A stretch of 64,000 nucleotides of DNA from Nitrospirales bacterium. GTDB taxonomy: Bacteria; Nitrospirota; Nitrospiria; Nitrospirales; UBA8639. Positions within the stretch are counted from its first letter, which is position 1. Each line of letters opens with the position of its first letter. The stretch spans positions 1,632,001-1,696,000 of the forward strand of contig OY820905.2 of the NCBI GenBank assembly GCA_963555755.3, written 5' to 3'. Below are positions 1 through 64,000 of the stretch, piece by piece. The notes under the pieces are model-generated. The model saw nothing but the letters and a program-made list of their open reading frames with translations, did no database searches and was not told where the DNA came from. The position numbers and the translations under genes were made by a program.

Positions 1-1
1 G

Positions 2-1006
2 TGGCAAGACTTTGATGCCGAGTTTATTGCCACGCGGGATGAACTGCGCGCACAAGTGCATTTTGCTCTTGGAGGGAAGGCCGTATCCGTGGAGATCGCA
101 GGGGTGAGATTGCAGCGAAAATCTGACATTCTGTTAGCAAGCTTGAGCACAACAACACTCTCCTCGTTCGGCTGGGGTATTCATGCGGTCTCCAGTGACC
201 AAAGTCAATTTATAGAACCTGATCTGCCCGATAGATATTACGTGGAATACCGGCTTAATGCCCAGGGTTGTCGTGGACGGGATTATCCCATACCTCGGTC
301 TAATCAAGGGATGCGCATTTTGGTCCTTGGCGACTCCTATGCACTGGGGGCTGGGGTGCACGAGGCTGATACTATGGCCAGTCAACTTGAAAGTCTATTA
401 CATCAAGATAAATTAGGTGCGAGTTCTAGCATGAGCTATGAGGTCATCAATTGTGGGGCAGGTGGGTACGGCACACGAGATGAGGCGGTGTTATCTGAAA
501 AATTGGTGTCGAGGTATCAGCCGGATGTGGTCTTACTCGTTATGACACCCGACGACGATCAATCCTGGGTTGAAGGGGCAAAACGTGGTGAGTTTGATCA
601 TCTGAGGAAAGATCGAGATCAATTTGTCTCCTGGTCTGACCACAAAGAAAAACTTTTTCAACGATCTTCTCCGGATTATTCAGGGAGCCTCCGAGCGATA
701 CATGATCTTCGACAATCGGTTCAAGGTCGTGGCGCACGTTTGGTTGTGGTCCTATTTCGAAATAATCAAGATCAAGCATGGACGCCGCTAGTCAGTCAGA
801 TAACCGAGGGGCTGAAGGAAACCGGTATCCCCGTATTGGATCTTGGTACAGTATTGTTAAAAAACCAGCCTGGACAGGATCTAACCGTTCACGAGAATGA
901 CAAGCATCCAAATGAGATTGCGCACAAGATTGCTGCAGGGGCAATTCTTGCCTCTTTAAATAAAGAAGATTTTTTTAGTCCCCTCGTAGTGCCGAGCAAA
1001 CCCTAA
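2..1006 (+). CDS. SGNH/GDSL hydrolase family protein, 5'-truncated by window edge (upstream part resembles a carbohydrate-binding beta-sandwich)
   Basis: Frame open from base 2 (WQDFDAEFIAT...); motifs LGDSY, NCGAGGYGT and DKHPNEIAH. Confidence 0.8.
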   Translation, partial: WQDFDAEFIATRDELRAQVHFALGGKAVSVEIAGVRLQRKSDILLASLSTTTLSSFGWGIHAVSSDQSQFIEPDLPDRYYVEYRLNAQGCRGRDYPIPRSNQGMRILVLGDSYALGAGVHEADTMASQLESLLHQDKLGASSSMSYEVINCGAGGYGTRDEAVLSEKLVSRYQPDVVLLVMTPDDDQSWVEGAKRGEFDHLRKDRDQFVSWSDHKEKLFQRSSPDYSGSLRAIHDLRQSVQGRGARLVVVLFRNNQDQAWTPLVSQITEGLKETGIPVLDLGTVLLKNQPGQDLTVHENDKHPNEIAHKIAAGAILASLNKEDFFSPLVVPSKP

Positions 1007-1162
1007 ATTTCCCAGTATCTTTTCCAATGGTGCTGGTTCTTCCTTTTCGTGATTGGATCAAAATTCGCAAGTTGGTTCGTCGTGATATTTTTGAGAAATT
1101 ACAACTCACAAAGCCCGACTTTGCTGTGAAGTCCGAGTTAGGCGCATGGGCCTTTCCGGAGA

Positions 1163-2961
1163 TTGAAACGCACCGTCATGTTGATCGACACATTAAGCCG
1201 TAAGAGTTCAATGTTTCTCCGATTCCCCCACGTGGGCACCACGGTCTTCCTCATTACTTTGACGGGCCTGTATCTCATTCAGCTAGTCAGCCAGGGCACG
1301 GCCTTATCCTTTTCCGTGATCGAATTAGAGCAGATACATCTTAAAAGCGGTCACGCTTTCGAGGTTAAATTGAGCCCAAATGAATTCCCCATACCGCAGG
1401 GATTCGCTCCCATACTCTATGAACACCTGAAAGCAAAGGGAGGCCCAATCATATATGCAAAACCGGTTATCGGAGAGACAAGGGTGTACTATTTTCTAAG
1501 CAATCTTTTGGATAAACGTTTCCCAGATTTATCGGCTGGAATTTGGACGAAACTTGGGCCAGAAGTACAAACCGTAGCAGAGGTTCGAAGCAAGGGGGAG
1601 GGCCGCTACGGCATAGCTGACGGTGGCCTCGTCTTTAGTGCATCGGATAATTCGAGCCCAATAACTAACGGGCGTGCTTATCAGCTTCGCGTCTCCCGGG
1701 TAGTACCTCCTTACCTTACAATCCCTTTGCAGGTCTTATGTTTCGTCGCAGCACTATTCTTTCTTATTCAAGTATTATCGAAGCTACCTCGAGTATGGAC
1801 AACGCTGTATACCCGTAGTTGTCTGTTCCGCAACCTTGCACCTGGAATTGTGGTCTCGGCGATAAGCATCATTGTGTTTTTTGTTGCCGGAGAGATCTAT
1901 CTACGAGCCACGATTCCCTTTACGGAAAGTAATAACGTATTTACCGTCGATCCGAACATCGGAAATTCGTATAAGCCAGGTGCAGAATTGCGTGCCACAA
2001 ATCACGTTGATTTCTGGACAGTTTCAACAATTAATTCCCTAGGTTTTGTTGATCGAGAACCAATGTTGCCAAAAGATGACGACACGTTCCGCATCGTCAT
2101 TATTGGTGATTCCTATGTTGAGGCGGTGCAAGTCGACATGCAGGATAAATTCTCTGTACTGCTTGAGACTCGTCTCAGACAGAGGTTTCCGGATCGCCCG
2201 ATTGATGTCGTGGCGATGGGAATTGCCGGGACTGGCCAGGTCAATCAACTGGCCTACCTTGAAACCTATGCCGAACTCCTTCGCCCGGTCCTGTGGTTAT
2301 GGTATTTGTCGGCAATGATTTCGCTGATAACTCTCCGCTACTCCAAATGATAGAGAAGGGCGTGAACCTTGCTTATTCGCCGTTATTATTCTTTATCCCG
2401 ACCGAAGATGGATATGATCGAACACAGCTAGCACAGGATGCCTGGTCCCATAGCCTGCATTTGGATTGGGGCGAGACAATCTTACGGCGGTTCGAGTACG
2501 CAAAATCTTTCGACCAATATGCTGAGCTTCTCCCAGAATGGAGCTTCTCTGATGGAAACAGCTATCGTTCCGCGATATGGGATATGTTTCACTATGAGGA
2601 GTTACCGCCGGTGGGCTCGCAAGCGATCAAAATTACGGAATATGCTTTGGATCAATATGTCTCGATGGCCGAGCAACACAACTTCCATCTTCTCCTCGTA
2701 TCAGGAGGGCTTACCAAATTTTGGAGTCATAACAATGCTGATGGAAGACAAAGATTAGAGCGGGGTGCAGTCGAACGCGTTGAACGGTTTGCCGAGGAGC
2801 GTAACCTTCCCTTTCTCGATTTGTATCCGGAGTTGGTGCCTCAAGGAAAATTGAGCGAGATACGTTTTAGATATGATGGACACTGGAACGAAGAAGGGCA
2901 CCGTCGTGCTGCGAAGGGGATGTTTGAATTTCTAGTAAAAAATCCTGAGCTTTTGCGCTAA
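1163..2961 (+). pseudogene. Membrane-anchored SGNH/AlgX-AlgJ-like hydrolase/acetyltransferase split by a 1-nt frameshift near 2290 (or a sequencing error)
   Basis: ORF1 has IGDSY and GIAGTG and ends LLRPV; ORF2 resumes VMVFVGND and carries DGHWNEEGH. Together they form one SGNH domain. Confidence 0.75.
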
Positions 2962-2994
2962 GGGATCCTGGGCTCACTTTCCTTTATTGAAGGT

Positions 2995-3939
2995 GTGGGG
3001 TGGAAAAATTTCTCATTGATTGACTGTACCTCACTCCTTAACAAAGTCATTTATTGGCGGCAACGCTATGTCGAGAATGGGCTAGCCGGCCTTCAGGACC
3101 AGCCCCGCTCGGGTCGACCACCCAAGTATGGTAAAACGTTTCGCAATGATCTGCTCAAGGTGTTAAGCCAACCGCCGCCCCAAGGGTTGGCCCTGTGGGA
3201 CGGGCCTGCCGTGGCCGAGGAGTTGGAGGCACCCGTTGACGCGGTCTGGAAAGTGTTACGCAAAGAAGGCATCAATCTGCAACGGCACCGGTCATGGTGT
3301 ATCAGCACCGATACAAACTTTGCCAGCAAGGCCGCGGATATTGTGGGGCTCTATTTAGCCCCGCCGGTCAACGCCATCGTGCTCTGTGTGGATGAAAAAC
3401 CCAGCATTCAGGCCCTGGAACGAAAAACCGGCTATATCAAAACAGAGAGTGGAAAAGTCATCCGCGCCTACCAAAGCACCTATACACGACATGGCACGCT
3501 CAATCTCTTTGCTGCGCTGGAAGTCTCAACAGGAAAAATTCAGGGCAAAGTGACGCCAGAGAAAAAGCGAACGGATTTTCAAGCCTTTCTGGATGAAATT
3601 GTGGAGGAATACTCTCCAGCCCAAGAGATTCACGTCGTGTTAGATAATGACGGCACCCACAAGAAGAACGACGAGTGGCTCGCACGCCATAACAATGTCC
3701 ACTTTCATTTTCCCCCGACATCCGCAAGCTGGCTCAATCAGGTCGAAATCTGGTTTGGGATCTTTTCCCGGAAAGCTCTCCGGGGCGCTTCCTTTGCCAG
3801 TCCTCACCAACTGAGACAGCGTATCGAAGATTGTATCGAACACGACAACCCAAACGCCAAACCATTTAAATGGCGGAAAAGGGAAGTCAAGGGATCGCAG
3901 CTTAAAGATAATATAGCTAACTTAACAAATTAAACACTA
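2995..3939 (+). mobile_element. IS630-family transposase, N-terminally truncated; right end ...TTAAACAC-TA retained
   Basis: DQPRSGRPP, CVDEKPSIQAL, YTRHGT, VLDN and SASWLNQVEIWF motifs; no matching left IR found. Confidence 0.85.
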
Positions 3940-4919
3940 GCAATGATTTCTTGACCTTCTTTTTCACCTCTTTCCAGAAACAATTTTCGAGTATTGAATT
4001 ACACATTGCTGGGTCCCTGGCATACACGAGTTCTCCCGTTTCCCCTAAACTGTAGGGGGAACCTTCCCAATGATTCAGATTTGCAACCCGGTGAACATGG
4101 TCAATGATACCTTGATACATGATAATGTGTGGCTTCACCTTGATAACAGGATCCACTAATCCATGTTCAATAGCCGCGAGCATGTGTTGCGGCCCGTATC
4201 CGGGGGTTCCAAAATTGTATATTTGATACTGTTCATGAGTAAGGATTCCCACCGTATACGGCATGGCTTCGTGATTATTGACGCCTTCTCCAAATGTCAC
4301 AGAACACCCAAAGAACACAAGAGATCTCCCTCCAGAGTTGGTGCTCTGGTTATAGGGAGGCGCAATACGAAGTCCGTATTCATCAGTTGTGATGGCCACT
4401 TCGTACACGGGTGTATTATCGTGTATTCGAATCTTTCGTGCGATTCGGTCAGAATTTGGCTCTTCCGTCCAACCGAGTATGTCGTCGCCCCTACCGTTAT
4501 AGACATTCTCCATCCGGTACTTGTTTTCCCCCACAGACTGGTCGAGTTGAAAACTCAAATACCATTCCCCTAAGACGAGAATGACCAATAGGGCCATTAA
4601 TGTTGATCGATGCTAATTTGAGAAAGGTCCCACGACAGACAATCCCCGAAACAAGGAGGGCTCCTCCCCAAAGTGCCACGACCCACATGTTTGGGTTTGG
4701 TATGTATTCAAGTAAAAGCCATGAAAGGAACAGGGGGATTATCCAAAACAGTATGCGTGCGTTCATTCTTTTGCCGCTTTTTGGTGTTGCAATGGATTTT
4801 TTTAAAAAGACCAAGGAAGCCAAAGACTTAGTGTACGAAAACATTTCCAGGAAATTCATCGGCGCACATAGGCGTGATCTGAAATTCAGCAAGTAATTAT
4901 ATCTAGCATTTTCTGTCAT
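3940..4919 (-). pseudogene. Membrane-anchored SGNH-like protein, frameshifted near 4598 and cut at its 3' end by IS630
   Basis: ORFs 4497-4919 and 3917-4597 join (LASINI / MALLVIL); FGCSVTFG and NFGTPGYGP motifs; C-terminal DxH half missing. Confidence 0.7.
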
Positions 4920-5278
4920 ACCTGAATCTTTGGAACTCGTTATTGATATTTAAGTGTTGTTGAGTGAAATCGTTCAGGAGAAAAGGTATCTTGAAAAAAA
5001 CTCCGAAACAATTAGGCGGGGTCCTTCATAGCAATATCAGATCTGAACAGGCTCCAAATCCTGATAGCCCTGTGACGTTGATGGATAAGATCGATCATCT
5101 TGGCCGGAGACATATTGCATTTTATTGGCGCTTCACCGCCTCCCTTCCTGGGCTCGGCTAATCCGATTCTAACCATTCCCCAATTGGGCCTTTGGCTTTC
5201 GAAATATTTGAGGCATAGCTCACGCATGTCGAATCGTTGTACACACTTCTGATAATTTCCCGTTTTGGTTCTACCGAC

Positions 5279-5447
5279 TGTCAGATTTCCGACATTCCGT
5301 CAGAATCTCCGCGAGAATTTAACCTCCCCCCTCTCTTTCTCAATCTCAGAGAGAGTCCCTTAGGCAAGAAATTCACTGCATTTTTACACATTAATTAGAA
5401 GTTTTGGTGGATGCCCAGAGGAAATATCTTCTGGTATCTGTCTTGCT
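5279..5447 (+). promoter_or_regulatory. sigma54 promoter (TGGTATCTGTCTTGCT, 5432-5447) with upstream TGT-N10-ACA box (5279-5294)
   Basis: Exact GG-N10-GC spacing; palindromic TGTCAGATTTCCGACA; lies upstream of the operon starting at 5572. Confidence 0.65.
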
Positions 5448-5571
5448 TGTATGAAAACGGAATCATCTGTTTCTCACCCTTGGTTTGTTCAAGGCTTCTC
5501 AGGGTGGCCCGTGGGTATCTGGATAGTGGGTTGATTCCCCTTTGGTGTGATCAATATTTATCAAGGAGGAG

Positions 5572-6576
5572 ATGGACATGGTGAGTAGTGAACAGCCGAC
5601 GCAAACCCTGCCCCCCCCGGACGTCTCAGTCATCATTCCCTCCTTTAACAGTGCCCCTCATGTCCGCCAATGCCTGGATGCCCTGAAGGCCCAAATTACC
5701 ACATGTTCCTATGAAGTGATTCTGGTTGACAGCTCACAAGACGCCACACATGACATCGTGACTGACGAATATCCTGACGTGAGACTGTTCCATTTTGATG
5801 AGCGATGCTCAGTGGGCAAAGCACGCAATATTGGGGTTGAGAAAGCCAAGGCGGAAATCGTGTTATTTTTGGATACGGATTGCGTGCCCATTCCCACATG
5901 GCTCGAGCAACTGTACTCGGCCCTTCAGAGTCATCATGTGGTGGGGGTTGGAGGGGCCATCGAGAATGGCACTCCGACAAATATCATGGGGTCGGTGGGG
6001 TTTTACCTCGAATTTTTTCGGTTCCTTTCCTGCAAGGGTTCACCGTGTTTTTCCACATTTCTCATGGGAGGCAATTCGGGGTTTAGAAAAACGGTGTGCC
6101 AATCTCTTCCATTTAAGGATGCCAGTATTGGCGATGATTTCCTGTTTACATGGCATTTGGTTCACAGTGGAAGGCCGTTGTTGTTTGTACCCTCCGCGGT
6201 TGTTCGACACATTAATAAAACCGGACTCCGAAACGTATTAAATTATCAATACCAATTGGGGCTTGGGGCTTGTGCCTATCGTCAAACGGTGTCACCCAGG
6301 CTCAGTTCCTCTATGAAGCGCCTCCCGCCGGCCATTTTCTTGTCTTCAGTTTTTGTCCTGTTCTGGATTGGATGCCTCGTTCTGAAACGGGAAAAGGTTT
6401 TTGATGGGATCAAGTTTTTCCTATTACTTCCCTTTCTCTTGTTTGGACATTTGGTGTGGGCCACGGGTTTCTTTCGGGAAATCATGCGAATACGAAAACT
6501 TCAACCTCACCGACACCCACAAGATCCTTTGATGAGAATGCCACAGTCTGAAGCAGGAGGACAGGCAAAGGGATGA
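5572..6576 (+). CDS. Glycosyltransferase family 2
   Basis: VSVIIPSFN, ARNIG, FLDTD motifs; GGAGGA RBS. Confidence 0.9.
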   Translation: MDMVSSEQPTQTLPPPDVSVIIPSFNSAPHVRQCLDALKAQITTCSYEVILVDSSQDATHDIVTDEYPDVRLFHFDERCSVGKARNIGVEKAKAEIVLFLDTDCVPIPTWLEQLYSALQSHHVVGVGGAIENGTPTNIMGSVGFYLEFFRFLSCKGSPCFSTFLMGGNSGFRKTVCQSLPFKDASIGDDFLFTWHLVHSGRPLLFVPSAVVRHINKTGLRNVLNYQYQLGLGACAYRQTVSPRLSSSMKRLPPAIFLSSVFVLFWIGCLVLKREKVFDGIKFFLLLPFLLFGHLVWATGFFREIMRIRKLQPHRHPQDPLMRMPQSEAGGQAKG

Positions 6577-6643
6577 GCATGTGCTCAAGCAATAGCTACT
6601 CGACATTCCAGTTTTCAGGGCACGTCCAAGGGGGAAGGAATAG

Positions 6644-7498
6644 TTGCGTCACTCAACACCCCTCGATGAGGATCACCTCATGAATCATCCACCTATGTCA
6701 TCACACCTGAATCTGGATGGGTATTTTGGGTTGCGAGAAGTCTGGCGATGCCGAAGTCTTTTCCACATTCTCGTAATGAGGGATCTGAAAATCAAATACC
6801 AGCGGTCTCCCCTTGGGTTTCTTTGGACGTTGCTGAACCCCTTATGTACTTCCCTCATTTTGATCACGGTCTTTACTTATATTATCAAAGTGCCAGTTGA
6901 CCATTATTGGGCCTTCCTGCTGAGCGGGTATTTTGTCTGGAATTTTATGCACCAGGTGCTCCTTCAATCCACGAATTTGTTGAGAGACCATGCCAACCTC
7001 AGGCGTAATATGGCGTTTCCAAGTGAAATTCTTATTTGGAGTGCTGCATTTTCAAGGCTGCTGGAATTTCTGATCGAAATCAGTCTGGTAATAATCGGCC
7101 TGATGGTGTTTCATCATCAGGGCATTCCGACCAGCCTGGTTCTGTTCCCCTTGCTCATTGTTATTCAGATATTTCTCACCGTCGGGTTGATGTACCCCCT
7201 CTCGACGCTCTCAGTTTTTTTCCACGATGTGTCGTATGCGTTGCCAGTTGTTATTTTTACGTTGTTTTATCTCTCTCCCGTATTTTATCCCATAGAAATG
7301 ATCCCGGAGATTGTTCGGCCATACAGTTTTCTCAATCCTTTCTCCGGAATTCTAACCCTGTATCACGCGGTTTTGTACGATGGGCTCTGGCCTTCAATGT
7401 TTTTGCTCAGTTCAGTCTTCGGTAGCGCACTTGTTATTTGTTTGATTGGGTATGCCATCTTTAATCGGTTCAAACATACCTGTGTCGAGATTGCCTGA
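6644..7498 (+). CDS. wzm: ABC-2 polysaccharide exporter permease (Wzm/RfbA-like)
   Basis: RDLKIKYQRSPLGFLWTLLNPL, YLSPVFYP and NPF motifs; about 6 TM helices. Confidence 0.88.
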   Translation: MRHSTPLDEDHLMNHPPMSSHLNLDGYFGLREVWRCRSLFHILVMRDLKIKYQRSPLGFLWTLLNPLCTSLILITVFTYIIKVPVDHYWAFLLSGYFVWNFMHQVLLQSTNLLRDHANLRRNMAFPSEILIWSAAFSRLLEFLIEISLVIIGLMVFHHQGIPTSLVLFPLLIVIQIFLTVGLMYPLSTLSVFFHDVSYALPVVIFTLFYLSPVFYPIEMIPEIVRPYSFLNPFSGILTLYHAVLYDGLWPSMFLLSSVFGSALVICLIGYAIFNRFKHTCVEIA

Positions 7499-7637
7499 CC
7501 GGTCGGCTGTCATAGCGGTCGAGTGTCGAGGAGTTGTGAAAGGATATTAGCGTACCAACACCGTACGCCTCTATCCGCAGTTGGTACTTTTCTGCGGCAA
7601 CTGACTGGCTGCTCGCGAAACAGTCGTCTGGGAGGGG

Positions 7638-8876
7638 GTGCCCATGCTGGAAGTAAAAGTTCGTTCCGCTAAGCAGACTGCGGAGCCCGCAACAATAGGC
7701 CAGATTGAACGGCCGCTCGAGGATGTCGGCACTCGCCCCATAGTATCCGTTGTCATGCCATGCCTCAACGAGAGTGAGACAATCGGCGCATGCATCGAGA
7801 AGATTCAAGACACGTTCGCCGCTTTCAATATCCAAGGGGAGATCGTCGTTTGTGACAATGGGTCAACTGATAGCTCTGTCACGATCGCTGAGTGTTTGGG
7901 TGCGCGCGTAGTTCACCAACCGATCCGTGGGTACGGCAATGCTTACCTGAAAGGATTCGCTTGCGCACGTGGAGTGTACCTTATCATGGGTGATGCCGAT
8001 GACACCTACGATTTCACGCTGATCCCTAAGTTTTTGGACCTCCTAATGAATCAGGATTGCGACTTTGTCACCGGGAGTCGCTACCTTGAGGGAGGGCACA
8101 GGCACATCACTAGCCTACATCGTATCCTAGGCAATCCGGCGCTGACCGGAATCCTCAACGCCCTATTCGGGACCGTGTACACGGACGTGTATTGCGGCTT
8201 TCGCGGGTTTAGCCGGAAGGCCTATGACCTCATCCAGCCGGTTAGCCCTGGGATGGAGTTTAACCTCGAGCTGGCGATCAATGCAGGTCTGGCGGGGCTG
8301 AAGATAGCTGAAGTGCCAATCCAACTGGGCCCCCGCAAGGGGGAGTCGAAGTTACGAACGTTCCAGGATGGGTGGCGCAGCCTGCGAATGATGCTTCTCT
8401 ACTGCCCGAACAAGGTCTTTTTCTGGCCTGGTGCTTTGCTCCTTTGCAGTGGCATGCTAACGCATGTAGCGGTATTACTCGGTTTAGTGATGTGGAATGG
8501 CCGATCAGCGGGTGGTGTCACCGGAGTCTTTGGGACAATCTTCAGCGTCGTGGGGTTCCAAATCCTGACCCTGGGCCTTCACGCCAAAACCTACTCTTGG
8601 AGCCGACGTTTCGACAAAAACAACACAGCGCTGGAGAGGTTCTACCGATTCTTCAATCTGGAAGCTGGACTTGCTATGGCTGCCGGGTTGATCGGCACCG
8701 GTGGGACTATCCTCATCATCCTCATCAACCAATGGCTGAAGGCAAACATGCTGCCTCTGCCACACCCGGAATGGGCATCCTTTGCGGCTACCATGATTAT
8801 CATCGGTTTTAGCACACTTTTCTCATCTCTGTTTATTTCAACCATGTCAATGGACAAGGGAAAGGGGGGTGGTTGA
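7638..8876 (+). CDS. GT2 polyprenyl-phosphate glycosyltransferase (DPM1-like) with C-terminal TM helices
   Basis: SVVMPCLNE, DNGSTD, RGYG, MGDADDTY, GESKL..DGWR motifs. Confidence 0.88.
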   Translation: MPMLEVKVRSAKQTAEPATIGQIERPLEDVGTRPIVSVVMPCLNESETIGACIEKIQDTFAAFNIQGEIVVCDNGSTDSSVTIAECLGARVVHQPIRGYGNAYLKGFACARGVYLIMGDADDTYDFTLIPKFLDLLMNQDCDFVTGSRYLEGGHRHITSLHRILGNPALTGILNALFGTVYTDVYCGFRGFSRKAYDLIQPVSPGMEFNLELAINAGLAGLKIAEVPIQLGPRKGESKLRTFQDGWRSLRMMLLYCPNKVFFWPGALLLCSGMLTHVAVLLGLVMWNGRSAGGVTGVFGTIFSVVGFQILTLGLHAKTYSWSRRFDKNNTALERFYRFFNLEAGLAMAAGLIGTGGTILIILINQWLKANMLPLPHPEWASFAATMIIIGFSTLFSSLFISTMSMDKGKGGG

Positions 8877-9054
8877 GGATTTCATGGCCTGCTCCTCCAT
8901 ATGTTATTCACATCCCCACCAAGCTCCTTTTAAAAGGTCCTCACGGGAATACCGCGGTGACGACTCGCGCTCTAATTTGGAGTGTAGGACTGTTTGTCTG
9001 GAGCGTATCCTTTCGACGTAACGAATGTCCGGGGGATCCCTCTGACTCTTAGGG

Positions 9055-10113
9055 TTGGCCTGGTACCCGAATGTCATGATGTTAGGTTTCCTTAAACGGC
9101 TTTCTTTTTTTTCCGACGAGCAACTCGCTCCGGTGGATGACTGGTCCGAGAGGTTCTGGGAGTTTGTAGTCCGGCCGCTCGTGCTTCGGTGGAAAGTCTG
9201 CCATATTGCTGGGCCCGAGACAGTGGATTACGCCCCAGACGAACTCATCGCCATTTGTGTCGTACGTAATGGCGCGTCTCACATTCGACAGTTTGTCGAA
9301 CATCACTTTGAACTAGGAGTGCGGCATATCGTTTTTTTGGATAACAACTCCTCTGATGATACCGTTCGAATCGCGGCTTCGTACTCCAATGTCACTGTTC
9401 TACAGACTAACTGCCCTTATCGATTCTATGAAAATGTCATGAAGCGGTATCTTGTGAAGCGTTTTGCAAAAAAACGCTGGAGTCTGTGCGTCGATATCGA
9501 TGAACGTTTCGAATATCCATGCGCCAATGTGCTCTCCATAAGGTCCTTTCTTGCCTATCTCAACGAGCATTCTTACACCGCTGTGGTAGCTCAGATGCTT
9601 GATCTTTTTGCGGATAATCCTGTTGATGAGTCTCAATGGGGACCTGACCAACCGGTTGAGGATGTTTGTAATTACTACGATATTTCTAATATCGAAAAAA
9701 CACATTACAAATGGGGGATCCTGTCGAATGAGAAGGTAGACATGCACTTCGGTGGAATCCGCAGAACATTGTTCGGGACTAGAAACGGGCTGACTAAGGC
9801 AGCCATGGTGTTTCTTGACGGGCAGGTCCTGCCATTCGTCGAATGGCACCACGCACTGCACGCCCGAATTGCCGATATTTCCTGCCTACTGCGGCATTAT
9901 CCCTTCGCTGGTTCCTTTTATGAAAAAGTATTAGATGCTGTGGAGACTGGTAGGTACGGCAGTTTTACGACTCTTGAATATCAGAATTACTGGCAGATTT
10001 TAAAGCAAAATCCAGCACTTGGTAAAAAGCGGGAAACTGGCCGGAAATTGGAATGTGTTGATGCACTGGTGAACGAAGGTTTTCTAGTAGTCTCCGAGGC
10101 GTATCAGCAGTAG
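9055..10113 (+). CDS. Glycosyltransferase family 2-like protein (Glyco_tranf_2_4 type); paralog of 32371-33405
   Basis: HHFELGV.HIVFLDNNSSDDT and W.LCVDIDE motifs. Confidence 0.8.
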   Translation: MAWYPNVMMLGFLKRLSFFSDEQLAPVDDWSERFWEFVVRPLVLRWKVCHIAGPETVDYAPDELIAICVVRNGASHIRQFVEHHFELGVRHIVFLDNNSSDDTVRIAASYSNVTVLQTNCPYRFYENVMKRYLVKRFAKKRWSLCVDIDERFEYPCANVLSIRSFLAYLNEHSYTAVVAQMLDLFADNPVDESQWGPDQPVEDVCNYYDISNIEKTHYKWGILSNEKVDMHFGGIRRTLFGTRNGLTKAAMVFLDGQVLPFVEWHHALHARIADISCLLRHYPFAGSFYEKVLDAVETGRYGSFTTLEYQNYWQILKQNPALGKKRETGRKLECVDALVNEGFLVVSEAYQQ

Positions 10114-10167
10114 GCGAAATCACATACTTGAAAGGCGCACAGGTAGAACTCAGGGCGTTCTGGATTC

Positions 10168-11880
10168 ATGGCGTTCTCTTCAACGATAGCCAGATCTTGG
10201 TTAGCGAGTCGGTTTAAGAATGAGAGGGCCATTCCTCTCCTCTTAATTGCCATTGTCGTACTGATTTGGATTCCCCGGTTGGATGGTCCTATCGATCTGC
10301 GGTGGGATGCGGGCGTGTACTACATTCTGGGCACTTCAATTGCTCAAGGTGAGGGATATAGGCTTCTCAATGAGCCTGAGGAGATTGAAGCCGTCCAGTA
10401 TCCTCCGCTACTCCCGCTGATTGTTGCGGCGCATCAGTGGCTGCTGGGGACAAGCGATTTCCTGGTGGTCGGACAATGGCTAAGGGTCTTCTATTTCTTC
10501 CTGTACATAGGCGTTTCCGTTTCTGTGTACTGGCTCGCACGGCTCTATTTGACTCCAGGGTATGCCTTCCTTGCAGCGTTTGTGTGCATCCTGGATTTAA
10601 ATATGTATTACCTGTCCAACCTATTGTTTACCGAAATCCCCTTTACGCTCCTGACGACGCTCTTTGTCATTTGGAATCAGAAAAGCGAAAAGTTCGGATA
10701 TGCCATGTTAACCGCAGTAGCAGGGGTGGCAACGTACTTTCTGCGGACGGCAGGGATTGCCCTACTCGCCGCCTGGGTGGTTGAAAGCTTTCTGCACCGC
10801 CGATTTAAACAGATGGCTGTCCGAGCACTGGTGGCACTGATCCCGATCCTGATCTGGCAGGCCCACATTAGTGAAGTGAAATACAGCCAGGAGTACAGGC
10901 AACCCGCATACGAGTATCAACGTGCACCCTACCAGCAACACAACGTTACTTACCTGGAGAATATATCGCTGATCAATCCGTTCAGTCCTGAATTGGGCCA
11001 AGTGACAGCAGAGGAGATGATCAGGCGTATTGCGATGAACGTAATCGCCATTCCGGCGGCGCTGGGAGAAGCCTTGTCGGCCCCGATTTGGTTGTGGACA
11101 TTGTCGCTGAGGGAGGCCTCCAAACTGCCGGGCTTCCCGCTGCTCCCAATGTGGCTGGGCGATATACCGTTGTTGCTTTTCGCGAGCCTGGTGATTGCCG
11201 GAATGATATTGCTGGCGGCCCGCGGAAAGTGGTTCATCCCGCTTTACTTTGCTAGCTCTGTTGTCCTAATCCTTTTGACTCCCTTCCAAGGGCAGTTTAC
11301 ACGTTACTTCACGCCCCTAGCCCCCTTCCTAATCCTTTCCCTATTTTACGCCCTTGCGTGTGTCCAGGAGCGTTGCATCCGATGGTTTGTGGGGCCATGG
11401 AAGAAAGCCGGCCCACTGCTGAGTATTCTGGTTATATCGATAATTTTCCTCGTGGAGGGAGCATCTCTGGCCGCGCTATACAGCAAGCGGCGCTATGCTG
11501 TGAGTTACTATGATGCCCATGGAAATGAGGCGGTGCACCATTTATTTTTTTACTTCCCACCATGGAAAGCATTGGACGCTTCACTGGAATGGTTGCGGCA
11601 GCGGTCCAAGTCCGATGAGGTGATCGCGACGACAGTGCCACACTGGGCTTTTCTGCGTATTGGGCGCAAGGCGGTGTCGCCTCCCATGGTCGTAGGGAGT
11701 GAAAACGTACAGCGGCTGTTGGATTCAGTCCCGGTGAAGTATGTCGTCGTGGACGAATTACACAGTCCGGGCATCAGCCAACGGTACCTCGCGCCCGCGA
11801 TCGAGAAACTTCCGGATTTTTGGAAGCTTGTCTACGTTGCGCCGGAGGGGAAGTCCCAAATCTATGAGCGTATAAAATGA
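10168..11880 (+). CDS. Multi-TM GT-C (ArnT/PMT-like) glycosyltransferase, copy 1
   Basis: WD..YY after TM1, YPPLLP, TE.PF, many TM helices, C-terminal periplasmic domain. Confidence 0.7.
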   Translation: MAFSSTIARSWLASRFKNERAIPLLLIAIVVLIWIPRLDGPIDLRWDAGVYYILGTSIAQGEGYRLLNEPEEIEAVQYPPLLPLIVAAHQWLLGTSDFLVVGQWLRVFYFFLYIGVSVSVYWLARLYLTPGYAFLAAFVCILDLNMYYLSNLLFTEIPFTLLTTLFVIWNQKSEKFGYAMLTAVAGVATYFLRTAGIALLAAWVVESFLHRRFKQMAVRALVALIPILIWQAHISEVKYSQEYRQPAYEYQRAPYQQHNVTYLENISLINPFSPELGQVTAEEMIRRIAMNVIAIPAALGEALSAPIWLWTLSLREASKLPGFPLLPMWLGDIPLLLFASLVIAGMILLAARGKWFIPLYFASSVVLILLTPFQGQFTRYFTPLAPFLILSLFYALACVQERCIRWFVGPWKKAGPLLSILVISIIFLVEGASLAALYSKRRYAVSYYDAHGNEAVHHLFFYFPPWKALDASLEWLRQRSKSDEVIATTVPHWAFLRIGRKAVSPPMVVGSENVQRLLDSVPVKYVVVDELHSPGISQRYLAPAIEKLPDFWKLVYVAPEGKSQIYERIK

Positions 11881-12136
11881 GTTGGACATTTGTCGTGTCA
11901 ATCAAGTGGCTTTTCACCAATACCCAGTCGTATGCGGCGCGGTCAAACAAGGGCGCGGGAGGGGAATCTTTAGCCGGGTCCCCATGACAGGTGGGTGACC
12001 ATGGCGCAGCGATTTCTTCTAACCAGCGCATCGGTCACACTCATCCTGTGTCTCCTTGAAGGCCGCGTCCTTGTTAGAATTGTGGACTTCACATACTTGA
12101 AAGGCGCACAGGTAGAACTTAGGGGGTTCTGGATTC

Positions 12137-13852
12137 ATGGCGTTCTCTTCAACGATAGCCAGATCTTGGTTAGTGAGTCGGTTTAAGAATGAGAGGGCCA
12201 TTCCTCTCCTCTTAATTGCCATTGTCGTACTGATTTGGATTCCCCGGTTGGATGGACCTATCGATCTGCGGTGGGATGGGGGCGTGTACTACATTCTGGG
12301 CACCTCAATTGCTCAAGGTGAGGGATATAGGCTTCTCAATGAGCCTGAGGAGATCGAAGCTGTCCAGTATCCTCCGCTGCTCCCGCTGATCGTTGCGGCG
12401 CATCAGTGGCTGCTGGGGACAAGCGATTTCCTGGTGGTTGGACAATGGCTAAGGATCTTCTATTTCTTCCTGTACATAGGCGTTTCTATTTCTGTGTACT
12501 GGCTCGCACGGCTGTATTTGACTCCAGGGTATGCCTTACTTGCAGCGGTCGTGTGCATCCTGGATTTAAATATGTATTACCTGTCCAACCTATTGTTCGC
12601 GGAACTCCCCTTTACGCTTCTGACGACGCTCTTTGTCATTTTGAATCAGAAAAGCGAAAAGTTTGGATATGCCATGTTAACCGCAGTAGCAGGGGTGGCA
12701 ACGTACTTTCTGCGGACGGCAGGGATTGCCCTACTCGCCGCCTGGGTGGTTGAAAGCTTTCTGCACCGTCGATTTAAACAGATGGCTGTCCGAGCACTGG
12801 TGGCACTGATCCCGATCCTGATCTGGCAGGCACACATTGATGGAGTGCAGTACAGCCCGGAGTACACGCAACCCGCATACGAGTATCAACGTGCACCCTA
12901 CCAGCAACACAACGTTACTTACCTGGAGAATATTTCGCTGATCAAACCGTTCAGTCCTGAATTGGGCCAAGTGACAGCAGAGGAGATGATCAGGCGTATT
13001 GCGATGAACGCGATCGCCATTCCGGAGGCGCTGGGAGGAGCCGTGGCGGCCTCGAATTGGTTGTGGTTTTTGGGGGTGGTGATGGAGGCCTCTGAACTGC
13101 CTGGCTTCCCGCTGCTCCCAACGTGGCTGGACGATGTAACGTCGTTGCTTTTCGCGAGCCTGGTGATTGCCGGAATGATATTGCTGGCGGCCCGCGGAAA
13201 GTGGTTCATCCCGCTTTATTTTGCTAGCTCTGTCGGCCTCATTCTATTGACTCCCTTCCAAGGGCAGTTTACACGTTACTTCACGCCCTTAGCCCCCTTC
13301 CTGATCCTTTCCCTATTTTACGCCCTTGCGTGTGTCCAGGAGCGTTGCCTCCGATGGTTTGTGGGGCCATGGAAGAAAGCCGGCCCACTGCTGAGTATTC
13401 TGGTTATATCGATAATTTTCATCGTGGAGGGAGTATCTCTGGCCGGGACATACAGCAAGCGGCGCTATGCTGTGAGTTACTATGATGCCCATGGGAATGA
13501 GGCGGTACACCATTTATTTTTTTACTTCCCATCATGGAAAGCGCTGGACGCTTCACTGGAATGGTTGCGGCAGCGGTCCAAGCCGGATGAGGTGATCGCG
13601 ACGAGCGTGCCCCACTGGGCTTTTCTGCGTATTGGGCGCAAGGCGGTGTCGCCTCCTATGGTCGTAGGGAGTGAAAACGTACAGCGGTTGTTGGATTCAG
13701 TCCCGGTGAAGTATGTCGTCGTGGACAAATTAGAATGGCCAGATATCAGCCAACGGTACCTCGCGCCCGCGATCGAGAAACTTCCGGATTTTTGGAAGCT
13801 TGTCTACGTTGCGCCGGAGGGGAAGTCCCAAATCTATGAGCGAATACAATGA
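12137..13852 (+). CDS. Multi-TM GT-C (ArnT/PMT-like) glycosyltransferase, copy 2
   Basis: Near-identical paralog of 10168-11880. Confidence 0.7.
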   Translation: MAFSSTIARSWLVSRFKNERAIPLLLIAIVVLIWIPRLDGPIDLRWDGGVYYILGTSIAQGEGYRLLNEPEEIEAVQYPPLLPLIVAAHQWLLGTSDFLVVGQWLRIFYFFLYIGVSISVYWLARLYLTPGYALLAAVVCILDLNMYYLSNLLFAELPFTLLTTLFVILNQKSEKFGYAMLTAVAGVATYFLRTAGIALLAAWVVESFLHRRFKQMAVRALVALIPILIWQAHIDGVQYSPEYTQPAYEYQRAPYQQHNVTYLENISLIKPFSPELGQVTAEEMIRRIAMNAIAIPEALGGAVAASNWLWFLGVVMEASELPGFPLLPTWLDDVTSLLFASLVIAGMILLAARGKWFIPLYFASSVGLILLTPFQGQFTRYFTPLAPFLILSLFYALACVQERCLRWFVGPWKKAGPLLSILVISIIFIVEGVSLAGTYSKRRYAVSYYDAHGNEAVHHLFFYFPSWKALDASLEWLRQRSKPDEVIATSVPHWAFLRIGRKAVSPPMVVGSENVQRLLDSVPVKYVVVDKLEWPDISQRYLAPAIEKLPDFWKLVYVAPEGKSQIYERIQ

Positions 13853-14234
13853 GTCGGACATAGGTCGTGTCAATCAAGTGGATTTTCACCAATGCTTAGT
13901 CGTATATGGCGCGGTCAAACAAGGTCGCAGGGTGGAATCTTTAGCTGGGTCCCCATGGCAGGTGGGTGACCTGATGGTCTGGCAGTCAGCACAAGGTAAA
14001 ACCCAGGTTCATCGTCCCGTTCAGATGGGCCTCCGGCTAGTTAAGCTGAAATGGTTACAGCCAACCAAGTAACAGGGGTGCGGAAGGCTGCACTGGGCTA
14101 CGCGGTCATTATCATTTGGCTCAGCACATGGATTTTCTACTCGTCAGTGAAACCCAATCACCAACCCAACTGTTACACGCTGGGCATAATCACCCTATCT
14201 TAATCTGGCACTTTGGAGCCTGGCCTTTCTGATC

Positions 14235-15374
14235 ATGAATGCATCTAAGACGAATCTGGCAAAGAGGTTTTTCCTCACCACCGTTTCGCTATTATTCACT
14301 GTGGGTCTCCTTGAAATCCTCGTCTTGGCCAAAATCGTTGACTTTAGGCTAGTACTGGGTACAGCCCGTAGCCAACCATGGCATCATCCAAACAACCTGC
14401 TCGATCCGAAGCTCTTGCACATACGCAAGCCATACCAATACTTCAAGTGGGCAGGGATCGAGTACCGCTACGATCAGCATGGTCTGAGGAACGAGGCGGA
14501 CCTCGAAACTGCAGACATTGTCGTGATTGGTGATTCATTCATCGAGGGTTGGGGAGTGTCTTCTGCCGACCTCCTCACTTCGCACCTGGGAAAGCAACTG
14601 GGCCGAACGGTAGCGAACCTTGGACAGTCGTGGTATGGCCCTCAACAGGAATTGGAGTTACTTCGGCGATATGGCGTACAGCTGCGTCCAAAAGTTTGCA
14701 CTTGGGTTTTCTACGAAGGCAACGACCTCTGGGACGTGGGCCGTTACAAGGAGGCAACAAAGAATTGGGTGAATTTTTCAAAGGACCTACACTCCTTCCG
14801 CCAGCGGTCCTTTACGAAAAACGCCATCGCTGCCATGCGCAAGCTCTTCTTCTCCGTAATGCCCCCTCGTGATGACAACGCCTTTATTATCAAGGACTGG
14901 TCAGGCGTATTCGAAATGTCATCAGGCCGTAAGGTCCGACTTATTTATTTGCAACCGAACCGTGGTAACTTGTCTCCCGTCGACCTCGAAGCCCTACAAC
15001 TCGTCCGTGCCAGCCTTGCGGAGGCACATGAGCTTTGTCGGAAGGTTGGAGCTAAATTCTGGGTCGTTTTTGCCCCGGTCACGTTCCGGGTCTATAAGGA
15101 ATTCCTCGAATTCGATCCTCAGGCGCAGGCACGAACCTGGGTGGCCAACGACCTTCCCGTAAAGCTTGAGATGATTGTCCGAAACGCGTTGCCTGGCGCA
15201 GAATTCTTGGACCTGACCCCCGCTCTCACTGCGAAGGCGGCAGAGGGACGGCTCCTGTATTTTCCAGAATGGGACACCCATTGGTCCCCGGAAGGCCATC
15301 GTGTTGCTGCCAACGCAATCGCCCAATCCTTGATCCAATGGGAGCAGAACCCTGTCTCAACACCACATCGCTGA
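14235..15374 (+). CDS. SGNH AlgX/AlgJ-like polysaccharide O-acetyltransferase
   Basis: N-terminal TM; IGDSF, NLG..WYGP, EGND, DTHWSPEGH motifs. Confidence 0.8.
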   Translation: MNASKTNLAKRFFLTTVSLLFTVGLLEILVLAKIVDFRLVLGTARSQPWHHPNNLLDPKLLHIRKPYQYFKWAGIEYRYDQHGLRNEADLETADIVVIGDSFIEGWGVSSADLLTSHLGKQLGRTVANLGQSWYGPQQELELLRRYGVQLRPKVCTWVFYEGNDLWDVGRYKEATKNWVNFSKDLHSFRQRSFTKNAIAAMRKLFFSVMPPRDDNAFIIKDWSGVFEMSSGRKVRLIYLQPNRGNLSPVDLEALQLVRASLAEAHELCRKVGAKFWVVFAPVTFRVYKEFLEFDPQAQARTWVANDLPVKLEMIVRNALPGAEFLDLTPALTAKAAEGRLLYFPEWDTHWSPEGHRVAANAIAQSLIQWEQNPVSTPHR

Positions 15375-15472
15375 GACGCTAGGGAGCACCAGATTTGGGA
15401 AAGAAAGTTTTTTTCAAGGGATGTTCGTAACAGCGAGTTCACTCATCGTGGACTCGTTGTTGGCCGGGGACA

Positions 15473-17146
15473 TCACTCGATGTTAATGGGCCTCGATGCT
15501 GCAGATGTTGCCGAAACCGTGGGAGCTGATCCACTTCTCCGTAAACATTGGGTAACGGATGTGCCGTTGGGTAACTCGGGAAGGAAGTACAGTATCTCCG
15601 TAAATTGGTGAACGACCTCTTTGTGGTCGAGCGTCGCGTATTCTTGAAGCCATATCTCAGCAGGAGAGGGCTTCCCCAGGTCATGGACTTTCACGACTGC
15701 CACTCGGCAGCGGTTGTCGAGCAAATCATTCATATCGTCAGGCAGGTGCCGTTGTTCTAGTTGAACGACCCAGGAAGCCAGGGGTGTGGATGTCTCCAAA
15801 TAGCGACTGACACCCAAAACGCCAGAGGGAATAGAGTGGACGATGATGAGATCGGAGGGCGTAGACCAGGCCGCTAACCGAGTGCCTATTTCAGGATATG
15901 CCCATGGGCGGGATGGTTCTGCAAACACGTCCCTGATCCCTGGAAGCCAAGTGAGAAGGATCAGCATGAGAAAGGCAACCGCCCCCCTGGGTGGGAGCCG
16001 GCTTATGTAAAAGCCTGCCAACAGCATGGCTGCCGGAAAACCCGGCAGCGCATACCGCCAAACAGTAGAAGTTCTTGTGTGCATGAGTGAATCAAACAGA
16101 ACCGGGCCTAAGCACGAAGCGACCACCCACAACCAAATCAGGCTCCGCCCGTGAGAGGAAAGGCGCCAGACCCTTTTGTAGAGTAGTAGGACGATGAGGA
16201 ATGCATACAGGCAAACAATGATTCTGTCTGGCCACACGAAGTCGCTCCAGGGAACTCGGCTCCCAAGCAGGCTAGACGCCAAGTTGAACGGTGCTGCAAG
16301 CAGTTGCTGCCAAGTCATCTGCGAGTCTAACCAACCCGCGGTGACCCGCCACCGGCTGAGGCTGTCCGGAATTTGTATGTACCACGGAAGAATAACCAGC
16401 CCCGTCATAAGGATAAGTCCTACAAGAACACCTCGCTTCACTTTATTTGTGTGGATCCAAAACCACGCAAAGCAGGCAAGCCAACAGAAGGCGAAAAAAT
16501 AGTGAGTCAGGAGACCGGCTGCGCCAGTTACGCACCAAAGTAGCAAAAGATGTGGTCGCGGTCCGCGCCGGTTTAACAAAAAAGTACACAAGGCAAGGCT
16601 CAAGCCGAGAACCCACACCAGCGAATACATTCGTCCCTCCGCAGAGTAATAAAGCCCGGGCGGTGAAAAGGTGAACAGAAGGCAGGTTGCCCAGGCCGTC
16701 TTCTTTCCACCCACCTCCCGTCCGAGAATCCAAAGAAGTGGTAAACATGCCAAGGCAAACACAGTTGAAAAGAGACGGAGAGCAAAGTCACTGGTTCCGG
16801 TGATCCGGGTATACACGTTAAGGAGTAGGTAATAAAAGGGAGGGCTCGTGTCTGACAGAAACACCGCACGGATGACGCGGCTCGCTCCAGCCGGCGGCGT
16901 CTCGTGCTCCATGTAACGGCGAAATGCCGATGCTGGTTCTGCTGATTGCGGCTCTACAAAATCCCCCAACTTCGGGTCTGCATCCTCGGGCGGATGCTCC
17001 AGGCTGTGGCCTGTAGCCATGGCGAGTGAAAAGATTTCATCAGCCCATAGGCCCGGGTGCACTGCCGCTGGCATCCTCATGAGCGCTGCAATACACAAGA
17101 GGAGGATAAAAAGGGTGAATTGCCAGGTGTATTGGGATCGGCTCAA
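15473..17146 (-). CDS. GT39/PMT-like (GT-C) membrane glycosyltransferase
   Basis: LWADE, D.SPPFYY, LRLFS, EGRMYS, THYF motifs. Confidence 0.8.
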   Translation of the reverse strand: MSRSQYTWQFTLFILLLCIAALMRMPAAVHPGLWADEIFSLAMATGHSLEHPPEDADPKLGDFVEPQSAEPASAFRRYMEHETPPAGASRVIRAVFLSDTSPPFYYLLLNVYTRITGTSDFALRLFSTVFALACLPLLWILGREVGGKKTAWATCLLFTFSPPGLYYSAEGRMYSLVWVLGLSLALCTFLLNRRGPRPHLLLLWCVTGAAGLLTHYFFAFCWLACFAWFWIHTNKVKRGVLVGLILMTGLVILPWYIQIPDSLSRWRVTAGWLDSQMTWQQLLAAPFNLASSLLGSRVPWSDFVWPDRIIVCLYAFLIVLLLYKRVWRLSSHGRSLIWLWVVASCLGPVLFDSLMHTRTSTVWRYALPGFPAAMLLAGFYISRLPPRGAVAFLMLILLTWLPGIRDVFAEPSRPWAYPEIGTRLAAWSTPSDLIIVHSIPSGVLGVSRYLETSTPLASWVVQLEQRHLPDDMNDLLDNRCRVAVVKVHDLGKPSPAEIWLQEYATLDHKEVVHQFTEILYFLPELPNGTSVTQCLRRSGSAPTVSATSAASRPINIE

Positions 17147-17519
17147 TCTGTCACACTGGTCGGTCAGAAAATATACTATTCAGCAGTCTTTGGTGATGAT
17201 GCTGGGTGGTATTCTGTTACGATCGACCCTAGAGTATAAATTTTCCCCGGCCAGCGTCAAAGTCAACAACTGATTAGCGTCAAAAACATCAACAGAGTTT
17301 TCTAAAGAGAGGCAAGCCCGGGATTTCTGCGCAAGAGTTGTCCTATTCAAAAAGGACGAGGGTCCAACTAATGACTATTGCCTTTAGGCGATTTTTAAAC
17401 GGTAATACAACCGCTGAAGCATTGGGAACTAGCCTTTTTCTCCTTACCAGACAGAATCGTTAATCCCATTATGCTATTCCGTGGGAGGAATAGGCAGGGG
17501 TAAAAATTTTTATGATATT

Positions 17520-17535
17520 AGGAATGGATTTTGCA
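17520..17535 (+). promoter_or_regulatory. Possible sigma54 promoter (AGGAATGGATTTTGCA)
   Basis: GG-N10-GC with TTTTGCA, 55 bp upstream of 17590; weaker -24 context. Confidence 0.45.
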
Positions 17536-17589
17536 GGTTCATTTGGGTACCTCGTTATTGACCGGTTTGTCTAAGGAATCATTTCTGAT

Positions 17590-18696
17590 ATGTCAGTGGT
17601 AATTGTAACAGGAAGTGCTGGCCTTATTGGGGCCGAGACCGTTCGATTCTTTTCCAGGAAGAATCTTACTGTCATTGGCATCGACAATGATATGCGCCGG
17701 TATTATTTCGGGAACGGTGCCAGCACTGCATGGAGTAGAGAAAGTCTGAAACAGAGCGTCCAGGGATATATTCATGCGGATATCGATATCCGCGATTATG
17801 GGTCTCTGGAATCCATATTTAAGCGGTATCATCGTAACATTGTCGCGATTGTCCACACTGCCGCTCAACCGTCACACGACTGGGCAGCGAGAGAACCGAT
17901 GACCGACTTTGCGGTGAACGCGACCGGCACTCTCAACCTTCTTGAGCTGACCCGACTGCACTGTCCCGCAGCGGTCTTTCTCTTCACCAGTACGAACAAA
18001 GTTTACGGTGACACACCCAATCGACTTCCTCTCATTGAGCAAGACAAACGATGGGAACTTACTCATACTCATCCATTCAGTACCTACGGCATTGATGAGT
18101 CCATGAGCATAGACCAGACCCTCCATAGCCTCTTTGGAGCATCAAAGCTCGGAGCTGATGTGCTGGTGCAGGAATATGGACGATATTTCGATATGAAAAC
18201 AGCCTGCTTCCGAGCTGGCTGTTTAACTGGGCCTGGCCATTCGGGCACCCAACTTCATGGCTTTCTCGCGTATCTCGTCAGGTGTACCATCACTGGCCAG
18301 GCGTACACCGTTTTTGGATACAAAGGTAAACAAGTACGGGATAATCTTCACTCGTACGACTTGGTAAGGGCTTTCTGGCAGTTTTTCCTGAAGCCGCGAG
18401 TTGCGGAGGTCTACAATATGGGTGGCGGGCTCCTCGCCAATTGTTCAATGCTGGAAGCGATTGACCTATGTGAATGGGTTATTGGTCGACCATTGCGTTG
18501 GTCATACAGTGAGTCAAATCGGGCTGGTGATCATATCTGGTGGATCAGTGACATTAGGAAATTCCAATTGCACTATCCCGATTGGCGTCCGACATATGAT
18601 ATTGAGCAAATCATTACCGAAATTCGTGATGGCTTGATGGATCACTTTGCTTCGAAAAAGTCGGTTGAAGCCCATAGCATGACCGTCACCCGTTAA
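17590..18696 (+). CDS. NAD-dependent epimerase/dehydratase (CDP-paratose 2-epimerase/RfbE-like)
   Basis: [36 protein letters not shown] motifs. Confidence 0.85.
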
Positions 18697-18897
18697 ATGC
18701 AACGCCTTTGGAGTAAGAATGCGCTGGAGCCCATAGTCTCCGTGGATAGTACCAAGAACCGAATGGGGTCGACGATTCGGGACTTGATGCGCTCCTAATA
18801 GGAAGGCCGTGAGGGGTTGTGCTGAGGGGTGTGCCATTCAGAAAGATCTTCGGTATTTAGTTCAAGGGTCTGGTTCCATTCTTGTTGAGGCTTCTCT

Positions 18898-20457
18898 GTG
18901 ATGAGGAAAGATACATCCTGCATTAAAACCCTGGCAATCCGCGAGCAATTTCGGGACGCGTATCTGCAACACCGCGATCCGATCCCTCAGGACCGGTTGC
19001 TGTGGCGGGCTCAGAGTTTCCGTCACATGACGCATGTTATGCCCGGGCAGACTATTTTAGAGCTGGGCTGCGGTCAGGGTATGTTCACCCAGCAACTGGT
19101 TCGGGTGACGCGGGAGGAAAATCCGATTACGGCGGTCGGGTTTACTCCCGACAGTACAGGGCCTTCAGTATCGTCTGCAGCGGTTGAATTCATTCACGCA
19201 CCGGAATCATTAGAGTCCCTGAAGGGCAGACAGTTTGATTTTATTGTCGCGATGGACCTTTTGGATCAGCGCACCGGTTCGTGGCTGCTGGAAAACGTAT
19301 ACCAACTTCTGAAGCCGGGAGGGCAGTTGGTGTTTTATGAGAGCAATCCCTGGAACGTGGTGCTTAAACTTCGAACGATTTTTCAAAGACTTTGGGGTCG
19401 GCCCGATCCACGATTTTTGCTCAGTCGCCTGCAATTGTACGAACTGATGTCGGAAGTAGGATTTATCCGAGTGTTTTCGATTTATAACGACTTTGTTTAT
19501 GCACCGCTCACTCAAGGGCTTTCCTGGATTCTCCGCAACCTGTCAATCGTGCTGGAAAATACTCCGGCAATCCGGACTCTGGCCGGGTCGATCTTGGTCC
19601 ATGGCCAAAAACCACCACGCAAAATTGTTCATCCCAAAAACTCCCTATTCGCCTACGAGCACCTTCGCCATGCCATTTCCGTCGTGATTCCGTGTCGCAA
19701 CGAGGAGAAAAACATCGGCTCCCTCGTGACAGGCCTGCTAGATTTATTTGGGGAGTACATTCACGAGATTATCATCGTCGACGACAACAGTGAGGACAAC
19801 ACTCGAGACGTTCTTCGCAGACTGGCTAAGAAAGCCTCTCGCATCAAACCCATTTTCCGCTCACCCCCGAATGGCGTAGGAAGAGCCATTGCTGATGGAT
19901 ATCGAGCCGTCACAGGTCAGTATGTCCTATCGATGGATTGCGACTTTTGGTATCTATTGCCGGAAATCCGCGACCTATTTGACGCTGCCGCAGAGGGTCA
20001 TGAAGTCGTCATAGGCAGCCGTTTCTCCCGGCACAGCGTTTTGTTGAACTACCCATTTCATAAGATCATTGCGAATCGAACCTTTCATCTCCTGGCTCAG
20101 TTGATGCTGCGATACTCCTTTCGAGACTTGACCAATAACCTCAAACTGATGCGTCGAGATGTCGTCGAGAAATTGCAGCTTAAGGAGCCAGAATTTGCTG
20201 TGAACGCAGAGATTGGTTTGCAGCTCGTGTTGATGGGCTGCAGGGTTAAGGAGGTTCCGATTTCCTGGATCGAGCGTACTTTTGATATGGACATTTCCTC
20301 ATTCAATATGGCTCGAGTCGGCGGCGGATATTGGAGAGTTCTGCGTCGCCTTTGGCTCAAGCGCGTCTTCGGCATCGGCGCTTACAAAACCCTTCCAATA
20401 CCGAAAAGACATCAGATAGAAAAATCCCGAAAGTCATTTTTTATGAAAAACGCATGA
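18898..20457 (+). CDS. Class I SAM methyltransferase-GT2 (DPM1-like) fusion
   Basis: LELGCGQG and LKPGG in the N-terminal half; SVVIPCRNEE, DDNSED, MDCD, GSRF in the C-terminal half. Confidence 0.85.
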   Translation: MMRKDTSCIKTLAIREQFRDAYLQHRDPIPQDRLLWRAQSFRHMTHVMPGQTILELGCGQGMFTQQLVRVTREENPITAVGFTPDSTGPSVSSAAVEFIHAPESLESLKGRQFDFIVAMDLLDQRTGSWLLENVYQLLKPGGQLVFYESNPWNVVLKLRTIFQRLWGRPDPRFLLSRLQLYELMSEVGFIRVFSIYNDFVYAPLTQGLSWILRNLSIVLENTPAIRTLAGSILVHGQKPPRKIVHPKNSLFAYEHLRHAISVVIPCRNEEKNIGSLVTGLLDLFGEYIHEIIIVDDNSEDNTRDVLRRLAKKASRIKPIFRSPPNGVGRAIADGYRAVTGQYVLSMDCDFWYLLPEIRDLFDAAAEGHEVVIGSRFSRHSVLLNYPFHKIIANRTFHLLAQLMLRYSFRDLTNNLKLMRRDVVEKLQLKEPEFAVNAEIGLQLVLMGCRVKEVPISWIERTFDMDISSFNMARVGGGYWRVLRRLWLKRVFGIGAYKTLPIPKRHQIEKSRKSFFMKNA

Positions 20458-20540
20458 GTGCGGGAGGAACGACAACTCCCGGCGTGCCTTTGAAGACGGT
20501 CTGATTCCGGACCCCTCTTGCAAAATCTCTGCTTGGCCAT

Positions 20541-20734
20541 CCACTCTCGGTGGCAGCTCTCTGATAGACAGTCTCCTGTCAACTTCTCGACGCTTTGTCA
20601 AAACCCTCCACGAAAAAGAAACCAATCCCACGGGTTGAATGGGGTTAGCCTTCTTCCAACCCAAGCGTTAAACAGGTCGTATTTGGTGTTCTTCACCACT
20701 GCCCTGAGAGAAAGTCCGTGGCATATACTTTGCA
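20541..20734 (+). promoter_or_regulatory. sigma54 promoter (TGGCATATACTTTGCA, 20719-20734) with tandem enhancer-like boxes (20577-20612); the upstream ~125 bp recurs inverted at 30976-31112
   Basis: Near-consensus -24/-12; TGTCAACTTCTCGACG-CTT-TGTCAAAACCCTCCACG. Confidence 0.75.
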
Positions 20735-20899
20735 CTAAATTCAACGAGACTCTCTCTCTGAATCCGTAGGGTCTGGATAATAGGGTTGGTTTCTGCGGAA
20801 TGGAAAAAACGAAGTGTAGGTTGAGACGTCCAAAGGCTAATAGTCAAAAGGTCCCGACCAAGATATATCAGGCAACATCATGGATCACTCTCGGTTGAG

Positions 20900-22183
20900 A
20901 TGAAGATAGCCCTCCTGTCATTTGAATATCCTGAAGAAACCGGGTTCGGCGGGATCGGTACCTATACCTGGTACCAGGCTCGCGCCTTAGTCAAGCTGGG
21001 GCACGAAGTGCATGTGTTGGCTGGGGCCACCGAGCCAACCGCACTTCGGATGGAAGCACATGATGGGGTTTTTGTGCACCGATATCGGAGCCATGGCTTC
21101 TTTCATCATTTTCCGACACTGCTGAATACGAGGAAATTGCTGAATAAAAACAAATTGGGGTGGACCAGTAATCGTGCAGAAAATGCCCTCAATATGTATC
21201 AGGCCTGGAAGGTGTTAGACCGTGAGCATCATTTTGATGTTGTGGAAATGCCGGAATGCGGGGCCGACGGTGCACTGATTAATCACATCACCTCGGCACG
21301 TACGATTATGAAGTTTCACTCACCGTCGCGCCTGATCATGCCACATTATGACGTGACGGCAACCGACATCGCGCTCTGTTCCTGGTTAGAGAAAATCGGG
21401 ATGTGGGGAGCCCAGGCATTTTCTTCTTGTTCGAAATTCCTTGCCGATGAAGCGCACAAGAAACTTGGGATTCGAGGTCCGATTCAGGTTATTCCCAATG
21501 GGATCGACCTGCAGTTATTCGACACGTCCGCGCGTGTGAATATTAGAAAGAAGTTCGGATTGTCCCCCACTCGGCTAATTATCTTTTTCTCAGGTCGAAT
21601 GGAACCTCGTAAGGGAATTCATCTGTGTAAGGATATTGCCACCTCAATTTTGGAACGATATGAGGTGGACTTTGTGTTTGCCGGACAGGACTTATTCAAT
21701 TACATGTCGGACACATTGCTTCCCTACCTCAAGGGGAGAACGTTGAAAGGGGCCGTGCATTACCTGGGAAAGCTTAACCTCACTGATGTTCGTTCCTTTC
21801 TCACTCAAGCTGATATTTTTCTCCTTCCAAGTCTTTGGGAGAACTGTCCTTATTCATGTCTTGAAGCCATGGCGTCTGGATGTGCCATTGTATGCTCGAA
21901 TCAGGGAGGCCTGCCTGAATTGATTCAGGACGGGCAGAATGGACTCCTCACGCCCAACGAACATGCCCCCTCATATATCGCCAATCTTGAACGATTGATT
22001 GAAGACCAACCCCTTCGTGAACGTTTAGGGGTGGCGGCCAGAAACACGATCGAGGACCGGTACACGGATATACATATTGCCCGCCAGTCTTTGGCGTATT
22101 ACGCAAAGGGTGTATGTCAGGGAATGCCTACCGCGGGAGAGGCCATCGGGACAGATCGTTTAGGAGAAAAGTGTGCAGAATAA
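20900..22183 (+). CDS. Glycosyltransferase family 4
   Basis: GGIGTY, IPNGID, GRMEPRKG, PSLWENCPYSCLEAMA motifs. Confidence 0.9.
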   Translation: MKIALLSFEYPEETGFGGIGTYTWYQARALVKLGHEVHVLAGATEPTALRMEAHDGVFVHRYRSHGFFHHFPTLLNTRKLLNKNKLGWTSNRAENALNMYQAWKVLDREHHFDVVEMPECGADGALINHITSARTIMKFHSPSRLIMPHYDVTATDIALCSWLEKIGMWGAQAFSSCSKFLADEAHKKLGIRGPIQVIPNGIDLQLFDTSARVNIRKKFGLSPTRLIIFFSGRMEPRKGIHLCKDIATSILERYEVDFVFAGQDLFNYMSDTLLPYLKGRTLKGAVHYLGKLNLTDVRSFLTQADIFLLPSLWENCPYSCLEAMASGCAIVCSNQGGLPELIQDGQNGLLTPNEHAPSYIANLERLIEDQPLRERLGVAARNTIEDRYTDIHIARQSLAYYAKGVCQGMPTAGEAIGTDRLGEKCAE

Positions 22184-22242
22184 TGTGGGGGCCATAGCTC
22201 GTTCAATCGTGAGCGAAGAACGAAGACTGAAAGGGTTTTGAA

Positions 22243-25200
22243 ATGGGCAGGCTGTTCATCGAAAAAGAAAATGTAATTCAGCTCGACAAAGAACAGTATG
22301 ACCTTTGGCGGAGCGATGACTTCTCTGGAAAGACTGTGTGCCATGCACCTTTTGTTTCCCTAGATGTTCGTGAATCTGGCGCGGTGCATGCATGCCCCTA
22401 TTCCGAGATGGATTTGGGCCACGTAGGTGGTCAGCCCCTTGAATCGATCTGGAATGGTCCAGGTTTTGGTGAAGTGCGTCACCGCTTTCGGGAATATCGT
22501 GTCAAGGTTGATGAATGTGGTGGTTGTGTCAATTCTTGGAAGGAGGGCGTACCAGGGAAAAGCCCGGCTCTCGTAGAGTTCGATAGCATAAAACCTGCTC
22601 GATGGGGATCTCCGTATGTTCCTCAAATTCTCAGACTCGATCTGCGCGCACCGCTTTCGGCAATGGATACCAAGACGGTGTTTCGATGGTTACCACGGCT
22701 CGCTCGGCTGGATTTGGGTATCTCCTGGCCTCTACCAACCGATTCACTTTTTCGGACACTCATAGATCGGGCGGCCACGCTTCCTGACGGCAAGCGTCCG
22801 AAGATCACATTACAGGTGTTCGAAAACATTCCAGAAGCCAATAACATTCCCCACGGGATTGCGGTCGTCAGACTCAACCTTGCCATGAATGATGAGGATC
22901 TTTCTTCTCATCAGGGTGAGGTATTGGAGGAGCTGGCCCGATCTCTTCAAGCTCGAGGTGCGGAGCTTGTCCTTGAGGTTTCCGTCCATCAGGGAAACTG
23001 GATTCATCTTCGATCCTGGCTCTTGCGCGCGCACACTCTCGGAATCACGCTTGTACCGTTGCTAGCTCCGACATCAGAGAACGCATCACTTGCCACCCTT
23101 GATGGTGATGCACTGGCTTGCCTCCACAGCATCTTTGAGCAGTGGCTGTCTGAACACCCACACGCCACCCAGCTAGGGTCAGCATCCCCAACAAGACATG
23201 CCATGCTTGATCAACTCCGACGGTGGCAGCATGAAGCTGCTGGGCGTCCTCCGCAGCGAACCGTTCTCTCCTTTCCTGGTCCTGACCATTCCATTGTTCA
23301 GGATGAAACAGCGTTGGAACCGTTTCTGGCCGGTTTACTCCGGATCTATTCTGACTTTTCCATCGAGCGTTGGCTGATGGGGCTCACTGAAAGTAAGGGA
23401 TTTGTCGCGAAGGCCCGGCGCCGGCGTTCGTTCCGTCTCGCGGCATGGTGGCTTGGCTGTGTGTTCGACCGTGCCGAGGTTCTTCCACTCCTAGGTCGGG
23501 TCTTTCGGACTCATGAGGAGGCTCGCCGCCTCATTGACAAAGATCGGAACGCTCTGGCTGGTACGATTTGGGAAAGTTGGTTCGATGGCTGGACGAGGCA
23601 GCTATACCTTAATTCCCTGCAGCCGCGGGGACGACGCTTTGATGTTGGCGCACCCCGGCGAGAAACTGCGGAAGAAACTGCTCAGATCACCGTGATCATG
23701 GCCTCCTACAATCACCAGGCCTTTATCGGGAAGGCAATCCGTAGTGTCCTGGCCCAGACACGAACCGACTTTCGTCTACTTATAGTCGACGATGCATCAG
23801 TGGATGAAACAGTTAAACAGGCTGAAAAAATCCAGGATCCTCGAATCCTCATTCGTCGAAACTCGAAAAACCTAAGACACGGCCCAAACTTGGCACGGGC
23901 ATTGGAGAACGTCGAAACAGAATATGTGGCCTTCATGGACGCCGATGACCTCTTCCATCCAAAACGTTTAGAACACTGTCTTTCCGCCTTGGAAGAAACT
24001 CCTCGAGGAGCTCTGGTCGCGACGGGCTTGGCTGTAGTCGACAAGGAAGGCCGGTTCTGCTCAACAGCCGACTCCTCCCCAGTCTTTGAGGGTTTGAAGA
24101 ATTATAATTGGTTGCGTTTCTATGAAGAGCAGGCCCGCCTGACCAAAACTCCTGCCGATTTTCTGGGAAACCTCTTGGAAGGGAATTCGCTAATTACGAC
24201 TTCAAATCTCGTGGCACGTACGGAGTTTCTCAGGCGCCACCAAAGTCAGTGGCAGCGTCTCGAGTTCTGCGTAGACTGGCAGCTTTTTTTGGCTGCGGCC
24301 TTAGAAAACAGATTGTGCTATGTGCCAGAAACCTTGTTGGGATACAGGCTCCACCCATCCAATTTTAAGTGGACCCACTGTTTCGATAAGGGGTCCAACT
24401 GGCACTACTACTTGGAGTACAACCAGGTTGTCGCAAGGACACTGGGTCATCTACTCCAAAGGTCCGACGGGTCGGATGCCAAGGGATTCACCACTGTTTT
24501 GAGTGCCCTGACTGACCACTTGAACTCAAACACGTCCATGGATTGGCCTGGGGTGGTATTAGGGTTCCTGTTGGAACGTTTGGGCTTGTCACCCCGTGAC
24601 CTAAAAAGCGATTCAGTGGCCGACCGTGTCCAAGCACTGATTCAAGCCCGAGACTTTCGTTTGCAGACAAGGTTTTGGCCCCCAGATTACGTGGACGATA
24701 TCGCGGAGCAGTACCGGATGCGAGGAGAAGCACCGTTCCTCCGTTCCCTACGGAACAAGTATGAAGGGCTTCAGAACAGTCATGACCGACTTCAAGGCGA
24801 GGTCACAGGACTGCTGTTTGATCGTGCCAATGCTAAAAAATGGTGGCGCAAGGCCGAGCAGGAGCGTGACCAGGCCCTGGCAATACAGCAAGACCTGCAG
24901 CACCAACTCGGAGGACTGCAGGGGGAGCACGACCAGGCCCTTACGAAACAACAGGGCTTGTCTTGCCAAATTGGGGAACTGCAAGGAGAGATCGAGAAGG
25001 TCCGTGCCTCATGGAAATGCGTGGAGAATGAGCGGGATCAAGCCATACATGACAAGGGCGAACTCTTTCAAGAAATTGGCCTGTCCAAGAAGAAACTCGA
25101 CTGTGTGCATACGCAGTTAGAAGAACGTACCACCGAACGCAATGCCTTATTACATTCCCTGGAATATCGAGGCGGGCAACTCTTGATCCAAGGGTTCCAT

Positions 25201-26637
25201 TGCCGTCCATTGATTCGAGGGGTTGAGTGGATGACCGTGAAGATTCAACGGCATCTGGCTTTCTTGGGCTTAACCCTCGCACGATGGTCATCAGGATGGC
25301 GTCAGGAGAGCTCTAGGGTGTTGGCGACAGTGTGTGCGGCCTTTCCTATTTATTCGCAGACTTTTGTGCATCAGGAACTTTCACAGTTAGCGAAACGTGG
25401 GTTTCAGATACGGCTGATCTATTCATCCCTGCAGTCCAGGGGAAATCTTCATCACCAATTCGACTCTCTCTGGAAACATAAAAGCCGTCTTTCAATATAT
25501 GACAAAATCCATGAACAAGATTTTGACCGATTTCGAAATCAGTTTCCTGAGAAGGTTGAACGACTCATTCATATGGTCGGTGATTCATCCGGTGTCACCC
25601 GAGAGAAATTAATTCGACATCCACATTTCTTGCAGGCCTTTTCGTTTACGCGAATGGCTGAGGTGTACCGTCCTCACTACTTGCATTCGTATTTCTTTTA
25701 TGACCGGTCCTTTATGGCTCTCGTGGCTGGCTATATACTCGATATTCCGCGAGGCATCAGTTGTTATGCCGATCATGTCCTGGATGACTACAAACTCAAG
25801 GTGGTGCCGCTGCACCTTGAATTGTGTGATACGGTGATTGCCACATCTGAACGCATCAAAGCTGAACTCCTTGCGATGGCCCCAAAGACCGATCCGACAC
25901 GTATTGTGGTGAAACCTAATGCCATTGATACGACATGGTTTCCCAGGATTGAATGCCGTGAACCACAAACTGATGAGCCATTCCGGCTCGTATGTGTAAA
26001 TCGAATCGAACCCAAGAAGGGGTTGCTCTATCTCGTCGAAGCTATCCACTCTCTCCGTCAGCGAGGACATCATGTCGAGTTGCATGTGATCGGCACGGCA
26101 GATACAGGGATTCAATCCAGCCAAGATTATAAACACAAGTTAGATGAATGCATCTCTGATTATAATTTGTGGGGTGTGGTTCATCTAGAGGGGCAACAAA
26201 ATCAGGAAGGTGTTCTTCGATTTCTCAACATGTCTCAGGTATTTATTGCCCCATTTATTGAAACAGACTACGGAGATAAAGATGGGATCCCCACAGCCCT
26301 GTTGGAAGCCATGGCCACCGGGTTGCCGGTCGTGGCTACCGATGCAGGTTCCATGGGGGAAGTGATCCAACATGATCGAGAAGGAGACGTCGTTCCACAA
26401 CGTGATAGTCAGGCCCTCGCCGATTCTATTGCACGACTTCTTACTGATCCACAGCGCAGGAAGAAATTGGGACAGGCAGCCGCGGATACTGTGCGGCAGC
26501 GTTTTGATGTGAGCGTATGCGAACACCGCTTTCATGATCGTGTTTTGTCGGTCATTGAATCCAGAGGTCCTAATGGAATGTCGCGGCAATCCCCTGGTTT
26601 CGATTTCCTGCCGAGGTGGATCTCTCGAGTGTCCTAG
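22243..26637 (+). CDS. Multidomain protein: SPASM-like Cys domain + degenerate barrel + GT2 + coiled coil + WcaL-like GT4
   Basis: CHAPF..GAVHACPY..IWNG..CGGC; TVIMASYN, DDASVD, FMDADD; heptad-rich segment at about aa 840-970; PKKG and DGIPTALLEAMA. Confidence 0.8.
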   Translation: MGRLFIEKENVIQLDKEQYDLWRSDDFSGKTVCHAPFVSLDVRESGAVHACPYSEMDLGHVGGQPLESIWNGPGFGEVRHRFREYRVKVDECGGCVNSWKEGVPGKSPALVEFDSIKPARWGSPYVPQILRLDLRAPLSAMDTKTVFRWLPRLARLDLGISWPLPTDSLFRTLIDRAATLPDGKRPKITLQVFENIPEANNIPHGIAVVRLNLAMNDEDLSSHQGEVLEELARSLQARGAELVLEVSVHQGNWIHLRSWLLRAHTLGITLVPLLAPTSENASLATLDGDALACLHSIFEQWLSEHPHATQLGSASPTRHAMLDQLRRWQHEAAGRPPQRTVLSFPGPDHSIVQDETALEPFLAGLLRIYSDFSIERWLMGLTESKGFVAKARRRRSFRLAAWWLGCVFDRAEVLPLLGRVFRTHEEARRLIDKDRNALAGTIWESWFDGWTRQLYLNSLQPRGRRFDVGAPRRETAEETAQITVIMASYNHQAFIGKAIRSVLAQTRTDFRLLIVDDASVDETVKQAEKIQDPRILIRRNSKNLRHGPNLARALENVETEYVAFMDADDLFHPKRLEHCLSALEETPRGALVATGLAVVDKEGRFCSTADSSPVFEGLKNYNWLRFYEEQARLTKTPADFLGNLLEGNSLITTSNLVARTEFLRRHQSQWQRLEFCVDWQLFLAAALENRLCYVPETLLGYRLHPSNFKWTHCFDKGSNWHYYLEYNQVVARTLGHLLQRSDGSDAKGFTTVLSALTDHLNSNTSMDWPGVVLGFLLERLGLSPRDLKSDSVADRVQALIQARDFRLQTRFWPPDYVDDIAEQYRMRGEAPFLRSLRNKYEGLQNSHDRLQGEVTGLLFDRANAKKWWRKAEQERDQALAIQQDLQHQLGGLQGEHDQALTKQQGLSCQIGELQGEIEKVRASWKCVENERDQAIHDKGELFQEIGLSKKKLDCVHTQLEERTTERNALLHSLEYRGGQLLIQGFHCRPLIRGVEWMTVKIQRHLAFLGLTLARWSSGWRQESSRVLATVCAAFPIYSQTFVHQELSQLAKRGFQIRLIYSSLQSRGNLHHQFDSLWKHKSRLSIYDKIHEQDFDRFRNQFPEKVERLIHMVGDSSGVTREKLIRHPHFLQAFSFTRMAEVYRPHYLHSYFFYDRSFMALVAGYILDIPRGISCYADHVLDDYKLKVVPLHLELCDTVIATSERIKAELLAMAPKTDPTRIVVKPNAIDTTWFPRIECREPQTDEPFRLVCVNRIEPKKGLLYLVEAIHSLRQRGHHVELHVIGTADTGIQSSQDYKHKLDECISDYNLWGVVHLEGQQNQEGVLRFLNMSQVFIAPFIETDYGDKDGIPTALLEAMATGLPVVATDAGSMGEVIQHDREGDVVPQRDSQALADSIARLLTDPQRRKKLGQAAADTVRQRFDVSVCEHRFHDRVLSVIESRGPNGMSRQSPGFDFLPRWISRVS

Positions 26638-27461
26638 CCATGATGCACGCCGTTACGGAAACCCTATCTCATCCTTCGAAGACATTCCAAGGACTCCAGA
26701 AACCTGCCCTTGAGTGTCGGAATGTTGTGAAGGAGTATTTTTTATATCAGCAACGAACCACCTCTCTTCGCGAGTGGGTCATTCGAACCCTGTTGCGTCA
26801 TCCAATCCCTGCCGGGCAGTCGTTTTTTACGCTCACGAATTTCAATATGACAGTGTCCAAGGGTGAAAGTGTGGCGCTCATTGGGGATAACGGGTCGGGA
26901 AAAAGTACGGCTTTGCGCCTCATGGCTGGCATCTATCAACCGACGAGCGGATCCATTCACACGTTTGGACGGGTTGGTGTTGTCATGGAACTGGGTGCAG
27001 GCTTTCATATGGAACTCACCGGGGCAGAAAACGTGGAAATTTATGCGGTCTTAATGGGGCTGACTCGAGACCAGTTCGCCTTTCGCTTTCAAGATATCAT
27101 CGAATTCTCGGAACTGAGGGATTACGTGAACATTCCGGTGAAATATTATTCCTCAGGCATGCAGGCTCGATTAGCGTTTTCAGTCGCCATCTGTATCACT
27201 CCAGAAATTTTATTATTGGACGAAGTCTTAGCGGTTGGAGATCAAGGTTTCAGAGAAAAGTGTCTGGATCGTTTGCGAACCTATCATTCAGAAGGTGGAA
27301 CGTTGGTCATCGCCTCCCACAGCTTTGAAATAATTAGGGAGTTATGTTCAAGGGCCGTGTGGCTGGAACAGGGCGTGATCCAAATGGATGGGGAGATTAA
27401 CGAGGTACTTGATGTCTATCAATCGGCAAGCAAGTCACGGATACTGGCCGGCAAAATATAG
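26616..27461 (+). CDS. wzt: Polysaccharide ABC exporter ATPase (Wzt/RfbB-like), no C-terminal carbohydrate-binding domain
   Basis: GDNGSGKST, YSSGMQARLAF, LLLDEVLAVGD motifs. Confidence 0.9.
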   Translation: MDLSSVLAMMHAVTETLSHPSKTFQGLQKPALECRNVVKEYFLYQQRTTSLREWVIRTLLRHPIPAGQSFFTLTNFNMTVSKGESVALIGDNGSGKSTALRLMAGIYQPTSGSIHTFGRVGVVMELGAGFHMELTGAENVEIYAVLMGLTRDQFAFRFQDIIEFSELRDYVNIPVKYYSSGMQARLAFSVAICITPEILLLDEVLAVGDQGFREKCLDRLRTYHSEGGTLVIASHSFEIIRELCSRAVWLEQGVIQMDGEINEVLDVYQSASKSRILAGKI

Positions 27462-27494
27462 GAACAATCGAAAGGTTAAGGATGGTGTGAGACA

Positions 27495-28910
27495 TTGGTG
27501 CAGGGGTTTGCCCCCCAAGATGTTGGAGTTGTATTCCCCATGAACATTCTTCAAGTGATCCACTCGTTCCCTCCCCATAGTCTTGGAGGGTCAGAAATTT
27601 ATACCTACAACCTGTCACGAGAATTGGCGAAGTCTCACGAGATCATGGTTTTTCATGCCATCAACGATCCGAAGGCCGAAGAATATGACATAAAGGTTGG
27701 TTCATGCGATGGCTTCAAAGTTTCGACTATTAACAATACTTTTAAACAGTGCACGTCGTTTGAAACACATTATCGCAATGAGATGATTGCCAAAAAATTT
27801 GGTGAACTACTCGACGAAGTCACCCCCGATATCGTGCACATCGGGCATCTCATTGACCTTTCTGTCACGTTGGTGGACGAAGCAAAGAAGAGAAGCATCC
27901 CTGTCGTATTGACGTTGCATGATTTTTGGTTGTTCTGTCCACTCGGACGACTCCTCAAGGCCGATCTCACGTTGTGCCAGGGACCTCAAATGTCAAAATG
28001 TGCCAAGTGCCTAGCCCCTCAATTGTCTACGACCAAAGGGTTAAGACGTTTGTATCAAGGTATTCAAAAGGTTATTCCAAATTTTAATGAGAGAATAGGG
28101 ATTCGGAAGATTCTGAGTGTGTTGTATCGTCAATATGCCAAAGTCAAAGCTGCTCAAAATAACAATAACTCCGCTCATATTGAAAACAGAGCCTTGGAAA
28201 TCAAGCGAATTTGCTCCTTAGTTGATGTCTTTATTGCTCCGTCAAGGTTTTTGCTGGAGAAATTTGTCGAGTTCGGGATTCCGAAACAGAAACTGGTTTA
28301 TTGTGATTATGGGTTTGATACCTTGCCCTTTAAAGGTGTACCCAAAAAGCACTCGAGGAAAATCCGATTTGGGTATATTGGAACCCTTATTCCTTCCAAA
28401 GGTCTTCATGTTCTCATGGAAGCCTTTCATGCCATTCACGATGAAGATGTCGAGCTTCGTATTCATGGATATTACTCATCCTTCCATCTTGGCTTTGAAG
28501 ACTATCCCAATTCCCTTCGTGCCATGTCCTCAAAACATAATGTGTACTGGGGTGGGAAGTACGACAATACCGATGTGGCCAAATTATTGTCTGAGATCGA
28601 TGTCTTGGTGGTTCCCTCGATTTGGTATGAGAATTCGCCGTTAACGATTCATGAAGCGTTTTTGGCAGGAGTCCCTGTCATTACCTCAAATATCGGTGGT
28701 ATGGCAGAACTAGTGGAAGATGGAGTGAATGGTCTTCATTTTCAGATGGGGAGTGCAGGGGATCTGGCCAGGCAATTACAGCGAGTGATTGATGACCCTG
28801 GACTTCTCACCAAGCTAAGACCGAATGGATCATCGGTGACGTCAATTGAAAGCCATGCGCTGAAAATCGAAACAATCTATAGAGGAGTGAATTGCAGGGA
28901 AACCGTTTAG
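27495..28910 (+). CDS. Glycosyltransferase family 4 (start probably 27540)
   Basis: GGSEIY, TLHDFW, PSKG, PSIWYENSPL..EA motifs. Confidence 0.88.
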   Translation: MVQGFAPQDVGVVFPMNILQVIHSFPPHSLGGSEIYTYNLSRELAKSHEIMVFHAINDPKAEEYDIKVGSCDGFKVSTINNTFKQCTSFETHYRNEMIAKKFGELLDEVTPDIVHIGHLIDLSVTLVDEAKKRSIPVVLTLHDFWLFCPLGRLLKADLTLCQGPQMSKCAKCLAPQLSTTKGLRRLYQGIQKVIPNFNERIGIRKILSVLYRQYAKVKAAQNNNNSAHIENRALEIKRICSLVDVFIAPSRFLLEKFVEFGIPKQKLVYCDYGFDTLPFKGVPKKHSRKIRFGYIGTLIPSKGLHVLMEAFHAIHDEDVELRIHGYYSSFHLGFEDYPNSLRAMSSKHNVYWGGKYDNTDVAKLLSEIDVLVVPSIWYENSPLTIHEAFLAGVPVITSNIGGMAELVEDGVNGLHFQMGSAGDLARQLQRVIDDPGLLTKLRPNGSSVTSIESHALKIETIYRGVNCRETV

Positions 28911-28941
28911 TTTGAATCTTGCCATTAAAATGAACAAGCGG

Positions 28942-29736
28942 CTACGTACAGGCAGTTCTTGCCACAATTTTTTGCCCAGATAAACCACGTAAAGAGGCGG
29001 ACCGTGAGCTCAAGATAATCGTTTTGTTCGCGGACCAATAGCAGTTGGAGAGGAGGTTGGGGTTGGAGCCACTCTCGAACAGGGCGGTGCATATCTGGTA
29101 CTCGCCTGCGATTTGAAAAACATCCACTGGTTCCGCGAGAATCTTCACCGCCTGAGGAGCTTGATCTTCGCTGAACTCGATGTCAGACCTGAAGGGCACT
29201 GCATATTCCTCAAAGTTCGGAAGAAAATAGATCACGTCATCGGGACTGCGGATGCCGACGAAAAGATCAGCGACCATGGGTTCGCCCTTGTAATGGAAAT
29301 CCAAGTTCACTTCCAGTATGTCGCCGGGCTGCACCACTTTGCGGTTCACCCGAAGCTCGCTCCGCTGCAGTTGTTCCCTTGCCTGGGAATGGGGGTCATG
29401 GGTCCCGGTCGCCTTGAAACTATTTGGACCCTTCATGCGATCGAGGATAAAGTGCTGATCGTCATCACGATAGATGGGGCACCTTGTAGACTGGCACTCT
29501 GGCGGTAGGCGTTGCTCGCTCAGGGCTTGCCGGATCCTCTGCATAATCGGCCCATTCCAGATTTGCTCAAAGGATTCCTCGTTGACACTACCTACCACCG
29601 CACTTGAGAAGCAGCAGAAATTTACGCTGGCATCGGAAAGGATTACTGAGGTGCCCTGCCAGGGTACGTCACATAAGGATTGCCGCAGTTGCGTCGCTAT
29701 CCATAGAACTTGGTTTGGGTTCCCCGCAGCAGTCAT
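28942..29736 (-). CDS. Stand-alone SPASM-domain protein with C-terminal beta-rich domain
   Basis: CDVPW...FCC...GSV...EQIWNG...RIR...PPECQSTRC. Confidence 0.7.
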   Translation of the reverse strand: MTAAGNPNQVLWIATQLRQSLCDVPWQGTSVILSDASVNFCCFSSAVVGSVNEESFEQIWNGPIMQRIRQALSEQRLPPECQSTRCPIYRDDDQHFILDRMKGPNSFKATGTHDPHSQAREQLQRSELRVNRKVVQPGDILEVNLDFHYKGEPMVADLFVGIRSPDDVIYFLPNFEEYAVPFRSDIEFSEDQAPQAVKILAEPVDVFQIAGEYQICTALFESGSNPNLLSNCYWSANKTIILSSRSASLRGLSGQKIVARTACT

Positions 29737-29783
29737 AAAATCTCCCCCTCCGTAAGTGTTAAACCCTCGTACTTCTATCTAGG

Positions 29784-30713
29784 CTATTTGTGAGCGGTCT
29801 TATATTTTCCAGAGAAAATTGAGAGAATTCGTGGCGCCCATTTAGGATTCTCACATTTAGTACCGGAGTTTTGCACTGACCGCTCTTCCTGGAGCTCCGC
29901 CTCTGTAGGGGGGCCAGGTAACTCGATATTTAGTCCCAAAACCTCCGCTGCCTGGCGGGTCCGCTCGCGCTCACGATTGTATTCCGTACCGAATTTTCTG
30001 GTGCACTCTTCACGGTAATCGAAGATGCCACCAGTTTTCGTCTCGACCTGCCAGTCGAGCCAGTCCCCCTCGTGTAGGTGATAGTATCTGACGCCATCCA
30101 CTTTTAATGCCTTCGCCAAATACATCAGTGGCATCATGTCCTGTACGCTACTCTTGGTAATCACGAAGGAGAGGGTGATCTGGGTCCTATCACGCCGTGC
30201 CTCAAACCGGTCGACGTAGGTTTTAATGTTGCGGACGATGGGCCAGAAGTGCTTGCCGCGGATCCTCAAGAAGGTTTCAGGAGTGGCAGCATCTATGGAA
30301 AAGTTAATCGAAAGATAATTAGGGTAGTTCGCCAAGGCATCGAGATATTTCGGCGTACAGACTGAGCCGTTAGTGTTAAGGGACAGTCCTACCCCAGCCT
30401 CCGCACATCGGCTGACGATATCAAAGAACTCCGGGTCGATCATGAACTCGCTGATGCCATGAAACGCGAGCGCCTCGGATCTTGGGATCAACTCCAGCAA
30501 TTTTTTCCAGGTATCCCCTTCGTTCTTGGTCCTGGGAATCTGGTTGCCAACCCGATGATCGATGCAGTAGACGCACCGAAAGTTACAAATGTTTGATCTT
30601 GCGATCTGCAAGTTTGGAGGGATAGATTTGACGTTGGCAATGCCGTGGGCGAGCTCCCATTGCGCCTGATACCTATTCTTCTGATTAAGTTTGAGTTTGT
30701 GAACTGACATCAA
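29784..30713 (-). CDS. Radical SAM protein lacking its own SPASM domain
   Basis: CNFRCVYC (CxxxCxxC), NTNG, SIDA..ETF..IRG motifs. Confidence 0.85.
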   Translation of the reverse strand: MMSVHKLKLNQKNRYQAQWELAHGIANVKSIPPNLQIARSNICNFRCVYCIDHRVGNQIPRTKNEGDTWKKLLELIPRSEALAFHGISEFMIDPEFFDIVSRCAEAGVGLSLNTNGSVCTPKYLDALANYPNYLSINFSIDAATPETFLRIRGKHFWPIVRNIKTYVDRFEARRDRTQITLSFVITKSSVQDMMPLMYLAKALKVDGVRYYHLHEGDWLDWQVETKTGGIFDYREECTRKFGTEYNRERERTRQAAEVLGLNIELPGPPTEAELQEERSVQNSGTKCENPKWAPRILSIFSGKYKTAHK

Positions 30714-30907
30714 GTCTTCCTCCGCCGGTTCGAACGTTTGTCAAAACCTTGAGTGTGCCACAAGGCTGATGGTGTATCGTTACATCACAAAGGATGTTGA
30801 AGCAGGGTGAGACGAACGGAGCGTCGTATCTGGACCGAAATGTTTTGTTGGTAAATTCCCGCATGTCATCGAAAGCATTGCGAACAGATTCTTTCTATTG
30901 AGATAGA

Positions 30908-31112
30908 TGCAAAACCCATGCCACCGGCTTTCTCTCATGGCAATAGAAAAGAACACCAAAAACTATTCATATTAGGCTTGGGTTGGAAGAAGGCCAATCC
31001 AATTCAACCCATGGAACAGTCGGAGGGCTTAGAATCTTTTTCGTTGAGAATTTTGACAAAGTGTCGAGATTTCGACAGGAGACAGTCTAGCAGAGGGTTG
31101 CCACTGGAAATG
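30908..31112 (-). promoter_or_regulatory. sigma54 promoter (TGGCATGGGTTTTGCA, 30923-30908) with tandem enhancer-like boxes (31077-31042)
   Basis: Near-consensus -24/-12 facing the radical SAM gene; homologous to 20541-20666. Confidence 0.75.
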
Positions 31113-31299
31113 GGGAAAAAGAACCCTTTTGGGGCAACCAGGCAATTATCGAAGGAGCAGCTCATCGTCAAGATCCCCAGCTCATGTCCCTATGGAATAA
31201 AACGCCCATTCCCATATTCAAGAAAGAGCAATCCATGTCAAATACATGTCCTCCTTAGTTGAAATTTATGTTAATTTTATTCTCAGTGGAGTTTGAACA

Positions 31300-32116
31300 A
31301 TGTCAAAAAAATGTATTAATAACCGGGATGAGTGGCTTAATTGGGGGGTTGGCACGCCAACAGTTAAAAGGCAAGTATGAGCTAACGGGCCTAAATCGAA
31401 GTGAGGTGCCGGGCGTAAAATGCGTTCAGGCCGATCTGTCTGATCTTGAAGCCATTCGCCCGGCCTTTGAAGGCCAGGATGTGGTCATACATTTGGCGGC
31501 CAAATTAGGGGCCGACTTTTCATGGCAGGAGTTTCAGGACACGAACATCGCCGGCAAGTGGCATTGGCGTGTGCTGGCAGGAAATGCCAGGGCGAAGGCA
31601 GGAACAACTCGATTACATGGGTGGTGCCGGTTTTTTGTTTAAATCAATTGATGAAGTTCCGGAAATAATAGGCCAGCCTTACCCAGACGAAATGCGTAAA
31701 CTCGGCCTTGAGAACTCAAAGAAATGCGACGCCGATACCCATAAAAAAATGCTCGTAGAAACGTGGCGCAGGTATTAACGCGGAGCAATCAATCCGAGCC
31801 TGATCAATTCTCGACACCGGATTTTGGATCAAATGAAGCGTTTTTGGCAGGAGTCCCTGTCATTACCTCAAATATCGGTGGTATGGCAGAGCTAGTGGAA
31901 GATGGAGTGAATGGTCTTCATTTTCAGATGGGAAATGCGGCGGATCTGACCAGGCAATTACAACGAATAATCGATGATCCTCCACTGATCGCTCAGCTTA
32001 AGAACAATATTCCACACGTGACGCCAATAGAAAGCCATGCCTTGAAAATAGAAACGATCTATAGAGGTCTTCTTCCTCAAGCGCCAAGACCAAGGGCTCT
32101 GGTTTCCCAAAAATAA
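31300..32116 (+). pseudogene. Chimeric relic: N-terminus of an NAD-dependent epimerase + C-terminus of a GT like 43702-44904 + C-terminus of a GT4 like 27495-28910
   Basis: VLITGMSGLIG fragment (ATG at 31300 is out of frame at an A7 run); CWQEMPGRRQEQL matches CWQELPGRREEQL; 31833-31932 is nearly identical to 28651-28750. Confidence 0.8.
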
Positions 32117-32370
32117 CAATTGGCGTCTATCACTGGCCAACAGTCCTCGTCTTTGGATTGGTATTGGCAATGGATGGTGGTAATTATGAAGGATCATCGG
32201 GGGTTGGATAAAGTTAGGGTTAATGATAGCTGGGAAATCCCAGATCCAAAAGTGAGCACACAAACGAAGGCTGATTACCTTTGGGAGAAACCCGAAATTA
32301 TTTTCGGCCATTAAGCGGGTGCACGATGGCTAAACAAGTGAATTCATAGTATGGATGCAAGCGAAATAGG

Positions 32371-33405
32371 TTGGTTAAAAAGTTCTGGTTAACCTGTATC
32401 ATGCCACGCGTCAAAATACGACACATTTACGGAAAGAGGCACATCAATTATGCCAGGGACGAACTTATCGTGGTCACTCTGGCAAAGAATGCAGGCCAGC
32501 ACATCGAGTCATTTCTTGCTCACTATATTAGATTAGGCGTTAAGCATATAATTATCCTCGATAACCACTCTACAGATGATACCATCGCGTGCGCCTCCGC
32601 TTATCCCAAAGTATCTATATTTAAATGTTCACTTCCTTTTCGGGGATTCAACATATTGATGCGACAGCATCTCATGCGGCGCTTTGGGGGAAAAAACCGC
32701 TGGGTGTTGTGTGTAGATATTGATGAATTGTTCGATTATCCGCATTCCGATCAACTGAGCCTCAGTGCTTTCCTGCAGTACCTTGAAGCCAATTCGTTTA
32801 CCGCGGTGATTGCCTATTTGCTCGATATGTTTTCTGACCGACCACTCTCTCGGCTTAATGGCGCTACCACCAATCTCAAAGACGAATTTCCATACTACGA
32901 TATATCATCTATTCGGAAATTGCCTTATTTAGGCAGCTATCCGTACAGTGGTTACAGTAACCGGTTTCAAAGGGACGTCCAGCTCCATAATGTCCTGCCC
33001 AATTCAGAGATCATGCATTATGTGGGGGGAGTTCGTGCCAAACTTTTTAATCTGCCGGATGTCTATCTTATCAAGCATCCGCTGATATTTTTGGACGGGA
33101 TGGTGGAATACGTCCATCAACATTTTGTCAACCATGCTTCTATTGCAGATGTAACAGGAGTGCTGCTTCATTATAAATTTGTTGAAGGGTTTGCCGAAAA
33201 AGTCAACGATGCGATTTCACACAAACAATATATCGAAGACTCGAAAGAATATCAGCAATATCATCAGGTGCTTGACACACATCCTCATCTTTCCCTGAAA
33301 ACTGAAAGCGCGGTTAAGTTGCACAGTGTCAATGATCTTGTGCAAGCAAGATTTTTACATGTCAGTGAACAATATCTGGACTGGATAAGCAGCCACAAAC
33401 ACTAG
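32371..33405 (+). CDS. Glycosyltransferase family 2-like protein (Glyco_tranf_2_4 type)
   Basis: HYIRLGVKHIIILDNHSTDDT, WVLCVDIDE, LLHYKF motifs. Confidence 0.8.
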   Translation: MVKKFWLTCIMPRVKIRHIYGKRHINYARDELIVVTLAKNAGQHIESFLAHYIRLGVKHIIILDNHSTDDTIACASAYPKVSIFKCSLPFRGFNILMRQHLMRRFGGKNRWVLCVDIDELFDYPHSDQLSLSAFLQYLEANSFTAVIAYLLDMFSDRPLSRLNGATTNLKDEFPYYDISSIRKLPYLGSYPYSGYSNRFQRDVQLHNVLPNSEIMHYVGGVRAKLFNLPDVYLIKHPLIFLDGMVEYVHQHFVNHASIADVTGVLLHYKFVEGFAEKVNDAISHKQYIEDSKEYQQYHQVLDTHPHLSLKTESAVKLHSVNDLVQARFLHVSEQYLDWISSHKH

Positions 33406-33417
33406 CGATAGGTTCAA

Positions 33418-34189
33418 CCTAGAAACAGCAGTTGGGCGCAAAAAAGACGTGTAAGATATTGGTGTGCATCGTGAAAGAGAAAAAGTCGTGGTCACCTTGG
33501 GGTTCGCGCAAGAATACCTTCCCCGGTTTGGGCGTCGATCCATCCCGTCTGGCGGCGTTGCTCGTCCTTTCCATACCGAGAGTATGCGCAGTCCTCGCGC
33601 CTTGCCAGACAGGTGTCTCAGCACCCAAACCGGGGAAGGTATTCTTGCGCGAACCCTCCGTGGTGATGAGACATTTTTCTCTTTTGCGAGGTGCGCTCAG
33701 GGTCCGTCACGAAATAACCGGGACAATTGGGAGGCCCAGATTTGTGATCGGGGCAAGGCGCGACGAGGGAGCAGAGCGGGGCTCTGTGACCGAGGAGCAA
33801 CGCTGCCCCGGGCCAAAGATGGGCCTCCCCGGAGGGCCGGACGCTTTTGGGCTCCGCCGGCGTCGCTCATCGCTTCCATACTCCCGGTATGCGCGCTCTT
33901 CGCTCCTTGGCTCGTTCCAAAATCGTCTCGGCCAATTGTCCCGGTTATTTCGTGACGGACCCTAAGGACCTGCGAGAAAATAACTTGATCAATATCGCGC
34001 CAAGATTTGGGTCGGATTTGGACGAAACGATTGAGAAACACTCGAGGCATAGCACAGCTATGGTGAGGGTTTTTCGATTGAGGCCCGTTCAAAGATGGCC
34101 CGAAGATTGGATGCGAGATTGATCAAGTTATTTTCTCGCAGGTCCTAAGAGCTTGCGCGGACTTTTGTGATCCAACTGCTGTTTCTAGG
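33418..34189. mobile_element. Non-autonomous composite: outer element with 18-bp TIR CCTAGAAACAGCAGTTGG and TTCAA TSD, containing three tandem MITEs (about 33462-33698, 33700-33962, 33966-34145)
   Basis: Perfect IRs: GGTTCGCGCAAGAATACCTTCCCCGGTTTGGG, GGGTCCGTCACGAAATAACCGGGACAATTGG and GGACCTGCGAGAAAATAACTTGATCAAT; CTNAG junctions. Confidence 0.8.
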
Positions 34190-34194
34190 TTCAA

Positions 34195-35795
34195 GCAGGA
34201 AATGCCAGGGTACAGGCAGGAACAACTCGATTACATGGGCAGTGCCGGTTTTGGTTTTAATCAATTCATGAAATGCCGGAAATAATAGGCCAGCCTTACC
34301 CCGACGAAATGCGTAAATGCAGCCTTGAGAACTCAAAGAAATGCGACGTCGGTACCCATAAAAAAATGCTCGTAGAAACGTGGCGTAGGTATTGACGCGT
34401 AGCAATCAAGCCGAGCCTGATCGATTCTCGACACCGGATTTAGGATCACATGAAGCGTTTTTGGCCGAAGTCCCTGTCATGACCTCACATATCGGTGGTA
34501 TGGCAGAGTTAGTGGAAAATGGAGTGAATGGTCTTCATTTTCAGATGGGGAATGTGGCGGATCTGGCCAGGCAATGACAACGAGTGATCGATGATCCTTT
34601 ACTGCTCGCTCAGCTTAAGAAAAATATTCTACTCGTTACGCCAATAGGAAGCCATGCCTTAAAAATAGAAACGATCTATAGAGGTCTTCTTCCTCAAGCG
34701 CCACTACCAAGGACTAGTGTTTCCCAAGATATGCCTTCCCATTTAACTAAGGTTGCTTCAGTTTATTGAATCCCAAGGGTTTTGAGCTGCTGGTCAGGAT
34801 TTTCAACAAACTCTGGAAGGTACTCATTGGAGTCTCACGGCGGTTATAGCGAAAGACAAACTCATCAAGATAGTGTTGCAGGTATTTTGAATCCACTCCA
34901 TGGTGAATCCCGTTCAGCCAGGTCTGCAGATTGCCGAACGCTCTATGGATGTGTGGAGCGTGCTTCCCAGCACTTGCTGGGTCACCCTGGGTCCGTCTCA
35001 GGTGTTCGTATCCTGCCAAGGCTTTTGCCGAGTATCCCTTCCAACCATCGGACTTGATCTTACTGCCCTCAGCGACATGGCTATTGAGGAATGCTTTGAT
35101 CTCGTTCTCTCCAGCGTCTTGAAGAATCGCTAATCGTAAACGCCCTGCTTTCTCTCGAAAGTGATCCCCTTGTGTGTACGTGACAATTTCTACGGCTCCG
35201 GCTATTAACGTCTTGGTTTTCGCTTTCGCGACGCCACGGCCCGTTTTGCCTTTTACCGGTCCACCGATATGGGTTTCATCGGCTTCAACTGTTCCTGCGA
35301 GCCGTTCACGGTTCTGTCGTACCATTCCTCGTCGCAATCTGTGGAGCAAATACCAGGCGCTATCCACCTTCTTGATACTGAGTTGACGCTGCAATTGCAC
35401 AGCACTGATGCCAGGTGTGTGCGTGGAGACGAAATAGGCAGCCCAAAACCAAAGCCGTAGCGGCAAGTGCGATCTATGCATCACTGTGCCGCTTAGCGGT
35501 GATGTCTGTCTATGACACGACGAACACTCAAACCGGAAATATTTTTTGAGCCACCAACCACCGCGATGACCGCAAGCTGGACACATAAACCCGTCTGGCC
35601 ACCGAATCGCCCGCAAGTACTCGAAGCACGCTTCTTCGGTGTGGAACCTAACAGAAAAATCCAAGATATCAGCAGCATACCCTGTGTCCATAGTCCAGCA
35701 GACTAGTCTAGGGACTAACCTTAGTCAAATGGGAAGGCATATCCCAAGAATAACAATTGGCGTATATCACTGGCCAACAGTCCTCGTCTTTGGAT
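34195..35795 (+). repeat. Decayed second copy of 31577-32159 (GT relics), interrupted by IS1595
   Basis: 34195-34729 plus 35750-35795 align with 31577-32159, with additional stops and frameshifts. Confidence 0.88.
34730..35741 (-). mobile_element. Complete IS1595-family element (transposase 34747-35691)
   Basis: Zn ribbon CPAC..CSSC, VEADETHIGG, SDG, YLDEFVFRYNRR; TIR TATGCCTTCCCATTT.ACTAAGGTT; 8-bp TSD TCCCAAGA. Confidence 0.93.
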
Positions 35796-35805
35796 TTGAC
35801 CCTCC

Positions 35806-36750
35806 TCACCAATGGCCCGAAAAATTATCGACCTGTTTGAACATGGTCTGAAGCCTTCTTAAGTCTTTATAGGGCAACGGAGGACGCAAGAGGGAGGAGA
35901 CATTTGCCTGAAGGTGCTCCACGTTTCCCGTCGAAAATAAAACGACATGAATGCCCGGCTCATGACGGCAATAGCGGTATGCCGCATCGGTTAAACTCAC
36001 AGCCCCCTTCTTGTGAAAAAGGAAGTTGAGAGCGTGACCATCCTCGGCTTTGGTCTTGTCTGTCACCCCTGTTTCTGCCAATGTGGTCAATGCAGTCTTT
36101 AAATTTTCTCTACTGTTCAAGGCACGTCTCACGGCATACATTCCGAGTACACCAATATTGTTTTTCATGGCTGTCGATAGGACCTCCGTTCGTGCCGTTT
36201 GATTCAGCATATTAAACCCGACGCAAATAACGTCCCAACAATCATCCTGAACCGCACGATGTAACATTCTATGACTAGGGTCTGCCCAAAATTTTTCGGT
36301 AATTCCAAGAAAACGAATTTTGCCCTCATCACGAAGCCGTAATTGAACGGGTACGAGTTCCTCTGCGACGTATTGATATTCTTTTTCTTCTACCGCATGA
36401 AATTGATAGATATCGAGATAGTCTGTGTTGAGCTTGCGAAGACTATTTTCGGCGGACTGTACCAGATCCTTGGCGGCGATTAGTTTATTATTGAGGTACA
36501 TGGGGGCTTTGGTGGATAGCACGAGTTCTTGTCTTTTTCTCCCTTTTAGCGCTTTGCCCAGAATCTCTTCTGTCCCGTAAGTTTCAGCGGTATCAGCGAA
36601 GTTGATACCAAGGTCCAGAGCCCTGTGTACAAGGGAGATTGATTCCGCCTCGGTTTTTCCTGTTAATTGACCGAGGCGACTCATTCCACCACACCCCAAT
36701 CCCATCACACTCACACGAAGACCTGTTCTGCCTAGAATTGTATATTCCAT
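35806..36750 (-). CDS. Aldo/keto reductase
   Basis: LGRTGLRVS..GLG, DTAETYG, STK, SLRKL.TDYLD.YQ.H; start MEYTILG near 36750. Confidence 0.9.
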   Translation of the reverse strand: MEYTILGRTGLRVSVMGLGCGGMSRLGQLTGKTEAESISLVHRALDLGINFADTAETYGTEEILGKALKGRKRQELVLSTKAPMYLNNKLIAAKDLVQSAENSLRKLNTDYLDIYQFHAVEEKEYQYVAEELVPVQLRLRDEGKIRFLGITEKFWADPSHRMLHRAVQDDCWDVICVGFNMLNQTARTEVLSTAMKNNIGVLGMYAVRRALNSRENLKTALTTLAETGVTDKTKAEDGHALNFLFHKKGAVSLTDAAYRYCRHEPGIHVVLFSTGNVEHLQANVSSLLRPPLPYKDLRRLQTMFKQVDNFSGHW

Positions 36751-36867
36751 TTCCTGTTGTGAATTTTGACCGCTGGTTTGGCCAATTTGTATTAAATGAT
36801 GAAAAAAATCGTTAAGGTATCGAGGCAACACGATATTTCTTTTTCCTCATCAAGAATGGGGGTTTAC

Positions 36868-37032
36868 TGTCGTCTTCTCAACAATGTGTCAGAAAATGCC
36901 ACAAGGATTTGATCAATGATTCTCCTTCCAAGGTTCAGGATTGCTCACTTTTCTCCCAAAGTCCAATGAAAAATGTAGGTGTTGATTTTTGGGGCTCCTC
37001 TTTTTATGAAGGAATATGGCATGCCATTTGCA
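36868..37032 (+). promoter_or_regulatory. sigma54 promoter (TGGCATGCCATTTGCA, 37017-37032) with tandem TGT-N10-ACA / TGT-N11-ACA boxes (36868-36903)
   Basis: Near-consensus -24/-12; same box architecture and spacing as the other promoters. Confidence 0.75.
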
Positions 37033-37099
37033 ATATAACTTTTCAGAACTCTTGCGACTTTTCCCGACCTTCAAATGAAATGCCTCTCGGGGAAAACCT

Positions 37100-38065
37100 G
37101 TGAATTTTTCAACGCTTCTGCACCAGGAGAAAATGTCAATGGCAATTGACGGCATAGGACATTCAGGTGAAGGGGGTATTTCTTCAAAGGCTTCTGAATT
37201 TCATGAGATTTCTGAGGCACATTCTTACGCACAGACCAACATTCAACTGTATAAGCAACTCAAGTCAGTGGGATATTCCTTAGACGAAATCAATCATGTT
37301 CGGAAAGCCTATGATTTAGCAAAAGAACTCTTTGCCTGTTTATATTGTCCTTCTGGTAAAACTTTTCTTGCGCATGTGGTGGGAGTCGGAAGCATTCTCG
37401 GTTCGCTTCGAATATCAAGCAATGTTGTGGCGGCCAGTCTCCTTCATGAAGTCTATGAAAGTGGCGATTTTGGGGAAGGGTGGAGTCTTGATCAGAAAAA
37501 AACTCTAGTGCGAGAGACCGTTGGCCCTAAAACAGAACAGTATATTGGAGAATATCAGGCCTTGGAATGGTCTCGTTCAACCATTCCGGTTATTCGGAAT
37601 AGGATAACTTATCTGAACCCATTTGAACGAGATGTTCTCATGGTTCGTTTATCCAGTGAATTGGAAGACCTTCTCGATGGCGGAATTTTGTTTTGTCCCG
37701 ATGCGGAAACTCGACGACTACATTTTCGTAATCTCGGTCATCTTCATGTCGAAATGGCTGAGTTGTTAGGATATCCCACTTTAGCCGTTGAATTTAATAA
37801 GGCCCTTAAAGAAACATGTGAGGCTACTTCTATTCGGCCCATAATTCCCGATGGAGCCCGAACATCGCCTGCTCCTTTTCGGCTGATTCCACTTCCCTAC
37901 ACCTACCCACCAATAATGGTCATTCGTCACTGCATGGATCATGGAATAAAGCGCCTTGCCAAGACCCTTCGACTCGCGACAATCATGGTATTCGTGATGG
38001 GAACTTATTCTTCGAATATCGCTCACTGGCTTACAACATACTTCCAATCAACCTCTGGCGGATAA
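37100..38065 (+). CDS. Degenerate HD-domain protein (RelA/SpoT-HD-like fold; possibly DUF6817 type), paralog 1
   Basis: YAQT..QL; AY.LA..LF..SGKTF.AH.VG..SIL; AA.LLHEVY. Confidence 0.55.
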   Translation: MNFSTLLHQEKMSMAIDGIGHSGEGGISSKASEFHEISEAHSYAQTNIQLYKQLKSVGYSLDEINHVRKAYDLAKELFACLYCPSGKTFLAHVVGVGSILGSLRISSNVVAASLLHEVYESGDFGEGWSLDQKKTLVRETVGPKTEQYIGEYQALEWSRSTIPVIRNRITYLNPFERDVLMVRLSSELEDLLDGGILFCPDAETRRLHFRNLGHLHVEMAELLGYPTLAVEFNKALKETCEATSIRPIIPDGARTSPAPFRLIPLPYTYPPIMVIRHCMDHGIKRLAKTLRLATIMVFVMGTYSSNIAHWLTTYFQSTSGG

Positions 38066-38066
38066 T

Positions 38067-38879
38067 TTGTCTGTTTACGCCCAGACCTATCTTCAGCTTC
38101 ATCATCAAATTCGGCGAATGGGGAATTCGGAAGGGGACCTCGATTACCTTCGCGGAGCTTATGCATTCGTGATGCAGATATTATCTGGACATGTTCAGGG
38201 CTATGGTAAATCCTTTCTATCACATAATGTGGGGACGGCAAGTATTCTCGCTTCTCTAGGCACCCCTATCCAGGTGGTAGCTGCGGGTCTTATGCACAAT
38301 GTGTACGAAGGCGTGGATTTTGGAGATGGCCACACAGGCATTACCCCCTCCCACCAAAAAACAATAGTCCGAGTAGTAGGCAAGGAAGCCGAAGGGTTTT
38401 TGGCCACATTCAACACGTTGCGGTGGAATCCAGATTTGTATGCTTCTATTCGGGATCATTTAACGGACTATGACCTATTTCAACGGATGACTGTGTTGCT
38501 TCATTTAGCTGATCATCTGGAGCACAATTTGGATAATGGAACCCTGTATTTTCATGATGATGAAAGCGCCGGGCGCAGAAAAAACTATGAAGTCCTCGTT
38601 GAAATGGCGATAATTCTGGGGTATCCAGTATTAGGAAATGAGATTCAACGGGTGCATCAGGAGCATGAGGGTATCCAGATTCCTGTCGAATTCAAACCTC
38701 TCCACACCCCAGCATATAGAAAGAGAATTGTGCCAAAATCTTGCCGTAGGCGTTATGATCTGCAATTGAAGGGAGCGGTCGCCCCCTGCCTTCATCGGCT
38801 TCAACAGGGAACTGCTTCACTGTATGGCGAAATTCGACCGACGCTAAAGACCGTCAGAAATTGGTTCATGCCCATTTAG
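38067..38879 (+). CDS. Degenerate HD-domain protein, paralog 2
   Basis: YAQT..QL; GKSFLSH.VGTASIL; AAGLMHNVY; LADHLE. Confidence 0.55.
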   Translation: MSVYAQTYLQLHHQIRRMGNSEGDLDYLRGAYAFVMQILSGHVQGYGKSFLSHNVGTASILASLGTPIQVVAAGLMHNVYEGVDFGDGHTGITPSHQKTIVRVVGKEAEGFLATFNTLRWNPDLYASIRDHLTDYDLFQRMTVLLHLADHLEHNLDNGTLYFHDDESAGRRKNYEVLVEMAIILGYPVLGNEIQRVHQEHEGIQIPVEFKPLHTPAYRKRIVPKSCRRRYDLQLKGAVAPCLHRLQQGTASLYGEIRPTLKTVRNWFMPI

Positions 38880-39117
38880 TCAGAGATGAAAGGTGGGGAG
38901 GAAATCAAGGCCGGTTGAGAAAATCAAGAACCGAATAAAGGGAGAACATTCAGTTGTTTTAGCTAACCATAGAGTTCAAGCCTACATTCCGCACTTGAAA
39001 ACGTGTATTTTTCTGCCCCTCATGTATCGCCTCCTTTTTTTGCACCAAACTGGTGTTGAGGGATTTTGAGGAGTCGCAGCACCTGATGCTGTGGCTCGGA
39101 CAGCTCATCCCAAAAGG

Positions 39118-41020
39118 CAGGGCTATTTCATTTTAAAGTGCAACTTCATAGATAATAAGGGATAATCGATTTAGGCTGGCTTTTTCTTTTCGTTTGGGGC
39201 ATACTCTTTTTCATGCCAGACGAATCGCCAAACGGACATCCGGCCATCGATCTTGGGCAAGTCGTAGTTCGACCGATTGTCCCGGACGAGAAGGAAGCCT
39301 TCACGACCCTTCTCGCCCGACATCACTACCTCGGGCCTGCCCCGTTGATTGGCCCATCGATCCAATATCTCGCCTGTGTGCAGGATCGCTGGCTGGCCTT
39401 GCTGGTGTTTGCGGCGGCGGCCCTCAAATCGAGAGCGCGAGACCACTGGATCGGCTGGCCCCCCTGTTTCCAATGGCAACGCCTCCATTTACTTGCCAAC
39501 AACACCCGGTTTCTCATCCTGCCGGACTGTTCGCAACAAAACCTCGCCTCGAAAGTCCTGTCGCTCTGCGCGAAACGGATCGCGGCCGATTGGCACCTGT
39601 GCCACGGCTACCCCTTGCTCCTCTTAGAGACCTTCGTCGATCCTGCCCGCTTCACCGGGACCTGCTATCGAGCCGCCGGGTGGCAGGAGCTCGGGCTGAC
39701 ACGCGGGTTTCGCAAGTCCAATACGCGGTATGTTCAGCATGACCGCCCGAAACGCATCCTGGTCAAGAGCCTACATCCCCAAGCCCGAGAGATTCTTGCA
39801 CGCCCGATGCTTGATCCGACCTATCAGAAAGGAGAGGTGCCTCAGATGCGATTGAATACCAAGCAGACGGACTCCCTGTTTACCTATGTGGTGCAGCTGA
39901 CCGATCCACGCAAGTTGCAAGGGCAACGACATCCCCGACGAGCTCTCACCGCGATCATGTTCTGTGCCACCTTGTGTGGAGCACGTGGGTATGAAGCCAT
40001 AGCGGACTGGGCCCAGCATTTATCCCAGACGATGAGAAAGCGGCTGGGCTGTCCCAAGCGAGGAGGGCGCTACCTCGTCCCAAGCCGCAGCACTCTCTAC
40101 CGGTTTATCAATGCCGTCGACCCCTGTGAAGTCGATACCCTGCTCGGCCGGTGGCTGGATACCTTCGGCGGGGAGGATCAGGGCATCGCCATTGATGGCA
40201 AGACCATGCGGGGGACTTCGAAGGTCCCGAGCGAACAGACCCATGTCCTCAGTGCCGTCACCCATGACGAGGGGCGCCACCTCACCCCAAAAAAGTCGAC
40301 ACCAAGACCAATGAGATCCCCTGCGTGCGTCCCTTATTCGATGAGCTGGAGATCGAAGGGAAGGTCATCACGGCGGATGCGCTCCTCACCCAGAAAGAGA
40401 TCGCAAATTACCTTGTGCAAGAACGCGGGGCCGACTTCGTCTTCACCGTCAAGGGGAACCAGCCGACCTTGAAACGCGACATTGAGGCCTTGGCGTTGCG
40501 AGTACGACGGTGTGATACTGAAACAACCGATAAAGGCCATGGGCGGATCACGACCCGTAGGATCTGGTGTGACGACTCCTTGAATGCCTCTGTCACCTTT
40601 CCCCATGTGCAGCAAGTCTTCTGCATTGAGAGGGAAGTCGCGCATCTCAAGAAGGGCATCACGACGGTAGATACCGTATGCGGAGTCACGAGTCAGTCAC
40701 CAGCGAAGGCATCGCCGCAGAAAATCCTCTCGCAAAACCGGAACCATTGGAGTGTGGAGAATAAGCAGCATTATGTGTTGGATGTCACCTTTGATGAAGA
40801 CCGGAGTCAGATCAGACGGCTCAATGGCCCGATGGTCATGACCTGTCTGAGACGCTATGCCATCAGTCTCTTACGCGTGAAAGGCAACACCAATATCGCG
40901 CAGGCGTTTAGATGGCTCTGGGCCAAGCCGCATGTAGCCATCCGTATGGCCTTGCCCTGAAAAAGAGAGCAAAAAAACCTAATGGAACCACTTGCTTATA
41001 AAAAGAATGAAATGGCCCTG
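39118..41020 (+). mobile_element. ISAs1-family element with N-terminal DUF4338 (DruA-like) domain; orfs 39213-40472 and 40325-40960 joined by a -1 frameshift
   Basis: TIR CAGGGC.ATTTCATT; 9-bp TSD CCCAAAAGG; HHYLG, NNTRFLIL, LETFVDP; IAIDGKT, TADAL, VKGNQ, HWSVEN..DVTFDED; A-AAA-AAG at 40289-40295. Confidence 0.93.
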
Positions 41021-42609
41021 CCCAAAAGGTCCTCACCACCTTGCCGTCACGAAGAATCTCGTACCTGCAGTGCTGGGCAAAGAGTCGCTGGACTTGTTCC
41101 CAGGTCGGGGTCGAGGTGGGTCGTTCCTCGGGGAGGGTTCGCAGGGTTCGAATACCGCTCTTCTCCATCGCCTGTCTGAGATCGCGCTGAATGAGGGCGG
41201 CCACGAGATCGGCGAGGTAGACCACGAGCATGAGAGCCTCGATGCGTTCGTTGTTCTTGAGGAACACCGGAGCCACCTGGAAATCGGATTTGAGGCCGCT
41301 GAAACGCTTCTCGATATGAGGCTGATACTTGTACGCCTCCAGGACCGCTTTGGCGGAGAGGGAGGTATTCGTGACCAGCGGAAAGATGCCATCAATGGCC
41401 TTGGCCCGAGCGAGCTGTTCCGGGTCTTGCTGGATCATGAGCTGCGGAATGTGTTTGACGGTGCGATGGTAGGTCGACGCGGGCGAGGGTTTGCCGCGGG
41501 CGGTCTGTGTGAAGGTTTCCTCCACGCGGTGGCTCACGGTCACCGTGAGCCACGGAGCCACCTGATACCTCGCGATGATCTGGTGGGCCTGCTTGAGTAA
41601 CGAGCGCTCGGTTCGGCGCCCACGCGCTTTCTTCTCGTTGAGCGCCGCGAGTTTGTGCCGAGCGATCTCCAGCCGGTCCTTGCGGCGGCTGGCATCGCGC
41701 TTTCTCTTCTCGGAGGAGCGATACCAATAGAGTCGAAACCCCTCCGCCAGCTGATACGCCTCGCTCGCGACCGAAAACACGTCATACATCCCCCGCCTTC
41801 GAGTCGAGCGCTGGCGTAGGAGCGGGTCCCAGCGGACGGTCGCCTCGTAGCAGTCGGTGGCAAACGCGTGGGTTTCGGCCCGGGTCCGAGGGACGATGGT
41901 GACAAACCGACCGTGTTCCTGGTCAATGCGCCGCATGTTGGCCGTCGTGCATAATTTGGAGTCGGCGACGTAGAGGAACCCAGCCCCGCCCACCAAGCGG
42001 CGCAACGTCAGCCAATTCTCGATATGCAGGGTGTCATCGGTCTGATGGCCCGCATGGGTCTTGAAGTGAATCGGCACGGCTCCATCGCGCGCAATCGACA
42101 AATTGTAGAGGAGCTGCTTGAGATCGGGACGATGATCCTTGCTGTGGCCCCGCGTGAGGGAGACCCCTTTGCGCGATTGCGCCGCGTAGGCCCCCGAGAA
42201 CTTGACGGAGGTGGAATCACTATGGATCTGGGAGACATCAATCGTGAACCGTTCAATGGCCGCCAGCGTGAGGGTGGTCTGCAAGGTCGCGCGATCAGCC
42301 TGGAACAACCTGTCGAGGGCCCGCCCCAGCCCATCATCGGTGAGCGGCGCGGCTCCTCGCTCAATAGGGTCGAACTGCTGGGCCCAGGCTGGGACGCGGT
42401 AGAGCGCTGCCGGTTCGATCAGCATACTTTTGATGAGAAGCTCAATCGCCGTAGCGTACCGCGCCGAACGAAGAATGTCCTCCAGGCGTTGACGCACCCC
42501 GAGGGTCGCGAAGCAGCGATTGATGAATGGGAAGGTCGCAATCCGTACCTTCCGATGCTGCAAATCTTTGGCTTGCATCACGCCCTATCTTAATGCATAA
42601 TAGCATTAA

Positions 42610-42910
42610 GATGTCAAGCGCCAAGATGATCCACCTCAGGTCGCCCGGACCCGTTCTGCCCGGGAGTGTGTCGACAGCAAGGGCGCGATGCGGCAAACAG
42701 ACGTGCAAGTGTCGGGACGACCCGGCCCACCGACACGGGCCCTATTATCGCTGGACAGGCATCATCGACGAAAAGAAGACCACGGTCACGCTCACGCAGG
42801 AGGAAGCCAAGGAGTGCGCACGACGGATTAAGAACTTCAAGAAACTTCAGGCGAGGCTAGCAACAGTAATCAAAACGGCGCTTGAGACCGCTCCGTGGAC
42901 CCAGCGGTAA
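42610..42910 (+). CDS. Small Cys/His IS-associated passenger protein (DUF6788-like)
   Basis: PGS....RCGK.TCKC.....HGPYY.WT pattern; lies inside the IS1634 TIRs. Confidence 0.65.
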
Positions 42911-42961
42911 GGGCTCTAGGCGCAGGACACCGCTAGTGGTATCCAGGCTAAATGCACGTTT

Positions 42962-43636
42962 TCAAGTGCGGAATGTAGGTTCAAGGGCTCGATCAAGGTC
43001 GATTCGTTCTGCCTGAATGACTCCGTTACCCAGGTCCTTGCCATACACGTCAACATACAGGTTCGAAGCGAAATAGCGGTTCGGATCAATATGTGTGAGT
43101 TTTGTACTGAATAAATATGAATCGTCTGTCATCGCGGTTAACCAATGGATGTTGTTTTTGTCATCGGAGTGAGAATTCCATTGGCCGGGTTGAGACACAT
43201 GGTCTGATGTCTGGCGAATATGGAAAAAGTTTTCATCGTAATGCAACCGATCGTATTGCCTGACATGAAATGCACCGGAGAGAATGAGAAATGCAGAAAC
43301 CATATTCAGATGCCCATGGGGTAAGATTGAACTTCCTTTGCTAATTTTGGCTAACCTCGTGGTGACCACCATAGGTTCAGGGGCGCCTATATGTGGCAGG
43401 AAACATACGGGGATGAAATTTTTGCTCTGGTCAATAGAGCCAAAAGCCGAATTTTTGGTCGCTGGCTCAAAGTCAATGCTTCGTAATAGTGTGCCTAGAT
43501 CAATGTTGCGATAAAGATCATCCATCCCATCCTGCCATGCCAAAGCGGTAATTTGGCCATTCAGCAAGTCTCGGCCTAGGGAATCTAGCTGGTGAATCCA
43601 ACTCCTAATATCTATCGATACGGCGAGAGAACTCAT
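42962..43636 (-). CDS. Cupin-fold protein; last residues replaced by IS1634 sequence
   Basis: PHGH.NM.S.FLILSG and NIHW cupin-like motifs; original end LELYG* lies at 38963-38980. Confidence 0.55.
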   Translation of the reverse strand: MSSLAVSIDIRSWIHQLDSLGRDLLNGQITALAWQDGMDDLYRNIDLGTLLRSIDFEPATKNSAFGSIDQSKNFIPVCFLPHIGAPEPMVVTTRLAKISKGSSILPHGHLNMVSAFLILSGAFHVRQYDRLHYDENFFHIRQTSDHVSQPGQWNSHSDDKNNIHWLTAMTDDSYLFSTKLTHIDPNRYFASNLYVDVYGKDLGNGVIQAERIDLDRALEPTFRT

Positions 43637-43701
43637 TATTCCTCAATGTCCGTCAATGGAAATGAATAAAGGGGAAGGCCAATAGCGCCACGCACAGCTG
43701 A

Positions 43702-44904
43702 TTACACAGCTGTAGCTTTTTCGCGGGTTGCATTTTCCCAGGCTTCGGTCAACAGGACTTTGTGCAGTTCAATGTCGCACTTCTTGGCGTTGGTGAGGCC
43801 TGCCTGTCGCATGTCATCAGGATAGGGTTTGGTTAATATGGCAGGCAGTTCGTCGATCGACTGGAAGAGGTAGCCGCCTCCACCCAAAAATGCGAGTTGT
43901 TCCTCGCGTCGACCTGGTAATTCTTGCCAACAGACACCGAGGCCGCTGGCCTGTGCCTCGGCAATAGCCGCCGGGAGTCCGACTTTGTTGATGGTTGGAT
44001 CCGAAGGGTACACGAACCAATCATAGTGAAGATAGACATCCGGCATCTCGTCTGGATCTGTATAGATGGTGCGTGCTGGGTTGCCGGCTTGTTCATTATA
44101 TGCCTGTATCGTTGCCAGGTGGCCCCCCTTGCCGTAAAGGTCAAATTGTAGGCCGCTTCCCCGCATCCGCACAGCCAAATCGATAAAATCAGCATGTGCT
44201 TTTTTCGGAATAGTCGGGCCGGCACAGAGTACTCGTCCCGTTGATGCACGACGACCCGGTTTAAAGAACCGCGCGAAGTTGATGACGGGCCAACAACTGA
44301 CAACCTTTTCACCCTGAAGGCCACTCTCTACTAGATAGTTCCGAAACGCCGGGAACGCAAGTACCCTCTGGCACCAAGGACTATTCGCTGCATCGCACAT
44401 GGTGTCTATTTTCTCTTGAGGTTCAGAAAGAATATCCATTGAATGAGTCCTGATAGTAAACGGGATCTTGTGTCGTTCAGCGAGGAATTGCAGGAGCAGT
44501 CCCATGCCGAAGTAGTGCGCATGCATCACGTCGGGTTTAAACTCCTTGATGACAGCATCAACTTCACGGATAAACTCTTGCTGGGTTGCCGAATTAAACT
44601 CACGATTGACGTTCTTGATCGGGCCGTATACAAGGCATGAATCTTTATACTCAATAACTTTATGGGGAAAGGCGTGATTGCGAGGATATGGGGAAGCCCG
44701 GTAGGTAATAATCTGGATATCGTACTCTCCGAGCAGACTCCGAATCTCTTCATGCATATAGGTTTCAGAGAAAGTTGGGTAAGACACGATGAAATACAGA
44801 ATCCGTGGTCGTCGCCCCTTCGGTGAGAGAAGCGAGTCACCGGAAGTGCCTCTCCGAAGTTTGGAAAAGAAGGTATTGAGAATCTGCCAGCGTGATGTGG
44901 TCAT
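43702..44904 (-). CDS. Glycosyltransferase family 4-like (WcaL-like)
   Basis: YPTFSETY..EEI, HAHY, PKK, GLPAAIAEAQASG motifs. Confidence 0.78.
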   Translation of the reverse strand: MTTSRWQILNTFFSKLRRGTSGDSLLSPKGRRPRILYFIVSYPTFSETYMHEEIRSLLGEYDIQIITYRASPYPRNHAFPHKVIEYKDSCLVYGPIKNVNREFNSATQQEFIREVDAVIKEFKPDVMHAHYFGMGLLLQFLAERHKIPFTIRTHSMDILSEPQEKIDTMCDAANSPWCQRVLAFPAFRNYLVESGLQGEKVVSCWPVINFARFFKPGRRASTGRVLCAGPTIPKKAHADFIDLAVRMRGSGLQFDLYGKGGHLATIQAYNEQAGNPARTIYTDPDEMPDVYLHYDWFVYPSDPTINKVGLPAAIAEAQASGLGVCWQELPGRREEQLAFLGGGGYLFQSIDELPAILTKPYPDDMRQAGLTNAKKCDIELHKVLLTEAWENATREKATAV

Positions 44905-45128
44905 GGTGTTAACCTCTCAAATGAGTGCCCGAGTGAACGTGGGAGTCGCCGCAAAGATTTCATAATGTTATTTTTACAAAAATAATGCTTATGGCAAGAG
45001 AATAATTCAAAATGATCATCAAAGTTTTTGTTGAACCTGGCGAAATACGACGCGATGGAGGTGCACACCAATCGCTGAGAAGCTGACCATCGGGGATGCC
45101 AATCCTCGTCAGATCCAGGAAGAGGGTG

Positions 45129-45203
45129 GTAGATTAAAGCCCTGGTGCTAACCTGGAGCCGCTCTCGAACACTTCGACGCACGCGTCTATCACGAACAAC
45201 AGC
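45129..45203 (-). ncRNA. Relic 3' end (domain VI) of a group II intron related to the host intron at 56360
   Basis: Aligns with 56360-56434 (CTGGTGC..TGGAGC.GCTCTCGAAC.CTTCGACGCACGCGTCTA.CACG); ends ...TCTAC. Confidence 0.75.
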
Positions 45204-45224
45204 GGACAGGGGCGATCAGAAATT

Positions 45225-45297
45225 GGGGCCAGACTCGATGAAGAAAAAAGACACGAGCGCCGTTAACCAAAAGGAAAATTTATTCGAGTCTGACCCC
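45225..45297. repeat. REP-like inverted repeat GGGGCCAGACTCGA...TCGAGTCTGACCCC
   Basis: 14-bp IR with one mismatch, intergenic. Confidence 0.5.
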
Positions 45298-45316
45298 TTT
45301 TAATCTCAACATCTTG

Positions 45317-46012
45317 CTAGGAAAGCAGGGACCAGGCGAGGATGCTGCCAAAACCCATGGCGAATACGCCGGCACAGGCTTTGATTCGGGGTTGCCAGTG
45401 GGTGGCTCGTTGAGCCATGACGATAAACGGCACACTCACGAGGGTGCTCATGACGAACATGCCCGCGATGGTACCTGCTCCGAAGAAAACAATATAGACC
45501 AATCCAAGGAGGGTCGAGGGCATGGTCGTCATCACAGCCAGAGTTAAGGCTGCGCTTCCTGCAACGCCATGAACCACTCCTACGCCAAAAGCTTTTCGCA
45601 AGGAATTCCTGAAATGATTGTGAGCATGGACTTCTTGATCTTGCACGTGAACATGCACATGGGTGTGGGTACTGTTATCATGCGAGTGGGTATGGGCGTG
45701 AAGAGTCAGCGGCCTTCTGGCCCGCCACAGCAAGAGCCCACCCAGCCCCATGATCATCCCGGCTACCAGGACTTCCATGCTAGTGGCAAGTGCGTCTGGT
45801 ATTTGCCACTTGAAACTCAGCACGAGTGCTCCCAGCACCGCTAGAGTGACGGTGTGCCCCATTCCCCAAAACAGTCCCAGGACTGACGATCGTTTCAGGC
45901 TCTCGGTTTCTGCCGCCAACGTGCCCACAGCTACGACATGATCCGCATCTAACGCATGCGACAGCCCAAGCAGGAATCCGAGAAACAATGATGTAAGAAT
46001 GAGGTCGTCCAT
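45317..46012 (-). CDS. Nickel/cobalt transporter-like (UreH/NiCoT-like) membrane protein
   Basis: HALDADH, WGMGH, His-rich loop, GVVHGVAGSA motifs. Confidence 0.8.
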   Translation of the reverse strand: MDDLILTSLFLGFLLGLSHALDADHVVAVGTLAAETESLKRSSVLGLFWGMGHTVTLAVLGALVLSFKWQIPDALATSMEVLVAGMIMGLGGLLLWRARRPLTLHAHTHSHDNSTHTHVHVHVQDQEVHAHNHFRNSLRKAFGVGVVHGVAGSAALTLAVMTTMPSTLLGLVYIVFFGAGTIAGMFVMSTLVSVPFIVMAQRATHWQPRIKACAGVFAMGFGSILAWSLLS

Positions 46013-46054
46013 GAATGTTTTTTTGTAGGGTGGGCATGGCCCACCTGACAGCCT

Positions 46055-46699
46055 TTATGAGGTACGTCGAATGACTAGCACGCCGTCCCGAATCGTGACA
46101 AGTACTGATGAAACACGATCGTCTGCCGCAACCACCCGATTCAATTCCTGAATGGCGGCGGTGGAATCATCAGGGGGTAGATGGATGATAACGTCACCGT
46201 TCCACAATACATTATCGATGAGCATGACGCCGTTGGGAGCAAGCAGTTCTAAACCCCGTTGGTAGTAATTCACATAATTGATTTTATCCGCATCGATAAA
46301 AATGACATCGAACGGTCCCTTCACCTGGTCCATCGTTTCCAACGCCGGACCAAGACGTACCTCAATCTTTTTGCCAACAGGACTTTGGGCCCAATACTGT
46401 TTCGCAAACTCCGTGGTCTCCGGATCAATATCACACGTGATGACCGTGCCATCCTCCGGTAACGCTTCGGCAAAACAGAGCGCGCTGTATCCGGTGAAGG
46501 TTCCAATTTCCAATACCCGCTTCGCCCCTACTAACTGCGCCATCATTTTGAGAAAGGCGCCCTCTAAAGCCCCGACCACCATTTGAGGAAAATCGAGCGA
46601 ACGAAAGGTTTCTTCCCGCAATCGCCGGCACACATCCGACTCGGGGACCGAATGCGCTTCGGCATAGGCTTCGATTTCAGGTGCGACGAGATCTTTCAT
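46055..46699 (-). CDS. O-methyltransferase (caffeoyl-CoA/COMT-like)
   Basis: LEIGTFTGYS, FIDADK, DNVLW, IRDG motifs. Confidence 0.9.
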   Translation of the reverse strand: MKDLVAPEIEAYAEAHSVPESDVCRRLREETFRSLDFPQMVVGALEGAFLKMMAQLVGAKRVLEIGTFTGYSALCFAEALPEDGTVITCDIDPETTEFAKQYWAQSPVGKKIEVRLGPALETMDQVKGPFDVIFIDADKINYVNYYQRGLELLAPNGVMLIDNVLWNGDVIIHLPPDDSTAAIQELNRVVAADDRVSSVLVTIRDGVLVIRRTS

Positions 46700-46880
46700 A
46701 TTGAGTACCTCATTTTCAACAGTACCTGCTTCTGCTGGGTTCTCTATCTCACCTACCCCTCCTTACAAAGGAGAGGGACTTTATCAGCCAATGCACATTG
46801 CAATCGTGTGCATGTCTTTGTACAGTCCGACCCTTACAATTTGCAATTATTGGATCTGCTCACATGAAGGAGTGCATCAC

Positions 46881-48419
46881 ATGTCACAGACGACGGACGG
46901 GCTAGAGAAACTTAAAACCACACTTCTTGAGATTCAACACTTGCGGGATGCCGCATCGTTACTTTCCTGGGATCAGGAAACGTATATGCCTACCGGCGGG
47001 GGCCAAGCCCGTGCAGATCAAATTGCCACGCTTCAGACATTGGCCCACGACAAGTTTGTGTCCACCGAGATGGAAGACCTGCTAACGCACCATATTGATC
47101 CAATGACCGGCTTGGCAAATAGCAAGGGCACTGGATTGGATGAGGCATCCCAAGCGCTGCTTCGAGAAACCTGGCGTGACTTTAGCCGGGCTAAGAAGCT
47201 GCCTTCTGAATTTATCACTCGCCTCGAACGTGAATGCTCCCTGGCGCAGCAAGTGTGGACAGAGGCCCGCCAAAACAATACGTTCGCGACATTCCTTCCG
47301 AATCTTCGGACCGTCGTCGCACTGAAGTATGAAGAAGTGGAGTACTTAGGCTACACCGATTCGCCATACAACACCCTGCTCGATACCTATGAACCAGGCG
47401 CAACCGTGGCCCAACTCCAGCCGTTGTTCACCACCATTCGGAAAAGGCTTGTGTCTTTGCTGGAGGAAATCCGGCAATCCCCTACTCCCCCAAATGATCG
47501 AATCCTGTATCAACCCTATGACACCGATCGTCAACTGGAATTCGGAAAACTCGTGTTGGCGAAAATGGGCTATGACTTCTCCCGTGGCAGACTGGACTTA
47601 TCCGCACACCCGTTTACCACCTCGTTTCATCCGACTGACGTCCGCGTCACCACGCGCGTGTTTGAAAAGGATTTACAGTCTTGCCTCTTTAGCTGCATTC
47701 ATGAGGGTGGCCATGGACTGTATGAGCAAGGGTTGCCACCCGAGCACCATGGCACACCGCTGGGGGAAGCCCTGTCCCTGGGCATTCATGAAAGCCAATC
47801 TCGCCTTTGGGAAAATAGCGTCGGACGCTCTCGCGCGTTTTGGGAATACTTCTTTCCCTTGCTGAAAGATCGGTTTCCCAATCAACTCAGCGGCATCAAT
47901 GTGGACACATTCTATGGGGCGATCAATACCGTGAAACCATCGCTCATCCGAGTCGAAGCGGACGAAGTGACCTACAACCTGCATATCATGGTGCGCTTTG
48001 AGATCGAACTCGATGTCATTGAAAAGCGTGTTGGCGTGGAAGACTTGCCGGATCTGTGGCGAACAAAAATGAAGGAGTACCTCGGGGTCGTTCCCGAACG
48101 GGATGCCGACGGTGTGCTCCAAGATGTGCATTGGTCCTTCGGCGCGTTTGGATATTTTCCAACATATACCCTGGGCAATCTCTATGCGGCCATGCTGTTC
48201 AAACAAGCAGGGACGGATTTGCCTTCACTTGAAACCGACATCGCCCAGGGAAACCTGATGCCCTTAAAACAATGGCTCAACCACCACATCCATCGCCACG
48301 GACGGCAATTCACCTCCAAAGAGTTAATTCAACGCGCCACCGGACAAACGCTAAGCGCCGAGCCATTTTTGCAATCGCTTCGAGATAAAATGCAGGAGGT
48401 TTACGGATTTCCGGCTTAA
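46881..48419 (+). CDS. Carboxypeptidase M32 (Taq carboxypeptidase family)
   Basis: WDQET.MP, HPF, HEGGH, HESQS, IRVEADE, QDVHW, GYFPTY motifs; AGGAG RBS before ATG 46881. Confidence 0.93.
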   Translation: MSQTTDGLEKLKTTLLEIQHLRDAASLLSWDQETYMPTGGGQARADQIATLQTLAHDKFVSTEMEDLLTHHIDPMTGLANSKGTGLDEASQALLRETWRDFSRAKKLPSEFITRLERECSLAQQVWTEARQNNTFATFLPNLRTVVALKYEEVEYLGYTDSPYNTLLDTYEPGATVAQLQPLFTTIRKRLVSLLEEIRQSPTPPNDRILYQPYDTDRQLEFGKLVLAKMGYDFSRGRLDLSAHPFTTSFHPTDVRVTTRVFEKDLQSCLFSCIHEGGHGLYEQGLPPEHHGTPLGEALSLGIHESQSRLWENSVGRSRAFWEYFFPLLKDRFPNQLSGINVDTFYGAINTVKPSLIRVEADEVTYNLHIMVRFEIELDVIEKRVGVEDLPDLWRTKMKEYLGVVPERDADGVLQDVHWSFGAFGYFPTYTLGNLYAAMLFKQAGTDLPSLETDIAQGNLMPLKQWLNHHIHRHGRQFTSKELIQRATGQTLSAEPFLQSLRDKMQEVYGFPA

Positions 48420-48492
48420 AAAATCGGAAGGCGGGAGAAGGAAGGCGAACAGTCTCCTCTCCGCCTTCCGCCTTCCGTTTCACGCTTCCTTG

Positions 48493-48776
48493 TGTATCCA
48501 ATCGATACAGTGATGTATCCGATTGGATACAAATTACCCTCTTTTGCAATATAATTTTCCTCTGGTATATCTTTCTTAAGGGTTCTCAATAAACACCAAT
48601 CAAATCAGCACCTTCACACACATCACACCCACCTTTTTTTCGTTGGCATGGATTCTGCTTATGCCCAAGAAGGCACGGGCATTTCACTAATTCCTTTGTT
48701 TCGGATCGGTGAAATGACCTCATCAACCGTCAAGCGTGCAGATCGTGTGTAGCCTCGAACTGGCATACATACTGCT
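48493..48776 (+). promoter_or_regulatory. Two sigma54 promoters (48644-48659, 48761-48776) with upstream double palindrome TGTATC-N5/6-GATACA (48493-48531)
   Basis: TGGCATGGATTCTGCT and TGGCATACATACTGCT, both GG-N10-GC. Confidence 0.65.
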
Positions 48777-48837
48777 TTATGAAAAGTCAGGAGTGTTTCT
48801 CCTGGTCATTTAATCTTATTCAAAGGAGGGAAAGTGT

Positions 48838-49158
48838 ATGAATCCGTTTCAACAATTTGCTCGGTCTTACATGACCATTGGACTGTTGGCCTTCGTATTG
48901 TGTTTGAGTTTTCCTGGTCTGGTGCTCGCCGCTGAGGGCACAATCGATCTCAATACCGCCACGACCAAACAGCTTGAACTATTGCCAGGCATTGGCAAAG
49001 AAATCGCCCAACGCATTGTCAGCTATCGAACGGACGTTGGGCCCTTCACGAGTATCAATGAGCTGATGAAAGTCAATGGCATTGGCACAGGAAAATTCGC
49101 CAAACTAAAAGAACTCATCACGATTGGGGTTGCCACCCAATCACCTTCATCCAACTAG
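48838..49158 (+). CDS. comEA: ComEA-like helix-hairpin-helix DNA-binding protein with signal peptide
   Basis: IDLNTAT..L..LPGIG...A..IV.YR...GPF....L..V.GIG pattern. Confidence 0.85.
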   Translation: MNPFQQFARSYMTIGLLAFVLCLSFPGLVLAAEGTIDLNTATTKQLELLPGIGKEIAQRIVSYRTDVGPFTSINELMKVNGIGTGKFAKLKELITIGVATQSPSSN

Positions 49159-49333
49159 TCCCCATCGGTTCGGAGGGTCTTCGGAGCCTGTCCGAGATTA
49201 GCGATCGTTACGAGGGAGTGCTGGTTTGAGTCAGATATTTCGATCATTTGAGGCGAATAGTTGGGCTATTCAACGAAAAGGATCGGGAGATCTGGCCAAA
49301 TCCAGCGCACCCGCAGTAGATCCGTCTAATCTT

Positions 49334-49485
49334 GGTTCTGTCGCAAATAATAGAATTGTGAGTTACGCCACTGGTTTTCATGTTGGACCAAGTTGAAAAA
49401 CTCCAGTCAAGTTGACAATTCTCGTCTGCGGGACACGGAGATGAAACCCCTTATTGCCTTCAAAAACATTGTTTGCGACAGAACC
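49334..49485. mobile_element. 152-bp MITE with IS6-like TIR GGTTCTGTCGCAAA, abutting another MITE-like relic (from about 49184)
   Basis: 14-bp perfect TIR; no TSD seen; upstream GAGCCTGTCCGAGATTAG...CTAATCTT. Confidence 0.6.
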
Positions 49486-49527
49486 ATAGAATGACGAATA
49501 CAGGGAATGTCGTTTGATCCACTGGTT

Positions 49528-49972
49528 CTAGCGATATCTCGAGATTTCTTGAAATAGAACAGGAAGGTTCTTCAAGAATTTGAACAATAGAGCAAGGCCT
49601 ACCAAGCCCCCTACAATGAGGCCTAAACGAAACATGATCATGCCTGCTAGTAAGTGGCGGCTGACTTCAGCGGCATCCCCATGATAACACACAAAGGCTT
49701 GGACCCACGCGTTCATGAGTAACCAAAGCGCGACCCATGAGGGCATGCGAACTCCAGAAGCGTAACGTACGCTCCATAAAGCTCCGCACACAGCGAGGAA
49801 CCAGAGTCCTAAAGGAACTGGAATATTGGGATACATGAATTGAGTGAGGGTTTGGGTCGCTGCCGTCTGGCCGGCTTCCTGGCCATACACTCTATTCTGG
49901 TCATTAATGGTTTCTTGCAATGCATGAGTCGCCCCAAGGATTGCGTGAAATGGTCTGTCTAGGGTCAGGTAC
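49528..49972 (-). pseudogene. 3' remnant of a multi-TM (GT-C-like) membrane protein cut by IS256
   Basis: Frame open up to the IS256 end; TM helices; YHGDAAEVSRH; 5' part not found beyond the IS. Confidence 0.55.
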
Positions 49973-51406
49973 GAGTCAAGCCCAAAGTTAGTTGAAATTC
50001 TCCATGGTTCCCGGGTTCATGTTACGCGGCCTTCTTTGGTCCGGCCTTCCCAATTTTTAAGTCTCGTCGCAGGGCCTCGCGTAAGCGGGGTAAGTGCCGA
50101 TAGCCCTTCACCTTGTTGAGCCGAGGCTCGATCTCCAGCAAGGCGGTGGCCAGCCACCGCTGCCGCTGATTCGAGTTCGTCCAGCGATCCACCTTGGCAC
50201 ACCGCTCCTCCACTAAGGCATTGATGGATTCCAGGCAATTCGTTGTTTTGAAGGACAGCCCGACGAGGGCAAACACTCCCAGCCGATGCAAGGTCAACGT
50301 CTCCTCCTGGCCTTCCGCCAGACTCTGCGCGGCCGATTGGTTGCGGCCCTCCAGCTCCGTCTGCAAGCGATGCAGGGCGGTGGACGCCTCCGCATACGTC
50401 GGGCGCTGATAGGCCCGGTGCAGCCGGGCCCGCCAGGTGGCCTGTTCGCCTTTCGGTAAGTGCTTCACCACATTCTCCCGTTTGTGCCACTGGCACCGTT
50501 GGACCACGGCCGAGGCGCCAAAGGCTTGCCGCACGGCGGCGCGCAGGCCTTTGGCCCCATCAATGCTGACCAAGAGGCCGTCAGAACTGTCGAGGCCCCG
50601 GTCACATAACGAGTGCAGAAAGGGCGTCAAGACTTTCTCGTTTTCAGTCCCCGTTTCCACAAACCCCAGGACGTGTTTCTCCCCCGTGAGCGTGATGCCC
50701 ACGGCGATCACCATCGTCATGTCGGCGAAGGCTTTCCCGTCGAGAAAGACGGCAACGATGTCCAGGTCGCTCAGGTCGCGGTTCTGAAACGCCTGGAGCT
50801 GCTTGGCGCTGGCTTGCGTAAAGCTCCGAGACACCGTCGAGCTTGACAGGCCAATCGCCCCCGGGACCGCCGCTGCGGCCGCTTCATAGTTCCGGCAGGA
50901 AATCCCATAGAGCACGCGCTTGAGCAGGCCCTCATCCAGCTGGCCCGGGCCGCGAAGGTGGCCCACGCTCTGTAAGGAAATCTCACCGCCTTCCACATGC
51001 TGGACACGAGGGATCCGAACCGGATGGCGTTGACCCGCCAGTTGGACACTCCCCGGATTGCTCCCATGCCGATAGCCGGGCAGATGCGAAGCCTTCCGCG
51101 CATACCGAGCCCCGGCCAACGTGTACACCTCCTCCTCTAGGAGTTCTTGAATCCGCATTAAGCCCAACGGGATGAGGGCTTGAATACATTCCACCTTGCT
51201 GTTCACATCGAAGGCCTCATACTGCTCAGGCCGAATCACCCGCACCGGCCCCAACCGTTTCGCCTTCTTGCTTCTTGGTCTTGATTGCGGGATACGTTCC
51301 ATCGTGGCTCCTTTCTCGTTTGAGTAATGATGTTTAATTAGGTAATCACCATTACAACATAGCAGGGGGAGCCACTTCAAATTTCAACTAACAATAGCAC
51401 ACACTC
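49973..51406 (-). mobile_element. IS256-family element (transposase 50022-51380, probable start 51303)
   Basis: FLDG, G.T..G.K..LG, IDG..GL, QRCQWHK.EN, TTN.LES.N motifs; imperfect TIR GAGT....GTTAGTTGAAATT; no TSD. Confidence 0.88.
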
Positions 51407-51692
51407 AGATCCACCACGAAAAGCTTTCAACAACATGCAACCTCTAGCATTCCTCCGATAAGACATCCCGTTTGGCATCTTTGGAAAAGACCCAACTCTT
51501 CAAGGTGTCATGGGAGAAAAAGGGCTAAATTGAAATATTCAGAATCCGTTTTTTTTCCACCAAAATTAGGGATCAACAACCATTGACTCAGGAAAACCAT
51601 AATTCGTACCGAAATAACAACAAGGACTAGTAGTTTCACATACTCGCAATTTTCCACGTACTTACCTGAGCTAAGGTCCCAGCCATTGCGTT

Positions 51693-53204
51693 TTGAAAGC
51701 TTCAGTCCAAATTATTGAATCCATGATACCTACACTTACGCTAGAACAAGACATTCCAACATGGTCTGATTGTAACATGGGCCACGATCTTCCGGTCTTA
51801 TGTGTTGACCTAGATGGAACATTATTGGCCACCGACACATTCCTGGAATCAACGATCCTGCTTCTTAAACAAAATCCCTTTTTCATTTTACTCCTTCCTC
51901 TCTGGGCCTGGAGAGGGATAGCCTACCTCAAACAACAAGTGACAAAAAGAATTAGGTTGGATGCTTCGTCCTTACCGTATCGACAGGATATCCTCAGCTA
52001 CATCAAACAGGAATTTCATGAGGGCAGAACACTCGTCCTGGCAACAGGTGCCGACCAGCAAGTAGCTGAAGCTGTAGGAAAGCATTTGAATATTTTTTCG
52101 GAAATCATCGCGAGTGACGGCATCAACAATATTGTAGGATCCAACAAACGTCGAGTGCTAGAAGCACGATTCGGATTACGGGGTTTCGATTATATTGGGA
52201 ATGATTCCGCGGATCTCGAGGTTTGGAAAAGCGCACATGGGGCACTTGTCGCATCCTCTTCCAATACCCTTCTTCAACAAACGGCACAACACGTTCCTGT
52301 CCTTCATTTTTTCCCCAAACCCAGACCTTCATTGAGGATCGTCTTGAAGGCACTGCGCATTCATCAATGGATCAAAAACATCCTCATTTTTCTCCCCCTT
52401 GCCGCGGCTCACATGATACTTGAACCGACGCTGTTACTCCCGGCCTGTCTCGCATTCCTATGCTTTAGTATCTGTGCCTCAGGAATTTACCTATTCAATG
52501 ATCTACTTGATCTTCCCGCTGACCGAAAGCATCCCAAGAAAAAAGGGCGCCCCTTTGCATCTGGATCTCTTCCCCTACACGTCGGGTTGCTTGGCCACCC
52601 CCTTCTCATTATAGGAAGTTTCTTTCTTGCCTGGGCGACACTCCCGCCCTCCTTCCTCCATATTTTGCTTCTCTATGCCCTCACGACGATGACATATTCC
52701 ATCTATCTAAAGAAAATGATGATGGTGGATGTCCTGACCTTAGCTGGCCTCTACACGTTGAGAGTGTTGGCAGGTGGAGTCGCGGTTGGGATTTCAGTCT
52801 CGTCCTGGTTACTCGCCTTTTCCCTTTTCTTTTTTCTGAGTCTCGCCTTTGCCAAACGCCATGGCGAACTACAAATCAGAAAGGTTTCGACCTACCAAGG
52901 AATTGAGCGAAGAGCATACATCGGAGGGGACAAAGAAATCTTGGGCACGATGGGAATAATCAGTGGCTACATGTCTGTATTAGTATTGGCCTTATATATC
53001 AATGGGCAAGAAGTCACGTCCTCCTACGAAAATCCGGAGATGCTGTGGTTAACCTGCCCCATACTCCTATACTGGGTAAGCCGCACTTGGCTACTTGCCC
53101 ATCGGGGCAATTTGAATGATGACCCTCTTGTTGTGGCCTTGCGTGACCCACGCAGTTACGTGATTGCTTTGGCGATGGGAATATGCGGAATACTCGCCAT
53201 ATAA
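51693..53204 (+). CDS. HAD + UbiA-family polyprenyl-phosphate phosphoribosyltransferase (NoeC/Rv3806c-like)
   Basis: VDLDGTL; R.HQW.KN; ND..D...DRKHP.K..RP.ASG; KR..E; DDP motifs. Confidence 0.85.
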   Translation: MKASVQIIESMIPTLTLEQDIPTWSDCNMGHDLPVLCVDLDGTLLATDTFLESTILLLKQNPFFILLLPLWAWRGIAYLKQQVTKRIRLDASSLPYRQDILSYIKQEFHEGRTLVLATGADQQVAEAVGKHLNIFSEIIASDGINNIVGSNKRRVLEARFGLRGFDYIGNDSADLEVWKSAHGALVASSSNTLLQQTAQHVPVLHFFPKPRPSLRIVLKALRIHQWIKNILIFLPLAAAHMILEPTLLLPACLAFLCFSICASGIYLFNDLLDLPADRKHPKKKGRPFASGSLPLHVGLLGHPLLIIGSFFLAWATLPPSFLHILLLYALTTMTYSIYLKKMMMVDVLTLAGLYTLRVLAGGVAVGISVSSWLLAFSLFFFLSLAFAKRHGELQIRKVSTYQGIERRAYIGGDKEILGTMGIISGYMSVLVLALYINGQEVTSSYENPEMLWLTCPILLYWVSRTWLLAHRGNLNDDPLVVALRDPRSYVIALAMGICGILAI

Positions 53205-53225
53205 CCAAATGGTGTTGCGAAAAAG

Positions 53226-54641
53226 ATGAATGCCATGAATCAATACCAATCTTGGGGCCAGTACCCTCAAAGCTCTCCTCATTCCATACAACCGGTTTTT
53301 TGGCAAAACGACCCCATTGATTTTGATTCCCCTAACCAAACCTATCTCCCCTATGCCTATGGGCGAAGCTATGGGGACAGTTGCTTAAACAATGAAGGAA
53401 CTCTTTTGGATGTTAGCTCACTGAAACGGATGTTGAGTTTCAGCGAAGACACTGGGGTGTTTCGCTGTGAAGCAGGTGTCACATTTTCCGACATTCTTCA
53501 GGTCGTTGTTCCCAAAGGATGGTTTCTACCGGTCACTCCAGGCACACAGCATATTTCAGTTGGAGGAGCCATTGCGAATGATGTCCATGGGAAAAATCAC
53601 CATCGCGCCGGCACTTTTGGAATCCATGTCCGAGAATTTGAACTATTACGCTCCACAGGGGAGCGTTTCATATGTTCCAAGAATCACAATGCAGGATTCT
53701 TTTCTGCAACGATAGGAGGCCTCGGACTCACCGGCGTGATCCTGTGGGCAGAATTTCAACTGATCCCAATTTGGGGACCATGGATTGAGACGGAACGAAC
53801 CCGCTTCCATCACCTATCCGAATTCTTTTCTCTTTCCGCCCAGGCAGACCAGCATTCCGAATATACCGTGGCGTGGATTGATTGTTTTGCGGGCAAGAAA
53901 AGCCAAGGCCGAGGAATTTTTATCACTGGGAATCACCAACACAAAGACACATCGACACCCTCCTCGATCACACCACGGCGAACGGTTTCGGTACCATTCA
54001 AGGCCCCTTCTTTTCTATTAAATCGACATTCCCTACGCTTATGTAATACCCTTTATTTCCATCTCTCCTTTCGCTCACCAACGGGAAGTATTGAACCTTT
54101 TGACACGTTCTTTTACCCCCTGGATCGCCTACTTCACTGGAATCGCCTGTATGGCTCGCGCGGTTTCCTTCAATACCAATGCGTCGTTCCTCCACCCAAC
54201 CAGAAAGCTGGCATCGCTGAGTTGCTTGACCACATTCGCCGATCCAGGCAGGGATCTTTTTTGGCGGTCCTCAAGCAATTTGGCTCAATGTCTTCTCCCG
54301 GGCTTTTGTCCTTTCCACGGGAAGGCACCACCTTGGCTTTGGATTTCCCAAATAGGGGCGAAGACACGCTCAATCTGTTACGTATACTTGACGATATTGT
54401 GTGTGAATGCAGCGGTGCGGTGTATCCAGCAAAAGACGCAAGAATGTCGGCTCAGCACTTTCGTTCGTATTTCCCGAATTGGGAGGTGTTTGCCCCATTG
54501 ATAGACCCCAAGTTTTCTTCCAGTTTTTGGCGACGAGTGGCAGACTCAGACCTTCCCTCAGAAGCTCCCAGCATCCCCCCTACTCACGGTTCATTGCAAA
54601 CGCCACAACACGATGAACTATCCATGGGGATTTCATCTTAG
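53226..54641 (+). CDS. DprE1-like FAD oxidoreductase
   Basis: GRSYGD, PVTPGT, GGAIANDVHGKNHH, YG..GF.QYQ, LAVLK, TLALDF, YPAKD motifs. Confidence 0.88.
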   Translation: MNAMNQYQSWGQYPQSSPHSIQPVFWQNDPIDFDSPNQTYLPYAYGRSYGDSCLNNEGTLLDVSSLKRMLSFSEDTGVFRCEAGVTFSDILQVVVPKGWFLPVTPGTQHISVGGAIANDVHGKNHHRAGTFGIHVREFELLRSTGERFICSKNHNAGFFSATIGGLGLTGVILWAEFQLIPIWGPWIETERTRFHHLSEFFSLSAQADQHSEYTVAWIDCFAGKKSQGRGIFITGNHQHKDTSTPSSITPRRTVSVPFKAPSFLLNRHSLRLCNTLYFHLSFRSPTGSIEPFDTFFYPLDRLLHWNRLYGSRGFLQYQCVVPPPNQKAGIAELLDHIRRSRQGSFLAVLKQFGSMSSPGLLSFPREGTTLALDFPNRGEDTLNLLRILDDIVCECSGAVYPAKDARMSAQHFRSYFPNWEVFAPLIDPKFSSSFWRRVADSDLPSEAPSIPPTHGSLQTPQHDELSMGISS

Positions 54642-54654
54642 AGAGTTTGTATCC

Positions 54655-55389
54655 ATGAACATACTGATATTAGGTGCGACATCAGCCATTGCACAAGAGA
54701 CAGCAAAATATTGGGCACAAGAAGGGGCCAATCTTTTCCTGGTTGCTCGAGACAAGGAAAAACTTGCAGCGGTGGCATCGGATCTACAAGTTCGTGGGGC
54801 ATCACAAGTTGTAGAATACCCACTCGATCTTGGTCACATCGATGTGCATCAACAACTCATCCAAGTGGCCATCCACAACCTTGGAGACTTGGATGTCGCT
54901 TTCGTGGCCTACGGAACTTTGAGTGACCAAGCAACCTGTACACAAAGTGTTACTGAAACACTCAAAGAGTTTACCGTGAACTGCACTAGCGTCATTTCTC
55001 TCTTAACCTTACTGGCCAACCATTTTGAACAACAGAAAAAAGGATGTTTAGCCGTTATTACGTCTGTGGCTGGAGACCGTGGGAGGCAAAGTAATTACGT
55101 CTATGGTGCAGCTAAAGGTGCCGTGAGTATTTTTTTGCAGGGCCTACGCAATCGCCTGACCCCCTTCGGAGTCACCGTTCTCACGCTCAAACCCGGTTTT
55201 GTGGATACACCAATGACAGCCCATATCCCCAAAAATCCGCTTTTTGCAAACCCCAAATCCGTAGGGAAACGCATATACAAAGCCGTAAAAAACCAAGAAG
55301 ATGTAGTCTACATCCCAAGTTTTTGGCGTCCCATTATGACGATGATCACTCACATCCCAGAACGATTTTTTAAAAGACTTGAATTATGA
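54655..55389 (+). CDS. DprE2-like short-chain dehydrogenase
   Basis: GATSAIA, SVAGDRGRQSNYVYGAAK, KPGFVDTPMT motifs. Confidence 0.88.
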   Translation: MNILILGATSAIAQETAKYWAQEGANLFLVARDKEKLAAVASDLQVRGASQVVEYPLDLGHIDVHQQLIQVAIHNLGDLDVAFVAYGTLSDQATCTQSVTETLKEFTVNCTSVISLLTLLANHFEQQKKGCLAVITSVAGDRGRQSNYVYGAAKGAVSIFLQGLRNRLTPFGVTVLTLKPGFVDTPMTAHIPKNPLFANPKSVGKRIYKAVKNQEDVVYIPSFWRPIMTMITHIPERFFKRLEL

Positions 55390-55395
55390 TGACGA

Positions 55396-55724
55396 GAATA
55401 GGAAATTCAAAAAGCCTTTTTGACTGGATAGGAAAGTACCAAAGAACGCGGTGAGGGGTCAATCCGCAAACTTCGCCGTCTGAAAGGCGGGAGTTCATCC
55501 GGTGAGTCGGGGCTTCCTGGCCCTTGGGCCAAGGTTCATGTCAGTTCTAGAAAACCAAACGTAGCACGATCCCACTGTTAGGCTCTGGCTTAGTCGGCCT
55601 CATCGGCTACTGGATGAGGAAGATACACGCGTAAAATAAGTTATTAATAACGGAATCACGCAGACAAAGAGCCTCATCGCTTCGGCGGTGGGGCTTTCTC
55701 TCATTCAAACATCAATCCCCATCA
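55396..55724 (+). repeat. Module copy 1: conserved ~67-bp element + orphan PEP-CTERM tail + terminator (copy 2 at 59624-59852)
   Basis: GAATAGGAA..GCCTTTTTGACTGG..AGGAAAGTACCAAAGAA..GGGTCAAT; LLGSGLVGLIGYWMRKIHA*; AGCCTCATCG..CGGCGGTGGGGCTTTCTCTCATTCAAACA. Confidence 0.8.
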
Positions 55725-55949
55725 CTAAAATGTTCGTACTAGTTTAGATAGGACAAACGTGCTGGTTATCCTAATATGTTACTGGCATCCCATCATGACA
55801 GCAGGTGGGAAAATGGTAGAACCACAAACGGGATTCAGGTAAAGTTCTGCCTAGGTTTACTGTTAAGGAGATTGGAGAAGCGAGGGATTTTGCCGAAGGG
55901 GAAATGGAGGTGAACCTCATTATGAACGCGTCGAGGCGGGCTGGGGTCC

Positions 55950-56348
55950 GTGGTGGGGCGCGGGTGGGTAACCCCAGGTGAAGTTTATTATGAGTTTGTA
56001 GACGGCATATGGGTAAACCAGACTGATGGCTCACCGGTTCTACCGGACTCTGAATTATCAGAGCCTGCCGTCATGGCTGAACTAACCATTCAAAGAAATC
56101 GATATCGCAGATTACTTATTGCCGTAATAAACGGTTCCATTAGTGACGATGAGGCTTTTGATCTGATTGCAGATATTGGTATGCAAATCAGTATGATCTT
56201 TTTGAGCAACGCAAATGCATCTCCTCCTGTTTCGCTAATGCAAAACATTCAATCACTACACGATTATATAATGTCAATGATACGCCCCTCTCTTTTTATT
56301 GATGAAGGGCCTACAGGATACGATCATCCGGGAAAGCAGGACGCATGA
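55950..56348 (+). CDS. Hypothetical protein or fragment
   Basis: 132-aa ORF, lower GC, no motif recognised; start uncertain. Confidence 0.3.
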   Translation: MVGRGWVTPGEVYYEFVDGIWVNQTDGSPVLPDSELSEPAVMAELTIQRNRYRRLLIAVINGSISDDEAFDLIADIGMQISMIFLSNANASPPVSLMQNIQSLHDYIMSMIRPSLFIDEGPTGYDHPGKQDA

Positions 56349-56463
56349 GCATAGTAAGGGTAGAGTAGAGCACTGGTGCATACATGGAGCTGCTCTCGAA
56401 CGCTTCGACGCACGCGTCTACCACGGACCATAGCAGTCAGCACTTCCCAGCGCCCCCTCATCA

Positions 56464-58457
56464 GTAGGGTCGAGGACTGGCGCGCCAACGGTAGGGTTCG
56501 GTGGCTCCTCCACCCCTTTCGGAATGGGCCTCAGTCCGACTCCCCTGGTCACGGTTCCAGTCCCCGCCACCTCAAACCCGGCGTGCTGATTTCCAGCACC
56601 GGGCTTTCCTGGATGCTTCACCTCAAGGGTTATGTGACCTATCAGCCTGGAAGGACTTTCATGCCGACCCGTTGTACCGCACTCGGTAATCTCCATATAA
56701 GCCAAGTACCGTGTAGAGCCAAACCTTACTCCACCTCTTCCAGCCAAAACCTCGACGGTGGCGCACTCGCATCATGTGCCGCCGGACCTTCCGCTCCACC
56801 CAATCCTTCACGTAGGATAAACACCGACTCGCATGCCCAATCCGGAAGTAGTTCACCCAGCCCCGTACGATCGGATTGATCATGGCGATCATCCGTCCCA
56901 CCGGCTGGGATTGCCCGCGTCGGAACACTTCCTTGAGCTTCCGCAGCAACGCGGTGCGCCGCTTCACCTTCGGTATGTACTGCGGGCGCCACACTCCACG
57001 CCGCGACCGCACACGCCGAAAGTCAAAGCCCAGAAAGCCGAAGCTGCCTCCCTGACTCAGGTCCACGATTCGGCTCTTCTCCTCATTCACCTGAAGGTCT
57101 AATTGGGCCAACGCCTCTCGCAGCTTCCGCTCCGCAACCTGCGCCAGTTGTGCGTGGCGGCGATAGCCATCCACTAACACGACGAGGTCATCCGCAAACC
57201 GGACATACTCGAGATACGTATACTGGCCCTGCCGGGTTGTCTCCTTCAGCTGCTCCAGCCTCTCATCCACTTCCGTGAGATAGAGGTTGGCCAGCAGCGG
57301 GGAAATCACACCCCCTTGAGGCACCCCACGCGGGCCGGACGCCTTGACGATGAGTTTCACCAGCCGCAGGATCGCGGGATCCTGGATGCGTCGGGCCACC
57401 TTCGCCAGCAGCCGGTCATGCCGCACCGTGTCGAAGAAGGCCGCCAGATCCACATCAATCACTCGCGTCTTGTTCTGCACCATCGCCTGAGCCACCCGGC
57501 CAATCGCCTGGTGGGCTGTCCGTTTCGGTCGATACCCATACGACCCATCACGAAAATCCGCCTCAAAGATCGGTTCCAGCAGGAGCTTGAGCGCTCCCTG
57601 TACCACGCGGTCCCGAATCGCGGGTATCCCTAAGACGCGGACTCGTCCACCGCCTTTCGAAATCTCCACGTGCCGGTTCCGCATCGGTCGGTAGGTCTGC
57701 GTGACCAGTTCGTCCCGTAGTCGTGCAAGAAAGGGCTCCACCCCCGTGGCCTCGATGCCAGCAAACGTCACCCCATCAATGCCGGGGGCTCCGTTGTTTT
57801 TCTTGGCCATCGAATAGGCCGCGCGTAGCGTCGCCTCTTTGCACACGTGGACGTACAGGCCCCACACCCGCCATCGCTTCTCAGCCTTCGCCTTGACGTA
57901 GAGCCGCTGTCGCAGGTCTTGCAGTGTAATGGACGCCGTTGTCATCTCGTCCCTGCCTCCCATGTTGATCACAGCCTACAGCCAGTAGGGCTCCTTTGCT
58001 CCACAGGCATGACCCTGCTTCCTCGCTCCTACGAGCCCCTCCGCCACCCTCTCGTCTTCGGCTCACTTCCCAGAGAGCTGGTTATAGAGCCGATCTTCCT
58101 CCAGGGATTTCTCCCTGGGACGAGGAGGGCTTCTCCAGTTGCGTCGTCTGTCCTTGCTCCCGTGCTGTCGCTCTCACCCCGCCGGAGTGGCCAGGCGTCT
58201 CAGCCTTGGTTCGCCTGTCCATGCCGTCTTCGTCCTACGGACAGGGACTCGACCTCCGAGGTTTCATACTTTCGAGGCTACCTCTGCGTTCACTTGCGTT
58301 ACGGCCCGGGAACTCGCTCACCATCCTCTACGATGGCTTTGTCGATGGGCTTCAGCGTCTCGGTTTCTCTCCACGCTGCCATCCAAGCTACAGGGCTCAG
58401 GCTCTTACCCTGGTGGGCTTGCTTCCCACTGAACAGTCTCGCCTTACCTGGACACAC
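56464..58457 (-). mobile_element. Inner group II intron (1994 nt) inserted at the 3' end of the outer intron's domain V
   Basis: 5' GTGTG; DV GAAAGCCCGGTGCTGGAAATCAGCACGCCGGGTTT; 3' GACCCTAC. Confidence 0.9.
56659..57972 (-). CDS. ltrA: Group II intron reverse transcriptase/maturase (no endonuclease domain)
   Basis: GAPGIDG, R.LGIP..RDR..Q, GVPQGG.ISPLL.N, VRFADD, FLGF, domain X GWVNYF. Confidence 0.95.
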   Translation of the reverse strand: MINMGGRDEMTTASITLQDLRQRLYVKAKAEKRWRVWGLYVHVCKEATLRAAYSMAKKNNGAPGIDGVTFAGIEATGVEPFLARLRDELVTQTYRPMRNRHVEISKGGGRVRVLGIPAIRDRVVQGALKLLLEPIFEADFRDGSYGYRPKRTAHQAIGRVAQAMVQNKTRVIDVDLAAFFDTVRHDRLLAKVARRIQDPAILRLVKLIVKASGPRGVPQGGVISPLLANLYLTEVDERLEQLKETTRQGQYTYLEYVRFADDLVVLVDGYRRHAQLAQVAERKLREALAQLDLQVNEEKSRIVDLSQGGSFGFLGFDFRRVRSRRGVWRPQYIPKVKRRTALLRKLKEVFRRGQSQPVGRMIAMINPIVRGWVNYFRIGHASRCLSYVKDWVERKVRRHMMRVRHRRGFGWKRWSKVWLYTVLGLYGDYRVRYNGSA

Positions 58458-59172
58458 ATCCGTGCGTATGGTTTTCCCATACACGGCTTTCCGATGTTCT
58501 TCTTCCAGCGGCATGCGTCTGTCATCAGGCAATAGCCACATTCAGACTTGGCCTTCTGAGATAGTTTCCTCTGTAGTGTCCTGATCGTGCTCGGGGTGGT
58601 TAGCGCAATGGCAATCCCCTGATCCTCCACTCGTCGGAAACGTGAACAAAGTAGGGTCCCTTCCCTCGGGCCGGGTTGTGTTGTCCCAGGCTCTCCAACG
58701 GTACTATGAACCCCTCCGACTCCCACGACGGCCCGCAGCGATTTCGGTATCCCTTATACGCCTCAGTTGCTGGTTCTGCGCCAGCACCGTCGCGGGTCTC
58801 CCGTCCTGCACGGTGTCTCTTCCGCCACATGCCATCCCTGCTACCCCGGAAGATCCTGAGGGTGGGTGTTCGTTCTACTCCCTCAAACGGCGGCCTTCCC
58901 CTTCTGACCACAGGGTCGGCATCTCCAATTCGTTTACGAGGCTACATCTAGGTTCGCTTGCGCTACGGCCTGCGGCTTTGCCCATGGGAAACTTCAACCC
59001 CTGATTACTCAGACGCTGCTTCCTGGTGCTAGAAAGGTGTACGAACAACTCCTTTCGCGGGACTTCAACCCGCTAGACACACCGCCGATGACGGCATGCG
59101 GTCAAGTCGTCCTTTGGCGTACTTTCAATAATGCCGTTGGATGGCTTAACTCCTATTCCTTAATTGACATGT

Positions 59173-59364
59173 CTAGAATAAGCCGAAAAACTGACCGACG
59201 CCGGTAAGTGTGACTATGGGACCGGCAATCTTAAGAAACTTGCCATACTTTTTCCGCCACAACTCCATTTTCTCAGGATTCTTAGGCTTTTTTGGCAATA
59301 CCCCACTTGCCATTAGGTACATATAAATGCCGCCGAAAATCATTATTAGCGCGCTCCAATCCAT
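59173..59364 (-). CDS. Small 2-TM membrane protein
   Basis: 63 aa, two hydrophobic segments, G-rich RBS. Confidence 0.55.
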   Translation of the reverse strand: MDWSALIMIFGGIYMYLMASGVLPKKPKNPEKMELWRKKYGKFLKIAGPIVTLTGVGQFFGLF

Positions 59365-59566
59365 TAGTTGCCCCCCCTTTCTCTAGATCTGAAAACAATT
59401 TATAGGGCGGAGAGTAGAGGTCCGGCTACTACGGTCGCAGGGGCTCCCTGCGCAGCCCATCCGCACTCGCTGATGCCAGTCTTCGACTAACGGCTATTCC
59501 TCCCTTGGGTCGGCGCTCGTTTGTTTCGAATCCTCTCCCCTTGATCATTTCGGCGTGGGCCGAAAT

Positions 59567-59586
59567 TGGCGGAGAGTAGAGGATTC
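59567..59586 (-). other. tRNA(Ser)-like 3' end fragment (possible att relic); partial second copy at 59406-59420
   Basis: Minus strand GAATCCTCTACTCTCCGCCA followed by hairpin ATTTCGGC-N4-GCCGAAAT; no 5' half of a tRNA. Confidence 0.6.
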
Positions 59587-59623
59587 CTGAGACCTCAATT
59601 TCCCCAATTCATTTGATCATCAA

Positions 59624-59852
59624 GGAATAGGAATTTTAAACGGCCTTTTTGACTGGGCAGGAAAGTACCAAAGAATTTACTGAAGGGTCAATGACCAGGC
59701 TCTGATGTTACTGTCAACCGGCCTGGTTGGGCTGATTGGGTACAGGATGAAGAAGAAAGCGTAACCGAGTCGTCGAACAAGACGACCACACATATAAGCC
59801 TCATCGTTGCGGCGGTGGGGCTTTCTCTCATTCAAACACCAACCCCCATCAT
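59624..59852 (+). repeat. Module copy 2: conserved element + orphan PEP-CTERM tail + terminator
   Basis: LMLLSTGLVGLIGYRMKKKA* at about 59703-59764; flanks match 55396-55724. Confidence 0.8.
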
Positions 59853-59866
59853 ACTCACTTTTTTGC

Positions 59867-60232
59867 TTATTTAATTCCCAAAATCTCCAATTTTTCCCGC
59901 ATCACATCTTTGGAAAATGGCTTCAGCACATAATCATTAGCCCCGGCGGCCAGCGCTTTTATTATTTGTGAAGATTCGGATTCGGTCGTCACCATCATCA
60001 AGGTCAATGCTTGACACTCAGGATTGCCCCGAACTGCGCGAATAAATTCCAAACCACTCATCTCGGGCATATTCCAGTCCACGAAGGCAATGTCGGGGTT
60101 ACTCATGGTTTTCAGCTTTTCCAATCCTTCCTTGCCGTTACCCGCTTCTTCAACCATGCAGCCCAAGGATTGCAAAAATTGCTTCAAAATACTCCTCGTG
60201 GCCTTTGAATCATCAATCACCAACGCTTGCAT
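59867..60232 (-). CDS. cheY: CheY-like single-domain response regulator
   Basis: VIDDS, DWNMPEM.G, MVTTE, GANDYVLKPF motifs; AGGAGG RBS. Confidence 0.85.
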   Translation of the reverse strand: MQALVIDDSKATRSILKQFLQSLGCMVEEAGNGKEGLEKLKTMSNPDIAFVDWNMPEMSGLEFIRAVRGNPECQALTLMMVTTESESSQIIKALAAGANDYVLKPFSKDVMREKLEILGIK

Positions 60233-60580
60233 ATAATCCCTCCTTTGAAGATCCGGGAGAGGTGAAAAGTGAGAAGTAAGGGGTAACAATGGGAAATATC
60301 CAAACTCCTTGCTTCTCTCTTCACTCTTGCTTCTAACTCCTTATATTTCACTTCTCATTTTTTTATCTTCTCTTTTCCCCGTCAGGGGATTATACCAGAA
60401 ACTCACCCTCATATTGGCCTGAAAAAATGGAGAACCGGCCAAGGGCGCACCCCTTAATTGCCCCATGAACTCCAACACCATGCGGAAGCAGTTGGGGTCG
60501 ATTATTTTGGTTTCTACCTTTGACCAAGCAAGGTAGAATACGATCCTTGTTTTATTGGTTACTACTAAAACTGACTTGAA

Positions 60581-60760
60581 ATGGACCTACTAAAAGACTT
60601 CGCACCGTTTGGGTTCCAAATAGATCCCATTGTCGTGGTTGATGGCAGCGTGACTGTGACGGCCGTGGTCGCCCCCATCCCCGAACCCAGCACGATGTTG
60701 CTATTAGGGTCAGGCTTAGTTGGGTTGATTGGCTATCGGTGGAAGAAAGCACAGGTGTAA
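60581..60760 (+). CDS. 59-aa PEP-CTERM sorting-signal ORF or fragment (absent from the ORF track)
   Basis: MDLLKDFAPFGFQIDPIVVVDGSVTVTAVVAPIPEPSTMLLLGSGLVGLIGYRWKKAQV*; no signal peptide. Confidence 0.8.
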   Translation: MDLLKDFAPFGFQIDPIVVVDGSVTVTAVVAPIPEPSTMLLLGSGLVGLIGYRWKKAQV

Positions 60761-60777
60761 CCGAGTCGCCATACAGG

Positions 60778-63700
60778 CAGGGCCATTTCATTCTTTTTAT
60801 AAGCAAGTGGTTCCATTAGGTTTTTTTGCTCTCTTTTTCAGGGCAAGGCCATACGGATGGCTACATGCGGCTTGGCCCAGAGCCATCTAAACGCCTGCGC
60901 GATATTGGTGTTGCCTTTCACGCGTAAGAGACTGATGGCATAGCGTCTCAGACAGGTCATGACCATCGGGCCATTGAGCCGTCTGATCTGACTCCGGTCT
61001 TCATCAAAGGTGACATCCAACACATAATGCTGCTTATTCTCCACACTCCAATGGTTCCGGTTTTGCGAGAGGATTTTCTGCGGCGATGCCTTCGCTGGTG
61101 ACTGACTCGTGACTCCGCATACGGTATCTACCGTCGTGATGCCCTTCTTGAGATGCGCGACTTCCCTCTCAATGCAGAAGACTTGCTGCACATGGGGAAA
61201 GGTGACAGAGGCATTCAAGGAGTCGTCACACCAGATCCTACGGGTCGTGATCCGCCCATGGCCTTTATCGGTTGTTTCAGTATCACACCGTCGTACTCGC
61301 AACGCCAAGGCCTCAATGTCGCGTTTCAAGGTCGGCTGGTTCCCCTTGACGGTGAAGACGAAGTCGGCCCCGCGTTCTTGCACAAGGTAATTTGCGATCT
61401 CTTTCTGGGTGAGGAGCGCATCCGCCGTGATGACCTTCCCTTCGATCTCCAGCTCATCGAATAAGGGACGCACGCAGGGGATCTCATTGGTCTTGGTGTC
61501 GACTTTTTTGGGGTGAGGTGGCGCCCCTCGTCATGGGTGACGGCACTGAGGACATGGGTCTGTTCGCTCGGGACCTTCGAAGTCCCCCGCATGGTCTTGC
61601 CATCAATGGCGATGCCCTGATCCTCCCCGCCGAAGGTATCCAGCCACCGGCCGAGCAGGGTATCGACTTCACAGGGGTCGACGGCATTGATAAACCGGTA
61701 GAGAGTGCTGCGGCTTGGGACGAGGTAGCGCCCTCCTCGCTTGGGACAGCCCAGCCGCTTTCTCATCGTCTGGGATAAATGCTGGGCCCAGTCCGCTATG
61801 GCTTCATACCCACGTGCTCCACACAAGGTGGCACAGAACATGATCGCGGTGAGAGCTCGTCGGGCGGATCTTCCCCCCATGTTTGCCACCTAAGCTGTTG
61901 GAATTCTTCAGGGAAAGATTGGATTGCTCTCTGGAATGTAGGCATGTAATTGTTGTTTTATCTTGACTATAATGCTTTATTTATGCTATACATAAAGCAT
62001 GTATATCGCCACCGTTCCTAACCGCACCTCCCCGCCCGCCATTTTATTGCGCGAAAGCTACCGAGCGGGCGGCAAGGTGAAGACCCGGACCCTGGCCAAT
62101 CTGACCTCGTGGCCTCCGGCTCGCGTAGACGCGCTCAAGCGCTGCCTCCGTGGGGATTTCGATGGAACGGAAGACGAGGCGGGCCCCGTGAGTGATCGGA
62201 TCTTTGGCGTCCTCTTCGCCCTGAAAGCGGTGGCCCAACGGGTGGGAGTGGTGTCGGCCTTGGGTCCGAAACGAGTAGCCAAGCTCGCCCTGTTCCTGGT
62301 GCTGGCACGAGTGGCTCATCAGGGTTCGCGGCTGTCAGCCGTGCGGTGGGCCACCGATCATGCGGTCGCTGAGGTGTTGGGATTGCCCGCCTTTGACGAG
62401 GATGACCTGTACGAGGCCTTAGACTGGTTGGGCACCCAACAAGAAGCCATCGAGAAGAAACTGTATCGGGCCTATGTCCAGCGGACCGGCCAGCCACCGG
62501 TCTTGGTGCTCTATGACGTGACCTCCTCCTATTTTGAGGGGGACAAGAATGAACTGGCCGCCTATGGGTATAACCGGGACGGCAAGAAACACAAGAAGCA
62601 GATTGTCATTGGCTTGCTGACAGGGCCGGATGGTGAGCCGCTGGCCGTCACGGTGTTCAAGGGGAATACGGCGGATCCCCGCACGGTCGCCGAGCAGATT
62701 GAACGGATCAAGACCCAGTTCAAGATCACCGACGTCGTGTGTGTGGGGGATCGGGGGATGGTGAAAGCCGCAGGCAAGGCGGCCCTCACCGAGCAGGGAC
62801 TCAAGTACCTCACCGCCCTCACTGACCCGCAGATTCGCACCTTGCTGAAGAAAGATGTGCTCCAACTCAATTTGTTTGATGAGACGATACAGGAAGTGGA
62901 GGATGGGTCTCGTCGGCTGATCCTGCGGCGGAATGAGGCGTTGCGCCACACGGTGGCCACGCGACGTCAGGACAAAGTGGCCACACTGCAGCAGAAGGTC
63001 GCGGCGCGCAATGCGTTTGTTCAGACGGCCAAGCGGGCCACCCCGGCGGCGGGACAGCGGCAGCTGACCCAGTGGGCCAAGAAGCACAAGCTCTCCGCCT
63101 TCACCACCCTCGCCCTGCAGGGGACCCAGCTTGTGGTCGAGATTGATGAGGCCAAGCAGGCCGAGGCGGCCCTGTTGGATGGCTGTTCGGTGCTGGAAAC
63201 CGATGTGGCTCGGGACACGATGGATGCCGCGACGGTGGATGCCCGGTACCGGGACCTGCAACGGGTGGAACGCGACTTCCGGACGATGAAGACGGGCTTG
63301 CTCGAACTGCGCCCCATCTTTGTGCGGAAGGAGAGCCGCACGCGTGGCCATGTCTTTGCCGCGATGCTCGCCCTGAAAGTGGCCCGGGAAGGCGAGCGAG
63401 GCCTGAAGGAGGCGTTTGGGACGACGGAGCAGAGCGCCCAGGCGCTGACCCTTCAAGACGCCCTGGGGGCCCTGTCACGATTGTGTTTCCAACGCCATGC
63501 AATCGGCGGGCAGGAGGTGCTTCAGCTGGCTCGCCCCGATGCTAGGCAGGCAACCATCTTTGCCGCATTGGGGATCACCCCGCCTGCCACCACCACACGG
63601 CCAGCCAAGGTGCATGTGTAGGCAGAGACGTGGCCTCGCCCAAACCGTGACTTCTTCAATGACATCAAAAGGTTAGAGCCAAAAATCCGCCCAAAACTCG

Positions 63701-64000
63701 GGGGAAGATCCGTCGGGGATGCCGTTGCCCTTGCAACTTGCGTGGATCGGTCAGCTTCACCACATAGGTAAACAGGGAGTCCGTCTGCTTGGTATTCAAT
63801 CGCATCTGAGGCACCTTTCCTTTCTGATAGGTCGGATCAAGCATCGGGCGTGCAAGAATCTCTCGGGCTTGGGGATGGAGGCTCTTGACCAGGATGCGTT
63901 TCGGGCGGTCATGCTGAACATACCGCGTATTGGACTTGCGAAACCCGCGTGTCAGCCCGAGCTCCTGCCACCCGGCGGCTCGATAGCAGGTCCCGGTGAA
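60778..64000 (-). mobile_element. Second DUF4338-ISAs1 copy (inverted relative to the first), interrupted by IS1634 and running off the window
   Basis: Near-identical to 39118-41020, including the A6G site; resumes at 63713. Confidence 0.93.
61865..63712 (+). mobile_element. Complete IS1634-family element (transposase 61999-63621)
   Basis: TIR CGGATCTTCCCCC; 5-bp TSD TCGGG; LLRESYR, YDVTSSY, GYNRDGK, VGDRG, VERDFR motifs. Confidence 0.93.

Follow-up and report, generated by a model that had tools for sequence, protein, structure and literature searches.

A rare gene joining two glycosyltransferase domains by a predicted coiled-coil stalk beneath a dead radical-SAM head in a Nitrospirales bacterium

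The window analysed here, a 64,000-nucleotide stretch of a contig from a Nitrospirales bacterium, contains a reading frame in which an initial annotation had recognised a SPASM-type N-terminus, a GT2, a coiled coil and a GT4, and which it had interpreted as a polymerase/terminator with a chain-length ruler. The questions that this locus raises are whether such a gene is real, what its N-terminal part is and whether its product could measure a surface glycan. The domain order that we assign is twitch, dead barrel, helical domain, GT2, coiled coil, basic amphipathic segment and GT4, as follows.

22243..26637, + strand, fusion reading frame P0001, 1,464 aa
22330..22587, + strand, twitch (one-cluster SPASM-type) domain, residues 30-115; matches Pfam SPASM and NF033640 positions 2-76
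22615..23232, + strand, degenerate radical-SAM partial barrel, residues 125-330; from hhalign, model and structural matches
23248..23637, + strand, all-helical linker domain, conserved but matching no known family, residues 336-465; from model and alignment
23680..24462, + strand, GT2 (GT-A), residues 480-740; Pfam match at residues 483-603
24463..24738, + strand, helical cap between GT2 and stalk, residues 741-832; from alignment
24739..25155, + strand, coiled coil, residues 833-971, 139 aa, 20 heptads, about 21 nm
25156..25308, + strand, SxExRxG motif and basic amphipathic segment, residues 972-1022; putative membrane anchor
25309..26562, + strand, GT4 (GT-B), WcaL/EpsE-like; R1254, K1259, D1347-x7-E1355

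An assembly chimera was considered and rejected, as contigs from read runs span the gene and independent full-length homologues are known. Positions 20800-27600 were recovered within one contig with zero differences in two of four runs, and 21713-27284 in a third run from another study, although the source sample may be among these runs. Clustered at 50% identity, the proteins with the full architecture fell into at least 12 groups, and none of 33 representative hits combined this architecture with an intact CxxxCxxC; in P0228 a CxxxCxxC-like string sits elsewhere in the barrel. A pattern scan of GTDB returned only L001, with a weak 31-aa match and without the gene, and no viral contig matched the fusion pattern. 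The head was absent from 400 genomes of the phylum and, except for one weak match with stops, from 100 relatives, both samples having missed genome G492, whose orthologue (P0205) was reached through the neighbouring glycosyltransferase GT4b in one of 250 genomes of the order. A literature search found no description of this architecture, nor was it the subject matter of the accessible part of PMC7159879. The reading of the architecture as rare is supported. We conclude that the gene is real and rare, and that it joins two glycosyltransferase domains by a predicted coiled-coil stalk to a dead radical-SAM head.

The SPASM-type assignment of the N-terminus was correct in part. Pfam SPASM (PF13186) matches residues 33-95 (E 3.4e-7, 30.9 bits against a cut-off of 21.5), and C33, C51, C92 and C95, which form a predicted four-Cys [4Fe-4S] site, were invariant in all covering rows of a 29-sequence alignment (21/21, 22/22, 24/24 and 24/24, respectively). 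These are ligands for one cluster only, and the domain is therefore a twitch rather than a two-cluster SPASM. The following 350 aa, previously taken as a plain stretch without the motif, proved to be a degenerate radical-SAM barrel and the helical domain; the initial annotation had overlooked that a dead radical-SAM enzyme makes up the N-terminal 330 aa. Residues 15-328 correspond to an entire twitch-domain radical-SAM protein, collinear with NF033640-type proteins. Alignment to radical-SAM by hhalign gave P 98.6 and E 9e-16, and the part after the twitch alone gave E 2.4e-5, compared with E of at least 0.096 for 20 shuffles and 0.1 for the reversed sequence. The barrel went undetected by single-sequence BLASTP, Pfam and NCBIfam. 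In the predicted model the beta/alpha repeats and the fold are kept (pLDDT about 90), and in a structural search of 48,161 chains the top 16 matches were all of radical-SAM type (Z 7.6-9.4), the best being BlsE (7vob; Z 9.4, rmsd 3.4, 189 aligned). Foldseek placed generic TIM barrels first, with the first radical-SAM protein at rank 32. By descent the head thus has a radical-SAM fold, a partial (beta/alpha)6 barrel homologous to the core.

The catalytic features, by contrast, have gone. CxxxCxxC, present in 64 of 64 extracted intact cores, aligns after beta-1 to a 25-residue gap, so that a loop of about 25 aa is deleted; as the initial annotation had stated, the motif occurs nowhere in the 1,464 aa. 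The SAM-binding GGE is also absent, GGEP aligning to ISWP. No Asp, Glu, His, Cys or Ser is conserved at 75% in residues 116-335 (29 sequences), where only Pro/Leu/Trp and one Arg reach that level, and the barrel diverges faster (24-29% identity) than GT2 and GT4 (51-60%). We conclude from the sequence that the head is a radical-SAM copy without its catalytic motif, a pseudoenzyme. Its closest intact counterparts are NF033640 TPR/GT fusions (P0028 of L008, P0135, P0140, P0153, P0154, P0159 and Methylomagnum ishizawai WP_221067113.1), which share the collinearity with residues 15-328, a twitch before the barrel and a glycan-cluster context. The fusion differs in having lost the CxxxCxxC loop, GGE and TNG (28.8 bits against a cut-off of 170), and in P0001 the helical domain, GT2 and stalk come in place of the TPR; P0153 carries the GT4 subfamily of the fusion along with an intact radical-SAM. 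BtrN has a four-Cys auxiliary cluster like that of the fusion (PMC9012708), but relative to BlsE and BtrN the fusion has its twitch at the N-terminus (permuted) and no radical cluster. The GeoRSP SPASM protein (TIGR04304) and the pseudo-SAM/SPASM family TIGR04347 are likewise radical-SAM-derived with auxiliary cluster Cys and presumably lack the radical-SAM motif, but they are stand-alone proteins with a C-terminal SPASM and no GT fusion, and the fusion matches at only 14.5 bits; an Atlas match of 0.94 was to a GeoRSP SPASM cluster.

The GT2, coiled coil and GT4 were as originally described, with Pfam matches and a heptad test in agreement. The GT2 (PF00535, 102 bits) keeps DD516-517, xDD568-569 and CxDW676-679, conserved in 9/9 sequences, and reads DADD where the family has NSDD. 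The GT4 (PF00534, 113 bits, residues 1041-1414) has the Arg/Lys pair and D/E-x7-E in RIEPKKG and DGIPTALLE; its top NCBIfam matches are WcaL/EpsE (TIGR04005 and NF041876, 145.6 and 94.4 bits), far below the cut-offs of 400 and 537.6. The helical domain had no Atlas match above 0.78. It also precedes GT2 in a sister architecture, in which GT4b is fused where the pseudo-radical-SAM head would be and the GT4 is divergent, without the DGIPT..E motif.

A coiled coil of about 130 aa with ERDQA-like units had been noted; it spans 139 aa, with E[RH]DQA units at 874, 895 and 930 and a heptad power of 0.70 compared with 0.24 in 200 shuffles (p 0.005). The length in the list follows from 1.5 A per residue. 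Twelve of 14 spacers gave heptad p 0.005, P0005 and P0006 not being significant. Between conserved anchors the spacer measures 39-473 aa and the GT2-GT4 distance 139-616 aa (26 members), so that the stalk ranges from almost nothing to about 470 aa. P0003 and P0008 differ solely by one 25-aa repeat, and near-identical strains differ in frame by -63 nt (two of four runs) and +147 nt (one of four), steps of 3 and 7 heptads. The forms P0004, L005 and L009 end after the stalk. Residues 972-1022 reached a best hydrophobic moment of 0.60 with a net charge of +5, and the basic segments of 16 members 0.36-0.88, all as raw values without shuffle control; the segment is a candidate membrane anchor.

The surroundings of the fusion contain the following features.

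6644..7498, + strand, wzm permease, 19 kb upstream; only close copy in the genome
20520..20760, + strand, non-coding element upstream of the GT4b-fusion operon; one of three genome copies
20900..22183, + strand, partner GT4 ("GT4b"), immediately upstream in this window and in L004, L006/7/11 and L008
26640..27461, + strand, wzt ATPase (NCBIfam Wzt/RfbE, E 1e-61); alternative GTG at 26616
27495..28910, + strand, further GT4; relatives of 28-32% in L004, L006-L008, L010 and L011
28942..29736, - strand, SPASM-Ig (twitch and Ig-like beta-sandwich), candidate partner half
29784..30713, - strand, radical-SAM core with intact CxxxCxxC and no auxiliary domain
30918..31104, - strand, second copy (75%) of the element, upstream of the active radical-SAM operon

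It can be seen that the fusion does lie directly upstream of wzt in this window, the ATG at 26640 being three bases past the fusion stop. As a conserved feature this adjacency did not hold: the two Nitrospirales genomes that carry the fusion (this one and G492) both have wzm/wzt in the cluster, but none of three other long loci (L004, L008 and L011) has them within 10 kb.

The reading that we tentatively prefer, by analogy with known coiled-coil rulers, is that the fusion may act as a ruler scaffold, anchored in the membrane, for a surface glycan exported by Wzm/Wzt. Both the amphipathic segment and the GT4 at the C-terminus would lie at the inner membrane, where a lipid-linked chain would grow together with other glycosyltransferases of the cluster, and the stalk of about 21 nm would keep the GT2 head away from the membrane, so that GT2 would act only on chains reaching the head, adding a terminal or branching sugar. 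The dead radical-SAM/twitch module, with one structural four-Cys [4Fe-4S] cluster, would be a non-catalytic platform that may bind partner enzymes, for example GT4b, or the end of the chain. It could be left over from an ancestral fusion with an active radical-SAM, the chemistry now being supplied in trans by the adjacent radical-SAM gene pair. Complex prediction of the head (residues 12-465) with GT4b scored 0.00 in two runs, which has no bearing either way.

The order head, coiled coil, amphipathic helix, glycosyltransferase is that of WbdD, WbbB and O7 ORF6, in which, according to the accessible part of PMC11231755, the terminator is always distal. In the parts of PMC11231755 and PMC5082667 available, WbdD (stalk about 20 nm, PMC5082667), K. 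pneumoniae O12 WbbB, O7 ORF6 and O4 ORF7 share with the fusion a distal catalytic head, a coiled coil of about 20 nm, an amphipathic segment (putative in the fusion) and an optional C-terminal glycosyltransferase; WbdD-type proteins likewise occur with and without that domain, with wzm/wzt in the cluster, and the fusion forms ending after the stalk parallel E. coli O9a WbdD. An extended coiled coil between the catalytic modules (12 of 14 spacers) and the heptad-step lengths also speak for a ruler. The likeness, however, is one of layout: GT2 and a dead radical-SAM/twitch take the place of the methyltransferase, kinase or Kdo-transferase described there, and the single proximal GT4 resembles WcaL/EpsE and not known polymerases; polymerase and terminator roles would be by analogy. 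Furthermore, Wzt_C (PF14524) was found neither on this Wzt nor elsewhere in the 99%-complete genome, whereas all terminated O-polysaccharide examples in the accessible part of PMC11231755 have one; it is present in G492 and M. ishizawai, yet the G492 orthologue is almost stalkless. The ruler interpretation of the initial annotation is supported in part, by module order and heptad steps, and is weakened by the missing Wzt_C, the stalkless G492 form and the unconserved wzt adjacency.

Several of these observations would suit another possible, though less than probable, explanation, that the stalk serves for oligomerisation or as a spacer giving reach in a multi-enzyme assembly line. Its product would be a glycolipid or a defined, decorated oligosaccharide, to which GT4 and GT2 would add one sugar each with no length measuring. 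The nearly stalkless P0205 beside wzm/wzt, the absent Wzt_C and the WcaL-like GT4 agree with this, as do the occurrence of the same GT4 alone (M. ishizawai) or in an intact radical-SAM-TPR-GT4-GT2-methyltransferase chain (P0153) and the abundance of decorating genes (GT-C, SGNH, UbiA/DprE) in the cluster. However, a plain spacer explains neither the more than 10-fold length range and heptad-register changes in near-identical strains nor the ruler-type module order.

It is doubtful, though conceivable, that the pseudo-radical-SAM head serves to bring in the active radical-SAM/SPASM-Ig pair, radical chemistry at the chain end making a cap that the Ig domain reads in place of Wzt_C. SPASM-Ig is likely to be the partner half of an active radical-SAM enzyme; an intact radical-SAM lies within 10 kb in four of five well-flanked loci, and the fusion and active radical-SAM operons have a common upstream element, without an Rfam match and with three copies genome-wide. 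The C-terminus of SPASM-Ig has an Ig fold, for which the binding domain of Aquifex Wzt ranks fifth among the matches (Z 8.9, rmsd 2.9, 110 aligned), but the top match is a dextranase (Z 10.2) and many unrelated Ig folds tie with or exceed Wzt. Moreover, L004 has no active radical-SAM within 10 kb, and the partner varies by locus, from a split pair to an intact twitch-TPR enzyme; the enzyme of L008 matched none of 301 genomes. We consider similarly speculative an undescribed class of assembly machine that would complete glycan chains partly by radical-SAM chemistry, and in which a dead Fe-S radical-SAM paralogue atop a strain-tunable ruler would read or present the chain end to the co-regulated active radical-SAM, with twitch-Ig replacing the missing Wzt binding module.

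Redox sensing, also proposed originally, is unlikely on the BtrN precedent. The invariant four Cys beside a lost catalytic loop could fit a [4Fe-4S] redox or oxygen sensor, but in BtrN the four-Cys twitch cluster is fully ligated, with a very low potential of -765 mV (PMC9012708), which fits a structural role, and the sister architecture lacks the domain; gating of the glycosyltransferases by such a sensor would be very improbable. Least credible of all is conversion of the barrel to an enzyme with a new, non-radical activity on the glycan, since despite the kept fold, and with O-GlcNAc hydrolase and further TIM-barrel enzymes as best Foldseek matches, it has no conserved Asp, Glu, His, Cys or Ser and diverges faster than GT2 and GT4.

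Returning to the ruler scaffold, the fusion probably takes part in making a sugar chain of the cell surface, the length of which it may measure. Its pseudoenzyme head would extend the short list of heads known from coiled-coil rulers, and its stalks, which run from near zero to about 470 aa and change by 3 and 7 heptads in close strains, provide a natural allelic series for the ruler model outside the enterobacteria. The locus also connects a so far uncharacterised subfamily of twitch radical-SAM proteins with the synthesis of surface glycans. As the cultured M. ishizawai carries a split, active version on a plasmid, in a cluster with wzm/wzt and separate genes for GT4 (45%), GT4b (47%) and an intact twitch radical-SAM, the radical step is testable.

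The open reading frame at 22243-26637 (+) encodes a product of 1,464 aa, in which Pfam searches matched three domains:

Residues 33-95, SPASM
Residues 483-603, GT2
Residues 1041-1414, GT4

A motif search found no CxxxCxxC anywhere in the protein. These matches, along with the heptad test described below, bear out the architecture proposed in the initial annotation, a SPASM-type N-terminus, GT2, coiled coil and GT4 without CxxxCxxC. The gene sits at C1:1654243 in a 99%-complete, 4.6-Mb genome with a single 16S. This 16S, like that of 20 of 40 relatives, agrees with Nitrospira probe sequences and so indicates a Nitrospirales host. In two of four runs 20800-27600 was present in one contig with zero differences, and 21713-27284 was recovered in a third run, from another study (these runs are possibly the source samples); relatives were also present in marine sediment runs. 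Homologues of the fusion with 36-68% identity cover the domain junctions and therefore, as the single-contig runs also indicate, the fusion is not an assembly chimera, a possibility that had been raised at the outset.

The SPASM-type N-terminus was upheld, but the following ~350 aa, previously noted as lacking the motif, proved to be a degenerate radical-SAM barrel and a helical domain. Locus L008, which has a fusion homologue, additionally holds an intact N-terminal-twitch radical-SAM gene, and a profile of this enzyme and 64 relatives (core obtained from 64 of 87 matches) aligned collinearly with fusion residues 15-328 (P 98.6, E 9e-16). CxxxCxxC falls in a 25-residue gap of the fusion and the GGEP position is ISWP. 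When the twitch part was removed 94 columns still aligned, with E 2.4e-5 against at least 0.096 in 20 shuffles. As modelled by AlphaFold (pLDDT 83), residues 1-476 have beta/alpha repeats behind the twitch domain, and when the model was searched against 48,161 chains the top 16 were all radical-SAM proteins, with modest Z values (BlsE 9.4). BlsE, PqqE, LipA, NifB, viperin and DesII, all established radical-SAM family members, were among the top matches, as was DUF512, which also belongs to the family; Foldseek returned generic barrels only. From profile and model we identify the N-terminus as a dead radical-SAM enzyme, and by its sequence the fusion is not an active one. Across 29 head sequences the four twitch cysteines are invariant, and since the only conserved barrel positions are Pro, Leu, Trp and one Arg, the barrel is probably a scaffold rather than a new active site. 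The redox-sensing role suggested for the Fe-S module is not favoured: because the four-Cys twitch cluster of BtrN has a low potential (PMC9012708), a structural role for the predicted cluster seems likelier than a sensor.

Searching 1.84 billion representatives with the head profile gave 166 matches at E<=0.001 and 20 at 1e-30; the full twitch-GT2-GT4 arrangement was seen in 11 of 33 examined (12 when P0006 is counted). Six proteins (P0233, P0235, P0238, P0240, P0285 and P0296) have an N-terminal GT4 in place of the pseudo-radical-SAM head, ahead of the same helical domain and GT2, and the head position is therefore modular. In four of them this GT4 matches GT4b, the partner GT4 encoded upstream of the fusion, at 32-47%; in all six a long linker follows GT2, then a divergent C-terminal domain that lacks DGIPT..E, the catalytic motif of GT4. 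The fusion GT4 retains RIEPKKG and DGIPTALLE (closest models WcaL/EpsE, scores below cut-off), GT2 motifs DD, xDD and CxDW are kept in 9/9 aligned members, and by these motifs both domains look active. Out of 92 long twitch radical-SAM proteins that are intact, five include GT2. One intact protein, P0153, bears the same GT4 subfamily as the fusion, nested inside the window's clade (28 rows, midpoint root; direction of transfer not implied). Five intact twitch radical-SAM proteins with lengths of 1,100-1,400 aa (P0118, P0127, P0137, P0145, P0160) have PAS_4 matches, a sensor-like fusion.

Residues 833-971 form 20 heptads (p 0.005), and the heptad signal is significant in 12 of 14 family spacers. 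Directly C-terminal to this stalk are an SxExRxG motif and a basic amphipathic segment; P0004 terminates past that segment, and the L005/L009 proteins end where it starts. Spacers range from 39 to 473 aa, and the GT2-to-GT4 distance from 139 to 616 aa (26 members). The sole difference between P0003 and P0008 is one 25-aa repeat, and close-strain contigs carry an in-frame stalk loss of 63 nt (three heptads; 2/4 runs) or gain of 147 nt (seven heptads; 1/4 runs, low depth).

At L004, L006/7/11, L008 and in the window itself, GT4b immediately precedes the fusion; in G492, another Nitrospirales genome, it is 7 kb upstream. Five independent loci have good flanks: the window, G492, L004, L008 and L011. 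At four of these the fusion has an intact radical-SAM gene within 10 kb, and at two wzm/wzt belongs to the cluster. In the window, wzm is found 19 kb upstream. Features of the neighbourhood and of related loci are:

28942-29736 (-), twitch-Ig half of the window's split active enzyme, 82 homologues
29784-30713, radical-SAM core half of that enzyme
20520-20760 (+), ~220-bp element, copy 1
30918-31104 (-), ~220-bp element, copy 2
G000:C1:1629558-1629749 (+), ~220-bp element, copy 3, in the window's own genome
NZ_AP019784.1 174629-199591, split cassette L016 of a Methylomagnum ishizawai plasmid, also with polyprenyl synthetase, AsnB, UbiA and PhyH

Twitch-Ig and core-only genes keep this order in L007/L011. 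The Ig domain ties structurally with many folds, the Wzt binding domain among them, and could be a Wzt-like binding module in a protein of its own. The non-coding element, which had no match in Rfam, is likely a shared promoter or leader; its three genomic copies precede the fusion operon, the active radical-SAM operon and one further glycan gene, which suggests that the two operons are co-regulated. On the M. ishizawai plasmid the GT4, GT4b, wzm/wzt-Wzt_C and an intact twitch enzyme are all encoded separately; its PhyH and a GT4-GT2 gene occur again in G492.

Elsewhere in the window are tandem membrane proteins (10168-11880 and 12137-13852; 92% identical, no Pfam match, GT-C-like by eye), HD_4/DUF6817 paralogues in tandem adjoining the glycan cluster (37100-38879; 37% identical), Group II intron domains RF02003 and RF02005 (58294-59066, -) and several scattered IS transposases. 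Consecutive UbiA-HAD, FAD-binding and short-chain dehydrogenase genes (51693-55389) resemble the decaprenyl-phosphoryl-arabinose pathway. At 30900-32120 lie remnants of two GT4 genes (80% to 27495, 63% to 43705) as well as of one resembling an epimerase gene, all of them debris from recent duplication.

Known rulers hold the terminator at the distal end and the polymerising GTs, with the amphipathic helix, at the proximal one, and their Wzt bears a binding module (PMC11231755); the WbdD stalk, ~20 nm, sets modal chain length (PMC5082667). By analogy, the fusion GT4 would be the proximal module and GT2 with the pseudoenzyme the distal head, which may bind partner enzymes; this module order is in keeping with the ruler first proposed. 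However, the window's Wzt has no Wzt_C, and none was found in its 99%-complete genome; in G492 Wzt bears Wzt_C, yet the fusion orthologue P0205 is nearly stalkless. We propose a chain-length ruler tentatively, at somewhat under even chances, since this Wzt has no binding module, P0205 can do without the stalk, linkage to wzt is patchy and the GT4 type is not among known polymerases. The main rival, which makes the stalk a plain spacer in an assembly line for oligosaccharides, is somewhat less likely than the ruler. Under the ruler reading the fusion would work like a WbdD/WbbB-type scaffold; those rulers come with a binding module on Wzt, which the window's Wzt lacks, and so we do not class the fusion as a member, capping by it being putative. 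No description of its architecture was found in the openly accessible literature searched.

Follow-up and report, generated by a model that had tools for sequence, protein, structure and literature searches.

Why does one group II intron lie within the catalytic domain V (DV) of another, and is that position a target or an accident? The question is raised by the window (the whole 64,000-nt stretch of DNA analysed here), whose minus strand carries an RT-encoding group II intron of 1994 nt nested in an ORF-less host group II intron. The locus comprises the following features.

59100-59105, minus strand: end of the host 5′ exon, TTGACC (host IBS1; host target TGACC↓C, the arrow marking the insertion point), where homology among host copies stops
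58458-59099, minus strand: 5′ part of the host intron, 642 nt, comprising DI-DIV and DV minus its last base; 5′ end GCATG
58904-58909, minus strand: host EBS1, GGTCAG, the Id3 hairpin loop in the RF02005 alignment, identical in 9/9 aligned host copies
58520-58615, minus strand: remnant of the host RT ORF, aligned to ORF-bearing copies
58458-58489, minus strand: host DV, with the triad AGC at 58488-58486, which serves the inner intron as 5′ exon
58466-58470, minus strand: IBS2, CATAC (−13 to −9), from a register scan and pair counts
58458-58463, minus strand: IBS1, ACGGAT (−6 to −1), the DV 3′ strand, whose partner is the triad
56464-58457, minus strand: inner group II intron, 1994 nt, class F/g2-like, GTGTG...CCCTAC, from 13 full genome copies and Rfam
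58265-58269, minus strand: EBS2 of the inner intron, GTATG
58237-58242, minus strand: EBS1 of the inner intron, GTCCGT, in the Id3 loop
56659-57972, minus strand: RT/maturase ORF, 437 aa, with an FADD motif and without an endonuclease domain
56575-56605, minus strand: the inner intron's own DV, with the target-equivalent hexamer CGGGTT (56580-56575) in a stem that remains paired
56464-56570, minus strand: long domain VI (DVI) of the inner intron, from a predicted fold
56360-56463, minus strand: host tail, 104 nt, restarting at 56463 with the last base of DV, then linker, DVI and 3′ end CTCTAC

One complete intron lies within another, which makes the locus a twintron, as an earlier note on this DNA had proposed; all of its motifs were found at their places on the minus strand, and there are two separate Rfam matches to domain I, RF02005 in the host (59066-58834, 63.4 bits) and RF02003 in the inner intron (58431-58294, 112.1 bits). 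The boundaries of the inner intron were set by junctions from the same genome, 14 at the 5′ end and 15 at the 3′ end, and its ends, GTGTG...AC, fit the group II 5′ GUGYG and 3′ AY. Its DV/DVI scores 36.7 bits against RF00029, below the cut-off of 40, while five sister copies score 42.6-43.4. The RT ORF matches TIGR04416 at 356.8 bits (cut-off 300), with PF00078 and PF08388 as its sole Pfam domains. The Rfam (RF00029) alignment of an uninterrupted sister host in the same genome places the insertion point at the base of DV, one base short of its last nucleotide; the triad, bulge and loop of the host thus all lie intact upstream, and DVI and the 3′ splice site are displaced. An assembly artefact was ruled out, as the copies differ, their flanks differ and the same site is occupied in other genomes. 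A host start at GTGTG (59082) was also rejected, homology and EBS1 placing the start at 59099.

The RT of the inner intron lacks an endonuclease domain, as in class F sensu lato group g2. The FADD sequence in RT5, described as typical of g2 in the accessible text of PMC3552965, is present in the window RT and in 94 of the 117 proteins of the tree set, and the long DVI and 5-nt DV loop of the predicted fold match g2 traits given in the available part of PMC3753933. The RT is 49% identical to that of B.th.I3 of pBMB67 (g2) and 37% identical to that of Ni.ha.I1 (g3); its joint node with B.th.I3, the sole g2 reference in the tree, has a support of 0.58.

Assignment of the EBSs rests on covariation, because the EBS loops were not recovered reliably when domain I was folded by itself (MFE; z = +1.0). 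In 111 related introns EBS1 forms a mean of 5.59 pairs with IBS1 at −6 to −1, compared with 2.99 after permutation (maximum 3.34 in 2000) and 2.3-2.6 in slid registers, and at least five pairs form in 102 of the 111. For EBS2, −9 to −13 was the best of the registers scanned. Changes on both sides were observed at all 11 EBS pairs in 18 rows hand-picked from the 111, a choice that leans to structure. The loops GTCCGT and GTATG, put forward in the earlier note as EBS1 and candidate EBS2, are thereby upheld. Within the genome, the three copies in which EBS1 is GACCGU all lie at ACGGTT, and two copies keep GUCCGU though they also lie at ACGGTT, with one mismatch. It is likely that the inner intron arrived by retrohoming, its EBS1 and EBS2 being complementary to the DV strand, and that it belongs to a clade for which DV is the predicted ancestral target.

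The use of DV as a target extends well beyond this genome. Relatives were drawn from genome and metagenome scans (159 loci, the best 80 and 79 of ∼600 each), with two more from a phylum search. These gave 134 5′ matches, of which 111, including the window intron, were scored; 23 were dropped for an incomplete 5′ match, a short flank, or the lack of a canonical start or of a hairpin, among them L023, a DV case by eye. The DV site is used by 43 of the 111 scored introns (from the best 80 and 79 of ∼600 each), 33 by a strict structural test, for which the background was 13 of 5000 random positions and 54 of 3330 shuffled flanks, and 10 by eye, added because hosts that end in ACGGAA and unusual loops escape the strict test. 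At 80% RT identity there are 22 clusters of DV users among 44 tree tips. Even within the DV rows alone, Watson-Crick EBS1 pairs average 5.40 compared with 4.24 after permutation (0 of 5000 as high), demonstrating that EBS1 follows the DV variant of the host, and 42 of the 48 introns with a DV-type EBS1 are located in DV. The cases include Nitrospirales, Thermodesulfovibrionales, Alphaproteobacteria, Burkholderia and Spirochaetia, together with Desulfobacterales, Acidobacteriota, Victivallales, Chlorobiaceae and Rhodothermales. Plasmid copies from four named cultured strains all occupy the DV site; in two of them a host RT is annotated immediately upstream, and these host RTs group with other RT lineages. 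Cultured carriers include Bradyrhizobium diazoefficiens NK6 (plasmid pNK6b), Paraburkholderia phymatum STM815, Caballeronia sp. SBC2 and Cupriavidus necator C39. Within the phylum, a search with the 5′ RNA gave matches in at least 17 of 301 genomes, and in none of the 24 other genomes of the organism's own family, with two candidates scored per genome. The twintron is real and its insertion point is a real, widespread homing site.

The proposal in the earlier note that the lineage specialises in the catalytic cores of other introns holds only in part. No other single target class is as large as DV, but 68 of the 111 scored relatives occupy non-DV targets, mostly as coherent sub-lineages. Judged by eye from known motifs, the sub-lineages of L020, L022, L028, L096, L108 and L140 appear to insert a short way within another group II intron, at its 5′ end; the target of L139 appears to be an RT ORF, and those of L064 and L066 transposase genes.

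The earlier note had also proposed that the lineage avoids itself. In the window, EBS1 forms only two Watson-Crick pairs with the intron's own DV against five with its target, and none of the 16 own-type DVs is occupied among the at least 41 matches of a genome scan with RF00029 (150 scored of 353 candidates). Across relatives, EBS1 pairs less with the own DV than with the target in 38 of 38 cases (means of 2.9 vs 5.4). The RF00029 consensus DV ends ACGGUU, then C, and its CGG core is kept in the other intron families of this genome (six by script, two by eye). By contrast, the core is missing from the target hexamer of the own DV in 86 of 90 relatives read, in several forms, and despite the alteration the stem is fully paired in 75 of the 90. 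Of the four introns that keep the core, two belong to the outgroup. A canonical DV is kept at outgroup loci L053, L065, L068, L075, L076, L146 and L148, and not at L072 (by eye). Where the target of outgroup loci was read it is a non-DV site.

Whether these changes serve to avoid self-targeting is a matter of interpretation. They may instead be a neutral or structural trait of the class F clade, a possibility that we consider unlikely, although it is the strongest of the alternatives weighed here. The altered DV is present also in clade members at non-DV sites, L142 targets DV despite a canonical own DV, to which its EBS1 can pair at 5/6 positions, and traits common to kin mean that the counts overstate independence. 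A neutral trait does not, however, readily account for changes that fall on the very hexamer read by EBS1, take several forms and are compensated on the opposite strand, nor for the absence of the alteration at most outgroup loci. It is also difficult to reconcile with two relatives, L023 and L120, whose EBS1 matches the altered DV and each of which is inserted in a clade member's DV, as clade members retargeted to the altered DV of kin. L027, the likely host type of L023, is from the same assembly as L023. Self-avoidance fits the data, but the altered DV is carried also by members that no longer target DV, so that a purpose is deduced, not observed.

In the RT tree (FastTree, in which the L120 protein is a chimera of two nested relatives) DV users are scattered among the basal lineages of the clade with the altered DV. 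The clade has a support of 0.87 in the full tree and 0.55 in a subsample, and DV status changes ∼20 times, compared with a mean of 35.6 and a minimum of 27 after shuffling. Given this support and the number of changes, ancestral DV homing is not proven. The likely order of events, as judged from these sequences, is that DV homing was ancestral and associated with self-avoidance, and was followed by repeated retargeting. The many relatives at the DV site are thus probably parasites of other introns that do not land in themselves.

Within the genome the inner intron is present as 13 full and 3 partial copies, whose exact ends at several sites indirectly suggest splicing and retrohoming. Its 14 5′ junctions comprise nine in the DV of the host family, one each in that of a related and a third family, two head-to-tail junctions and one in a formate-tetrahydrofolate ligase gene, such that 11 of the 12 non-tandem copies occupy the DV position across three host families, in agreement with DV being the homing site here. 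Full pairing of EBS1 and EBS2 (G-U allowed) is possible at 168 genome positions, of which 6 are occupied and 162 empty; base pairing alone is thus insufficient to explain the preference, which requires an extra determinant or the purging of genic insertions. Empty DV sites also remain, including one perfect match (C1:228423). The only non-tandem copy outside DV, at C1:1562261 (L195), lies in sense orientation at ACGGAC in the ligase gene, a site with a perfect IBS1 and no IBS2; the downstream part of the ligase frame has a stop codon.

These distributions could arise through survival, the intron inserting wherever its EBSs pair, with genic insertions purged and harmless DV insertions persisting. 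Such a filter competes with an active preference for DV and not with the EBS assignment. The few occupied positions among the 168, the copy in the ligase gene and the other targets used by many sub-lineages are all compatible with it. We nevertheless consider a filter improbable as the whole explanation, since it leaves unexplained that EBS1 matches the DV strand across 22 RT clusters and changes in step with DV variants, and since intergenic sites outside DV would also be harmless.

All 13 inner intron sites are oriented with the leading-strand sense by GC skew. This is in keeping with the fork-primed mobility reported for endonuclease-less introns in the text available for PMC4424553, although the hosts share the same bias, which is not therefore independent. 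At C1:2160017-2165998 (L185) three non-identical inner copies lie head to tail in a single host DV, and a tandem junction is also found at L123. A 60-nt contig, with 30 letters on each side (one fewer than the threshold for a bridging contig), crosses the tandem junction in runs X15 and X18, which are possibly the source sample; the junction is absent from contigs of runs X1 and X2. Insertion behind the intron's own 3′ end through EBS pairing was ruled out, as CCCTAC pairs poorly.

A DNA element apparently uses the same DV hairpin. All four copies of an insertion sequence, which has terminal inverted repeats of 23 bp and an ORF of 596 aa, lie in the upper stem-loop of a group II DV (C1 777391-775533, 1026938-1024326, 1252974-1251116 and 3060449-3058591; L182, L183), each with an 11-bp target duplication. 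The ORF has no Pfam match and falls in an ESM Atlas cluster named ‘putative transposase’ (0.98). In the neighbourhood of the twintron there are transposases of IS256 (50022-51380, minus strand), a split ISAs1 (60838-61889, minus strand) and IS1634 (61999-63621, plus strand), and the locus is flanked at 59851-59624 and 55980-55500 by short repeats that recur dozens of times across the genome.

The host requires a qualification of its description in the earlier note as ORF-less. There is indeed no ORF in the window copy, but the intron derives, through deletion of the ORF, from RT-encoding copies that the same genome carries. All seven ORF-less host copies share one 1226-nt deletion, with a common breakpoint near 58529, and have 5′ parts of identical length. 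Empty repeats of the TGACC↓C-type site adjoin some host copies, and TTGACC pairs with the host loop GGTCAG. The RT of the host family falls with g3 references on the RT tree. From 59099 to 59082 (minus strand) the family's GCATG start is followed by a small hairpin ahead of the domain I stem; relatives L077, L078 and L080 have a similar short 5′ extension and the same TGACC↓C-type target. Membership of the 5′-extended IIB1 clade, characterized by a 300-700-nt insert at the base of DI and a CL1 RT in the accessible text of PMC12584367, was ruled out, as the extra piece is ∼17 nt and the host RT groups with g3. A third intron family splits the RT ORF of host-type introns, generating triple nests (C1 799543-801407, 3055549-3058437 and 5730-8292).

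The inner intron is present in 7/7 ORF-less hosts, and no empty ORF-less host was found in the assembly. The twintron might thus have spread as a unit, by composite retrohoming, DNA duplication or gene conversion, and the mosaic structure of some inner copies could be viewed in the same light. This scenario appears more doubtful still than a survival filter, in view of identical hosts that hold different inner haplotypes, near-identical inner copies in different hosts and in a non-intron gene, and host copies with precise ends at unrelated flanks. The incongruence between host and inner haplotypes favours separate invasions of the hosts.

Insertion moves the host DVI and 3′ splice site 2 kb from DV. 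Branching depends on a short DV-DVI linker. A linker of 3 nt is typical according to the portion of PMC1865049 available. Given the displacement of DVI, correct host splicing would need the prior removal of the inner intron. It is very improbable that the host need not wait, with its upstream DI-DV, which is complete save one base, or the inner DV/DVI driving a hybrid reaction to the inner 3′ splice site, as no host copy without a tail occurs among the inner 3′ junctions and the linker dependence of branching also opposes such a reaction. Among the contigs listed from two RNA-labelled and two unlabelled runs, none joined the sequences on either side of the inner intron or of the twintron; contigs can reveal only presence, and the RNA runs may contain DNA, so that this absence counts neither for nor against splicing. 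The host intron is located between genes, and the splicing order would thus cost the cell little.

Retrohoming into DV would proceed as follows. The absence of an endonuclease and the strand bias suggest that the lariat RNP released by splicing enters single-stranded DNA at the replication fork by reverse splicing. The RNP would read the DV 3′ strand, with EBS1 tracking local DV variants, and because DV is the most conserved group II sequence any resident intron would provide a harmless, transcribed landing site. Compensatory changes in exactly the target hexamer of the clade's own DV would prevent self-invasion. With both IBSs upstream of the insertion point and only loose reading of the +1 base, a site already filled could be hit again, producing tandem copies. 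In its broadest form the proposal is that a cross-phylum class F clade behaves as hyperparasites of group II introns through the universal DV strand, that it is immune through the compensatory rewriting of its own helix and chased by retargeted relatives in an arms race, and that resident introns are silenced or delayed; we judge this wider proposal to be evenly balanced.

The target is the catalytic helix common to all group II introns, and would thus offer a perpetual, host-neutral homing site in any intron-bearing genome. Homing to DV would explain the odd DV sequence of a whole clade, and makes self/non-self discrimination by a ribozyme directly testable in harmless strains that are in culture; a DV-inserting intron might also be put to use for inactivating or counting the group II introns of a genome. 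Standard intron pipelines discard or overlook twintrons, according to the available text of PMC4028801 and PMC8919778, and the pattern could therefore be widely overlooked. No report of a DV-homing intron lineage was found in the literature searched, in which key papers and the intron database, which may mention DV insertions, were incompletely covered. Introns that home to introns and one DV twintron are already in print; new, with respect to that literature, is a DV-homing lineage and target class.

Several known systems share elements of the arrangement. The g2 introns of class F, exemplified by B.th.I3 of pBMB67, resemble the inner intron in having FADD, an RT-X of ∼435 aa and a length of ∼1990 nt; Table S2 of PMC3552965 gives loci of the group as a transposase, a hypothetical protein and non-coding DNA, the accessible text makes no mention of a DV target, and the pBMB67 copy of B.th.I3, unlike the inner intron, lies outside DV. 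In EcKTE56.groEL a second copy likewise occupies the 5′ exon-intron junction of the first, although this is an IIB1/CL1 intron with an endonuclease, in groEL and under laboratory expression (PMC12584367, as far as available). The Trichodesmium Tr.e.I7/I8 pair is also a bacterial twintron, for which sequential splicing has been demonstrated, whereas its inner intron lies in domain I at a single protein-gene locus (available part of PMC4649490). TeI3-in-TeI4 of Thermosynechococcus elongatus provides a parallel in which dispersed hosts were invaded repeatedly and independently at one conserved site and an ORF-less family derived from one deletion is moved in trans; in contrast to the window twintron, the site lies in DIV, it is the inner intron that lacks an ORF, and a single species is involved (PMC2882425, accessible text). 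The Euglena psbF twintron likewise consists of a group II intron within domain V of another, but is a single chloroplast locus for which the available text of the review (PMC8393795) gives no homing lineage, EBS covariation or exact position.

A parallel in behaviour is offered by the YADD-homing introns M.a.I5, UA.I3, P.l.I2 and B.th.I3 of strain ATCC 35646, which home into RT motifs of other introns (accessible text of PMC2504315); nested intron arrays of M. acetivorans are likewise described in the available part of PMC4424553. Like the inner intron, these elements have no endonuclease, place IBS1 and IBS2 in a conserved catalytic motif of other introns and form twintrons and repeated nests. 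The accessible parts of both papers describe no alteration of the introns' own target, whereas the own DV is altered here. The inner intron works alike but is not itself a YADD-homing intron of the M.a.I5 type, as its IBS1 and IBS2 are in DV and not in RT active-site codons: the YADD-homing introns target a motif of the RT ORF, the inner intron DV of the ribozyme.
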